A stretch of 32,000 nt of DNA, from NCBI RefSeq assembly GCF_042660085.1, contig NZ_JBHSTI010000008.1, positions 1,080,001 to 1,112,000 of the forward strand. The letters are read 5' to 3'. Below, one piece after another: positions 1 through 32,000 of this stretch. The notes beneath the pieces were generated by a model, which searched no databases, was not told where the DNA came from, and saw nothing but the letters and a program-made list of their open reading frames with translations. A program made the translations under genes and the position numbers. How positions within the stretch are numbered: the first letter of the stretch is position 1; every line of letters begins with the position of its first letter. Source of the stretch: Longivirga aurantiaca (GTDB lineage Bacteria; Actinomycetota; Actinomycetes; S36-B12; CAIYMF01).

Positions 1-31
1 GATCTGGTGCTACCTCGAGAGCCGCGGAGCT

Positions 32-280
32 GTGACCCTGACCGACCGCCGTCTTGCGTGTGACCTGTGCGGAGAGCCGGCCGCCTACGACGCCCCCGTT
101 CCGGCGCACGGCGGCCGCTGGGCCAACCTGTGCGGGACCTGCTGGTCCGATCACACCGACAACATCCTGGGCTACGGCCGGGGCCAGGTCGTCGCGACGC
201 GGGATGCCATGCCGATCGCCGTCGCCGAACGCTGGGCGGCGCTCGCTCGGTCACCGGGCCGACCGGGTGACGGAAGCTGA
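32..280 (+). CDS. small hypothetical protein, zinc-ribbon-like (82 aa)
   Basis: GTG-start ORF with strong G/C bias at third codon positions in this frame. Two CxxC pairs (CDLC ... CGTC). No family recognised. Confidence 0.5.
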   Translation: MTLTDRRLACDLCGEPAAYDAPVPAHGGRWANLCGTCWSDHTDNILGYGRGQVVATRDAMPIAVAERWAALARSPGRPGDGS

Positions 281-688
281 GGTTCGACGCGCATCAGGCT
301 CGGGGCCGTCTCTATCCTCGTAGCGCACGCGGCCCGAGGTGCACGCACGACATCGCTGACTGGGAGGCCGCCCCACCAGCCGTCCGGCCAGACGACGCCC
401 CGGTACCGGGCTACCCGCGTCTGCGACCCATGGCCTGCGTCCTCTGCCGCGGTGGGGGACGTGGCCACGGGCGGCTCGCCACGTGGCACTAACCTGGGCC
501 ATCTGCGCACGCCTAGAGGTTCTGGATCCCGGGACGCCGAGCTCTCGGCACAGGTCCCTGATGTCACCAAGGCGGGCCCGCTCGGCTTGCCACAGGCCCG
601 GCGGCGCTACTTTCCGCGGACTAAGGAACCAGGCCTTCATCCGCCATGTCCGGGTGAGTCCAGGGCGCTCCGCCCACCTTTGGGAGAC

Positions 689-1909
689 TCAGGCGCTCAG
701 CGTGCTGGCGCCGTCCGTGGGCAGGAGCTCTGCCGCCAGCAGCGACATCGACGTGAGTATGTCGTTGGGTGAGGCGGCGAGATCGATGTGCCGTACGTGC
801 AGTCGAGGTCCCTCATCGATGACCTGGTGGGTCCGAGCCTCGGGCGGCCCGAACGCATAGATGAGCCAGGCATCGTCCAGGCCGGTAGCGGTGGCGTAGG
901 CGTGCAGCTGATAGAGGTCCGGGTTGGCGCCCGGGCCAGTGTCACGCTTGTACTTGACGTCGCCGACGAACCGCCACGTGCCGTGGTGGTGCCATGACAG
1001 GTCCGGCTTGAGACGCACCCGTCCCTTCACATCCAAACGGAGTGGCGCACAGTGGTCGCCGTCGGGGAACTCCTCCGGGCTCAGGTGGGCCGCTTCGCGC
1101 AACGCCGCGCGAATGAAGTCTTCGAAGACAACGGTGAGATCGATGCGCAGCAAGTCCGTTGATGCGTTTCCGGCACCCAGCTCCGGGCTGGCTCCGCTGA
1201 GCAGGAGCCTGGCGAGCTCGACCGCCGGCCGGTAGTAGCCGTTGAGACGGGTCCAGGTGATGCTCGGGATCCGACTGCGGTGCGGCTGGAGCGGTGTGAC
1301 GTCAGGGAAGGAATCCGTGAGGCGACGCAACTCGCGGCGAGTGGCGGTGTCGCGCAGAGGGAGTCGCGCGAGCAGGAGCGCGGCGGAGAGCAGCAGCTGG
1401 TTCTCGGGAATGTCGTGGTCATGCTGGCAGTACTCGAGGGCAAGAGGTGCGCTTAGGCCAGGTCGGCGTTTGAGCTGCTCGGCGAGGTCGATGCGACCAC
1501 GGACGGTCGGCTGGGTATCGCGTACCTCGTGGTAGCCGGCCAGCAGACCGCGGCCAATGGTGCGGCGGATCGTGCGCAGATAGAGGGTGGCGACCGCGTC
1601 GACGACGTCGACGACGTCGACATGGTCGTCGATCGCCGCCTCGCCGTCCCGCCAGTGGTCAGGATCGGTGGCGTAGCCGAGCAGGAACAGGACGCGACTG
1701 ATCGGGATCTTCGGACGGATCACGATCGCAAGCCCATCGACGGTTCCGGCACCGATGATGTTGCCGGGGGTGACGTCGAACAGGTCGTTAGTCCCGGGGC
1801 TCGGCTGGACGGTGGCGGTGAACACGGTCCGCAGCAGGTCGCGCTGCGGGGGTGTGAGCCGCACGCCGGGGGTGGTGGACCACTCAGTCAGCTGGAGTCG
1901 GGTCGTCAT
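689..1909 (-). CDS. mcrC: McrC-like restriction endonuclease subunit (406 aa)
   Basis: ORF 689..2233 trimmed to the ATG at 1909 (MTTRLQLTEW...), which overlaps the stop of the upstream McrB-like gene by 26 nt. C-terminal PD-(D/E)xK-like motif (PDLSW...GDVKYK...DLYQLHAYA). Lies directly downstream of a McrB-type GTPase. Confidence 0.85.
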   Translation of the reverse strand: MTTRLQLTEWSTTPGVRLTPPQRDLLRTVFTATVQPSPGTNDLFDVTPGNIIGAGTVDGLAIVIRPKIPISRVLFLLGYATDPDHWRDGEAAIDDHVDVVDVVDAVATLYLRTIRRTIGRGLLAGYHEVRDTQPTVRGRIDLAEQLKRRPGLSAPLALEYCQHDHDIPENQLLLSAALLLARLPLRDTATRRELRRLTDSFPDVTPLQPHRSRIPSITWTRLNGYYRPAVELARLLLSGASPELGAGNASTDLLRIDLTVVFEDFIRAALREAAHLSPEEFPDGDHCAPLRLDVKGRVRLKPDLSWHHHGTWRFVGDVKYKRDTGPGANPDLYQLHAYATATGLDDAWLIYAFGPPEARTHQVIDEGPRLHVRHIDLAASPNDILTSMSLLAAELLPTDGASTLSA

Positions 1910-4283
1910 GCGCGATTCCGACCTCCCCTCGGAGAGCGTCGAGCTCGAATGCGCGGACCCGGTCGGGTTGGCCGTAGAAGTGGTCTTCGAGGGTGGGAAG
2001 GATCGCGGCGCTCCAGATCCGTGCGATCCAGGCTTCGTCGAGGTCGTCGCGAATGAAGAAGCTGGGTCCGATCGCGACTGCCGGGTCGTCCAATCGCTGG
2101 TTTGCCCGTGCCACGACGTCGCCGAGCCAGGCCAGGTCCGGGTGACGGTCGGCCAGGTAGCGGGGCAGGACCTCGGAGACGGGTTCGTCGGTGGCGTCGA
2201 AGTGGCGGAAGTAGAAGCGCCGTCGCAAGGCACTGTCGAGCAGAGCGATCGAGCGATCCGCGCTGTTCATAGTGCCGATCAGGAGGAGGTTGTGCGGGAG
2301 CCGGAACGGGGCCTCGGAGTAGAGCAGACGCATGGCTTCGTTGCGGTACTCGAGCAGGAAGTACAGCTCGCCGAACACGCGGGCGATGTTGCCGCGGTTG
2401 ATCTCGTCGACGATCAGGACGTAGTCGTGGGCGGGGTCAGCCGCCGCGCGTGCGGCCAGCTGGATGAGCGGACCCTGGACCAAGTGGAATCCGGCGGTGC
2501 CCTCCTGGGGGCGGAGGCCTTCGATGAAGTCCTCGTAGGCGTACGAGGGATGGAACTGCACCAGGGTGACGCGGTCGGGGCTTCCGGCAATCCAGGCCGC
2601 GAGCTTGCGGGCCACGAAGGTCTTTCCCGTCCCGGGCGGGCCGTAGAAGACGATCTGGCGCTTGTCGTGCAGCAGCTGCACGGTGTCGTCCAAGAAGGTC
2701 GGATCGAGGTAGAGCTCACCGGCCAGGTCCGAGAGTGTGCGTGGCTCGTCGTCGGCCAGCGGGTCATCGTGGACCTTCGGAGTGTCTACCGGCGTAGTGA
2801 CTGGGCCGACGATGGGACCGGTGCCCTTGCCGCTGCGCCATGCCTGCAGGGCCTCCACCTGCGCCGGGGTCCAGGCGGAGTCTGGCTCGACCTGGATCAG
2901 CGTCCACATCAATCCTTGCGCGTCGAGCCGGTCGCGGATCTGCCCTCGAAACCTCGCGTCGGAGGTGTCGACCAGCAGGTCGAGAAACTCCAGGAACCGG
3001 TCGTAGTGCTCTCCGTCGCTGGAGGTCGGCTGCGTCTTGGCGAAGTTGGTGAGCTGGTATGCCTTGTCGACCACACGGGAACGCCAGGTCGGGAACCGGG
3101 TGACGTCGATCGCGCCGAGTAGGAACGATGCGATGCTCAATCGTCCTCCCAACCCGTCAGCTGCCTCGGCGGGGACCAGTCGGCTGAATCGGTCGATCGA
3201 GGCGGACCCGGCGTCGTGCCACAGCGCCTGGAGAGCGGCCGCGGCGTCGTCGCTGTGTTCCTGGGCCCAGGACAGGAACGGGTCGAACGCGCGCCAGGAC
3301 ACCACGTTGGTGTCCTTGAACGCCTCGCGAAGCATCGTTACCCAGTCCCGGCCGTCGTCGACTGCGGCACGCAGGTCGGCCAGTAGGGCGGCGGTGTGCA
3401 GCTTGTAGTCGCGTTCTTCCTGGTCCAGGTCCACGCGGTCGAGGAACCATTCGCCCCAGTTCAGGAACAGCGTCCAGCCGCCGCTGGGCTGCAGCCACTG
3501 CCACCAGTAGGGGCTGCGGTAGAGGTTGGTGAACGCCTGCCCGTCCCAGGACTGGTTCGGCTCCAGGGCCGCACACATCGCAGCGAGCCGCAGCGCCTCG
3601 GGTCGATCGTGGGGGCCAGACAACTGCGGCCAATGAGCCAGGACGAGCTCACGGTGGTCCCTGCTCACCATCGCAGGGAACACGTCGGGGAACAGCAAGT
3701 GCTGCAGGCTGTTGCGCTGGATGTCCGCACCCTGCTCAGGCAGGGAGTCAAGTAGCGCGATGAAGGCTGCGGGGTCATCGAACAACCGTCCTCGCGCAGG
3801 CTGGTCGAGCCGCTTCACCGCGACGTAGAACTCGATGAGCAGGTTGAACTGCTTCCACCGGTAGGAGTTGAACGCCTGACCCGGTCTTACGAGTCCTGCA
3901 TCAAGGCGCCCAGCCAGGTCGTCGGGTATCGCGGACGTGCCGGGGCTGAAACTCAGTACTGTGTTGATGATCTGGCGCTTGCGCGACCCGCTGATCGAGT
4001 CAGACCACGCGACGAGCAGATGCACGTACAGCAACTCGGCAGCTAGCTGGACCTCGGTCGCTCCGGCGCCACCGATCTGGCCGCGAAGCTTGCTGAGGAA
4101 GTCGCCCGAGCCCAGGTCGGGGTTCTCAACGAAGTCCCGCACCAGCCCCTCGCCGTCCACGAGTCCCAGGCGCACCGAGGAGGAGAACAGCGAGCCGTCG
4201 CCGATCAGGCACTCGTCGCGCCACCGCAAGGCCGCGTCGTACACGAGTTGAGCAGAGGGGTACAGGATCCGCGTCGTTGCCAT
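1884..4283 (-). CDS. mcrB: McrB-like AAA+ GTPase restriction subunit with a long N-terminal extension (799 aa)
   Basis: Walker A FYGPPGTGKTF (nt ~2618-2645), Walker B LIVDEINRGN, McrB-type TMNSADRS and RRRF motifs in the C-terminal third. About 540 aa precede the ATPase core with no motif I recognise. Confidence 0.9.
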   Translation of the reverse strand: MATTRILYPSAQLVYDAALRWRDECLIGDGSLFSSSVRLGLVDGEGLVRDFVENPDLGSGDFLSKLRGQIGGAGATEVQLAAELLYVHLLVAWSDSISGSRKRQIINTVLSFSPGTSAIPDDLAGRLDAGLVRPGQAFNSYRWKQFNLLIEFYVAVKRLDQPARGRLFDDPAAFIALLDSLPEQGADIQRNSLQHLLFPDVFPAMVSRDHRELVLAHWPQLSGPHDRPEALRLAAMCAALEPNQSWDGQAFTNLYRSPYWWQWLQPSGGWTLFLNWGEWFLDRVDLDQEERDYKLHTAALLADLRAAVDDGRDWVTMLREAFKDTNVVSWRAFDPFLSWAQEHSDDAAAALQALWHDAGSASIDRFSRLVPAEAADGLGGRLSIASFLLGAIDVTRFPTWRSRVVDKAYQLTNFAKTQPTSSDGEHYDRFLEFLDLLVDTSDARFRGQIRDRLDAQGLMWTLIQVEPDSAWTPAQVEALQAWRSGKGTGPIVGPVTTPVDTPKVHDDPLADDEPRTLSDLAGELYLDPTFLDDTVQLLHDKRQIVFYGPPGTGKTFVARKLAAWIAGSPDRVTLVQFHPSYAYEDFIEGLRPQEGTAGFHLVQGPLIQLAARAAADPAHDYVLIVDEINRGNIARVFGELYFLLEYRNEAMRLLYSEAPFRLPHNLLLIGTMNSADRSIALLDSALRRRFYFRHFDATDEPVSEVLPRYLADRHPDLAWLGDVVARANQRLDDPAVAIGPSFFIRDDLDEAWIARIWSAAILPTLEDHFYGQPDRVRAFELDALRGEVGIAHDDPTPAD

Positions 4284-4534
4284 GGGTCCATCTGATCGGA
4301 AGGCACCGACAGCCTCAAGCGGATCGCACAGAAGTGATCAACTTCGCCGACAGCCCAGGCGCATTCGTCGCAAATGGCATCGCGCCTATGGTCGGGGTGC
4401 GTGTCGGGCAGCAACTCCGGGGCGACCTTCGACTCCCCATCGGAGCCCGATGTCGCAGGTGGAGGCCGGGTCACGCACCCGATCGCTTCCCCGCGAGGTT
4501 GACCGTGGTGGCGGATTCACGATCGTTCCTGCCG

Positions 4535-5467
4535 ATGCCGGCCGTGGCTAAGCTGCGCGATGTGCTTGCGCGGACATCGAGGGTCGAGGAGGAACTGGCC
4601 GCGCGGTTGGCGGCCTACGAAGCGCTCCGGGCCTCGCCCAACTATCCGAATCTCACCTCAGGTGAGGTCCGCGACTCCGGGGCGTACGGCGGCCAACAGG
4701 GGGTGTGGGTCGACAAGACGCGAACCTCGGCCCTCGTCGCCTCGGGAGTGGCGGTGGGATTGCGCCATACCGGGCGGCACTACGCCGACGACCTGGACGA
4801 GTCGGGCATCGTCTACCACTATCCCAAGACGCGACGAGCAGGTTCACGAGACAGCGGCGAGGTCGAGTCCATCAAGGCTGCCGAACGCCTGCGGCTCCCA
4901 GTGTTCGTCATCTCGGAGGAGGGTGCGGCACGACGAGTCCACCTTGGGTGGGTGGTAGACCACGATGACGCAGCGGGTATTGCACTGATTCTGTTCGGCG
5001 ACCGCGCCGTAGCTCCAATGCTGCGCCGCGATGACGAGGTCGATGTCTTCGTCCGCGGCGCTGAGCGCCGCAGACGCCAGGCCGTCGCCTCACGACTCGA
5101 GCGAGATCCGACTTTCGCGTTCAACACGATTCGCAAGTACGGGGGCAGCTGCGCGCTGACGGGGATCACTGTGCCCAGCATGTTGGAGGCGGCACACGTT
5201 ATCCCGGTCGCGCGCGGCGGGTCGGACCATGAGGGCAACGCGATCCTTCTCAACGCGGCGCTGCATCGAGCGTTCGACGCGTTCCTGTGGACTCTGCACC
5301 CGCGCACCCTGGACGTCGTGATTCGACCTCAGGGACCAGTTGCCGGCGCCATGCGGATCGAGCAGCTTAGTCTCAGCGGTCGTCCCGGACCCCATCGTGA
5401 TGCACTCGAATGGCGGATGGACCAGTTCCAGCGTCAGCTGGGCAGCGCGGCTACCGCAGCTCTGTAG
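4535..5467 (+). CDS. HNH_2-type endonuclease with an N-terminal putative modified-DNA reader domain (Type IV / McrA-like, 310 aa)
   Basis: ORF 4277..5467 trimmed to the ATG at 4535, because the longer form overlaps the divergent mcrB start. C-terminal CALTG...LEAAHVIPVARGGSDHEGNAILLNAALHRAFD is an HNH_2 motif. The N-terminal part (GVWVDK...LRHTGRHYADD...YHYPKTRR...LPVFVI) resembles reader domains fused to HNH in ScoMcrA-type enzymes, but that assignment is tentative. Confidence 0.8.
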   Translation: MPAVAKLRDVLARTSRVEEELAARLAAYEALRASPNYPNLTSGEVRDSGAYGGQQGVWVDKTRTSALVASGVAVGLRHTGRHYADDLDESGIVYHYPKTRRAGSRDSGEVESIKAAERLRLPVFVISEEGAARRVHLGWVVDHDDAAGIALILFGDRAVAPMLRRDDEVDVFVRGAERRRRQAVASRLERDPTFAFNTIRKYGGSCALTGITVPSMLEAAHVIPVARGGSDHEGNAILLNAALHRAFDAFLWTLHPRTLDVVIRPQGPVAGAMRIEQLSLSGRPGPHRDALEWRMDQFQRQLGSAATAAL

Positions 5468-5582
5468 CCGAGGCTCGCTGGGCGCTCCCGTCGACCGGCC
5501 TCGTGGGCGGCCATTGTCGGAGGTGAGGTGTAGCAAGAGCTCACCTACTGGACCCCGGGGGAGGCCGAACGTGGCAAGGACC

Positions 5583-6740
5583 ATGAAACCAGAGGCCGCG
5601 TTGGCGGCCTGCTACCCGGACGTCGCTGCGACATGGCACCCGGAGCGAAACGGCACCCGCACCCCCGCGGACACTTCGTCCAAGAACAGCTTCCGAGCCT
5701 GGTGGCGATGCCCCGCAGGGCACGAGTGGGAGGAGATCGTCGCCACACGCACCGGCCTTCCGGGCTGGAAGGGCGGGGAGAGGGCAGCGTGCCGGGTGTG
5801 CGTCGGCTATCACGTCATCGCGCCCTTCGATTGCGGCCATACGGCTGAGGTGCCGGCAGCGTTCGCGGAGCCACAGCGTGGCTGCCCCTCGTGTCGAAAG
5901 CGCCGGTGGCAGGAGGCGCAGGCGGAGTATCAGGCCCGCCGTGTCGCGAACTCGGCAACGGCCAAGAGGGCATACGCGGACTCCGGGGAGCGTGCTGCCG
6001 CCCTCCTCGACGACTGCCGGCCGCCAGATGACACGCCTGCGCCCCTGGTTGCCGAGTGGAGACGGGTGGCACTCCATGCTGTTCGCGTCGCGATCGTCAG
6101 CGAGGAGCAGTTCGGCAAGACCGGCGCTGTCGGGACTGCGCTAGCCGCCCAGCGCAGGCTGGCCGCCAACCTGGTCCCATCCGTGGAAGACCTGCGGACC
6201 GCTGTGGCGAGACGCGAGCCGACCCCGGTGCTCGGCCGCGCTCACTGGCCGATCGGGTGGCTGCACCACCTGGGAGCCCTCGAGCACGACACAACGCCAG
6301 CCCCGGACGTCCTCAACGACCTGGATTCGCATCTTCGGCAGGAGGTAGCAGCCTTGGAAGCACTGTTCGGCAAGCGACAGCTGCAGATGGGGGACGTCAC
6401 GGGGCTGCTGACCGAGCTGATCGCGGGTTGGGCCTACGACCAGGAGGGGAAGTGGCGTGACCGACGGTGGAACGTCTTCCGGGAGCTCAGCCTCCCGATA
6501 ACACCGGGCAAGAGCTCGCGATTCGGTCGACTCGATCTCACCATCATGCGACCGCAAGAGCCGGACATGGTGGTGGAGATCGACTCCACCCACAAGGAGG
6601 AGAGCCTCGAGAAGCTCGTGTTCGCCCGCGACGCCGGTGCCCTCGCCGTCTGGGTCCGCTGGCACGGCGGTCGCTTCGACGTTCCGCCAGGCATCCATGG
6701 GGTAGACCTCATCGCTGCCACCCGCCCCCTGACCAGCTAG
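5583..6740 (+). CDS. zinc-ribbon (DUF4379-like) protein with a C-terminal nuclease-like motif (385 aa)
   Basis: Trimmed to the ATG at 5583 (MKPEAAL...). TWHPERNG...FRAWWRCPAGHEWEEIVATRT is the typical treble-clef zinc-ribbon repeat. Further CxxC pairs (CRVC, CPSC). C-terminus RLDLTI...MVVEIDSTHKEE looks like a PD-(D/E)xK / DUF559-type core. Confidence 0.75.
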   Translation: MKPEAALAACYPDVAATWHPERNGTRTPADTSSKNSFRAWWRCPAGHEWEEIVATRTGLPGWKGGERAACRVCVGYHVIAPFDCGHTAEVPAAFAEPQRGCPSCRKRRWQEAQAEYQARRVANSATAKRAYADSGERAAALLDDCRPPDDTPAPLVAEWRRVALHAVRVAIVSEEQFGKTGAVGTALAAQRRLAANLVPSVEDLRTAVARREPTPVLGRAHWPIGWLHHLGALEHDTTPAPDVLNDLDSHLRQEVAALEALFGKRQLQMGDVTGLLTELIAGWAYDQEGKWRDRRWNVFRELSLPITPGKSSRFGRLDLTIMRPQEPDMVVEIDSTHKEESLEKLVFARDAGALAVWVRWHGGRFDVPPGIHGVDLIAATRPLTS

Positions 6741-6741
6741 G
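6722..6741 (+). repeat. direct repeat copy 1 (ccgccccctgaccagctagg)
   Basis: Covers the last codons plus the stop of the 5583..6740 CDS (..RPLTS*). Recurs at 7093..7110 with two single-nt gaps. Confidence 0.7.
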
Positions 6742-6799
6742 TCGTGAGAAGGCTGCCCACGGCCGAGATGGCGGCGTCGTCACGCTGGGGTGAGTACGG

Positions 6800-6812
6800 T
6801 TCTAAGGTTGTT
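6800..6812. repeat. inverted repeat, left arm (ttctaaggttgtt)
   Basis: Perfect 13-nt reverse complement of 7112..7124. Confidence 0.6.
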
Positions 6813-6854
6813 GGGTTACTGACAATGGACTGGCCAGAGCGCGAGGCTAGAGGC

Positions 6855-7055
6855 TCAGGTCGTTGCAGAGGGCTTCTCTCGCCCCAGTCGAAGATCCGCG
6901 ACCTTGTGCAACAAACGGCCATAGCCGTCCTTGGTGAGCTTGCGACCTTCCAGAGCCATGTTCCAGGCAATGTCGGCAGCCATGTCGATGTCCGTCTCAG
7001 CCCCGTCGCCTGGGGGCTTCGTCGGGTCATCACGCTGTGGTGAAGTGTCCGTCAT
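6855..7055 (-). CDS. small hypothetical protein (66 aa)
   Basis: ATG ORF in a lower-GC insert. The sequence looks protein-like (AADIAWNMALEGRKLTKDGYGRLLHKV). The purine-rich stretch upstream is about 13 nt from the ATG, which is far for an RBS. No family recognised. Confidence 0.3.
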   Translation of the reverse strand: MTDTSPQRDDPTKPPGDGAETDIDMAADIAWNMALEGRKLTKDGYGRLLHKVADLRLGREKPSATT

Positions 7056-7092
7056 CTTGTCCGCTGTGCCCTCCTCGCCGATCTCGCATCTA

Positions 7093-7110
7093 CCGCCCCT
7101 GACCAGTAGG
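7093..7110 (+). repeat. direct repeat copy 2 (ccgcccctgaccagtagg)
   Basis: 18 of 20 positions shared with 6722..6741. Weaker similarity extends about 12 nt further upstream. Confidence 0.7.
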
Positions 7111-7111
7111 G

Positions 7112-7124
7112 AACAACCTTAGAA
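7112..7124. repeat. inverted repeat, right arm (aacaaccttagaa)
   Basis: Perfect reverse complement of 6800..6812. Directly abuts direct repeat copy 2. Confidence 0.6.
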
Positions 7125-7356
7125 GCCGCACTCGCGCTGGTGAAACGCTGGGAACCGCGTCCTGGTTAGACTCATTGCGAGTCCAACTCGTCTCCGGAAG
7201 CCATTGCGCCACAAGGGGTTAGACGTCGGTGGAGTCATAGACATGAGCCATAGTGAGAGCCGGGTCGCGGCCGACCTCGGCGACGGTCACGTTCGCGTAG
7301 GACGGAGCCGATGTCATCGGCCACCACGGCCAGCCTCGGCTTGTAGCCTGACCATC

Positions 7357-7869
7357 ATGTGGGGCCTCGAGATGTCGCGAGACGATCGCGCGTTCAGTCA
7401 CATTGCGCACGAAGTGCACATGTGTGCCTACTCTGCCTTCCGCATGTTGAGCAGTGATGACGAGAACGATCGAGTTGCCTACCTTGAGTGCGAACTCTTG
7501 CACGCGCGAGCTCTCGAAGAGTTCCTCGTGGTGACGCGGCGCAGGCCGCGCGACGACGACATGCTTCGCACGCATTTCGCACCCGAGTGGACACCGTCGC
7601 CCGACGATGCCGTCAGCCGGCTTGGTGAAAGGCGGGAGACGATCAACAAGTACCTCGCCCACCTCACCTGGGCGAGAGTGGACGAACCGGATGCGCCGGC
7701 ATGGTCCTTCATAGAGATCGCAGACGACATCGTCGCAGTGGCAGCGGCATGGGTGGGTCACGTAACGAGGAGCGAAGGTAGGCTCCCAGACGACCCAGAT
7801 ATCAAAGCGCTCATCCTCGCCAACGCCGTGTCAGATGCGCAACGCTGGCTGGGGATGGCACCACGTTGA
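7357..7869 (+). CDS. hypothetical helical protein (170 aa)
   Basis: ORF 7204..7869 trimmed to the ATG at 7357 (MSRDD at 7372 is also possible). Codon and amino-acid composition are better than for the antisense ORF 7219..7761. No motif recognised. Confidence 0.55.
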   Translation: MWGLEMSRDDRAFSHIAHEVHMCAYSAFRMLSSDDENDRVAYLECELLHARALEEFLVVTRRRPRDDDMLRTHFAPEWTPSPDDAVSRLGERRETINKYLAHLTWARVDEPDAPAWSFIEIADDIVAVAAAWVGHVTRSEGRLPDDPDIKALILANAVSDAQRWLGMAPR

Positions 7870-7974
7870 TAGCGGGATGGACACGACGTTGCTGGAGTCT
7901 GGAGCCGACCACCATCGTGCGCTGCGTGCCACGCGACCGCTTGCGAGAGAACGGCTAGCTGGGAGCCGTACCTC

Positions 7975-9474
7975 ATGAACCCATCGCCGCGTCTGCCGTT
8001 TGCGTGGCTCTCGTCCATACGCGGTCGAGTTCAGGCGATGGTTGTATCGAGTATGTGCGAGGTGGACCTGGTGGAGGCGGCATCGCGCAAGTCCTGGGCC
8101 AAGAGGAGCAACGTCCCTCCTGATCTTCTTGCCACCGGACTGCTCACTGACCTCATCGGGCCGGAGGCGGCGTTGCTGAGCTTGCGGCTGGGCACAGCCC
8201 ACCTCGCGGGTGTTGCCGACGTCTCGAACCCGCCGACGGGGCCGGCGACCCTCTTTCCAACTGGTTCACATCTACAGGTCACGGTTCGGCACGACCTCAT
8301 GGAGCACGGTCGCTTCGACTGGTCTGGACAGTTGCTCGACTTGGGCAGCAGCGGCAGCGGATTCGGTTTCGACAACTCCCGTCAATGGAAGGTCAGCGAC
8401 TTCGACCTCAACATCGGCAAGACTCGCGTCCACGTCGTTCACGCCAGTGCCCAGCGCTCGACGGACCTGTTTGACCCGCAACCACAGTTCGGCGGCATGT
8501 GCGAGGGAATCGAATGGGGCGATCAAGCGGTCGCACGTCATTGGCGCGTCTGGCTCGTCGGCGTACCGAAGCCGCACGAGCAGGTGACCACAACCCTTGC
8601 CCAGGTCCAGGTTTCGTTGGTTACCGACCGACGCGCAGCCGAACCCAACCATGGCGACAGCCAACCGCCACCTGACCTGCCCTACGTCACACAAGTAGCG
8701 CTGGACTTCGGCCATGACGTGGGGGCTGCTCAGGTCGACGAACTCCTTGAACGTCACCTCATGTGGCTCCTTGACATCTACTCCGGTCGCAGAGTTATTC
8801 CTCTCGCAGTGCTGCGCATCGCCCCCGACGGCACGGCTATGGGAGGGCACTGTCGCGACTACGGCCGACCGCTGGTGCGCAGAAGTCGCCGAGCCGTATC
8901 CAGCAACGATCTACAGGCGTTTCTCAACGATGTCGTACCCACCTGGGACGCAATGACGGAAGACGATCGCCACGTAGTCCGAGTCGCCACTGGGGTCAGG
9001 CACGCTTCCTCACAGATCGAATCGGAGGCGTCAGTAGTTCTCGCCGCGACCGCGCTCGAGCTCCTCGCCGGTGAGTGGCTCCCGCCCACCAAGGCAAGCT
9101 ACGAGCTCACGAGGAGGCAGAAGAAGGACATCTCAGATGCGCTTACGAGCGCCGCTCAGGGAATCGCTCCTAACAGCGAGTTCGCCAGCAAGATCACCCA
9201 GATTGCAGGGAACATGTTCCGCCGCCCCGCCGCTGACCAACTTGGTCGCCTTCTGGGTCATCTCCAGGTGCCCATGAGCGAAGCCGAGGTTGGCGACTTC
9301 GTGAAGCTGAGGAACGATCTCATCCACGGCCGCCTGGCACAACGCAGCACGCAGGACAAGACGGAAGGCATGCTCCGAGGGCAGGCCATGCTGATGGGTT
9401 GCCTCCTCAGCCGGCTGGGTTACCGTGGCTCGGTCTACAACGAGGCCAGCCATCGGAACTACCGCCTGCCCTAG
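7975..9474 (+). CDS. hypothetical protein with a C-terminal HEPN-like domain (499 aa)
   Basis: The C-terminal helical region ends in FVKLRNDLIHGR, an Rx4H HEPN-type motif. The ~350-aa N-terminal region is unassigned. The domain order resembles ApeA-type HEPN proteins (tentative). The start is uncertain; 8038 is also possible. Confidence 0.65.
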   Translation: MNPSPRLPFAWLSSIRGRVQAMVVSSMCEVDLVEAASRKSWAKRSNVPPDLLATGLLTDLIGPEAALLSLRLGTAHLAGVADVSNPPTGPATLFPTGSHLQVTVRHDLMEHGRFDWSGQLLDLGSSGSGFGFDNSRQWKVSDFDLNIGKTRVHVVHASAQRSTDLFDPQPQFGGMCEGIEWGDQAVARHWRVWLVGVPKPHEQVTTTLAQVQVSLVTDRRAAEPNHGDSQPPPDLPYVTQVALDFGHDVGAAQVDELLERHLMWLLDIYSGRRVIPLAVLRIAPDGTAMGGHCRDYGRPLVRRSRRAVSSNDLQAFLNDVVPTWDAMTEDDRHVVRVATGVRHASSQIESEASVVLAATALELLAGEWLPPTKASYELTRRQKKDISDALTSAAQGIAPNSEFASKITQIAGNMFRRPAADQLGRLLGHLQVPMSEAEVGDFVKLRNDLIHGRLAQRSTQDKTEGMLRGQAMLMGCLLSRLGYRGSVYNEASHRNYRLP

Positions 9475-9550
9475 GTGCGCCTGACCGGCGACACCTATTT
9501 CGTTGAGTGAACCGCCGTCTGCGCTGACGTCCCCTGCCAGGATCTCACCC

Positions 9551-10384
9551 ATGCGCCAGAGCGATCTGTACGAACTCCTGACCGGTGACGACAACGACTG
9601 CGTGTACCACTACACGTCGCAGCCAGGTTTGCACGCCATCCTTGCGACCGGATCACTTCGTCTCAGCACCTTCAATAGCCTGAACGATCCTCGTGAGAAC
9701 AAGAAGTGGATGCCCGACGAGTTGCTGGGCCACGCCGGCGACGTCGACGATGCCTGGTTCGAGGCAGACCGAGCCATGGAGGAGGCGGTCGATCGCTTGC
9801 TACGGCGGGGCGTCAGAGTCGGCTGTTTCACCGAGACGCGATCAAGTGGCTCTGGGCATGGGCTCGCCAAGGGCTGGGCTCGGCCGGCTATGTGGGCTCA
9901 CTACGGGGCCGCCCATCAGGGGGCATGTCTGGTCTTCGACCGCGGAGCTATTGGTCAAGCCGTGTCGGATCACGTCCCCGTCCGAGACGGGAACCTGACG
10001 ATGTGCGGTGCCGTGGACTACACGGATCGTGAGTTGACCTTGCCTTACCTCGGCGCTCCATCGACTGTGGTCGAACTGAAGGAGTTGTTGGACGCGGTGA
10101 CCATGGAACGTGACGTCGTTCCGAGCCTGTACTTGCAGAAGAACACGGACTGGTCAGGTGAGCGTGAATGGCGTGTGCTGGTCAACCAGTGGGACCTGCC
10201 TGAATCAAACCTGGACGAGCCGTTGTACGTCCCGTGGGAGGGAGCACTGCTGGGGGTCGTCCTAGGTTCTGAGTATGGTCCACGCGTTGTCGCGGAACGA
10301 CTCTCAGGCGGTTTGCCCCTGCTGACCTGCAGTTGGACGTCGCGTCGCGCAACGTTGCAGCACTCGACAGGCGCAGCTGGATAA
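9551..10384 (+). CDS. DUF2971-family protein (277 aa)
   Basis: Trimmed to the ATG at 9551. N-terminal VYHYTSQPGLHAILATGSLRLSTFNSLNDPRE matches the DUF2971 signature (YHYT...L...NDP.E). Confidence 0.8.
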   Translation: MRQSDLYELLTGDDNDCVYHYTSQPGLHAILATGSLRLSTFNSLNDPRENKKWMPDELLGHAGDVDDAWFEADRAMEEAVDRLLRRGVRVGCFTETRSSGSGHGLAKGWARPAMWAHYGAAHQGACLVFDRGAIGQAVSDHVPVRDGNLTMCGAVDYTDRELTLPYLGAPSTVVELKELLDAVTMERDVVPSLYLQKNTDWSGEREWRVLVNQWDLPESNLDEPLYVPWEGALLGVVLGSEYGPRVVAERLSGGLPLLTCSWTSRRATLQHSTGAAG

Positions 10385-10640
10385 CTTGAGTTGAGCTGCT
10401 GCACTCGATAAGCCGTGCACAGTCAGTGGCACGCGACAACCTCAAGGAATGAGTCCGGCTTTCGATCTCGTGACGCTTGCCGAGCCGGCGATCACCGGGC
10501 TGAACCTCACGGACACTGATCGACCGCCCCATCGGTACAGCTTCGGCGAGTATCCGGGCCCCATGGAGCGATGGTCGACTGAGCCCTCGATCGGACGGCT
10601 GGGGCGTCGGCCACCGCGTCGGACTGCTTCGACGGCACGT

Positions 10641-11831
10641 CTACAAAGGCGCGGGGAGTCGCCGAATCGTTCCCGGTTCGAGCCGCAGGCGCGAGTTCGC
10701 GTCGCATGAGCCGGCGTCGCACATGGCGGCGCTGGTGAGGAAGAACACGGCTACATCAGCGTCTCGATCCCTGCTGGAACGCCACAAGATGCCGTCCACG
10801 GGCAGGTCGTAGCGGAGGTGCTCAGCAATGACCTGGGTAGGGATGTATTCCAGGTTCTGTCGGTCGTCTGGACTGGCTACCTCGGTGACGTCCTTGACGA
10901 AGTCGAGGAGGAACTCGACCGGGCCACGGAGATGCCGGCGCGCTGGGTCGAAGAGCGAAGGAACCTCGGGTAGGTCGCGCAGATCCACGACGCTGAGATC
11001 CGTCAGTTGGGTGAACATTCCCACGGTTGCCTCGTCAGTTGGCCCCGAGTAGCCAGCTACCTCCCTATGAGCGCCCTCATCAGTAGAGGCACCGTAGAAC
11101 GCCCCGATGCCTTTCGGGCTCATTCGATTGTCGCGGGCAATCGAGTCCGGGGGTGAGCCGAGGCTGGCAGCGTCATCGTGCCGATCCCCGGGTCCGTGGA
11201 CGCGCGCACGCCACCAGGTGGTGCCAGCCGGTAGCCGCTTCGTCAGACCGACTTCGTTAGCCGCGGCTACGACCGCAGCGGGCACCGCGTGCATAGGGAT
11301 GCTGCCTGCGCCGTCCGCGGTGGAGTCGTCAAGCGTTAGGAATGTGTACCGCCTCTGATGCTTCACATAGTCGCGAAACGCCTGCCACCCCCACCGAAGG
11401 GCCTCAGCTGGCATTGCTGCATATGGGTCCTTCTGACACCAGAGCTCATCGCTGATCGCCCACAGGATGGCTTCTAGGACGCCCTGCTGTTCGGTGATCT
11501 CGAAATCATCCAGCAGGTCGTAGGTGTCGAAGGTCGTTACGCGATACCCGCCCTCTCGGCCATCGAAGCCGGCGCCTTGTGCCGGGTCCTCGTACTCGTA
11601 ACGAAGACCCTCGACAATCAGCTGGACGACCCGCTCCAACGGCGCCGAGGCGTCGGGCGACTGTGGCGACAAGCCGCAGAAGCTACACGCATCTTGACCG
11701 CCTTCCGAACGTACAAAGGCGACCAGCCATGGCTCAGACAAGCATCGGGAACACACGATTCCATCGGTGTCGCGGTAGCCGCGTGCCTCGATCGCCTCGG
11801 CGTAGCGCTTGGTGAGTCCCATAGCACTCAT
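10641..11831 (-). CDS. RES-domain protein with an N-terminal zinc-ribbon-containing domain (396 aa)
   Basis: The core WWRARV...NRMSPKGIGAFYGAS...GAHREV fits the RES (Arg-Glu-Ser) domain. The N-terminus carries CSRC...CSFC. The domain order resembles HEPN/RES-NTD1 + RES proteins. Confidence 0.8.
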   Translation of the reverse strand: MSAMGLTKRYAEAIEARGYRDTDGIVCSRCLSEPWLVAFVRSEGGQDACSFCGLSPQSPDASAPLERVVQLIVEGLRYEYEDPAQGAGFDGREGGYRVTTFDTYDLLDDFEITEQQGVLEAILWAISDELWCQKDPYAAMPAEALRWGWQAFRDYVKHQRRYTFLTLDDSTADGAGSIPMHAVPAAVVAAANEVGLTKRLPAGTTWWRARVHGPGDRHDDAASLGSPPDSIARDNRMSPKGIGAFYGASTDEGAHREVAGYSGPTDEATVGMFTQLTDLSVVDLRDLPEVPSLFDPARRHLRGPVEFLLDFVKDVTEVASPDDRQNLEYIPTQVIAEHLRYDLPVDGILWRSSRDRDADVAVFFLTSAAMCDAGSCDANSRLRLEPGTIRRLPAPL

Positions 11832-11955
11832 TCAACCTGACGTCGTCAGCCCCAACTTGCCGACTCGTCGACCGGGCCGCGGCGCGCAGGAAGGAAGGGA
11901 ATGTCATGGTGGCTGGGGCCCTGGGTCTACGTTGCTTTCGACCGGAGGTGGACGA

Positions 11956-12132
11956 GTGACAAGCACTGGCAGGAACGACAAGCGCTCGGTTCGATGGGTT
12001 AGCCCGAGGGGCGTGGTCCACACCCTGACGTGCGGAGCCATCGGGGACGGCGGGCGATACGTCATCCTCGCGGACCTGCCCTCCGGGCTCGAGGACTGCA
12101 CCGACTGCGGCGGATCGGAAGCTCGAGATTGA
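11956..12132 (+). CDS. possible small protein (58 aa)
   Basis: GTG at 11956 lies 7 nt after GGAGG (11944-11948). In frame with track ORF 11809..12132. Contains C..C (CTDC). No family recognised. Confidence 0.3.
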   Translation: MTSTGRNDKRSVRWVSPRGVVHTLTCGAIGDGGRYVILADLPSGLEDCTDCGGSEARD

Positions 12133-12395
12133 GCGAAGCTGGCTGTACCCCTCGCACCTGCGACAACTGACAGCAATCAGTGTGTCTCGCATGTCCATCT
12201 TTAGGCCAACGTTGCCGACCACCTCGAGGACGTCGACGGCGTGTGACGCAAGCTCGCAAGCGGCATGGCCGGACGCCCGGCGTCTGATACTTCCCGTGAC
12301 CCCAGGCGCCCCGCTGCATCCGCTAGCGCCCCGGTCTGCACCGCTCGCAGCCCGACGCCCGGCTCGTTGTCGGTGCCCCCGGGTACACCAGTGGT

Positions 12396-13187
12396 GTGAT
12401 CACGCATGAGGACCTCGACTGGTGGCTCGAGACCGCCCCCGCCTTGACCTGGACGTTCGCCAAGACATACGCCGACACGGCCCCGCACGAGTACGTCGTC
12501 GCCGGGCGCAACGGCTGCCCTCTGAGCCATGGCGACTTCGTACGGGCGGCCAAGGTCATCGCCACGTTCGGCCGCCCCGCCAAGTTCTACTCGATGACCG
12601 GCATCTACCTCACAAGCCGGGACGGGGGACTGAAGTGGTGGACCATGGACGCCGACCTCGACAGCACCGACCTGATCAACCAGGCCACCACCGACCGCGT
12701 CTACGGACCCCAGGACGCCCCCAACACCCGCACCGGGTCCACCGTTCCGGAGGACGCACTCGCAACCGAGTACGACCGCGCCCGCGACCGCCGGTGCGAC
12801 GAGATCCTTGCTGAGCACATCCGCCGCCTCTTCCCGGAGGGCAGTCCAAGGACGCTGGACATCGGATGCGGCACCGGTCTGCCCCTGGACTTCGGCGTCA
12901 TCGACGCCGGCACGTACACCGGCCTGGATCACAGCACCGCCATGCTCAACATGCTCGTGCGGAAGCACCCGCACGTACGGGCTCTCATCCCTGCGTCCTG
13001 GAACGAGGGCGTCGTCATCGGTGCACCGTTCGACCTTGTCCTCAACATCGAAGGCCCGGACGTGGACCCCGACCAGATGCAGCGACGGAGCTCCGGCTGG
13101 GTGATCACCGCGCGCGACGGAGACGTCGCTGTGGTGCCTGGGAAGGCGCGCGACACACGGTCCGGCACGGTTAGCGTCTCGCCATGA
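12396..13187 (+). CDS. class I SAM-dependent methyltransferase-like protein with an unassigned N-terminal domain (263 aa)
   Basis: Motif I LDIGCGTGLP (nt ~12855-12884) followed by TGLDHS. I saw no DPPY/NPPY or PC-type DNA-methyltransferase motif. The N-terminal ~110 aa (WTFAKTYADTAPHEYVV...KWWTMD) is conserved-looking but I cannot name it. Confidence 0.8.
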   Translation: MITHEDLDWWLETAPALTWTFAKTYADTAPHEYVVAGRNGCPLSHGDFVRAAKVIATFGRPAKFYSMTGIYLTSRDGGLKWWTMDADLDSTDLINQATTDRVYGPQDAPNTRTGSTVPEDALATEYDRARDRRCDEILAEHIRRLFPEGSPRTLDIGCGTGLPLDFGVIDAGTYTGLDHSTAMLNMLVRKHPHVRALIPASWNEGVVIGAPFDLVLNIEGPDVDPDQMQRRSSGWVITARDGDVAVVPGKARDTRSGTVSVSP

Positions 13188-14683
13188 CGGATTCGACTCC
13201 TGTACCGAACCAGGCCGGGGGACTGCTGGCCGCGCTGGTCCCGTTCGGAGTGCTGCGTCAGCCCGAGGTCGCCCTCACCACCGGGATCTGTTGGGTACTT
13301 GGCCTGGACGGGGCGGCGGGTGCGCTCGACGCTCTCATCGCCCGAAGCGGCATCACCCCGGACAGCGCAGGCCGATGGAGGGGCGAGGTGGTCGGTGACG
13401 GTGGACGCTCCGATCTCGAGTACGCCTGGGGCGATCCCCCGACAACTCGAGTCATCGTCGAGGCCAAGATCGGCCACAGCCTCACCCCGGAGCAGTTGGT
13501 GGGCTACGCCGACCGGCTGCCTGACACAGGTGGGCTCCTGGTCGTGCTGGCACCGGCCGCGCGCAGAGCCGAGGCGCTGGAAGTGGTAGCTCGCTGCCGA
13601 GACCTCACCGCCGGCCCGGCCACGTTCGCCGTCTGGACCTACGACGAGGTCCTGGAGCGGCTCGAAGCCGCCCTGCCCCATAGCGGCGACGTCGCCCAGC
13701 TGCGCGGCCTCGTCCAAGCGCACAACGCCACGGACATCGACCCGTTCCTCCCCGACGAGCTCCTCGAAGCCAACGCGTCGCGTCGTGAGGACGTGTGGTG
13801 GGTCGTCGACCACGCCTCATTCGGCATCCGCGAATCCCGGCAGCCCTCCGGCACCGACTGGAACCTCCTGCATCGTCGGTACCTGCCCGTCGGCAACTAC
13901 AGCGCGGCCGTCGCCGTCGGCGTCGGGAGGAAGGATCCGGGCAACGACCCGACTCGGCCATGGGCGTGGCTCCGTGTCGCCGGTGCCAGCGCTCACGGCC
14001 GCCTCGCTCGACGCGCGCTCGCCAGCATCAGACCCGGAACTGAGGAGACCAAGGACGAGACTTGGCTGCCGCTGAGGATCGAGCCGGGCCTCTACGGTAG
14101 CCAAGCGGCGGAGCGACTCCGATCAGCGCTGGAGAGCCTCATCGACGACCTTGCGGCCGCCATCACCGTCGAGATGGAGCACCAGCTTGACCAGGCCCGC
14201 CATCTCGACACCGCCATGCTCGACGGCGTCCTGGGTATCGGTCCCCTCGAAGCGAACGATCTGCTTGCCGGCTCCGAGCGGCGCCATGAGGACATCTGGA
14301 CCCTGCTGACCGAAGCCAGCCGCCCCCTTTACCCGGACCGGATCTACCCGGTCCAGACCAGCGACGAGGACTACGAGCGCGTGCGCTACATGCGGGTTGG
14401 CGCGTCGGAGGCGCACATCGCGACGTGCCTCCTGCGGCGGGGGAGGAACGACTCCGCTCCGGCCGCGTGGCTTCGGGTGCACCGGAGCACCTCACATGCC
14501 GAGATCGGTCGTCGTGTTCTCGAGGAACTGGCTCCAGGTCAAGTGGTCGACGATCCCAACGGGTGGGCGGTTCCCGTGCGCATCCCCACCGGTGTCGGTG
14601 GGCCGGCGATGCTCGCCGAGGTCCATGCACAGATCAGCGAGCTGTTCACGCGCTTCGCCGCGTCCATCGTTCGAGGCTCGTAG
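13184..14683 (+). CDS. PD-(D/E)xK nuclease-like protein with an internally duplicated C-terminal region (499 aa)
   Basis: Its ATG overlaps the upstream stop (ATGA at 13184-13187). N-terminal GRSDLEY...RVIVEAKIG is a D...ExK core. Two tandem ~150-aa segments each begin LL..(R)RED(V/I)W and contain AWLRV...SH...RR.L...PG...W.(L/V)P.RI..G. Confidence 0.75.
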   Translation: MTDSTPVPNQAGGLLAALVPFGVLRQPEVALTTGICWVLGLDGAAGALDALIARSGITPDSAGRWRGEVVGDGGRSDLEYAWGDPPTTRVIVEAKIGHSLTPEQLVGYADRLPDTGGLLVVLAPAARRAEALEVVARCRDLTAGPATFAVWTYDEVLERLEAALPHSGDVAQLRGLVQAHNATDIDPFLPDELLEANASRREDVWWVVDHASFGIRESRQPSGTDWNLLHRRYLPVGNYSAAVAVGVGRKDPGNDPTRPWAWLRVAGASAHGRLARRALASIRPGTEETKDETWLPLRIEPGLYGSQAAERLRSALESLIDDLAAAITVEMEHQLDQARHLDTAMLDGVLGIGPLEANDLLAGSERRHEDIWTLLTEASRPLYPDRIYPVQTSDEDYERVRYMRVGASEAHIATCLLRRGRNDSAPAAWLRVHRSTSHAEIGRRVLEELAPGQVVDDPNGWAVPVRIPTGVGGPAMLAEVHAQISELFTRFAASIVRGS

Positions 14684-14857
14684 AGACATCGGAGATCGAG
14701 CGCGCGGAAGTCGAGTCAGGCGATGCGCTCCTGCCCCGCGGCGGCGGTGGCGCCTTCGCTGTCGGACCCGGGCGAGATCATGAGGTCAACGGACCGTCCA
14801 GACGATGCTGGCAACCATCAGCGTCGGGGCACAGCCGTCGAGATCTGAGGAGTCACC

Positions 14858-15802
14858 ATGGATGCCCGAGAGGCCAAGCGGCTTGCCAACGAGCACTTGC
14901 GTGGTTCTCGCCTGACTGCATCCCGGGCCTCGCGCCACCGCGACGCCTGGGTCGTGTCCTACGTCGACGCGGACAACCCGGACGTGATGCTCGACGGCGG
15001 AGGCCTCATCGTGACGATGGACGGAGCGGTGATCGACGTAAGCTCCGTGCCCGGTGAGATCGACCGCGTGCTCGACGAGAGAGCACCGCGAGGGGAGGAT
15101 CCCGACCTACCGCGCGACGAGGCGGAGGAGCTGCGCGCCCTCATCGCGGCTCGGCTGCCCTGGCCCGGCGTCCTGGAGGAACCCGTCGAAGCGTTCGCCG
15201 CCGTCGAGCAGCTGCGCAGTGCTGGTCGTGAGGTCTTCCCGGCGCGCGGGCTGGAACTCGCCGCGCTCGCGCTGGTGCCCTTCCAAGAAGTGCGTGTGGT
15301 GATCGTCGGCCTTGACCCGTATCCGACGCCGGGTCATGCGATGGGACTGGCGTTCTCCGTTCCACCCGAAGTGCGGCCGCTGCCGGCGGGCGTGCGGAGC
15401 ATCCACGCCGCAATGCGGCACGACGGCTTCGACCCTCCCGACCACGGCGACCTGTCCGGCTGGGCCAGGCAGGGGGTGCTTCTGCTGAACCGGGCACTCA
15501 CCTACGAACGAGGACGGAAGGCTGGAGCGCACCTGCCCATCTGGCGAGACTTCACGGACCAGGTGATCCGAGTGCTAAACGAGCGGGACGAGCCGGTGGT
15601 GTTCGTTCTGTGGGGGAACGAGGCGCAGAAGGTCGGCGCCCTCGTCGACGCCTCGCACCACCACACCGTGACGGCACCGCATCCTTCTTCCCGGGGGGCC
15701 TACCGGAAGGCATCCCAGGACGCGGGGACGTTCACCACGGTCAACCGGCTCCTCGGTGCAGAGATCCACTGGGAACAGGCAGGCGGGCGCTCCCACTCGT
15801 AG
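14858..15802 (+). CDS. uracil-DNA glycosylase family 1 paralogue with an extra N-terminal domain (314 aa)
   Basis: The C-terminal ~220 aa matches the Ung layout: VRVVIVGLDPYPTPGHAMGLAFSV (canonical GQDPY), GVLLLNRAL, VLWGN, APHPSSRG (canonical HPSPLS). The N-terminal ~95 aa (AKRLANEHL...WVVSY...LDGGGLIVTMDGAVIDV) looks YrhB/immunity-protein-like, which is tentative. Confidence 0.9.
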   Translation: MDAREAKRLANEHLRGSRLTASRASRHRDAWVVSYVDADNPDVMLDGGGLIVTMDGAVIDVSSVPGEIDRVLDERAPRGEDPDLPRDEAEELRALIAARLPWPGVLEEPVEAFAAVEQLRSAGREVFPARGLELAALALVPFQEVRVVIVGLDPYPTPGHAMGLAFSVPPEVRPLPAGVRSIHAAMRHDGFDPPDHGDLSGWARQGVLLLNRALTYERGRKAGAHLPIWRDFTDQVIRVLNERDEPVVFVLWGNEAQKVGALVDASHHHTVTAPHPSSRGAYRKASQDAGTFTTVNRLLGAEIHWEQAGGRSHS

Positions 15803-15931
15803 GTTCGCCAGAAGCAGTCGGACCACCAGGGACGGAACGTTCCGCGGGTCGTCAGCCGCAATGTCATCGTGACTGTCGGATGGACATTGATTGACCGACG
15901 ACACTAACCCTGAGTACGTGGCGGTCTAGCG

Positions 15932-18139
15932 ATGGACAGCAGAGAATCGCGGGACAACTTCCTCGACGTCTTCTTCGGGCCTGGCAATGACCTCGGGATA
16001 GACCCGAACACCATCGAGGGCGCTGATCCATCGCACAACTTCCTGAAGGACCTGATTCACGACGTGAGGGAAGGTTCGCCGTGGCCCTGGCTCTTGCCTC
16101 GGCGGGTAGGTGACGGAGCACAGCCAACCTGGTACGCCATTGCCGCCGACTACGCCGATTTCCGACGCCTTGGCGCTGAGTTGGCCGCAGTGACAGGCGA
16201 TCCGTACTCGGACTTCTCTCCCGAAGCGGCATCGCTCGTATCGTCGGATCCAGTCGAGTTCGCGATCTTGAGTCTCGGTGCTAACGCCCACGCATACCGA
16301 TTCACTGCGTCGCCAGGACAGGTGGTCCCACTTCGAATCGCCCTGGAACGACTTCACCGCGCCTGGACTCTCCGACCGAAGCGCGGGTGGGTCCGCGTTC
16401 GCCCGTTGGGGCGCGTTCTACGAGACTTCGAACTTGCCTTGGCTGGGCACAAGTACGAGTCGGCGGTCGAGGCGATCGGGGAGATCGAGCGAAACCGGCA
16501 ATTGACGGCGACCAACCTCCTCTTTCTGCGCTTCCGGTTGGCAGCGACCTTCGAAGATCCACGAGACGCACTCAACTTGCCGGATGTGGACACGCTCATC
16601 ACCATCAGGCGACCCCTCGCAGTGACGACTGCGCTTCAGCAGATCGTCTTCGATGCAAATCTGGTCGATACCGATGGGCCGGTGCCTGTTGACCAGGCCA
16701 TCGAAATCTTCAGTCGGGACTTGGCCCAGTCATACGGTCCACTGTTCACCACCCTCAGAGCGAGCGACGACGCGTCGGCCGTCCGCCTGCAGATGCTCGC
16801 CACAGTCAACAGCGCTCGGCCAAACGAGGCGTTCGCTGACGAGGCGCTTGCGCGACCCTGGAACGCGGGTGTTCGGTCTTGGTTGCAGGCCGTTTGGGAT
16901 CGGCGCCAGCAGCGCTCCGACTCAGCGCGTACGGCGACCCAGAACTTCCAACTCGGCGATCTGGACGGGGCCTTCGCGGTCGCTCTCGTTGATGAACCGA
17001 GCCAACTGCGCGCGAAGATCCTCCTGGTTTCAGCAGTCTCCATTGGTACGAAAGACGCGGCACAGTCTGCGCTCGATGCTTTCGATGCACTGTCGCTGGA
17101 GGAGCAGGGGCAACTTGGGCTCGACGGTCTGGTCAAACTCGCCCTACTGGAACTCCGCGAGCGGACTCGCTTCCTTCCAAGCACGTGGGCGGACTGGTTC
17201 GATCGCATTGCGCAGCACCCCCATCGAGAGACCATCGACTTGCTGGACGAGGCGCTGCCAGGCTGGATGGCGTCGGAACTGGACTCTGATCAAGGTGTTG
17301 CGGCCCTCACCAACCTGTTCCTGGCAACCCGCCCGGGCGATCAGATGGCTCTCGTTGCCGACGCCGTTCCTAGAGCACTGACCTACTGCCAACGGTCGGG
17401 CGCTTCCGACACACGCTTGGCGCCACTTCATCATGCGCTGCTGGCCGTCCTCACATACGAGTCTGATCTGACCGCTACCGACCTGAGCACCATCTCTGAG
17501 ATCGCCGCGACTGTTCTTGGCTGCGGGATGGATGAGTCGCAGTACTCGGCGCTGCTAAGAGACCTGTTGGACGTCTGGACGCGCGTGAAGTCCTGGCGCC
17601 GCTGCGATTGGGCGGCCGACGTGCTGGACGCCGTTGTTTCGTCGCCCGCACCCGTGCCTGCCGAGCGTGATGCATTCGTGGTCGACCTCTACTCCCAATT
17701 GACTGCATACGCCGATCGTGTGAACGAGACCCAGCGCGTGTTGCTTCGCCTCCTTGGTCGGGAGGCGAGCCAACCAACCGAAATCTGGTCCTCACCCACA
17801 GAATCCGAGGACGAGATTGGTGGCACTGAGTCGTCTCCACTGTCGGGGTTGACCGTTGGCATCTACACGCTGGACGAGGGTGCGGCCGCCACAGTCCGAG
17901 GGTGGATTCTGGAGGTCGCTCCGTCGGCCCGCGTGGTGCTGAACCATGAACACGATGCCTCCGAGCGACTCACGGCGATGGTGAGAAGCAGCGATATCGT
18001 CGTTGTGGGGTGGGCGACGGCGAAGCACGCCGCCACCAATCACATCCGTGACGTGAAGCCGGACAGCACGCAAGTGGTCATGGCTCAAGGTCGCGGGGCG
18101 ACTGGTCTATTTCGAGCAGTCTTGTCTGCGATGGCGTAG
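15932..18139 (+). CDS. large hypothetical protein (735 aa)
   Basis: Long ORF with coding-type composition, mostly helical-looking. The C-terminal ~100 aa (LTVGIYTLDE...SSDIVVVGWATAKHAATNHIRD...QVVMAQGRGATG) looks like a small Rossmann-like alpha/beta module reminiscent of DUF2325 (tentative). Confidence 0.75.
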   Translation: MDSRESRDNFLDVFFGPGNDLGIDPNTIEGADPSHNFLKDLIHDVREGSPWPWLLPRRVGDGAQPTWYAIAADYADFRRLGAELAAVTGDPYSDFSPEAASLVSSDPVEFAILSLGANAHAYRFTASPGQVVPLRIALERLHRAWTLRPKRGWVRVRPLGRVLRDFELALAGHKYESAVEAIGEIERNRQLTATNLLFLRFRLAATFEDPRDALNLPDVDTLITIRRPLAVTTALQQIVFDANLVDTDGPVPVDQAIEIFSRDLAQSYGPLFTTLRASDDASAVRLQMLATVNSARPNEAFADEALARPWNAGVRSWLQAVWDRRQQRSDSARTATQNFQLGDLDGAFAVALVDEPSQLRAKILLVSAVSIGTKDAAQSALDAFDALSLEEQGQLGLDGLVKLALLELRERTRFLPSTWADWFDRIAQHPHRETIDLLDEALPGWMASELDSDQGVAALTNLFLATRPGDQMALVADAVPRALTYCQRSGASDTRLAPLHHALLAVLTYESDLTATDLSTISEIAATVLGCGMDESQYSALLRDLLDVWTRVKSWRRCDWAADVLDAVVSSPAPVPAERDAFVVDLYSQLTAYADRVNETQRVLLRLLGREASQPTEIWSSPTESEDEIGGTESSPLSGLTVGIYTLDEGAAATVRGWILEVAPSARVVLNHEHDASERLTAMVRSSDIVVVGWATAKHAATNHIRDVKPDSTQVVMAQGRGATGLFRAVLSAMA

Positions 18140-18154
18140 GGGAAGGGCCGTGTC

Positions 18155-18610
18155 GTGATCGGGCTTTCGTCGACGGGGGATGCCTCCAGCGGACGAATCC
18201 AGGAGATCGTCTCGCTCCTGCTCAAGCAGGAGCTCGCGTTCGGCGAGGAGATCGTCCTCACGAAGCAGGACGGGCTTGTGACACATGCGCGTCCCGACTT
18301 CTTCTTCCGGCTGGCTCCGGACCGAGGTGTCCTGGCCGAGGTCGAGCGAGGCGGCACGACCACGAACAATCATGACCTCAAGGACATCTGGAAGACCCAC
18401 GTCAGCCCCGACGCGCAGCACCTCTTCCTTATCGTGCCGAACGCGAACTGGCGGGAAGGCGGTGCCGCGCGCGAGCGGCCCTTCCACCGGGTGGTGACGC
18501 GGCTGGGAGCGTTCTTCGGCGATCCGAGGCGCGAGGTCGATGTCGTGAGCCTTCTCGTCTTCGGCTACGGCCGTGACGGGTGGGGGCCACCCGTCACGGC
18601 CGAGGGCTAA
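18155..18610 (+). CDS. small PD-(D/E)xK nuclease-like protein (151 aa)
   Basis: GTG at 18155 lies 7 nt after GGAAGGG and 15 nt after the upstream stop. Contains RPDFFF...GVLAEVERG...LKDIWK, a D...ExE/K-type restriction-endonuclease-like core. Confidence 0.7.
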   Translation: MIGLSSTGDASSGRIQEIVSLLLKQELAFGEEIVLTKQDGLVTHARPDFFFRLAPDRGVLAEVERGGTTTNNHDLKDIWKTHVSPDAQHLFLIVPNANWREGGAARERPFHRVVTRLGAFFGDPRREVDVVSLLVFGYGRDGWGPPVTAEG

Positions 18611-18616
18611 GCGGCG

Positions 18617-19447
18617 TCAGCGCCAGACGTAGCCGCCGTAGCGGCTGGCAAGGTCGAGGTCGCCGGGCCGGATGGCGATCGGCCCGCCAGTCTTCGCCAG
18701 CGGGCCGAGTGTCGGCCGTGAGCCGTCGGCGCAGGGCACGCATCCGAGCCGCGACAGGAGGAGACCCCGGTGGACTTTCCAGAGCAGCGCGGCGTGGATC
18801 GACGCCGACACCCAGGGACCACCGCGCATCGTGCACAGCGCGTCGGGCTCGTCGTCGATCCGCATTGGACAGGTGGGCGGTGACGCCACGTCCTCGCGCA
18901 AGGCGATGCCGCCCCGCAGTCCGGGCAGGATCCCGGTCGGGACGATGGTCAGTGTGGTGGGGGACAGGGCGGTGATGGCCGGCTGCCAGTAGTCACGGGC
19001 GATCTCGAGGATCGCCTCTTCGCGGATGCCGGTCACAACGAGGGCGTCCTCGACCCAGGACCGGTCCGGAGGTGTTGTCGCGGCCACGCCTTCGATCGAT
19101 GCGCCCTGCTCGGCCAGCTCGCTCCGGAGGCGCTCGTTCAACCTCTCGTTCTCCGAGAGCGATCGGCGGTTACCCAGTGGGTTCCAGGCCGTGACCAGCC
19201 AGTGGTCGGCGGGCGCCGCAGCCTCGATCTCCTCGGGTGTGAGCGGGCGCTCGACGGAGGCGCGCGTCACGACGTTGCCGACCTCTGTCCGCCACGTGTG
19301 CTGCTGGATCAGATACGACTCGATCACGCTCGTGTTGGGCCGCTGCCGCACGCTCCGACCTTCGGGTCGGCCGAGGCCTTCAGGCTCGACGTACGGCACA
19401 AGGGCGTCGTGGGCGCGCTGGATCTCGGGATCGGTCATGTCGGTCAT
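18617..19447 (-). CDS. DUF3293-family protein with a Cys-containing C-terminal extension (276 aa)
   Basis: ORF 18617..19696 trimmed to the ATG at 19447 (MTDMTDPEIQ), preceded by GAGGGGG. WLVTAWNPLGNRRSLSENERLNERLRSEL...WVEDALVVTGI...QPAI fits the DUF3293 signature. The C-terminal ~110 aa (CPMR...LCTMRGGPW...LGCVPC) is unassigned. Confidence 0.8.
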   Translation of the reverse strand: MTDMTDPEIQRAHDALVPYVEPEGLGRPEGRSVRQRPNTSVIESYLIQQHTWRTEVGNVVTRASVERPLTPEEIEAAAPADHWLVTAWNPLGNRRSLSENERLNERLRSELAEQGASIEGVAATTPPDRSWVEDALVVTGIREEAILEIARDYWQPAITALSPTTLTIVPTGILPGLRGGIALREDVASPPTCPMRIDDEPDALCTMRGGPWVSASIHAALLWKVHRGLLLSRLGCVPCADGSRPTLGPLAKTGGPIAIRPGDLDLASRYGGYVWR

Positions 19448-19580
19448 GGGGGCCCCCTCGTCGCTTCCGCCCATCGGTCGAGGGGCGGCGGATCTTCCTC
19501 CGGGGGCACCGTGCGACGAGCTGCGCGGTTGCCAGGCGACCAGCCGGAGGGCTTGTGGTCGCGCTTCTTGATCTGGGTGA
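19448..19580 (-). promoter_or_regulatory. candidate riboswitch leader with SAM-I/SAM-IV-like architecture (copy 1)
   Basis: On the minus strand: GAUC/GAUC (P1). GCGACC...GGUCGC (P2). GGCAACC-hairpin-GGUGCC (P3 with a bulged A). CCGGAGG is complementary to CCUCCGG in the P2 loop. CCGCCC...GGGCGG hairpin. The 3' ACGAG is complementary to the P3 loop and overlaps the SD. The helices are kept by compensatory changes in copy 2. Confidence 0.55.
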
Positions 19581-19585
19581 ACTGT

Positions 19586-20512
19586 ATGCCGGACCACCGA
19601 CAACGCGTCTGGCACAGTGGCCGTGTGGGGGTTGATCCGGTCGAGCGGCTGCTCGCGCTGCAGCAGTACCGGCACAACGGGGCCCGGGTGCCGCACAAGC
19701 CGCTGCTCGTTCTGCTGGCGCTCCAGAAGCTTGCGACGACGGGCTCGAGCGACCTCGCCTGGAGCGAGGCCGAGGACCGTCTTGCCGGACTGATCGCGGA
19801 GTTCGGCCCCACGACGAAGACGAGTCGGCCTCAGAGCGCGGCCTACCCGTTCACGCGACTCCGCGCGGACGGCGTGTGGGCGTTGTCAGTTGATGTGCCC
19901 GACGACCTAGTCACGCCACTGCGCGAGACCGACGTCCACGGCCGGCTCGATCCGGCGATCGACGCGGCGCTCATCCAGGACCCTCGACGGCTGGAGGGAG
20001 TAGTGCGCAGCCTGGTCGACGCTCAGTTCCCCAGCACGATCGCGCCCGACGTTCTGCTGGCTGTCGGGTTCGACCCGGAGCTGCTCGCACCGGGCTTGGC
20101 CGCGGTGACGCCGGAGGAGCGCAAGCGCAGCGTTGCTTGGCGAGACGCGATCGTGCGCGCCTGGGACGGCGCCTGCGCCTTCTGCGGCTATGACGGATCG
20201 CTGGGCGGAGCGCCGGTCGGGATCGAGGCCGCCCATGTGCGCTGGTTCAAGGTCGGCGGCCCCGACGAGCTCGACAACGGGCTCGCGCTCTGCTCCTTGC
20301 ACCACAAACTCTTCGACCGCGGCGCCCTCGGGCTGTCACCGGATGCGCGGGTGCAGGTGTCGGAGCACTTCCGGGCATCTGGTGTTGGCAAGCAGGTCTA
20401 CGACCTTCACGGCCGGGAGCTCCGGCCGCGGCCGGGCGCTCAGTTGCCCGCGCCGGTCCACGTCGAGTGGCACCGCACCCAGGTCTTCAGGGGCGATCCG
20501 CTCGCTGCCTGA
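19586..20512 (+). CDS. HNH_2-type endonuclease with an N-terminal winged-helix-like domain (Type IV / McrA-like, 308 aa)
   Basis: Trimmed to the ATG at 19586. N-terminal YRHNGARVPHKPLLVLLALQKL...FGP...YPFTRLRADGVWAL. C-terminal CAFCGYDG...IEAAHVRWFKVGGPDELDNGLALCSLHHKLFDRG is an HNH_2 motif. Confidence 0.8.
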   Translation: MPDHRQRVWHSGRVGVDPVERLLALQQYRHNGARVPHKPLLVLLALQKLATTGSSDLAWSEAEDRLAGLIAEFGPTTKTSRPQSAAYPFTRLRADGVWALSVDVPDDLVTPLRETDVHGRLDPAIDAALIQDPRRLEGVVRSLVDAQFPSTIAPDVLLAVGFDPELLAPGLAAVTPEERKRSVAWRDAIVRAWDGACAFCGYDGSLGGAPVGIEAAHVRWFKVGGPDELDNGLALCSLHHKLFDRGALGLSPDARVQVSEHFRASGVGKQVYDLHGRELRPRPGAQLPAPVHVEWHRTQVFRGDPLAA

Positions 20513-20626
20513 TCCCGTGCTGTGGGCACCGTCGGCTACGGTGCTGGAGTCAGGTCTGTGGGGGTCTAAGGGGGCTTGTGTGGACGGCGAAGTCGAGCTG
20601 GTCCGAGACGGGGACGGCCTCCCGTC

Positions 20627-21832
20627 ATGGGCGACCCTGCGGCCGTCGACGCGTTCCTGGCCTCGGAGGGGCTTACGGGCCTCGACCTAGGACTGCCGCG
20701 CCTTCGGTCTGTCATGAACGCCGGCTCCACCGCAGCCCAGGCGGGCTCGCAGCTGGCCTCCGCATCCGGCCGGTGGGTGAAGCTGAGCAAGGAGTCTGCG
20801 AAGGCCATCGACCAGTACGGGCTGAGGCAGAGCTCGAAGAGCGGCCTGAGCACGGGAGTGCTCAGAGGGAAGTCCGGCCAGATCAAGGGCTTCGTGGAGT
20901 TCGCCAAGACCCCGGGGGCTGCTCTCGCCAACCCGGCAGTGCTCGCGGGAGTCGGCGGGATCATGGCCCAGATGGCCATGCAGCAAGCCATGAACGAGAT
21001 CACCGACTACTTGGCCGTCATCGACGAGAAGGTCGATGACATCCTGCGCGCGCAGAAGGACGCTGTGATGTCGCGGATGATCGGTGTGGGTTTCGTGGTG
21101 GACGAGGCCATGGCGCTGCGTCAGCACCGCGGCCGAGTTGATGAGACGACGTGGTCCAAAGTGCAGGCCTCACCGGCCACCGTCGCCGAGACACAGGTGT
21201 ACGCACTGCGGCAGCTTGATGCCCTCGCCGAGAAGATGGAGCGTCACAGCAAGGTGGGCGATCTCGCCAAGATCGCCAAGGACGCAGAGTCTTCGGCCCA
21301 GGAATGGCTCGCAGTGCTTGCGCGCTGCGTCCAGCTGCAAGACGCCATCGCCATCCTCGAGCTCGACCGCGTTCTGGACGCCTCGCCTGACGAGCTCGAC
21401 GGCCACCGCATGGGTCTTCGGGCCGCCCGCGAAGATCGGCTGGCGCGGATCTCACGGACCACGCAGCAGCTGCTCGACCGGATGACTTCCGCGGCCGCCG
21501 TGGCCAACACGAAGGTGCTGCTCCACCCGACCACGGCTCCCGGGGTCGTCCATGCCACCAACCAGGTCGCCGACGCCGTGGTCGAGTTCGACCGTCGACT
21601 CGGGCTGGAGCACGAGCGTCAAGCGCTGGAGGCCCGAACGTGGACCGAGGCCGCCACCGACGCTCGGGACAAGGCCCTCGAGACGGGCGCGGACGGGTTC
21701 GACACCGCGAAGCGGCTGGGCGGCCAGTCCGTTGACCGTGTCAAGTCCGTGTCGGGTGGTTTCACGAACCGCATCACCGATCGAGCGCGGCGGACGCGTT
21801 CGTCGGATGACGACGCGGCCGCCGAAGACTGA
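20627..21832 (+). CDS. hypothetical, predominantly helical protein (401 aa)
   Basis: Trimmed to the ATG at 20627 (MGDPAAVDAF). A hydrophobic/Gly-Met-rich segment (NPAVLAGVGGIMAQMAMQQAMNEI) is followed by a long helical region. No family recognised. Confidence 0.7.
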   Translation: MGDPAAVDAFLASEGLTGLDLGLPRLRSVMNAGSTAAQAGSQLASASGRWVKLSKESAKAIDQYGLRQSSKSGLSTGVLRGKSGQIKGFVEFAKTPGAALANPAVLAGVGGIMAQMAMQQAMNEITDYLAVIDEKVDDILRAQKDAVMSRMIGVGFVVDEAMALRQHRGRVDETTWSKVQASPATVAETQVYALRQLDALAEKMERHSKVGDLAKIAKDAESSAQEWLAVLARCVQLQDAIAILELDRVLDASPDELDGHRMGLRAAREDRLARISRTTQQLLDRMTSAAAVANTKVLLHPTTAPGVVHATNQVADAVVEFDRRLGLEHERQALEARTWTEAATDARDKALETGADGFDTAKRLGGQSVDRVKSVSGGFTNRITDRARRTRSSDDDAAAED

Positions 21833-22011
21833 GATCCCACCACCAACTCCCACAGGCAGTGGGGGAGTCTCGCTCAACCATCGATCGGGCTGGGGGCAAC
21901 CGTTTGCCGGGCAAGCTGCCCGACAGCGGATCGTGGACGGACACGCACGCCCAGATGCGGCCGTGAACGTCGCACCCCTGTGCCAGCATCGGTCCCGGAG
22001 GGGATGCACTG

Positions 22012-22992
22012 ATGAAGCAAGGGTTGGCGGATCGCGCCGCGGGCGCGCTGCTCGGGATGGCGGCCGGCGACGCGCTCGGTGCGGGCTACGAGTTCGGGCC
22101 TGCGCTGTCGGCTGCTACTGAGGTCGAGCTGATCGGCGGCGGCTCGTTCGGCTGGGCGCCGGGGGAGTGGACCGACGACACGCAGATGGCCGTGCCTCTG
22201 CTCGAAGCCGCGGAACGGGCTGCCACATCAGGTACCGCGCTGACGGACCACCTCGATCACGTCGCTCGTCGATGGGTCGACTGGGCGGTCACGGCGGCCG
22301 ACGTCGGCAACCAGACCCGCTCGGTGATCTCGACGGTTCGACACTCGGGCGACGTGTCGGCCGCGGCGCTGTCGCAGGCGTCGCACGCCCTGCACGCGTT
22401 GACCGGTCGCACCGCCGGCAACGGATCGCTGATGCGCACGGCCCCCGTCGCGCTGGCCTACCTCTCCGATCCCGCGGGTCTCGCTTCGGCAGCCCGAGAG
22501 GTCAGCTCTCTGACGCACTGGGACGACGACGCCGGCGACGCGTGCGTGCTCTGGTGCCTCGCGATCCGGCATGCGATGCTGCACGGCGCCTTCGACCTCG
22601 CGGGTGGGCTCGACGCCCTGCCCGAGGAACGGCGTACGACGTGGGCCGCGCGGATCGCAGAGGCCGAGAAGGCGCGGCCGCGGGACTTCCCGGAGAACGG
22701 CTGGGTCGTGCACGCACTTCAGGGGGCATGGTCGGCGATCACGACCACGAAGGTGCCGGACGGCGACCCGCCGCTGCACCTGCGGCTCGCGCTCGAGAAC
22801 GCCGTGCGCGGCGGGGGTGACACCGACACGGTCGCCGCGATCGCGGGGCAGCTGCTCGGTGCTCGCTGGGGTGCATCGGCCGTGCCGATGGGGTGGACCG
22901 CGAAGCTGCACGGGTGGCCGGGCCTCACCGGTCAGGCGCTCGCCGAACGCGGCGCAGCGCTGGCTGGCGGTGCATCGCGGCTCAGGGCCTGA
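22012..22992 (+). CDS. ADP-ribosylglycohydrolase family protein (326 aa)
   Basis: The ATG is preceded by GGAGGGG. Motifs LGMAAGDALGAGYEF, EWTDDTQMA, GNGSLMR and GGGDTDTVAAIAGQLLGARWG are typical of the DraG/ARH family, with the metal-binding acidic residues present. Confidence 0.9.
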   Translation: MKQGLADRAAGALLGMAAGDALGAGYEFGPALSAATEVELIGGGSFGWAPGEWTDDTQMAVPLLEAAERAATSGTALTDHLDHVARRWVDWAVTAADVGNQTRSVISTVRHSGDVSAAALSQASHALHALTGRTAGNGSLMRTAPVALAYLSDPAGLASAAREVSSLTHWDDDAGDACVLWCLAIRHAMLHGAFDLAGGLDALPEERRTTWAARIAEAEKARPRDFPENGWVVHALQGAWSAITTTKVPDGDPPLHLRLALENAVRGGGDTDTVAAIAGQLLGARWGASAVPMGWTAKLHGWPGLTGQALAERGAALAGGASRLRA

Positions 22993-23079
22993 TCGCCGTG
23001 GCCGCTGGTCTTCTGGTTGCAGAGAGTAGTCCGCCGCGCTGCGGGTAGCGTCGTGCTGTCGCCGATGGAGTGAGGGAAC

Positions 23080-24120
23080 GTGGGACTGAGCACGCCCAAC
23101 ATCACCGCCCTGGTCTGGACGGACGCGAAGGAGGTGCTGCCTCACGAGGCGCACGACTTCACGCCCTGGCTGGCGGGCAACCTCGACCTCCTGGGCGACG
23201 CGCTCGGACTGGACGAGATGGCGCTGGTCCAGACGGAGTGGAAGGTCGACTCGTTCGCCCTCGACATCCTTGCCCGCGGGCGTGATGCCGATGGCGAGGT
23301 CACGGTCGTCATCGAGAACCAATACGGGCAGACCGACCACCGGCATCTCGGTCAGATCCTCACGTACGCCGCGCATGCCGCCGCTGGCGGCCACCGGGTG
23401 CTCGCTGTGTGGATCACCGAAGAGGTAAGGCCCGCGCACCTCGCTGCGGTCGAGTTCGTGAACCGGGTGGCGGCCTCGGACGAGTCGTCGTTCGGCATGG
23501 TGCTGATGCGGGTGCGCTTCGCCCCGGCACCCTCCGGCTGGCACGTCGATTTCCAGGTCGACTCTGAGCCCAACACCTTCCTGGGATCCTCGACCACGAC
23601 CGGCGGTGGCGGCTCCACGGCCGGGGCGCGGGGGGCCTTCCTCGAAGCGGTGGTCGCGCAGGTGGATCCCGCGGTCGCCTCGGCCGGGGTCAAGAGGTCA
23701 GGCGGAATCAACCGGAAGCAGGGCGCTGCCATCTATCGATTCCCGCTGGGGGTCGAGCTGGGGAAGTACGCCACCATGCGCATCGTGATCGGAACGGACT
23801 TCACGAACACGGCGCTCTACATCCAGAGCAGGCCGACTGCGGAGGAGAACAGGGCCATAGCCGTCGTGGTCCGTGAGCACGCCGAACCCTGGATCGCCCA
23901 CTACGGCCTCCGAGTCGACGAGTGGTTCGGGAGCGCGGAGACGACCAAGCGCGAGCGGATCATCACGCACTTCGAGCACGGCTACCTCGACGGCCAGGCG
24001 GCCCAGATCGCCAAGGACGCGGCTACGGTGGTGAGTGCCTGGGCGCGTCTGCTCGCGGAGCATCCGCTGACGAACATCCTTGAGCAGGCCGCGCAGGTGA
24101 CGCCGAACGAATCGGTCTGA
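23080..24120 (+). CDS. PD-(D/E)xK nuclease-like protein, DUF4268-type (346 aa)
   Basis: The GTG is preceded by GAGGGAA. HDFTPWLAGNLDLLGDALGL...FALDILA...VVIENQYGQTDHRHLGQILTYAAH is the conserved N-terminal nuclease module of this family. The C-terminal half is DUF4268-like. Confidence 0.8.
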   Translation: MGLSTPNITALVWTDAKEVLPHEAHDFTPWLAGNLDLLGDALGLDEMALVQTEWKVDSFALDILARGRDADGEVTVVIENQYGQTDHRHLGQILTYAAHAAAGGHRVLAVWITEEVRPAHLAAVEFVNRVAASDESSFGMVLMRVRFAPAPSGWHVDFQVDSEPNTFLGSSTTTGGGGSTAGARGAFLEAVVAQVDPAVASAGVKRSGGINRKQGAAIYRFPLGVELGKYATMRIVIGTDFTNTALYIQSRPTAEENRAIAVVVREHAEPWIAHYGLRVDEWFGSAETTKRERIITHFEHGYLDGQAAQIAKDAATVVSAWARLLAEHPLTNILEQAAQVTPNESV

Positions 24121-24136
24121 CCGGCTTCGTTCGCCG

Positions 24137-24478
24137 TCACGAGCACCAGGTGGTCGATCGCCGAGCCACGTCGTACACCTGCTCGACCTGAGCGGTCGTC
24201 ATCAGGACGGTCGAGCGCTTGAAAGCCCTGGGCACGTCCATGCGGTCGAGGATGCCGACGTCGTCCGGCCTGCCCTTGATCGTGACGTCCGGGATGAGCG
24301 CACCGGTCGTGAAGATGAGGACCGGCTTCACGAAGACGGGGAAGCCGACGGCGGTAGTCAGGAGCTTCGTCGCGCGTTCGCCCTCGAAGCGGGAGTTGCG
24401 CAGGTAGTCGGTCCGGTGCCCGTTGACGAGGATCGCGTTCTTGCTGACCCAGACCTTCTTGCCGGGCGCAGAAGGAAA
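24137..24478 (-). pseudogene. NERD-domain protein remnant (C-terminal part only)
   Basis: My translation of the minus frame gives ..GKKVWVSKNAILVNGHRTDYLRNSRFEGERATKLL...FPVFVKPVLIFTTGAL...GILD...L..., which is NERD-like. The frame is closed by a TGA just upstream (~24479-24481). There is no N-terminal half; the DUF4352 gene starts at 24489 on the other strand. Confidence 0.55.
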
Positions 24479-24488
24479 CGGGGATCAC

Positions 24489-25223
24489 ATGAGTGAGCAG
24501 CCTCCGACCTATGCGGTCGGACAGGAAGTCAATGGATACCGCTGGACCGGGACTGAGTGGGAGCCTGTGGCGCCCGCGGCGGCACCGGTCCTGACGGCGC
24601 CTACCGCGCAGCCCGAGGCCCGCGCGAAGAAGCCGATCTGGAAGCGCTGGTGGTTCTGGGTTCTCGCCGTACTGCTGCTGTTCATCATCGCCGGTGCGCT
24701 GGGTGGCGGAGGTGGTGACAAGGCAGCGACGACCACTCCGTCGTCCACGCCGACGTCGTCTAGCCCCGACTCGGCGAGCGAGGAGCCGACCGAGTCCGAG
24801 CCGGCCGAGGAGCCGGTCGACGCTCTGCCCGGCCTGAAGACCGCAGTGGCGGACGGCAAGTTCGAGTTCACCGCGACAAGCCTCAAGTGCGGCGTGAAGT
24901 CGGTCGGAAACGAGATCCTGGGCACGAAGGCGCAGGGTCAGTTCTGCCTCATCGGCATCACCGTGAAGAACATCGGTGACGAGGCGCAGATCCTGTTCGA
25001 CAGCAACCAGGTCGTGTTCGACAAGGACGGCAAGAAGTACGAGTCCGACACTGAGGCGGCGATCTACGCCAACGAGGACTCCAGCGTCTTCATCGAGGAG
25101 ATCAACCCCGGCAACTCGGTCAAGGGGATCCTCGTCTTCGACGTTCCCAAGACCGTGAAGCCGACGCTCATCGAGTTCCACGACTCCGCCTTCAGCGGCG
25201 GCGTGCAGGTCTCGCTCTCCTGA
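24489..25223 (+). CDS. DUF4352-type membrane-anchored protein (244 aa)
   Basis: Trimmed to the ATG at 24489. One TM helix (WWFWVLAVLLLFIIAGAL), a Ser/Thr/Pro/Glu-rich linker, and a C-terminal beta-rich domain (GQFCLIGITVKNIGDEAQ...GILVFDVP). Confidence 0.85.
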   Translation: MSEQPPTYAVGQEVNGYRWTGTEWEPVAPAAAPVLTAPTAQPEARAKKPIWKRWWFWVLAVLLLFIIAGALGGGGGDKAATTTPSSTPTSSSPDSASEEPTESEPAEEPVDALPGLKTAVADGKFEFTATSLKCGVKSVGNEILGTKAQGQFCLIGITVKNIGDEAQILFDSNQVVFDKDGKKYESDTEAAIYANEDSSVFIEEINPGNSVKGILVFDVPKTVKPTLIEFHDSAFSGGVQVSLS

Positions 25224-25241
25224 TCGGAAGGCGCTAACGGC

Positions 25242-25275
25242 GAAGGCCCTGTCACCGTGTGGTGGCAGGGCCTTC
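25242..25275 (+). terminator. stem-loop, probable intrinsic terminator (no U-tract)
   Basis: gaaggccctgtcacc-gtgt-ggtggcagggccttc forms a 15-bp stem (one G.U) with a 4-nt loop, 19 nt after the stop at 25223. Confidence 0.55.
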
Positions 25276-25418
25276 CGCATGCACACGAGACCTTCTCGGA
25301 CCCGGCGTCCGCCCCGACCTCCACCTGCGTGCCCTGTTCCAAGCGACGTGTCTCGCAGGCCGGAGCCTGCCGGGCTTCCTGTCCGGCCTAGAGGATGCGG
25401 ACGTGACACGCTGCTCCC

Positions 25419-26183
25419 GTGCGAAGCCTGGGGCTCGACCTTGCCGCTGATCCAGTCAATACGGCGCTATGCGCCATCGACTGGGCAACGGGGGAGATTC
25501 AGGTCGCCGTCGGCCCGGTGACGGACGAGCACATCGTCGGGGCTGTGGGGGACTCGGACGTGCTCGGCGTCGATGCGCCTCTCGGTTGGCCACAGGACTT
25601 CGTCGAGGCAATCACCAGCCACCACGAGCTGGGTGCATGGCGCTTTCCTGAGGCCGATTCGCCGGCTGCTCGTCGTTCGTTGAGGTTTCGCGCTACCGAC
25701 CTGGCCTTGATGGCAGAGGGGCATCGACCGCTCAGCGTCGCGTCAGACCTCATCGGAGTGGTCGCACTCCGAGCCGCCAGGCTCCAGCACCTCTTGGCTG
25801 CGAACGGGCGTGAGGTCGACCGCACTGGAACGACGGGGCACCTCGTCGAGACGTATCCAGCGGCGGCGCTGAGTTCTTGGGGGCTCCGGTCCACGAGCTA
25901 CAAGGGAGCCAAGAACCGGGATGCTCTCGCGGGGATTGCCGCTCTGATGGTGGAGAGCGTCGGCCCCGTCCTTCCCGGAGCAGCCGACGTGCTCCGGGGT
26001 CGCAGCGATCACGTCGTGGACGCGTTCGTCTGTGCCCTTGTGGCTGCCGCGGCCCGCGTGGGGTTGACCCAGCCACCCCACCGAGATCAATGGGAACTGG
26101 CCCGGACAGAGGGGTGGATCCACGTGCCGACGGCGACTGCGGGCGACGTGGCCCGGGCCGCATCGCGACAACTTGCGAGTTAG
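25419..26183 (+). CDS. DUF429-family (RNase H-like fold) protein (254 aa)
   Basis: GTG start. LGLDLAA...GVDAPLGWP...RFRATD...VETYPAAALSSWGL...DAFVCALVAAAA fits the DUF429 pattern. Confidence 0.7.
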   Translation: MRSLGLDLAADPVNTALCAIDWATGEIQVAVGPVTDEHIVGAVGDSDVLGVDAPLGWPQDFVEAITSHHELGAWRFPEADSPAARRSLRFRATDLALMAEGHRPLSVASDLIGVVALRAARLQHLLAANGREVDRTGTTGHLVETYPAAALSSWGLRSTSYKGAKNRDALAGIAALMVESVGPVLPGAADVLRGRSDHVVDAFVCALVAAAARVGLTQPPHRDQWELARTEGWIHVPTATAGDVARAASRQLAS

Positions 26184-26295
26184 CGTCTTCCCTGGTCACC
26201 GGTCGGGGCCTGGTTCGCAGCGGCGCCGGTCGTACAACTCTCGTCCAGCGCTGCGGCTCGCAGTCGCACCAGCCCTCGTCCGTCACGTGACCCAT

Positions 26296-26431
26296 GCCGA
26301 CTCCGTCCGCGTCGCTTCCGCCCCCGTCGGTCGAGGGGGCGGCTGATCTTCCTCCGGGGGCACCGTGCGACGAGTCGCGCGGTTGCCAGGCGGCCAGCCG
26401 GAGGGCTTGTGGCCGCGCTTCGTGATCTGGG
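26296..26431 (-). promoter_or_regulatory. second, orphan copy of the riboswitch-like element
   Basis: By eye it is roughly nine-tenths identical to 19461..19577, while the flanks diverge. An ATG at 26295 lies downstream on the minus strand, but that ORF runs into the 3' end of the convergent DUF429 gene. Confidence 0.5.
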
Positions 26432-26572
26432 CCGGACACAAGCCGCAGCATCCGACAACCCGGTGCCGGGCGAGGAGCAGGGATACGTCGATGTCCTTGC
26501 CCCGATGTCTCGAGCCTGGTCGGTCGGCTGTGCCGGCATCAGGATCGGAGGGAACGCACCGATGGGGGATGG

Positions 26573-26650
26573 GATCGCGGATCGCTGAGGCCGAGGCGGC
26601 CCGGTCGCGGGACTTCCCGGAGAACGGCTCGATGGTTCATGCGCTGCGCT
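26573..26650 (+). pseudogene. fragment of an ADP-ribosylglycohydrolase gene
   Basis: The DNA and its translation (RIAEAEAARSRDFPENGSMVHAL) parallel 22650..22720 of the intact gene (RIAEAEKARPRDFPENGWVVHAL). There is no surrounding ORF of that family. Confidence 0.55.
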
Positions 26651-26657
26651 GGCGGCT

Positions 26658-27113
26658 TCATGAACCCGGGCGACCGCCGCGTGACGACTGTCGTCGGATC
26701 GCGACAGTTGCGGCGACCTGCTCGGTGATCGCCTCAGGCTCCTCGTGCTCCCAGAAGCGCAGGACCGTCCAGCCCTCTGCCTCGAGCCGGCTGGTGGTGT
26801 CCGCATCACGCTGCGCGTTGCGAGCCAGCTTGGGAGTCCAGTAGCTCTCGTTCGACTTGGGGGAGGTGCCGTGCTCCGGGCACGAGTGCCAGAAGCAGCC
26901 GTCGATGAAGACCGCGATCCTCAGCCGGGGGAACACGACGTCGGCCCGACGACGCCGATCGAAAGGGAGCGGGTAGTCCACCGAGTAGCGCAGACCGCTG
27001 GCGTGCAGCCGCTTGCGTACCGCCATCTCCGGCCCGGTGTCGCGACGGCGGTTGCCCAGCATCGAGCGCCGGACCGCGGGGCTGCTGGCCCAGGAGTCGG
27101 CGTCCGTCGTCAT
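26658..27113 (-). CDS. vsr: very short patch repair endonuclease (151 aa)
   Basis: Trimmed to the ATG at 27113. Hallmark motifs: RRDTGPE...LRY...AVFIDGCFWHSCPEHG...YWTPKLARNAQRD...GWTVLRFWEHE. Confidence 0.9.
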   Translation of the reverse strand: MTTDADSWASSPAVRRSMLGNRRRDTGPEMAVRKRLHASGLRYSVDYPLPFDRRRRADVVFPRLRIAVFIDGCFWHSCPEHGTSPKSNESYWTPKLARNAQRDADTTSRLEAEGWTVLRFWEHEEPEAITEQVAATVAIRRQSSRGGRPGS

Positions 27114-27381
27114 AGACCAAGGATCGCACCGGGCGCCGCCCGGGTGCCGGCCGACCGCTGCGGTATCGACGACGAGCCCGCTCGCGAGGGTCCACGCCAC
27201 GTCGTGCAGCCGCCTCGCTGCACGCGCTGACCGCGGCCTGATCGTCGTCATCGGCCCCGGGCCCGACGACCGTGCAACCGCGCGACATCCAGCGCGCTGC
27301 CGAGCAGCTTCGCGAACGGCGTGCTGCAGATGCCGGTGCGCGTGACCACACGCCGGTGGTCACGCGCACAAGCAGCGGGCT

Positions 27382-29151
27382 CTAGACGAGAACCTTCGCC
27401 ACCACCACGAGCCGCACGTAGCGCACGTCGACCTCGTTCGGCGCGGGGTACCACTGGTTACCGACGCCGAAGCCGAAGGTGACGCGTCGCGTCGACGAGA
27501 CGAACCCCGCCCCCGGCGACGACACCATCGAGATCCAGCGCCCCGTCGTCGCCCTGATGTCCAACGCGTTCGACACCCAGCTCGCGCCGCCGACGCGGTC
27601 GATCCATCCATAGCCGCGCGCGACAGGCATGTAGCCGTTGTGGCCGTGCGTGTGCCCGTAGACCTGCAGCGTGAGCTTGCTGTAGGACACCGCGGACGGG
27701 AGGACTGCCGAGAACGAGCCCTCGACCCACTGCGGCCCGGTCTTCCTGATGTCGCAGTTGTTGTAGAACCACGCGCCCGTGACGCCGTACGTCGACGTCC
27801 TGACCGCCGCGCAGGTGGCGCTGCGGTTCGTCGCGATCCGCTTGCTCGCCGTCAGCTGCACGTTCACGGTCTTCGTGACGAGCTTCTTGAGCGAGACCGT
27901 CACGGTGTGGGACGGCGTCGCGCGCACGTTGCCCGCCTTGTCGACGGCGGTGAGGGTCCAGCGGTACACGCCCGCAGGCACGAGGGCCCCGGCCGTGTTG
28001 CGCCCGTTCCACGCGATGCCGACCTTGCCGGCCCAACGGGTCGCTGCGATCTTCCGCACGAGCGCGTTGGTCGAGGAGCGCACGGTGAGCGTCAGTGTCG
28101 CGTTCTCGCTCAGCACCACCGTGGGCGTGAACGAGTCCTTGTAGCTGTCCGGGTACGGGTAGAAGGTCAGCCCCGCACCCACGACGGATGTGAGCGTCGG
28201 CAGCGTCGAGTCGACCACCACGGTGGTCGTGTCACTTCCCGAGAACCCGCCGCTCGTCCCGGCGATGCGGATCGTGTAGGTGCCGTTCGGCACCGCCACG
28301 CCGCCCGCGTCCTTGCCGTCCCAGGTGTAGACGTGAGTTCCAGGATTCAACGTGCCCAGCTGCACCGGACCGCGAACCACGTCCTGCGTGGCGTTCAACG
28401 CCGTCCAGGTGATGGCCTCGGCTTCGCTCAGTGTGAAGGTCGTCGTGCTGGTCTTCTTCACGCCGTTACCGTTGGGGCTGAAAGGATTCGGCGACTGCGC
28501 CGTGATGGTCGGGTGCAGGTTGGCCGTCGTGATGTTGACGTAGGCGGACTCTGCACCGCCGCAGCGATCGAGTGCAGAGCTGCACTCGCGCACCACGAGC
28601 GTGTGGTCGCCCTCGCTCAGCGTCGTCGGGTCGATCGTGGTCGTGAACGGTGCCGCGTCGTCGTACGCGACAGCGACGAAGTCAACCAGGAACGCCACGG
28701 CAGGGCTCGGCGCGGTCGCCGAGAAGCTGAAGCCGGTCGTCCCCGGAAGGACGGAACCGGACGACGGCGTCGTGATGACCGGGAGCGTGTTGGACAGCGT
28801 CACGTCGACGGTGTCGCCGTCCCAGGCGCACTCGTCCATGCTGCTGCAGTCGGTGGCCTTGATCGGCCAGCTGGCGTTCTCCCATCCCCAGGACGACCAG
28901 GAGTAGGTCACGGTGGAGCCGGCAGGCGTGAAGACGCCCATCGTCTCGCCGCCGATCTGGAGCTGCACGCGCGGTGCGGTGCTGGTGATCGAGATGGTGA
29001 CGACACCGGAGACGACCGCATCCTGTGCCGGCGACGTGATGGTGGGAACGGTGGAGGGCGCGTCGGCCCACACCGCCCCAGGGAAGACCACTCCCGTGGC
29101 GAGCAATGCGGCAGTGGTGAGACTGAGAACGAGTGCTCTGACTCTCTTCAT
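27382..29151 (-). CDS. secreted protein with Ig-like / FlgD-Ig-like repeats (589 aa)
   Basis: Trimmed to the ATG at 29151, preceded by AAGGGGA. Signal peptide MKRVRALVLSLTTAALLATGVVFPGAVWA/DA. Repeated beta-rich segments include YTWDGKDAGGVAVPNGTYTI and IAWNGRNTAGALVPAGVYRWTL. Confidence 0.85.
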   Translation of the reverse strand: MKRVRALVLSLTTAALLATGVVFPGAVWADAPSTVPTITSPAQDAVVSGVVTISITSTAPRVQLQIGGETMGVFTPAGSTVTYSWSSWGWENASWPIKATDCSSMDECAWDGDTVDVTLSNTLPVITTPSSGSVLPGTTGFSFSATAPSPAVAFLVDFVAVAYDDAAPFTTTIDPTTLSEGDHTLVVRECSSALDRCGGAESAYVNITTANLHPTITAQSPNPFSPNGNGVKKTSTTTFTLSEAEAITWTALNATQDVVRGPVQLGTLNPGTHVYTWDGKDAGGVAVPNGTYTIRIAGTSGGFSGSDTTTVVVDSTLPTLTSVVGAGLTFYPYPDSYKDSFTPTVVLSENATLTLTVRSSTNALVRKIAATRWAGKVGIAWNGRNTAGALVPAGVYRWTLTAVDKAGNVRATPSHTVTVSLKKLVTKTVNVQLTASKRIATNRSATCAAVRTSTYGVTGAWFYNNCDIRKTGPQWVEGSFSAVLPSAVSYSKLTLQVYGHTHGHNGYMPVARGYGWIDRVGGASWVSNALDIRATTGRWISMVSSPGAGFVSSTRRVTFGFGVGNQWYPAPNEVDVRYVRLVVVAKVLV

Positions 29152-29318
29152 GGCCGTTCCCCTTCGACCGGTTTCCGGCTTCGACGCTACGCGCACCCCG
29201 GGCACCGTTGCCCGCCCACGGAACGGGATTGTCCGATGATCGGAGACCTCCGGGGTCTCGGTGATGCCGGAGGTCCCCGTGTTCGGACACAGGCAGCGAC
29301 GTCGCGCCGCGCTGCCGG

Positions 29319-29555
29319 CTATCCGGCGCGGGCGACGAGATAGTCCGACCACCCGCGCAGGGTGCGCACCTGGTCGTAGTCGTTCTCGGGCACGTCGACG
29401 CCGGTCGTCTCGTGCACCCGCTCGACCAGGGTCAGGAAGTCCAACGAGTCCAGGTCGACGGCGTCGCGCAGGTCCTCGTCGTCCGGCACGGCCTCGATGT
29501 CGATCTCGGGCGCGATCTCGGCGATGAGGTCGAGCACCGCCGCCCGCGCGTCCAT
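29319..29555 (-). CDS. acyl carrier protein (78 aa)
   Basis: MDARAAVLDLIAEI...DLDSLDFLTLVERV carries the phosphopantetheine-attachment Ser motif. Acidic, ~80 aa. Starts 5 nt after the E2 stop. Confidence 0.85.
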   Translation of the reverse strand: MDARAAVLDLIAEIAPEIDIEAVPDDEDLRDAVDLDSLDFLTLVERVHETTGVDVPENDYDQVRTLRGWSDYLVARAG

Positions 29556-29560
29556 GGGGT

Positions 29561-30967
29561 TCACAGCTCCTCCGGCTTCTGCAGGGCGGCGTCGAGCGCC
29601 GCGAGGAATCGGCTTCCGCGGTGACCGTCGGTCACCCGGTGGTCGGCGGCGAGGGTCGCGACGACGACGGGCCGGACGGCGAGCATGCCGTCGACGGCCC
29701 ACGGCCGGTCGACGATGCGGCCGAACCCGACCAGCGCGACCTGCGGCGGGTAGATGACCCCGTGCACGAGGTCGGCCCCCTGATCGCCGAGGTTGGTGAC
29801 GGTCACCGTGGGCACGCTCATCTCCGAGCCCGTGAGCCGTCCGGCCCTGGCCCGGGTGGCGATGTCCTTGAGGCGCGCCATGAGCTCCTCGACCGTCAGC
29901 GTGTCGGCCTCGCGCAGGTTGGCGACGAGCAGACCGCCCGCACGAAGCGACACCGCGACCCCGAGGTCGACGTGCTCGTGCGGCTCGAAGTGCTCGTTGA
30001 CGTAGAACCCGTTGAGCTCCGGGACGGCGAGCAGGCAGGTGGCGGTGGCCTTGAGCAGGAGCGCAGCCGGCAGCAGCCGCTCGGACGGCGAGCGGCCCTG
30101 GTTGCGCGCCGCCAGCCAGTCCAGCGACGCCTTCAGGTCGATCGTGGTCTCGAGGTAGTAGTGCGGGATCTCCCGCTTCGACCGAGCCATGAGCGCGGCT
30201 GTCGCGGCCTGCATGGCCTCTTTGCGCTCGGCGACGCGCACGTCCGCCGACCGCCCCGCGCGTGGCGGGGCCGCCGCCCCGGATGCCGCGGGCTCGGGCA
30301 CGGCGGTCGTCGACGCGCGCTGGACGTCCTCGACGCTCACCGCACCCCGCGGCCCGGTGCCGACGAGGGAGGCGAGGTCGACGCCGAGCTGCTCGGCAAG
30401 GCGCCTCGCGCGGGGTGAGGCAGCCACGTGGGCGCCGACCCCTGCCGAGGTCGTGCGACCAGCGGGTGCAGCCGGAGCCGCGGGCACCGGGGCCGCCGGC
30501 TCGTGCGCGCTCCGGGCCTGGTCGGCGGCCCGCTCGACGTCGTGCCGCGTGACACCGCCGCCGCGGCCCGTGCCCTCGACCGCCTCGAGGTCGACGTGGA
30601 GGTCGTGCGCAAGGTGGCGCACGATCGGCGAGACGGGCGCGTGATGCGCATGCTCCGCGTGCGCTGCCGGCCCGTCCGCCGCGGGCGCCGATGCTGCGGG
30701 CTGCACCGGCGGCTCGGCGGGCGCGGTCGACGATCCGGCCCCGATGAGGGCCAGCGGCGATCCGACCGTCACCGTCGTGCCCGGCTCGACGAGCAGCCGC
30801 TCGACCACCCCGTCCTCGAAGGCCTCGATGTCGATTGCGCTCTTGACCGTGTCGATGACGGCGATGATCTGGCCGTGCGTCACGGCGTCGCCCGGACCGA
30901 CCAGCCACTCGACGAGCGTCCCCTCGGTCATGTCCGCGCCGAGCGACGGCATCCGGAACTCACCCAT
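29561..30967 (-). CDS. 2-oxoacid dehydrogenase E2 (dihydrolipoamide acyltransferase) (468 aa)
   Basis: N-terminal lipoyl domain ([11 protein letters not shown]...[12 protein letters not shown]), two subunit-binding-like segments (SPIVRHLA...; [15 protein letters not shown]...), and a C-terminal catalytic domain with DHRVTDG. Confidence 0.92.
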
Positions 30968-31958
30968 CGCGGCCCACCGCCTCGTGCACCGCCGCGACGA
31001 CGCGCTCCAGGCTGGGCAGCGCGGCCTCCTCGAGGTGCTTGGCGTAGGGGATGGGCACCTCGAGGGTGCAGACGCGGCCCACCGGCGCCTCGAGGTCGTA
31101 GAAGCAGTCCTCCATGATGCGGGCCGACACCTCGGCCGACATGCCCAGCGTGCGCCAGCCCTCGTCGACGACGACCGCGCGGTGCGTGCGCGCCACCGAC
31201 TCGGCCACCGTGGCGCTGTCGAGAGGCCGCAGGACGCGCAGGTCGACGACGTCGGCGCCGATGCCCTCGGCCGCGAGGCGCTCCGCCGCGTCGAGGCACA
31301 GGCCCAGCGAGCCGCCGTACGTGACGAGCGTGATGTCGTCGCCGGCGCGCCTGATCCTGGCTCGGTCGATGTCGACCTCGGTGCCGGGTGCGGGCGCCGG
31401 GCCCTTGGCGTTGTAGAGCGATCCGTGCTCGACGATGATCACCGGATCGGGGTCGAGCAGCGCGGGCCACAGCATGCAGCGCGCGTCCTCGATCGTGGCG
31501 GGCGAGAGCACGCGCAGGCCGGGCACATGGGCGAACCAGTTCTCCAGCGAGTGCGAGTGCTGGGCCGCGAGCTGGCGCCCGCCGCCCGTGGTCATGCGCA
31601 CCACCAGCGGCACCTGGAACTGCCCGCCGCTCATGTGCAGCAGCGCCGCCGCCGTGTTGACGAGCTGGTCCATCGCGAGCATGACGAAGTTGACCGTCAT
31701 CACCTCGACGATGGGGCGCATGCCGCCCAGGGCGGCGCCGATGCCCGCGCCCACGAACGCCGACTCCGACAGCGGGGTGTCGCGCACGCGGTCCTCGCCG
31801 AACTCCTCGATCATCCCGAGGCTCACGCCGAACCCGCCGCCGTAGCGGCCGACGTCCTCTCCCATGAGGAACACTCGTTCGTCGCGCAGCATGGCCTCGC
31901 GCATGGCCTCCCGCACGGCCTCGCGGTAGGTGGTCTCCTGCACCGCGGTCTGGGTCAT
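30960..31958 (-). CDS. 2-oxoacid dehydrogenase E1 component, beta subunit (332 aa)
   Basis: [28 protein letters not shown]...[28 protein letters not shown] is typical of E1 beta. Overlaps the E2 start by 8 nt. GGGAGG lies 8 nt upstream of the ATG. Confidence 0.92.
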
Positions 31959-31962
31959 GACC

Positions 31963-32000
31963 TCACCTCCCGCTCGTGACGAAGGAGAGCAGCTCGTCGA
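31963..32000 (-). CDS. 3' end of an upstream gene, probably E1 alpha (partial, runs off the window)
   Basis: The minus frame ..[11 protein letters not shown] has G/C at every third position. The product is inferred only from operon order. Confidence 0.4.

Follow-up and report, generated by a model that had tools for sequence, protein, structure and literature searches.

Genes and features of the locus

The window analysed here, a stretch of 32,000 nucleotides of Longivirga aurantiaca DNA (NZ_JBHSTI010000008.1, positions 1,080,001 to 1,112,000), carries a compact block of three genes with the following features:

12366-15903, + strand: mobile three-gene cassette of 3.5 kb (methyltransferase, nuclease-like protein, Ung paralogue), delimited by blastn against locus L124
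12396-13187, + strand: methyltransferase gene, 263 aa, GTG start (ORF call); N-terminal domain followed by a minimal class I SAM-methyltransferase domain
12396-12740, + strand: N-terminal domain of the methyltransferase, aa 1-115 (alignments)
12855-12878, + strand: SAM-binding motif I, LDIGCGTG, aa 154-161 (sequence)
13184-13187, + strand: ATGA stop/start overlap (sequence)
13184-14683, + strand: nuclease-like protein gene, 499 aa, ATG start (ORF call; AF2 model with pLDDT 88.5)
13184-13753, + strand: putative PD-(D/E)xK domain, aa 1-190 (invariant columns, predicted topology)
13412-13414, 13460-13462 and 13466-13468, + strand: D77, E93 and K95, which together with E28 are the candidate catalytic residues (alignments)
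13766-14218, + strand: C-terminal repeat 1, aa ~195-345 (hhalign against repeat 2)
14246-14680, + strand: C-terminal repeat 2, aa ~355-499 (hhalign against repeat 1)
14858-15802, + strand: accessory paralogue of Ung, probably of UDG family 1, extended at the N-terminus by ~110 aa (matches to UDG in Pfam and to uracil-DNA glycosylase in NCBIfam)
15857-15903, strand not given: conserved 47-bp element at the distal cassette edge, 98% identical in L124 and L125

The blastn comparison revealed 90.3% DNA identity across 3,408 bp between 12366-15773 of the window and 5971-9378 of L124, and a second aligned stretch of 47 bp at 15857-15903 (98%). The genes 5' of the cassette are not the same in the window and L124, and hence the block recurs with different flanks; its GC content is 0.67-0.70 as compared to 0.62-0.63 in the flanks. 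The cassette is thus a small unit that moves horizontally as one block. A copy of the 47-bp element with 98% identity is also present in G409, a genome of the same genus, some 1.2 kb past the McrBC homologues found there. The methyltransferase/nuclease pair has no match at the DNA level among 24 same-genus genomes. The neighbours of the cassette in the window are McrBC, RES, DpdD and PT-dependent endonuclease genes, and its location is an actinobacterial defence island. Two SAM-IV riboswitches also lie within the island. All three cassette genes are under purifying selection.

The earlier note had described a two-gene unit, a description that has to be extended by the Ung paralogue, which lies in the same block of 90% DNA identity. 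It is also adjacent to the pair in L124, L125 and L127 (87-91% identity), and in L161 an identity of 76% extends across the first 51 aa. The window protein scores 157.1 against NF003588 (cut-off 143) and 158-159 against TIGR00628 (cut-off 185.75), and a separate canonical Ung with a score of 188.8 is encoded elsewhere in the genome. Brig1 is an antiviral glycosylase of the UDG superfamily. By description, the window enzyme resembles Brig1-type glycosylases as a UDG-family enzyme carried as accessory cargo of a defence island, and differs in being a Ung paralogue, probably of family 1, that is extended at its N-terminus.

The methyltransferase, its N-terminal domain and their contexts

The earlier note had recognised class I SAM motif I in the methyltransferase and had seen no DNA-methyltransferase catalytic motif, and both readings hold. 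G157, G159, G161 and D178 are invariant among 34 homologues, and the AlphaFold (AF2) model (pLDDT 92, pTM 0.89) predicts a minimal, Rossmann-like fold of six strands, matched by Foldseek to TylM1, CalS10 and RlmA at E values of about 1e-6 with a probability of 1.0 over about 140 columns. Motif I, the strand-2 acidic residue and the fold place the protein in the class I SAM-dependent methyltransferases. The Pfam score of the window protein with Methyltransf_25 (19.4 bits) lies under the cut-off of 27. The search yielded 271 homologues; most of the homologues have precomputed Pfam hits listed, and the methyltransferase falls into the generic Methyltransf_25/11/12 group. In a phylum-wide sample the methyltransferase was found in 1 of 401 genomes, namely that of the window itself.

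Neither the (D/N/S)PP(Y/F/W) nor the PC...ENV motif occurs in the 263-aa translation, and neither sequence nor fold searches of the PDB matched a DNA methyltransferase; the PDB sequence and profile searches returned generic methyltransferases only. Among solved structures, its closest relatives are enzymes with sugar, lipid, peptide or rRNA substrates; residues ~118-250 are best matched, in structure and in sequence, by TylM1, CalS10, DesVI, RlmA, Bud23 and PmtA. These small-molecule and rRNA methyltransferases align to the methyltransferase domain only, with about 20-25% identity, and lack the N-terminal domain. They also differ in context, the window locus being neither biosynthetic nor ribosomal. 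Judged from its translation, the methyltransferase is non-canonical and devoid of DNA-methyltransferase motifs.

The N-terminal domain of ~110 aa is the main result of the analysis. The impression of conservation in the earlier note is borne out, as the family is most strongly conserved in this domain, and nothing in Pfam matches it even at E<=10. A22, T24, P30, H31, Y33, W82 and N95 are invariant in the aligned members, and W19, Y25, A26, A29 and Y71 nearly so. NCBIfam, PADLOC and PHROGs gave no match to the domain, and the PDB sequences and profiles only insignificant ones (best E 0.084). At E<=1e-3 it has 3,488 cluster representatives, mostly stand-alone proteins of ~100 aa, and its relatives occur in phages, in bacteria of the candidate phyla radiation (Saccharibacteria and other Patescibacteria), in Firmicutes and in Actinomycetota. 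A stand-alone viral protein of 93 aa is predicted to share its fold (TM 0.69); with the whole methyltransferase model, Foldseek retrieved methyltransferase domains and this viral protein, and nothing else. The domain is fused to methyltransferase domains in either order as well as to acetyltransferase-like (CAT-like) domains and DUF1653, and it also adjoins GNAT genes. In the literature on DUF3440, PAPS-reductase/ParB, IbrA/IbrB and DUF262 with methyltransferase, neither the domain nor the pairing was found described.

In 31 of 35 viral loci, PAPS-reductase/DUF3440 and ParB-like genes lie 0.006-2.6 kb from the domain or the methyltransferase. Phage cassettes of this IbrA/IbrB (YbdN/YbdM) type consist of PAPS-reductase/DUF3440 and ParB-like genes, in some cases together with methyltransferase or GNAT genes, and those with the N-terminal domain or the methyltransferase are located 5' of terminase genes. 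The same PAPS-reductase/DUF3440, ParB-like and pre-terminase arrangement is seen in Microbacterium phage Hendrix. In viral contigs and in Hendrix, such cassettes regularly include the methyltransferase and its N-terminal domain as accessory members. The window methyltransferase differs in being uncoupled from DUF3440 and ParB-like genes and joined to a nuclease-like gene: no ParB-like gene adjoins it, and the genome of the window (96% complete) has no DUF3440 match.

The cassette might be thought to target modified phage DNA, the N-terminal domain recognising an IbrA/IbrB-type modification and the methyltransferase converting it into a substrate of the nuclease and glycosylase. The position of the closest viral methyltransferase relatives (43-50% identity) within IbrA/IbrB-type cassettes, the lack of a DUF3440 gene in the host genome and the glycosylase in the cassette are in line with this idea; however, the argument is purely inferential, and we regard the idea as very improbable.

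In cells, members of the methyltransferase family lie directly beside two GmrSD-like (DUF262/DUF1524) nuclease genes, an arrangement that is co-directional or tightly convergent and recurs at 14 or more actinobacterial loci of several families. In integrative elements, the methyltransferase directly follows serine recombinases. The recurrent GmrSD-like linkage points to a modification gene that can change its nuclease partner. SspABCD-SspE is a known case of a modification module paired with a DUF262/DUF1524 (GmrSD/SspE-type) nuclease. The methyltransferase relatives beside two GmrSD-like genes resemble such a combination of modification gene and sensing nuclease, whereas the partner in the window is PD-(D/E)xK-like and unrelated to ParB/DUF262 (hhalign probability <1%). 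A link of the methyltransferase to GmrSD-like genes was not found in the works searched. The earlier note had held that a biosynthetic context elsewhere, together with absence of co-conservation with the nuclease, would speak against its reading. Biosynthetic clusters are not the setting of the family elsewhere, the setting being phage IbrA/IbrB-type cassettes and GmrSD-like genes; co-conservation with the nuclease is absent outside one small clade, as described below. The family contexts fit a role directed at nucleic acids, with nuclease partners that can be exchanged.

These contexts also bear on the view that the methyltransferase is a regulator, gating the nuclease by methylation of an RNA, a protein (possibly the nuclease itself) or a small molecule akin to a nucleotide; it might, for example, sense SAM levels or infection, or act as a brake in the manner of an antitoxin. 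Resemblance of its methyltransferase domain to small-molecule, peptide and rRNA methyltransferases agrees with such a function, as do the fusions of the N-terminal domain to CAT-like acetyltransferases and DUF1653, its proximity to GNAT genes and the two SAM-IV riboswitches of the island. Acetyltransferase-type tailoring enzymes act on non-DNA substrates in many systems. The contexts of the family are nevertheless DNA-centred (ParB-like, PP-loop enzyme and terminase in phages, DUF262 nucleases in cells), and the nucleases also occur solitary, which implies that a brake is not needed; we regard a regulator as unlikely.

The nuclease-like protein and inheritance of the pair

The PD-(D/E)xK assignment of the earlier note is retained as putative, with the motif residues present and the fold call lacking statistical significance. 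E28, D77, E93 and K95 are invariant in 23 full-length sequences (A2) and 14 N-terminal domains (A4), and the putative nuclease core has a predicted alpha-beta-beta-beta-alpha-beta topology (helix 27-39, strands 64-71, 74-82 and 87-94, helix 102-111, strand 117-123), in which E28 would lie on helix 27-39, D77 on strand 74-82 and E93 on strand 87-94. Foldseek matches of the whole 499-aa model to MUS81-EME1, EcoT38I and 3ijm are weak and not significant (E 0.2-0.7, probability <=0.4), and the protein has no sequence or profile match among solved structures, Pfam, PADLOC, NCBIfam and PHROG. Profile and structure searches on the N-terminal domain and the nuclease, as proposed in the earlier note, thus yielded the 93-aa viral fold match and no named family.

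The remainder of the protein consists of a duplicated domain, as evident from the hhalign comparison of repeat 1 and repeat 2 (probability 99.9%, E 3e-36) and from tblastn self-cross matches between both halves of several homologues. A ParB/DUF262-like nature of the repeats, which would have unified the partners of the methyltransferase, was ruled out by hhalign (probability 0.1-0.7%). The search yielded 23 homologues of the 499-aa protein, and phage and plasmid collections contain none.

The ATGA overlap reported in the earlier note is present in the sequence, and the 4-nt overlap is kept in every paired relative (L124-127, L128, L161, L162 and L002). As it recurs in all of them, translational coupling of the pair is plausible; the 'stoichiometric' expression proposed in that note would go one step further than the overlap itself. 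The paired methyltransferases form one clade (support 100/95) and the paired nucleases another (support 99), with every solitary nuclease outside. The dS values of the two genes match, being 0.25 and 0.23 against L124 and 0.89 and 0.93 against L128, with dN/dS values of 0.13-0.34. On these trees and distances, the pairing arose once and the genes have been co-inherited since.

Co-conservation of the methyltransferase with the nuclease is limited to this one small clade of about 5 lineages. Most methyltransferase homologues have no 499-aa partner, including L129, a close relative with 60% identity, and in none of 38 reference-genome and 35 viral-contig loci is the nuclease downstream of a methyltransferase homologue. 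Conversely, the solitary nuclease homologues among the loci examined (L001, L003, L131, L132, L134 and L136) stand outside the paired clade with <=47% identity; no methyltransferase remnant was found upstream of them, even at E<=5, and no conserved partner around them. Since these distant homologues are solitary, hosts of the nuclease family can survive without this methyltransferase, which also speaks against a classical R-M pair of the obligate kind.

This distribution raises the alternative that the two genes are independent single-gene modules, on the one hand a methyltransferase of phage origin (orphan or anti-restriction), on the other a nuclease of a Type IV-like or sensor-gated kind that is self-sufficient and under internal regulation. 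The two would have become neighbours once by chance in a defence-island hotspot and would be co-transcribed with no mutual dependence. Each family is mostly found without the other, nothing but the methyltransferase recurs as a partner around the nuclease, and the methyltransferase also directly follows serine recombinases in integrative elements. L002 combines an intact nuclease with a frameshifted methyltransferase, possibly by an assembly error, and the rate of evolution is higher in the methyltransferase than in the nuclease (dN/dS 0.32 as compared to 0.13, against L124). Against this, neither gene has been lost at any locus of the paired clade, the ATGA overlap persists to a dS of about 0.9 and beyond, and a second, independent and recurrent nuclease linkage of the methyltransferase family, to GmrSD-like genes, is unlikely by chance. 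Independence of the two genes is a serious explanation, though somewhat doubtful on balance.

A possible R-M-like module with a swapped effector

The locus is like a Type II R-M system in its adjacent, presumably co-transcribed genes for a methyltransferase and a D..ExK protein, in its defence island and in its mobile block. It differs in that the methyltransferase lacks the (D/N/S)PP(Y/F/W) and PC/ENV motifs, that the nuclease family is usually solitary and carries two extra duplicated domains, and that a glycosylase gene travels with the pair. A cognate methyltransferase wherever the endonuclease occurs, as in Type II systems, is not seen for this nuclease family, and a classical Type II system is disfavoured. 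The R-M-like pair of the earlier note thus stands as a co-inherited, overlapping unit in a defence island, its reach narrowed by the limitation to about 5 lineages.

We tentatively read the pair as an R-M-like module with a swapped effector, forming the core of a small mobile defence cassette, and assign this reading a probability of roughly 0.4. While the anatomy, co-inheritance and contexts are observed, we infer DNA as the substrate, nuclease activity and a self/non-self logic. In such a module the methyltransferase would come from a phage and mobile-element family, its N-terminal domain being the module by which tailoring enzymes of nucleic-acid-directed systems find their target or bind their substrate, and would use SAM to mark host DNA or a DNA-borne group. 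The coupled PD-(D/E)xK protein would act as effector and cleave DNA that is foreign or lacks the mark; sensing may fall to its duplicated pair of C-terminal domains, and the Ung-type glycosylase may add a second attack on foreign DNA.

A wider conjecture, rather unlikely as a whole, takes the N-terminal domain as a nucleic-acid-targeting, possibly modified-base-reading, adaptor that guides transferases of methyl, acetyl and glycosyl groups to DNA within phage hypermodification cassettes of the IbrA/IbrB type. Its fusion to a methyltransferase would have been taken over by cells time and again, to serve as the 'M' in new R-M-like systems whose effectors can be exchanged, be it a GmrSD-like pair or, as in the window, the PD-(D/E)xK protein with the Ung paralogue. 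The methyltransferase would then constitute a new DNA-directed class.

If the pair were two independent genes, what is left of the finding would be a mobile cassette with clear boundaries in a hotspot of defence genes. Should DNA be the substrate of the methyltransferase, the enzyme would modify DNA while belonging to neither the known amino- nor the known C5-methyltransferase class, and its nuclease partners would be of two or more kinds. Its modification/restriction logic would then be one that current defence-system catalogues miss, since no PADLOC model matches the methyltransferase or the 499-aa protein. The N-terminal domain provides a handle on the widespread IbrA/IbrB-type phage cassettes, whose tailoring enzymes it marks.

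Co-inheritance of the methyltransferase and the nuclease-like protein

Inspection of the sequence agreed with the earlier note on both open reading frames, the LDIGCGTG motif and the ATGA overlap that joins a 263-aa methyltransferase to a 499-aa nuclease-like protein; the reported absence of a DNA-methyltransferase catalytic motif in the former was also borne out. The earliest possible methyltransferase start is the GTG at 12396, and the homologues share its opening MIT..DL sequence. AlphaFold gives a confident model (pLDDT 92, pTM 0.89) with a minimal methyltransferase domain of six predicted strands. Residues ~118-250 resemble the class I methyltransferases TylM1, CalS10, DesVI, RlmA, Bud23 and PmtA in Foldseek (E about 1e-6) and profile searches (E as low as 4e-7). 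There are no DNA methyltransferases among these matches, and all Pfam methyltransferase matches are sub-threshold. A regulatory role on a substrate other than DNA is considered unlikely, as the genomic contexts of the family described below are DNA-centred and not biosynthetic, contrary to one part of the outcome that the earlier note held would count against its proposal.

The assignment of the 499-aa protein to the PD-(D/E)xK nucleases stands in part. Its invariant residues E28, D77, E93 and K95, all within the N-terminal 190 residues, map onto a predicted helix, three strands, helix and strand corresponding to the restriction-endonuclease core; however, family and PDB searches (Pfam, PADLOC, NCBIfam, PHROG, PDB sequence and profile) returned zero matches, and Foldseek matches of the model to the restriction-endonuclease fold are weak. 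The remainder of the protein is a ~150-aa domain duplicated in tandem (hhalign probability 99.9%).

Maximum-likelihood analysis of 45 methyltransferase homologues groups the paired ones in a single clade (support 100/95), whose sister is a homologue without a nuclease partner. In the nuclease tree, all six paired sequences group together as a clade (99) that excludes all eight sequences known to be solitary. The dS values of methyltransferase and nuclease are near equal, being 0.25 and 0.23 against metagenomic contig L124 and 0.89 and 0.93 against locus L128, with dN/dS of 0.13-0.37. It follows that the pairing has a single origin and has since been maintained by purifying selection. The 4-nt overlap is retained in every paired locus. 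The only possible exception to the kept pairing is locus L002. Its nuclease homologue is intact, but one frameshift near 7440-7460 interrupts the methyltransferase ahead of it (7073-7866), reflecting either a pseudogene or an indel introduced by long-read assembly. The N-terminal domain of this methyltransferase is 72% identical to that of the window, the methyltransferase domain only 34%. Judged from these sequences, the methyltransferase is tightly and stably coupled to the PD-(D/E)xK-like protein in the window's lineage.

A three-gene cassette within a defence island

The pair is part of a three-gene cassette with an Ung paralogue. DNA identity (~90%) to metagenomic contigs L124-127 begins 30 nt 5' of the methyltransferase start, extends through the end of the Ung paralogue gene and picks up again in a 47-bp element. 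The upstream genes of these contigs are not those of the window (PLD-like protein, SNF2-like helicase, trypsin-like protein), and locus L161 carries this three-gene set behind yet another neighbour. The cassette also differs in composition from its flanks. The 47-bp element contains short inverted repeats and may be the border of a hotspot or a regulatory site. Copies with 98% identity occur in L124/L125 and also in G409, a genome of the same genus, in which the element is found ~1.2 kb past McrBC homologues. The Ung paralogue is extended by ~110 aa at its N-terminus and has altered motifs (GQDPYH to GLDPYP, HPSPLS to HPSSRG). It accompanies the pair in three lineages and is missing from L128/L162 and L002; it is regarded as accessory, since a canonical Ung is encoded elsewhere in the genome (contig C8, 345849-346439).

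The host genome (3.67 Mb, 96% complete) yielded no DUF3440 or GmrSD_N genes. The pair is located inside a dense defence island of high-GC actinobacterial DNA on contig C8.

Features of the cassette and its surroundings
689-4283, McrC/McrB homologues
10641-11831, minus strand, HEPN_RES_NTD1+RES protein
12396-13187, plus strand, methyltransferase
13184-14683, plus strand, nuclease-like protein
14858-15802, plus strand, Ung paralogue
15857-15903, 47-bp element, between the Ung paralogue and dpdD
15932-18139, orphan DpdD
end at 20512, phosphorothioate-dependent restriction endonuclease homologue
19456-19573, minus strand, SAM-IV riboswitch
26307-26427, minus strand, SAM-IV riboswitch (the two score 64 and 58 bits)
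also in the island: HNH protein; DUF2971/PDC-S31 protein; ADP-ribosylglycohydrolase

GC content is mosaic, 0.62-0.63 in 7000-12000 and 16000-18000 against 0.67-0.70 in 12000-16000, which fits an island built from blocks acquired separately. A stretch of L128 (394-487), ~4 kb from its pair, resembles the two riboswitches (86-89% identity), suggesting island synteny common to L128 and the window.

Co-conservation of the pair, as the earlier note envisaged it, holds for one clade and not beyond. Nuclease homologues outside that clade (≤47% overall identity) are solitary in the loci examined, lie in variable or defence regions and have no recurrent neighbour there; this nuclease is found in none of the 38 reference-genome and 35 viral loci with a methyltransferase homologue. 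Such a distribution is compatible with the main rival explanation: two modules, each sufficient on its own, would have come together a single time in a hotspot and would be linked by nothing more than co-transcription. This explanation is somewhat doubtful beside the stable coupling within the paired clade. Because most members of the nuclease family are solitary, and because the methyltransferase falls outside known DNA-methyltransferase chemistry, a classical Type II system, in which the partnership is obligate, is disfavoured. The methyltransferase family is itself rare: of 401 genomes sampled from the phylum one has a member, as does one of 24 genomes from the same genus (46% identity, unpaired). 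One solitary nuclease homologue, in Cellulomonas sp. Root930 (L001:1-16542), is flanked by a DO-GTPase2 gene on one side and, on the other, by an SNF2 helicase with a SACS-like protein, while MZB (DUF1998) and helicase genes are found upstream; this region is another defence island.

Exchangeable neighbours and the N-terminal domain

Nuclease genes recur beside members of the methyltransferase family and are exchangeable. At least 14 loci on actinobacterial chromosomes, spanning several methyltransferase clades and host families, have a GmrSD-like gene pair downstream of the methyltransferase or convergent with it; in a few loci the methyltransferase comes directly after a serine recombinase. 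The methyltransferase with its two GmrSD-like genes is a candidate undescribed modification/restriction module.

DNA-centred contexts, exchangeable nuclease neighbours and stable coupling are the pattern expected if the family supplies the modification gene for R-M-like systems in which the effector has been exchanged; we favour this reading of the methyltransferase, tentatively, at a probability of roughly 0.4.

Profile searches of the N-terminal domain (aa 1-115), a check named in the earlier note, gave 3,488 cluster representatives at E≤1e-3 and no model in Pfam or PHROGs. The domain is conserved, as that note had suspected, and more so in the alignment than the methyltransferase domain. 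With at most 140 aa, 58% of the 149 best representatives are stand-alone proteins, and 13% carry a methyltransferase domain, in both domain orders. Split versions, with a methyltransferase-only gene adjoining a domain-only gene, and further fusions also occur.

Recurrent architectures of the family
Methyltransferase, ~600-aa GmrSD_N+GmrSD_C protein and ~780-aa GmrSD_N protein, co-directional or tightly convergent: L010, L013, L014, L016, L021, L025-L027, L030-L033, L038 (e.g. L031:5986-10889); Actinomycetota and one Chloroflexota MAG
Stand-alone ~100-aa N-terminal-domain gene, then GNAT, PAPS-reductase/DUF3440 and 2-3 ParB-like genes, directly 5' of small/large terminase: L096:3268-9015, L102:652-6181, L103, L115, L117, L119, L120; phage contigs
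N-terminal domain fused to a chloramphenicol-acetyltransferase-like domain (L079:5710-6987), DUF1653 (L063:5779-6579) or a ~230-aa unassigned N-terminal region (L072:5287-6279); rumen Clostridiales and Planctomycetota MAGs

The viral cassettes, of the IbrA/IbrB type, are conserved in order. They start with the N-terminal domain, with or without the methyltransferase, followed by GNAT, at times an unassigned protein of ~200 aa (in one case with a faint match to a glycosyltransferase region) and PAPS-reductase/DUF3440, then 2-3 ParB-like proteins and the small and large terminase subunits. The PAPS-reductase/DUF3440 gene is 0.006-2.6 kb away in 31 of the 35 viral loci. At the genome end of Microbacterium phage Hendrix, genes for a glucosyltransferase, the methyltransferase homologue, an N-acyltransferase and PAPS reductase follow one another in this sequence. 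That the window's cassette attacks phage-modified DNA is the least probable of the readings.

No published description of the methyltransferase-nuclease pair, the methyltransferase-GmrSD linkage or the N-terminal domain was found in the libraries and papers searched. The most interesting part is the unnamed N-terminal domain, which links the cassette to phage cassettes of the IbrA/IbrB type.

Follow-up and report, generated by a model that had tools for sequence, protein, structure and literature searches.

Why would an actinobacterium that already has a canonical uracil-DNA glycosylase (UDG) gene carry a second family-1 enzyme, altered at hallmark positions and extended at its N terminus, on a defence island? 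We addressed this question for Longivirga aurantiaca in a window of 32,000 nucleotides (contig NZ_JBHSTI010000008.1, positions 1,080,001 to 1,112,000 of the forward strand), which is the whole stretch of DNA that was analysed and to which the feature coordinates below refer. The gene and its catalytic domain were placed as follows.

14858..15802, + strand: whole gene, accessory family-1 UDG with an N-terminal domain, 314 aa with the stop codon counted in the coordinates (ORF list, family matches)
14847..14852, + strand: GAGGAG, Shine-Dalgarno-like, 5 nt before the ATG (sequence reading)
15188..15772, + strand: family-1 UDG catalytic domain, residues about 111-305 (phmmer against the PDB, Foldseek)

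A promoter and terminator scan of 14500-16100 gave no consensus site. The product falls in protein cluster P0001 at 100% identity. An initial annotation made from the sequence had called the C-terminal region a family 1 UDG, and the homology searches agreed. The core, over residues about 113-302, matched the Ung proteins of E. coli and V. cholerae at E about 1e-38 (phmmer against the PDB), and the Pfam UDG family scored 43 bits on the 314-aa protein (cut-off 24.3). The NCBIfam model for ung, TIGR00628, reached 158.3 bits, below its cut-off of 185.75; NF003592 was marginally below its own (161.7 vs 162), and NF003588 was above (157.1 bits, cut-off 143). An AlphaFold model with a pLDDT of 87.7 superposed on the enzymes of M. 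tuberculosis, C. burnetii, V. cholerae, E. coli and human with target-normalised TM-scores of 0.79-0.84 (Foldseek, E about 1e-19), and as modelled the protein has the UDG alpha/beta fold in its family-1 topology. Compared with family-1 Ung of E. coli, M. tuberculosis and human, the accessory UDG is alike in fold, in catalytic and pocket residues and in sequence (37-48% identity), but it differs from canonical Ung in having Leu in motif A, an Arg wedge, Gly at the Ser88 equivalent and an extra acidic N-terminal module of ~100 aa, in being a second copy on a defence island, and in scoring under the TIGR00628 equivalog cut-off.

The gene is not the housekeeping copy, because a canonical ung is present elsewhere in the genome. 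The proposal that it is an accessory paralogue had turned on the presence of a second ung, and one was found at contig 8:345849-346439, 750 kb away, with intact GQDPY and HPSPLS motifs and a TIGR00628 score of 188.8 bits, above the cut-off. The two proteins share 42% identity. A branch with 100% SH-aLRT support has the housekeeping Ung on its canonical side, and the accessory UDG is therefore not a recent duplicate of it. A profile search of the contigs with the full-length alignment returned canonical ung genes, with no accessory-clade member among the matches listed. The fused type was present in 1 of 401 sampled genomes of the same class, and any accessory-clade UDG in 3 of 63 genomes of the same family, each of which has a canonical ung too. 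By the names of the sources, from which the taxonomy was taken, the clade includes Microbacteriaceae, Nocardioides, Ornithinimicrobium and Knoellia, and on these sequence comparisons it is distinct, rare and mostly actinobacterial.

Alternatively, the second copy could serve repair alone, as a spare or mobile-element-borne glycosylase that takes no part in phage defence and removes uracil from host or island DNA, for instance under stress or during element replication; its place among defence genes would then reflect only the tendency of islands to collect horizontally acquired genes. We consider this explanation unlikely. In its favour, all members of one actinobacterial family in the class sample have two copies of ung, which makes duplication of the gene outside defence a common event, and annotation by PGAP-type models would give the protein the plain name uracil-DNA glycosylase (NF003588 being above cut-off). 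However, a repair function of any use should have spread or been kept, and the rarity of the gene among genomes is left unexplained.

The sequence departs from canonical Ung at a small number of positions, which lie in the following features.

15308..15322, + strand: motif A, G-L-D-P-Y (canonical GQDPY), with Asp153 and Tyr155 kept and Gln replaced by Leu152 (sequence)
15389..15391, + strand: Gly178 at the E. coli Ser88 position, a phosphate contact of the Pro-rich loop (HMMER alignment to 1eug)
15479..15490, + strand: LLLN uracil-specificity strand with Asn211 kept (invariant in 75/75 clade members)
15680..15697, + strand: motif B, H-P-S-S-R-G (canonical HPSPLS), with His275 kept and the intercalating Leu replaced by Arg279 (sequence)

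Two of these changes, Gln to Leu in motif A (codon 152 at 15311-15313 is CTT) and Leu to Arg in motif B, had been reported before; both were read from the sequence again and recur across the clade. HPSSRG stands opposite E. coli H187-P-S-P-L191-S with no gap in the alignment to E. coli and V. cholerae Ung, and the canonical Pro and Ser flanking the wedge in motif B are replaced as well. Across the clade alignment (n = 75), column 152 held Q in 46 members, L in 24, I in 4 and R in 1; column 178, the Ser88 equivalent, held S in 46, G in 19 and A in 10; and the wedge column 279 held R in 63, L in 4, P in 3, W in 2, H in 1 and F in 1, with motif B reading HPAARG in many members. Both hallmark substitutions thus appear to be conserved clade features and not private mutations. 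Replacement of the motif-A Gln and of the Ser88 equivalent are traits of the subgroup that holds the accessory UDG. The exchange of the phosphate-pinching Ser88 equivalent for Gly178 is a third change that the earlier list did not contain. A hypervariable wedge as the signature of an arms race found no support, the wedge being fairly stable, with Arg in 84% of the clade. An Arg wedge is normal in UDG families without a defence role too, so that by itself it implies no arms race.

The hallmark residues said to be kept are indeed there, as Asp153, Tyr155, Phe166 (the Phe of GLAFSV), Asn211 (the Asn of LLLN) and His275, and each of these pocket residues is present in 75/75 clade members. The alignment shows an intact uracil pocket, with change confined to the DNA minor-groove face, including the Arg wedge. 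Full conservation of the uracil pocket across the clade would suit a repair enzyme; what the repair explanation does not account for is a non-canonical wedge, together with remodelled inhibitor-binding and DNA-groove loops, beside that kept pocket.

The same residues bear on whether the enzyme was retargeted, in the manner of the Brig enzymes, from uracil to a modified phage base such as hmU, hypermodified thymidine, hmC or 7-deazaguanine, which we regard as improbable. Brig1 (PMC11078745), Brig2 (10.1101/2025.10.29.685425) and Brig3 (PMC13160076) are single-gene antiviral effectors of the UDG superfamily and show that UDG folds can be retargeted; Brig1 homologues are mostly actinobacterial (PMC11078745), and ADP-ribosylglycohydrolase genes lie near Brig1 (PMC11078745) and Brig3 (PMC13160076). 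The accessory UDGs resemble them as single genes in defence islands near which ADP-ribosylglycohydrolase genes recur, and the Gln to Leu change in motif A of this subgroup would be in keeping with an altered substrate. However, Brig1-3 are remote or structural relatives of UDGs with pockets rebuilt for glucosyl-hmC, hypermodified T or hmC, whereas the accessory UDG, 40-50% identical to true Ungs, is a genuine homologue of family-1 Ung whose uracil pocket is unaltered, and it is set apart by the descriptions of the Brigs. Tyr155 blocks 5-substituents, Asn211 reads the N3/O4 face of uracil, and Phe166 and His275 complete the pocket, all four invariant in 75/75 members. Excision of hmU, hmC or glucosyl-hmC, which the initial annotation had named among substrates to assay, is in view of the invariant excluding Tyr and Asn less likely than that of plain uracil. 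The pocket of family-1 UDGs is a pyrimidine pocket into which purines do not fit, so a purine such as 7-deazaguanine would be a misfit. Moreover, vaccinia D4, whose motif A carries Ile instead of Gln, remains strictly specific for uracil (PMC1936997).

Genes related to 7-deazaguanine are nevertheless neighbours at two loci, as a QueC/QueE/QueD/FolE cluster at locus L009 and as dpdD in the window itself.

15932..18139, + strand: dpdD, an orphan neighbour outside the UDG unit (NCBIfam DpdD, 424 bits vs a cut-off of 300)

DpdA and DpdB had no match in the genome (96% complete), DpdE matches were below threshold only, and dpdD was absent from all 10 other accessory-UDG loci. Membership of the UDG in a Dpd system was ruled out on these grounds (adjacency to dpdD in 0/10 other loci). 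Against a modified-base substrate, too, the adjacency is unique to this window and the remaining Dpd system is missing.

A parallel to the combination of an intact pocket and an Arg wedge is found in the poxviruses. Vaccinia D4 has GIDPYP and HPAARDR motifs, with R185 at the Leu position, and is highly uracil-specific and insensitive to Ugi, an insensitivity that its authors blame on a mismatch between the Arg and the hydrophobic cavity of Ugi (PMC4450493; PMC1936997). D4 and the accessory UDG share both deviations, a hydrophobic side chain in motif A and an Arg in place of the Leu wedge. D4 was missing from the phmmer PDB matches and from the best 50 Foldseek matches of the accessory UDG, and since no specific sequence relationship was detected in these searches the likeness is best read as convergent. 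Unlike the accessory UDG, D4 has an altered LLLN strand, lacks the Pro-rich and Gly-Ser loops and such an N-terminal domain, and is a polymerase processivity subunit bound to A20.

The D4 precedent matters because of how Ung inhibitors bind. Ugi, p56 and SAUGI share a common strategy, the capture of the protruding Leu or Phe wedge, and the key Ung residues contacted by p56 are His187, Ser189, Pro190 and Phe191 (PMC3902945; PMC3711442). Among actinobacteria, the canonical Ung of M. tuberculosis binds an inhibitor of this kind, as its crystal structure with a proteinaceous inhibitor shows (PDB 2zhx). Ugi, p56 and SAUGI all bury the hydrophobic wedge of Ung in a pocket that is itself hydrophobic, so an enzyme with Arg there would be expected to be insensitive to these and similar DNA-mimic inhibitors.

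The accessory UDG carries, in addition, two segments upstream of its catalytic domain.

14858..15082, + strand: N-terminal domain, residues 1-75, a helix, a four-stranded antiparallel sheet and a helix, net charge -4 (AlphaFold models)
15083..15187, + strand: acidic linker, residues 76-110, net charge -5 (alignment, pLDDT)

The domain is confidently folded in the AlphaFold models; within the linker, residues 78-86 are predicted to be disordered (pLDDT below 50), and its C-terminal end is a conserved PWPGVL. Against three homologues the dN/dS of the domain was 0.13-0.27, with similar values for the UDG part, which indicates that it is under purifying selection. The N-terminal fusion noted at the outset stands, as a translated, folded, selection-constrained unit of residues 1-75. 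A profile of the domain gave 60 matches among 1.84 billion proteins, and UDG motifs were found in 9 of the 10 matches longer than 250 aa, suggesting that the domain occurs almost only on UDGs; it is absent from many clade members. A dedicated and conserved domain of this kind is left unexplained by a repair function. We speculate that the acidic domain and linker form a regulatory or partner-binding module, which might control how DNA reaches the basic groove or engage a protein of the host or of a phage.

The resemblance of this domain to YrhB or immunity-type domains, also proposed at first, held in size and alpha+beta layout and was otherwise weak. An Imm35 (PF15567) match was obtained for one of 8 N-domain family members, at E = 0.027, the other 7/8 having no Pfam match, and the accessory UDG's own N-domain had no Pfam match at E up to 10. 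Comparison with E. coli YrhB by hhalign gave a probability of 10% (pairwise E 0.003, collinear over 76 columns), and Foldseek searches of the PDB and BFVD gave no match below E = 0.04. The top structural hints, all non-significant, were PepSY- or cystatin-like helix-plus-sheet folds. The domain is unlike Ugi, p56 and SAUGI, none of which was among its best 50 structural matches. Imm35 is tied to papain-like toxins, whereas no such toxin is encoded at the accessory UDG locus.

Could the protein act without catalysis, using the UDG fold mainly to scan DNA or dock on a protein, or an Imm35-like N-domain as an immunity or inhibitor protein? D4, which serves as a polymerase processivity factor, shows that a UDG can have a structural role (PMC4450493; PMC1936997), and for Imm35, to which the domain has its weak resemblance, a peptidase-inhibitor function in immunity has been proposed. 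We consider such a sensor or immunity role very improbable: no clade member departs from the catalytic Asp and His or from the rest of the pocket, a sign that catalysis has been retained, the N-domain is missing from many members, no conserved partner gene accompanies the UDG, and the Imm35 evidence is below significance.

The genomic setting was in line with the defence island first described. The island around the accessory UDG contains McrBC, HNH enzymes, HEPN/RES, a PT-DNA restriction enzyme and PADLOC candidate families alongside the orphan DpdD. On inspection by eye, which included no statistical comparison with the loci of canonical ung, 11/11 accessory-clade loci lay within defence or mobile islands, where the neighbours were McrBC, Wadjet, CBASS, type I and type IV restriction systems, NERD helicases, a KAP NTPase, integrases and transposases. 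An all-against-all BLAST of the ORFs of 10 loci found no conserved partner gene; the recurring neighbours were an ADP-ribosylglycohydrolase (3 loci), a 418-aa protein (2) and a NERD helicase (2). Some loci speak for the repair explanation, resembling integrative elements more than defence islands: L034, with an integrase, an excisionase-type HTH and a D5_N primase, and L032, with integrases, a transposase and a resolvase. The PADLOC (2023) models, a release that predates the Brig enzymes, did not match the accessory UDG. Two 499-aa ORFs in the window, at 7975-9474 and 13184-14683, were compared as possible paralogues, and that relationship was rejected.

The best reading of these loci is that the accessory UDG gene was acquired horizontally, carried as a lone gene by defence and mobile islands. 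A phage or plasmid origin found no support: INPHARED phages gave only ordinary UDG-level matches of <=43% identity, none covering the N-domain, the IMG/VR search returned no relatives of the N-domain, and no PLSDB plasmid match covered it.

Taken with the intact pocket and the altered wedge, this setting leads us to favour, tentatively, a predicted role of the accessory UDG as a stand-alone, uracil-specific and inhibitor-resistant antiviral glycosylase. An active, uracil-specific accessory enzyme would work beside the housekeeping Ung, flipping uracil from DNA and cleaving it with Arg279 as the intercalating plug, as in D4 and several UDG families. Uracil excision would then be preserved during infection by phages that neutralise Ung. 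Its targets would be dU-containing phage genomes, or phage replication intermediates vulnerable to uracil excision, and abasic sites and breaks would fall in phage DNA. Loss of the Ser88 equivalent and of the motif B Ser and Pro might, however, simply lower activity. We know of no dU-containing phage, and of no Ugi-like inhibitor, among the phages of these actinobacterial hosts.

Restriction of uracil DNA by a repair-type enzyme has a precedent in Bacillus subtilis, where the dU phage PBS1 is restricted by EndoV-Bs, a uracil-cutting endonuclease V (PMC13648612). The concept is alike, a repair-type enzyme acting on DNA uracil independently of the Ugi-sensitive Ung, but EndoV-Bs has an unrelated fold, nicks the strand instead of excising the base and belongs to a toxin-immunity locus.

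Antiviral glycosylases, namely Brig1-3 and Dag1/2, are a new and fast-growing theme. To our knowledge, those described were all found by function or structure, and all have pockets rebuilt for modified bases. The accessory UDG appears, by contrast, to be a sequence-recognisable Ung that has kept its uracil pocket and changed only the surface exploited by Ugi, p56 and SAUGI. It is possible, if somewhat doubtful, that a true family-1 Ung lineage was turned into a stand-alone antiviral effector in this way, by swapping the inhibitor-bound surface for one with an Arg wedge, in convergence with poxvirus D4, keeping the pocket that the Brig enzymes rebuilt and adding an acidic gating or targeting N-module.

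Were the enzyme merely a spare repair glycosylase, it would still define a subfamily within family 1, marked by its Arg wedge and so far uncharacterised. Should it prove both antiviral and resistant to inhibitors, a housekeeping enzyme would have gained a decoy-proof paralogue, which would make a novel form of counter-counter-defence, and bacteria would meet anti-repair proteins of the Ugi type with copies of the repair enzyme that such inhibitors do not block. Ung inhibitors or dU genomes would then be predicted among actinophages, and the family would offer for study a natural Ugi-insensitive family-1 UDG together with a new UDG-specific regulatory domain.

The open reading frame at 14858..15802 (+ strand) encodes a 314-aa protein and is preceded by a GAGGAG box that ends 5 nt 5' of the ATG. 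Residues about 113-302 are unmistakably a family-1 uracil-DNA glycosylase (UDG). A phmmer search of the PDB matched this core to V. cholerae and E. coli Ung (E about 1e-38), the Pfam UDG score exceeded its threshold, and NCBIfam ung models gave 155-169 bits, with NF003588 exceeding its own cut-off. An AlphaFold model built with 30 homologues as input (mean pLDDT 87.7) superposed on M. tuberculosis, E. coli and human UNG with a target-normalised TM of about 0.8. The protein is homologous to family-1 Ung and predicted to work alike, but falls outside the motif-B definition (HPSPLS) and the strict equivalog cut-off, scoring 158 vs 185.75 on TIGR00628.

Features of the UDG core
Residues about 113-302, + strand: family-1 UDG core (phmmer, Pfam, NCBIfam, AlphaFold/superposition)
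15311-15313, + strand: codon CTT, Leu152 in G-L-D-P-Y (sequence)
15680-15697, + strand: motif B, H-P-S-S-R-G (gap-free alignment to E. coli H187-P-S-P-L191-S)

The initial annotation had described Leu in place of the motif A Gln, Arg in place of the intercalating Leu in a loop reading HPSSRG, and retention of the hallmark Asp, Tyr, Phe, Asn and His. Leu152 is read exactly at the codon indicated, the gap-free alignment bears out both the position of HPSSRG and the replacement of the intercalating Leu by Arg279 (hereafter the wedge), and the pocket and catalytic residues are all found (Asp153, Tyr155, Phe166, Asn211 and His275). A third change had escaped that annotation: Gly178 occupies the position of E. 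coli Ser88, the Ser of the Pro-rich loop.

This gene is an accessory, acquired copy. As had been proposed, it is not the housekeeping gene: at a distance of 750 kb, the same contig of this 3.67-Mb, 96% complete genome carries a canonical ung with GQDPY and HPSPLS motifs that exceeds the TIGR00628 cut-off. The two proteins are 42% identical when aligned. A maximum-likelihood tree calculated from 120 UDG domains places the housekeeping Ung with canonical Ungs, set apart from the accessory clade by a branch with 100% SH-aLRT support, so the accessory gene is not a recent duplicate. Nearly all of 63 species genomes of the family carry one ung each; only three have an extra accessory-type ung, each beside a canonical one, and these copies are of different subtypes. 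Besides the present UDG they comprise GIDPY + HPSARG (L012, G033:C3:1890628-1891308) and GIDPY + HPSAPGL (L013, G009:C31:113308-114006), each from another genome of the same genus. Both of these have the acidic linker and lack the N-terminal domain; the L013 match has 2 TGA stops flagged in its extended frame. When 401 genomes were sampled evenly across the class, the fused type occurred only in L. aurantiaca. Two canonical-type ung matches were present in each sampled genome of a large-genome actinobacterial genus (g43, family f28), which indicates that ung duplication without island context is fixed in some lineages.

A search of 5.8 billion proteins recovered about 65 relatives forming a clade with the accessory UDG, mainly Actinomycetota by source names alone (Microbacteriaceae, Nocardioides, Ornithinimicrobium, Knoellia). 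GLDPY + HPSSRG marks the subgroup closest to the accessory UDG and GQDPY + HPAARG the wider clade.

Residues by position, counted in 75 clade sequences
Pocket and catalytic residues (Asp, Tyr, Phe, Asn, His): 75/75 for each
Wedge (279): Arg 63, Leu 4, Pro 3, Trp 2, His 1, Phe 1
Residue after the wedge (280): Gly 53
Motif A position 152: Gln 46, Leu 24, Ile 4, Arg 1
Ser88 equivalent (178): Ser 46, Gly 19, Ala 10

These counts indicate that the uracil pocket is fixed by selection while the minor-groove DNA-contact loops are remodelled. In family-1 enzymes, the Tyr shuts out 5-substituted pyrimidines and the Asn reads uracil; since the pocket is invariant, the substrate is most likely plain uracil. 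Retargeting to a modified base, as in the Brig enzymes, is improbable given the invariant Tyr and Asn, and what sets the protein apart from those enzymes is that it is a genuine Ung whose pocket is unchanged. Still far less probable is a non-catalytic or immunity role, against which the invariant catalytic residues speak. Judged by sequence, the Arg-wedge clade is a coherent, uncharacterised subfamily: the searchable literature yielded no description of a bacterial Arg-wedge family-1 subfamily or of the N-terminal domain, and no clade motif string in a UDG context.

The fused N-terminal module consists of the following parts, with a conserved PWPGVL leading into the UDG core.

Residues 1-75: N-terminal domain of a helix, four antiparallel strands and a helix (confident fold in the predicted structure)
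Residues 78-86: disordered stretch (predicted structure)

Its dN/dS against three homologues (0.13-0.27, close to 0.13-0.40 for the UDG part) supports the extra domain noted initially as translated and under constraint. Among 1.84 billion representative proteins, the domain profile matched no more than 60 clusters. UDG motifs were present in 9/10 matches longer than 250 aa, the exception being protein cluster P0140 (355 aa); matches of about 200-240 aa were mixed, and the remainder were short, probably fragments. In practice, the domain is dedicated to UDGs. It also occurs with canonical or near-canonical loops (HPSPLS, HPSGLS) in relatives branching at the base of the tree's canonical side and is absent from many Arg-wedge members, so fusion and wedge change are separable. 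The YrhB/immunity-type label first given to it is weak: the domain itself drew no Pfam match with the E limit relaxed to 10, Imm35 was matched by one homologue out of eight (E = 0.027), and hhalign against E. coli YrhB was collinear over 76 columns at only 10% probability. Foldseek against PDB and BFVD gave no significant match and no known Ung inhibitor, the best hints being PepSY- or cystatin-type folds and small uncharacterised phage proteins. All 30 aligned members have an acidic domain and linker (combined net charge -9 in this protein) and most have a neutral to basic UDG core, which would fit a gating or partner-binding role.

The defence-island setting recognised initially was confirmed. 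A mosaic island (window about 700 to 26,200, GC 62-73%) holds McrC, McrB, a HEPN/RES protein, an ADP-ribosylglycohydrolase (ARH), two HNH enzymes, one a PT-DNA-type restriction enzyme, and the candidates DUF2971 (PDC-S31), PDC-S11 and DUF429 (PDC-S44). Two same-strand ORFs (7975-9474 and 13184-14683) both encode exactly 499 aa and are sequence-unrelated (BLASTP E = 0.75). Immediately downstream of the UDG is a bona fide but orphan DpdD gene. A functional link between the UDG and Dpd was rejected, as neither DpdA nor DpdB occurs in the genome and its DpdE matches are all sub-threshold. Large helicase-like ORFs (C8:1061820-1063421 and C8:1072157-1073290; open frames 1199 and 755 aa) 7-18 kb upstream of the window give such DpdE matches, and the island probably extends there.

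Ten further clade loci all lie among defence or mobile genes, with a different neighbour set in each, including Z1/DUF4420/Dcm with Mrr and SLFN-like helicases; Wadjet with a KAP NTPase; a preQ0-synthesis cluster with an integrase; NYN with a NERD helicase; integrases and transposases; a PD-(D/E)xK protein with an AAA ATPase; a D5-primase integrative element with type I restriction; and CBASS. The association is drawn from 11 inspected loci, including this one, without statistical control. No gene was common to all loci in an all-against-all comparison, which argues that the UDG is a stand-alone unit. No close relatives were found in the phage genomes, IMG/VR contigs or plasmids searched. A spare repair enzyme travelling with mobile DNA is an unlikely though not negligible explanation.

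In the same comparison, ARH genes lay 0.03-6 kb from Arg-wedge UDGs in 3/10 loci (window 22012-22992; L143:13641-14597; L144:5676-7133), the window copy being 62% and 51% identical to those of L143 and L144. ARH genes also adjoin Brig1 (PMC11078745) and Brig3 (PMC13160076), according to those papers, and glycosylase and ARH genes may be loosely but recurrently linked in the defence islands of actinobacteria. Upstream of the window ARH gene, a 418-aa protein (20576-21832) is homologous to one of about 412 aa encoded in a Microbacteriaceae MAG (L005:12719-13957), 4 kb downstream of the UDG homologue; neither has an assigned family. At L009:876-5377 (JGI contig Ga0645943_0000033), a UDG homologue is separated by about 2.6 kb from a QueC/QueE/QueD/FolE preQ0-synthesis cluster that includes HNH and DndB-like genes. 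With the window dpdD, this makes two 7-deazaguanine-related neighbours, which may reflect chance among island genes.

The remodelled surface matches that of poxvirus D4, whose motifs read GIDPYP and HPAARDR, Arg185 taking the place of the Leu. D4 stays highly uracil-specific and is not inhibited by Ugi, an insensitivity its authors attribute to incompatibility of Arg with the hydrophobic cavity of Ugi (PMC4450493; PMC1936997). D4 and the accessory UDG share both deviations with no detectable specific kinship, so the likeness appears convergent. Ugi, p56 and SAUGI have one common strategy, in which a hydrophobic pocket of the inhibitor captures the Leu or Phe that protrudes from Ung; for p56, Ung Pro190 and Ser189 matter too (PMC3902945; PMC3711442). 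From this capture and the match to D4, we tentatively propose that the accessory UDG is an Ung paralogue resistant to such inhibitors. It could keep uracil excision going during infection with phages that disable the housekeeping Ung, and the resulting damage would fall on phage DNA. We know of no matching phage biology for hosts of the clade. Precedents make such an antiviral role plausible: the UDG-fold glycosylases Brig1 (PMC11078745), Brig2 (10.1101/2025.10.29.685425) and Brig3 (PMC13160076) are single-gene antiviral effectors, and uracil-cutting EndoV restricts the dU phage PBS1, which encodes Ugi (PMC13648612). The proposal that this Arg-wedge enzyme may act as an inhibitor-resistant Ung is directly testable.

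Follow-up and report, generated by a model that had tools for sequence, protein, structure and literature searches.

A gene for a 276-amino-acid protein with a DUF3293 domain lies on the minus strand of the window (the whole 32,000-nucleotide stretch of DNA that was analyzed). Its 5′ leader, on the same strand, is a SAM-IV aptamer (copy 1) that ends 8 nt from the AUG. A second SAM-IV aptamer (copy 2) is found in the same window. The features of copy 1 and its gene are as follows.

18568 to 18602, both strands: perfect 16-bp palindromic hairpin (blastn self-match, RNA fold)
18617 to 19447, minus strand: regulated gene, 276 amino acids (translation, Pfam, alignment, AlphaFold2)
19445 to 19458, minus strand: expression platform, with Shine-Dalgarno (SD) sequence GAGGGGG at 19458-19452 and AUG at 19447-19445
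19456 to 19573, minus strand: SAM-IV aptamer copy 1 (full RF00634 model, pair counts, architecture of PMC6890682)
19573-19570 with 19494-19491, minus strand: P1 of copy 1, 4 bp
19550-19544 with 19503-19497, minus strand: PK-1 of copy 1, CCUCCGG:CCGGAGG
19533-19505, minus strand: P3 of copy 1, with bulged AA
19520-19515 with 19462-19457, minus strand: PK-2 of copy 1, CUCGUC:GACGAG
19488-19467, minus strand: P5 hairpin of copy 1
19581 to 19603, minus strand: conserved upstream block, presumed promoter (conservation)

SAM-IV aptamer

At the Rfam gathering threshold, cmscan of the 32-kb window returned exactly two matches, both to SAM-IV (RF00634, gathering score 38 bits) and both covering model positions 1 to 116. 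Copy 1 (19573 to 19456, minus strand) scored 64.2 bits (E = 2.3e-9), and the matches lie well above the gathering score on the strand that a sequence-only reading of this DNA had predicted. The clan filter of cmscan retains the best clan member only, and this was SAM-IV, of clan CL00012, for every match. The sequence-only reading had proposed a member of the SAM-I/SAM-IV clan, and the class can now be given as SAM-IV. The strings and helices on which it had drawn are all present on the minus strand, with GAUC from 19573, the AUG at 19447-19445 and the ATG of the HNH gene at 19586. The consensus strings of the ligand pocket that are common to SAM-I (UCA-GA, GGCAACC, GGUGCC, CCGG, and GA-GA) are matched, at the sequence level of the cmscan alignment, in both copies.

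The anatomy of copy 1 is that of the characterized SAM-IV RNAs, i.e., that of Mycobacterium sp. MCS seen by cryo-EM (PMC6890682) and the leader of M. avium MAV_4315 (PMC3774663). All have a 4-bp P1, P2a/P2b, a P3 with an AA bulge, a P5 outside P1, PK-1, PK-2, and the core strings, and all occupy a 5′-leader position without a terminator in an actinobacterial host. SAM-I and the SAM-I/IV variants of CL00012 have the ligand core of P1, P3, and junctions in common with SAM-IV but lack its specific periphery of P5 and PK-2 (PMC6890682). PK-2 in particular, which pairs the P3 loop with the 3′ tail past P5, sets SAM-IV apart from SAM-I (PMC6890682). The pairing of CCUCCGG with CCGGAGG recognized in the sequence-only reading corresponds to PK-1, and its pairing of the P3-loop CUCGU with ACGAG is an already known pseudoknot, PK-2, here CUCGUC:GACGAG. 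A hairpin had also been placed correctly outside P1, but it had been named P4 and is P5 in the cryo-EM structure (PMC6890682).

As read from these data, copy 1 is a genuine, functional riboswitch of the SAM-IV class, and SAM binding is predicted. The RNA class, reportedly described by Weinberg et al. in 2008, is already known, and the regulated gene is new: no published description of a SAM-IV riboswitch paired with a DUF3293 gene was found, nor any paper on DUF3293 in the searchable literature, nor one linking SAM riboswitches to antiphage defense.

Conservation of the leader

The sequence-only reading had pointed to covariation among leaders upstream of DUF3293 genes, and such leaders, all from metagenome assemblies, support the structure. 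In 14 related leaders, 94.6% of cells in the SAM-IV helices and both pseudoknots were paired, compared with 29 to 50% in slid-partner controls. Eleven pairs, spread over P1, P2a/P2b, PK-2, and P5, changed on both sides, and none of 500 shuffles matched the real covariation. RF00634 scores of homologous leaders ranged from 46.9 to 73.3 bits. PK-1 (CCUCCGG:CCGGAGG) was 100% paired and nearly invariant across the 14 leaders. It differs from the Rfam consensus CCCGG:CCGGG by a compensatory change of C-G to U-A and by two additional pairs, so that, unlike in the usual SAM-IV, it extends to 7 bp throughout this subgroup. PK-2 was paired in 85.7% of cases, with one of its pairs being C-G in six leaders and U-A in five, and in the L020 leader it reads CUCUCG:CGAGAG where the window has CUCGUC:GACGAG.

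An alternative helix, in which CCCCUCG of P5 would pair with CGAGGGG and sequester the SD, had also been suggested by the sequence-only reading. This helix is specific to the single sequence of the window and was rejected. The complementarity is missing in L002, L004, L007, L008, L010, and L015, and L002, L004, L007, and L015 carry CCGCCGCCCGCG in the P5 arm, with no complement to their own AGGAG.

Upstream of the aptamer, the conserved block consists of TTGTCGG (19603-19597), a 10-nt spacer, and a −10-like TACAGT (19586-19581). It ends 7 nt from the first base of the aptamer and shares sequence with the start codon (ATG, 19586) of the divergent HNH gene. The geometry TGTCrG-N10/11-TAnnnT-N7/8-GATC is found in most aligned leaders and is best in the closest relatives. 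A promoter role is presumed from conservation only, because a sigma-70 scan, whose consensus is of the E. coli type, found no promoter.

DUF3293 protein and phage SAM lyases

The 276-amino-acid protein comprises an N-terminal extension, a DUF3293 core (residues ∼80 to 170), and a C-terminal, probably zinc-binding domain with four cysteines (C193, C205, C236, and C239) that are invariant in the homologue alignment. The DUF3293 assignment made in the sequence-only reading is borne out by a match to Pfam PF11697 over residues 85 to 158 (E = 4.4e-15; 56.5 bits versus a gathering score of 25). Searches of PHROGs, NCBIfam, and PADLOC with the protein gave no match, and nothing significant was found for it in the PDB by sequence or Foldseek. 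The AlphaFold2 model of the protein has a pLDDT of 90.8 and a pTM of 0.88, and the models (pLDDT of 90.8 and 92.9) have a β-α-β-β-α-β, ferredoxin-like fold.

A ferredoxin-like α/β sandwich is also the core of SAM lyases (PMC7877911), and the β-α-β-β-α-β arrangement is common to DUF3293 and the phage enzymes T3 SAMase and Svi3-3 (PF23780; 7OCK and 8BB1). Several sequence elements are collinear between the two families: strand 1 contains [ST]-A-[WF], helix 1 opens with an invariant Asn, G-x-[YW] precedes an invariant Glu, and an invariant Gln lies past helix 2. Phage-type SAM lyases form trimers whose active sites lie where the subunits meet, and they split SAM into MTA and homoserine lactone. 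The strictly conserved ligand-binding residues of SAM lyases are Gly56, Glu69, and Gln104 in Svi3-3 numbering (PMC7877911). The invariant E133 and Q155 of the DUF3293 proteins are collinear with the Glu and Gln, although two hhalign alignments leave the exact equivalence ambiguous. The wider DUF3293 family retains the Gly, in place of which the riboswitch-linked subfamily has Arg129. Other differences from SAM lyases are that the hairpin linking G-x-Y to the catalytic Glu is ∼9 residues shorter in DUF3293 and that the riboswitch-linked protein has additional N-terminal and four-cysteine domains. Moreover, the riboswitch-linked gene is cellular rather than phage borne, and IMG/VR contained no relatives of the gene or of the aptamer core.

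Alignment by hhalign of 68 DUF3293 proteins with 17 T3 SAMase relatives scored 29.6 (E = 2.7e-4, with a probability of only 42%), compared with 11.4 ± 2.2 (maximum, 17.5) for column-shuffled controls and 9.9 for the reversed control. Among viral models, Foldseek matched a DUF3293 protein of a phage at an E value of 9e-7, and T3-type “SAM hydrolases” at E values from 1e-3 to 3e-2 and a TM of 0.5 to 0.6 by target length. Against the PDB, Foldseek of the core gave no match at an E value of ≤0.001. T3 SAMase was only 24th in that list (E = 0.37), where ribosomal protein S6, ACT, PII, and other generic ferredoxin-like folds also appear, and its chain 7ock_J had the highest query-normalized TM (0.52) of the 50 highest-ranked PDB matches for the modeled core. 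The Pfam family S-AdoMet_lyase (PF23780) did not match the 276-amino-acid protein even at an E value of ≤10, whereas T3 SAMase scores 143 bits. The resemblance of the modeled core to T3-type SAM lyases is moderate and nondecisive, and a distant relation is possible. The most economical inference is that the protein would bind or act on SAM or a SAM-derived nucleoside.

Linkage and genomic context

Of 17 testable loci in actinobacterial metagenome-assembled genomes, 13 have a SAM-IV riboswitch before a homologue of the 276-amino-acid gene (41 to 90% identity). The riboswitch lies immediately 5′ of the homologue in L001/L017, L002, L003, L004, L005, L007, L008, L010/L012, L014, L015, L019, and L020. 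It is interrupted by the contig end in L006, is a subthreshold SAM-IV variant (26.6 bits) in L018, and is absent from the homologous loci L009, L011, and L021. Elsewhere, DUF3293 is fused to SF1 helicase, TY-Chap1, HD_4, and CBS domains.

Most loci with enough flanking sequence (the window, L014, L017, L018, L019, and L021) lie in defense or conflict islands. Neighbors in the window are McrBC, HNH, HEPN/RES, DpdD, ADP-ribosylglycohydrolase, PDC-S11, PDC-S44/DUF429, and Vsr, and those in the other five loci include NERD, Fic, HipA, PemK, Ssp-like, TY-Chap, vWA, RHS, and integrase genes. This location sets the DUF3293/four-cysteine gene apart from the usual sulfur and methionine targets of SAM-IV. 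In a further difference from the usual SAM-IV, the cassette of upstream block, aptamer, and SD is also found in L019 before a DUF2283 gene, and the window contains a relic of it. The possibility that the window itself derives from a plasmid or phage was rejected: a phage collection contained no near match, and the sole plasmid match, to a Cupriavidus megaplasmid, was 504 bp at 76% identity (2% of the query). Homology between the 420-amino-acid gene after the HNH gene and the 410-amino-acid gene after DUF3293 in L014 was likewise considered and rejected.

The main rival to a role in conflict is metabolic feedback, in which the protein would be an unrecognized enzyme of methionine/SAM synthesis or salvage (e.g., with MTA, SAH, or homoserine lactone as its substrate) that is switched on at low SAM, as every other SAM-riboswitch target is, with the island location being incidental. 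The SAM-IV target documented in the literature consulted is indeed a sulfur/methionine gene, for O-acetylhomoserine sulfhydrylase (MAV_4315; PMC3774663), a SAM-lyase-like fold would fit a SAM-related substrate, and the flanks of L015 and L020 are metabolic or neutral and not clearly defense islands. However, the family is rare and patchily distributed, with 33 clusters in a set of 5.8 billion proteins, and no flank examined contained met, cys, or metK genes beside the riboswitch-linked gene, whose usual neighbors are toxin-antitoxin, restriction, NERD, Fic, and transposase genes. In addition, DUF2283, which the same riboswitch variant precedes in L019 (as well as the homologue there), is not a metabolic enzyme family. 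Metabolic feedback is considered unlikely. The riboswitch-linked gene is a rare accessory gene, and a role in conflict with phages or mobile elements, set off by SAM shortage, is more likely for it than one in housekeeping methionine synthesis.

Second aptamer

The features of copy 2 are as follows.

26245 to 26306, minus strand: cargo remnant, with SD-like GGAG and AUG at 26295-26293
26307 to 26427, minus strand: SAM-IV aptamer copy 2 (RF00634, 58.0 bits, E = 5.9e-8)
26434 to 26456, minus strand: upstream block, with TTGTCGG retained and TTGTGT as the −10-like hexamer
26528 to 26645, plus strand: two ADP-ribosylglycohydrolase fragments, the start region and an internal piece (blastn)

The fold of copy 2 is intact. 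The sequence-only reading had noted its compensatory changes (A-U to G-C in P2 and a P5 that is longer on both arms), and these stand. Copy 2 no longer heads a gene: no intact gene follows, and it is not in a 5′-leader position as copy 1 is. The open frame past the aptamer is Arg/Pro rich and runs antisense to a DUF429 gene (25419-26183, plus strand). A 181-amino-acid open reading frame starting at the AUG at 26295 was rejected as a gene on account of this composition, the lack of a family match, and its position antisense to a good DUF429 gene.

Copy 2 might have another function, either as the source of a SAM-controlled antisense RNA that enters the convergent DUF429 (PDC-S44-like) gene at its 3′ end or as a 3′-untranslated-region element of the Vsr-like gene, and we regard this as improbable. 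An aptamer that is intact at 58 bits and points into DUF429 from 124 nt away is consistent with such a function, and S-box control of an antisense RNA has a precedent in Clostridium acetobutylicum. The surrounding sequence argues otherwise. The −10-like hexamer (TTGTGT) has lost the A at position 2 in this cassette only, with every other cassette retaining TAnnnT, and PK-2 contains one mismatch (tail GACGCG versus GACGAG). Downstream, ∼6 to 17 codons align with the start of the DUF3293 gene (MGHVTD-E versus MTDMTDPE), and then the homology ends. Just upstream, copy 2 is flanked by the two gene fragments, which match the window at 21978-22035 and 22649-22718 and the ADP_ribosyl_GH gene of L014 by blastn, and the same arrangement occurs in no related locus. 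On this sequence evidence, the fragments are rearrangement scars, and copy 2 is a decaying relic of a paralogous second cassette that has lost its gene through rearrangement.

Control of translation

The copy 1 SD begins with the two bases (19458-19457) on which the 3′ strand of PK-2 ends, and the SD overlaps this strand or follows it by at most ∼5 nt in all 14 leaders and in L020. No intrinsic terminator was found in the copy 1 leader, and control would therefore act on translation. SAM binding would lock the double-pseudoknot fold, and the bound fold would hinder 30S binding because the 3′ strand of PK-2 overlaps or closely precedes the SD, such that plentiful SAM would keep translation off and a fall in SAM would turn it on. 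We consider it reasonably probable that copy 1 represses translation of a SAM-related conflict protein at plentiful SAM, with both the direction of control and the activity of the protein being inferred. Counting against the assumed direction, the cryo-EM study reported that the fold of SAM-IV in vitro did not differ between the SAM-bound and SAM-free states (PMC6890682). The minimum-free-energy folds of 11 leaders had no conserved alternative by which an off-switch could be told from an on-switch.

The opposite wiring, in which the protein degrades SAM and excess SAM activates its translation as negative feedback, appears very improbable. It would be logical if the protein were an active SAM lyase, and the 5′ strand of PK-1 contains CCUCC, complementary to GGAGG-type SDs in the leaders. 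An anti-SD pairing in the apo state that is released when SAM stabilizes PK-1 is thus conceivable. However, no CCUCC:SD pairing is as strong as the 7-bp PK-1, an SD abutting PK-2 favors occlusion in the folded state, and the catalytic glycine of SAM lyases is Arg129 here. On-switches are not known among SAM-clan riboswitches, which also counts against this wiring.

Slightly less probable still is a variant aptamer that senses a SAM derivative (SAH, MTA, decarboxylated SAM, or SAM-AMP) matching the substrate of the protein, for although the gene context is noncanonical, PK-1 of the 14 leaders is unlike that of Rfam yet nearly invariant, and SAM-AMP is a known defense signal degraded by a SAM-lyase homologue (PMC10600005), all family core strings (UCA-GA, GGCAACC, GGUGCC, CCGG, and GAAGA) are present, the scores of 54 to 73 bits are well above the RF00634 gathering score, and the change in PK-1 is peripheral and compensatory.

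That homologue, the SAM-AMP lyase associated with CRISPR type III-B CorA in Clostridium botulinum (PMC10600005), is likewise a cellular, SAM-lyase-like protein in an immune locus that acts on a SAM-derived molecule. Unlike the DUF3293 protein, it is a recognizable SAM lyase and has no reported riboswitch, and no cas, cmr, or corA genes were near the DUF3293 genes examined.

Linkage between a riboswitch and a gene is among the most reliable routes to a ligand for a domain of unknown function. Here, it ties DUF3293 to SAM, and the independent fold and profile evidence leans toward SAM lyases. Repression by SAM of a conflict protein would, if true, be unusual for a SAM-clan riboswitch, in that the controlled gene is an accessory gene of defense islands and not one of sulfur metabolism. 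The sequence-only reading had speculated about a sensor of SAM depletion during phage attack, and the location in islands at most loci with enough flanking sequence and the moderate resemblance of the core to phage SAM lyases lend this idea circumstantial support. If the gene answers SAM depletion, it would provide a testable example of a host sensing the SAM-destroying counterdefense of phages, and if its role is metabolic instead, a missing enzyme of the SAM cycle would be identified in uncultured actinobacteria. A more specific and tentative scheme, which we think could apply but do not favor, is a riboswitch-gated immune module in which SAM-IV guards the SAM pool. A phage SAM lyase or MetK inhibitor that collapses SAM to evade restriction-modification or BREX would derepress a SAM-lyase-derived DUF3293 effector or decoy. 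This protein could then poison the trimer of the phage enzyme or complete the depletion of SAM abortively, and the same sensor would also be wired to other conflict genes, e.g., that for DUF2283 in L019.

At the other end of the transcription unit, the 16-bp palindromic hairpin begins 15 nt past the stop codon of the 276-amino-acid gene, at the junction with a convergent gene (18140-18610). RNA folding of positions 18555 to 18625, which contain the hairpin, gave −44.5 kcal/mol (z = −5.65). The hairpin is a probable bidirectional terminator, and the riboswitch-controlled gene would therefore form a monocistronic unit.

SAM-IV riboswitch class and structure

The strings and helices proposed in the sequence-only reading lie on the minus strand (GAUC from 19573; AUG at 19447-19445), and the proposed second copy is a stretch of ~125 nt (26431-26307) that is 91% identical to the first. 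The element had been called riboswitch-like and likened to the SAM-I and SAM-IV classes. Rfam cmscan at the gathering threshold returned only two matches in the entire window, both to SAM-IV (RF00634):

19573..19456, minus strand: SAM-IV copy 1, 64.2 bits
26427..26307, minus strand: SAM-IV copy 2, 58.0 bits

As both matches exceed the RF00634 gathering score of 38 bits and cover model positions 1-116, the element belongs to a described riboswitch class, of which the copy 1 RNA is a new member.

Helices were named by mapping onto the cryo-EM architecture of SAM-IV (PMC6890682). P1 of copy 1 comprises 4 bp (GAUC/GAUC), and P3 is the GGCAACC...GGUGCC helix. The helix previously termed P2 is real and corresponds to P2a/P2b, while the outer hairpin termed P4 is also real but was misnamed, being P5 of SAM-IV. 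The CCUCCGG/CCGGAGG pseudoknot is PK-1, and the CUCGU/ACGAG complementarity is PK-2, the feature separating SAM-IV from SAM-I (PMC6890682).

The SAM-IV structure, including both pseudoknots, was imposed on an alignment of 14 related leaders (A5). Covariation among homologues, on which the earlier claim depended, was present: 94.6% of cells were standard pairs and 11 pairs were altered on both sides. Pairing was 29-50% when the 3' partners were slid by 1-3 columns, and none of 500 shuffles attained the observed values. PK-2 itself covaries (CG in six leaders and UA in five at one pair), reading CUCUCG:CGAGAG in the homologous locus L020 and CUCGUC:GACGAG in copy 1. An alternative CCCCUCG:CGAGGGG helix, suggested as a means of sequestering the Shine-Dalgarno (SD) sequence, is not conserved among the aligned leaders and was dropped on that ground.

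Transcription unit of copy 1

Copy 1 precedes a single open reading frame (ORF) and follows a conserved upstream block:

19603-19597, minus strand: TTGTCGG box of the upstream block
19586-19581, minus strand: TACAGT hexamer of the upstream block, -10-like
19447-18617, minus strand: riboswitch-controlled ORF, 276 aa, read from the sequence

The block has a fixed geometry 5' of most leaders (TGTCrG, 10-11 nt, TAnnnT, 7-8 nt, first aptamer G). The box is best preserved in the closest relatives, and the hexamer is present in all cassettes but copy 2. From this conservation alone, we infer that the block is the promoter of the copy 1 unit. A scan with an E. coli-type consensus found no promoter and no intrinsic terminator at the unit.

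The 3' strand of PK-2 shares 2 nt with the SD sequence in copy 1 (GACGAG-GGGGG), and in other leaders it overlaps the SD sequence or ends within ~5 nt 5' of AGGAG/GGAGG. Control of copy 1 is expected at translation. A perfect 16-bp hairpin, common to the ORF and the convergent gene at 18140-18610, begins 15 nt 3' of the stop codon, and the 71-nt stretch folded around it has an energy of -44.5 kcal/mol (z = -5.65). With its upstream block, aptamer and SD sequence, single ORF, and closing hairpin, copy 1 therefore forms a self-contained riboswitch-controlled unit of one gene.

The TGTCrG box lies just 10-11 nt 5' of TAnnnT, a spacing shorter than a standard -35 element would allow; the box may serve as an operator or reflect recognition by an alternative sigma factor. 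The divergent HNH gene has its annotated ATG (19586) within the -10-like hexamer of copy 1; either the two genes have an extremely compact shared control region or the HNH start is further downstream. In the homologous locus L017, the HNH start is annotated 39 nt later than in the window.

Conservation of the riboswitch-gene pairing

Relatives of the 276-aa window protein numbered 33 at 90% clustering among 5.8 billion proteins, in metagenome-assembled genomes labelled Candidatus Nanopelagicales, Kineosporiaceae, and Acidimicrobiaceae. Their loci were as follows:

Same-strand SAM-IV immediately upstream: L001/L017, L002, L003, L004, L005, L007, L008, L010/L012, L014, L015, L019, L020
SAM-IV truncated at contig end: L006
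Sub-threshold SAM-IV variant, 26.6 bits, enlarged P2: L018
Without SAM-IV: L009, L011, L021

Because the riboswitch-linked proteins span 41-90% identity to the window protein, the pairing of SAM-IV with the DUF3293 gene is old and has been maintained. A 54-aa ORF separates the two in L020 (5835-6003) and is translationally coupled to the DUF3293 gene by a stop/start overlap (TGAcGTG); in this lineage, the riboswitch governs an operon of two genes. L019 has a second SAM-IV of the same variant (1122-1498; 63.5 bits) before an 82-aa DUF2283 gene, ~7.7 kb from the DUF3293 cassette; it shares the upstream block, and its tail is GACGAG-AAGGAG. The sensor cassette has thus been put to use a second time, for a different small gene of the conflict island.

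The SAM-IV-like element of L018 is followed by a cysteine-rich ORF of 140 aa and then by the DUF3293 homologue. That element (8241-8866), scoring below the gathering score, has a 33-nt P2 insertion and an altered PK-1 strand, CCGCAAGGGGAUC, and may represent an aptamer in decay or of another specificity.

Genomic context

By its gene content, the window is a defense island:

689-4337: McrBC (McrC, 689-2266; McrB-like AAA_5, 1884-4337)
4277-5467: HNH (HNH_2)
5322-6740: DUF4379 zinc-finger protein
9485-10384: DUF2971
10641-11831: HEPN/RES
12327-13187 and 13175-14683: two genes without family assignment, neighbors of DpdD
14849-15802: UDG-family gene
15914-18139: DpdD (NCBIfam equivalog, 424 bits)
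18140-18610, plus strand: 156-aa protein without family match, convergent with the DUF3293 gene
19586-20512: HNH, divergent from the riboswitch unit
21967-22992: ADP-ribosylglycohydrolase
23074-24120: PDC-S11
25419-26183: DUF429/PDC-S44
26658-27359: Vsr

Defense genes are densely packed in the left half (689-11831). No further dpd genes of the 7-deazaguanine DNA-modification cluster were recognized among the window ORFs scanned.

Homologous loci also hold NERD, UvrD-like helicases, Fic, HipA, PemK, HNH with a ScoMcrA DNA-binding domain, Ssp-like genes, TY-Chap/vWA/DUF2201, RHS, integrase, and transposases; the flanks of L015 and L020 have no clear defense character. Across the broader family, fusions join DUF3293 to an SF1 helicase (AAA_11/AAA_12), TY-Chap1, HD_4 phosphohydrolase, and CBS (proteins P0132, P0190, P0159, and P0174), and stand-alone HD_4 and TY-Chap genes neighbor riboswitch-linked genes in L014, L015, and L019. 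The one canonical context of SAM-IV in the literature consulted is O-acetylhomoserine sulfhydrylase (PMC3774663). No met, cys, or metK genes were seen in the flanks examined, and an ordinary metabolic target of the SAM riboswitch is unlikely here.

The 156-aa protein has 80-86% identity in L001/L017, L002, and L004, versus 45-73% for the DUF3293 proteins there, and its gene is always convergent with or near the DUF3293 gene. As this neighbor is far better conserved, the cassette borders a variable island, beside a gene that probably belongs to the conserved core and marks where the island ends.

Copy 2

Copy 2 is the sole cassette without TAnnnT, its -10-like hexamer being TTGTGT. Downstream of its AUG (26295), the bases match DUF3293 gene starts for ~6-17 codons only, beyond which the frame continues on the antisense strand of a sound DUF429 gene. 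Since its P2 (GCGGCC/GGCCGC) has the form of the L002, L004, and L007 lineage, copy 2 is a paralogous cassette from which the gene was lost, and a recent duplication of copy 1 is rejected. Service as an antisense regulator would suit the intact aptamer but is improbable with a degraded hexamer and one mismatch in PK-2. Two ADP-ribosylglycohydrolase gene fragments immediately upstream (26528-26645) resemble the intact gene at 21967-22992 and genes in L014 and L017; they mark where the DNA between copy 2 and the Vsr-like gene was once rearranged.

The regulated protein

The window protein matches Pfam DUF3293 at residues 85-158. W88, W131, E133, and Q155 are invariant in the core, and N89 (in TAWNP) and N100 nearly so. 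C-terminal invariants include C193, C205, C236, and C239, which probably bind zinc. The AlphaFold2 model is compact and confident (pLDDT 90.8; pTM 0.88), with a beta-alpha-beta-beta-alpha-beta core. No mention of DUF3293/PF11697 was found in the searchable literature.

Among predicted viral structures, the top Foldseek match was a phage DUF3293 protein (E 9e-7), followed by T3-type "S-adenosyl-L-methionine hydrolases" and small early proteins of T7-like phages (E 1e-3 to 3e-2; TM 0.5-0.6 by target length; rmsd 2.5-3.9 A; ~110 columns). T3 SAMase belongs to Pfam PF23780 (structures 7OCK and 8BB1). Profiles of 68 stand-alone DUF3293 proteins and 17 T3 SAMase relatives aligned with an hhalign score of 29.6 (E 2.7e-4; probability 42%; 83 columns), versus 11.4 +/- 2.2 (maximum, 17.5) for 150 column-shuffled controls and 9.9 for the reversed profile. 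The alignment superimposes family-invariant residues, on the T3 side A17, N27, G55-x-Y57-x-E59, and Q94.

There was no Pfam cross-match between the window protein and PF23780, and Foldseek against the PDB gave no match at E <= 0.001. With a core-only AlphaFold2 model (pLDDT 92.9), T3 SAMase 7ock_J ranked 24th in the PDB (E 0.37), amid generic ferredoxin-like folds, and had the highest query-normalized TM (0.52) of the top 50 matches. Gly56, Glu69, and Gln104 are strictly conserved in SAM lyases (Svi3-3 numbering; PMC7877911), whereas the glycine is replaced by Arg129 in the riboswitch-linked DUF3293 subfamily. Weighing the profile and fold evidence against this counter-evidence, we lean, with reservation, toward a shared fold, probable distant kinship, and a SAM-type ligand. 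The window protein was not assigned as a SAM lyase, given the missing cross-match, the PDB E value, and the substituted glycine.

Proposed mechanism

For copy 1, the RNA class, structure, position, and conserved pairing with the DUF3293 gene family are established. SAM binding would stabilize PK-2 and occlude the adjacent SD sequence; at low SAM, the SD sequence would be free and the protein made. The switch is thus likely to be off at high SAM. Against this arrangement, an on-switch for SAM homeostasis is very improbable, and a shift in the ligand specificity of the aptamer, set beside the SAM-IV model matches, is about as improbable. That the window protein has SAM or one of its derivatives as ligand or substrate is plausible and cautiously favored; that the module acts against phages or mobile elements, and not in housekeeping, is a more tentative suggestion.

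As far as the searchable literature shows, both the regulated gene and the setting in which it lies are novel. A precedent for a cellular SAM-lyase homologue within an immune system exists in the CRISPR SAM-AMP lyase (PMC10600005), for which no riboswitch control has been reported.
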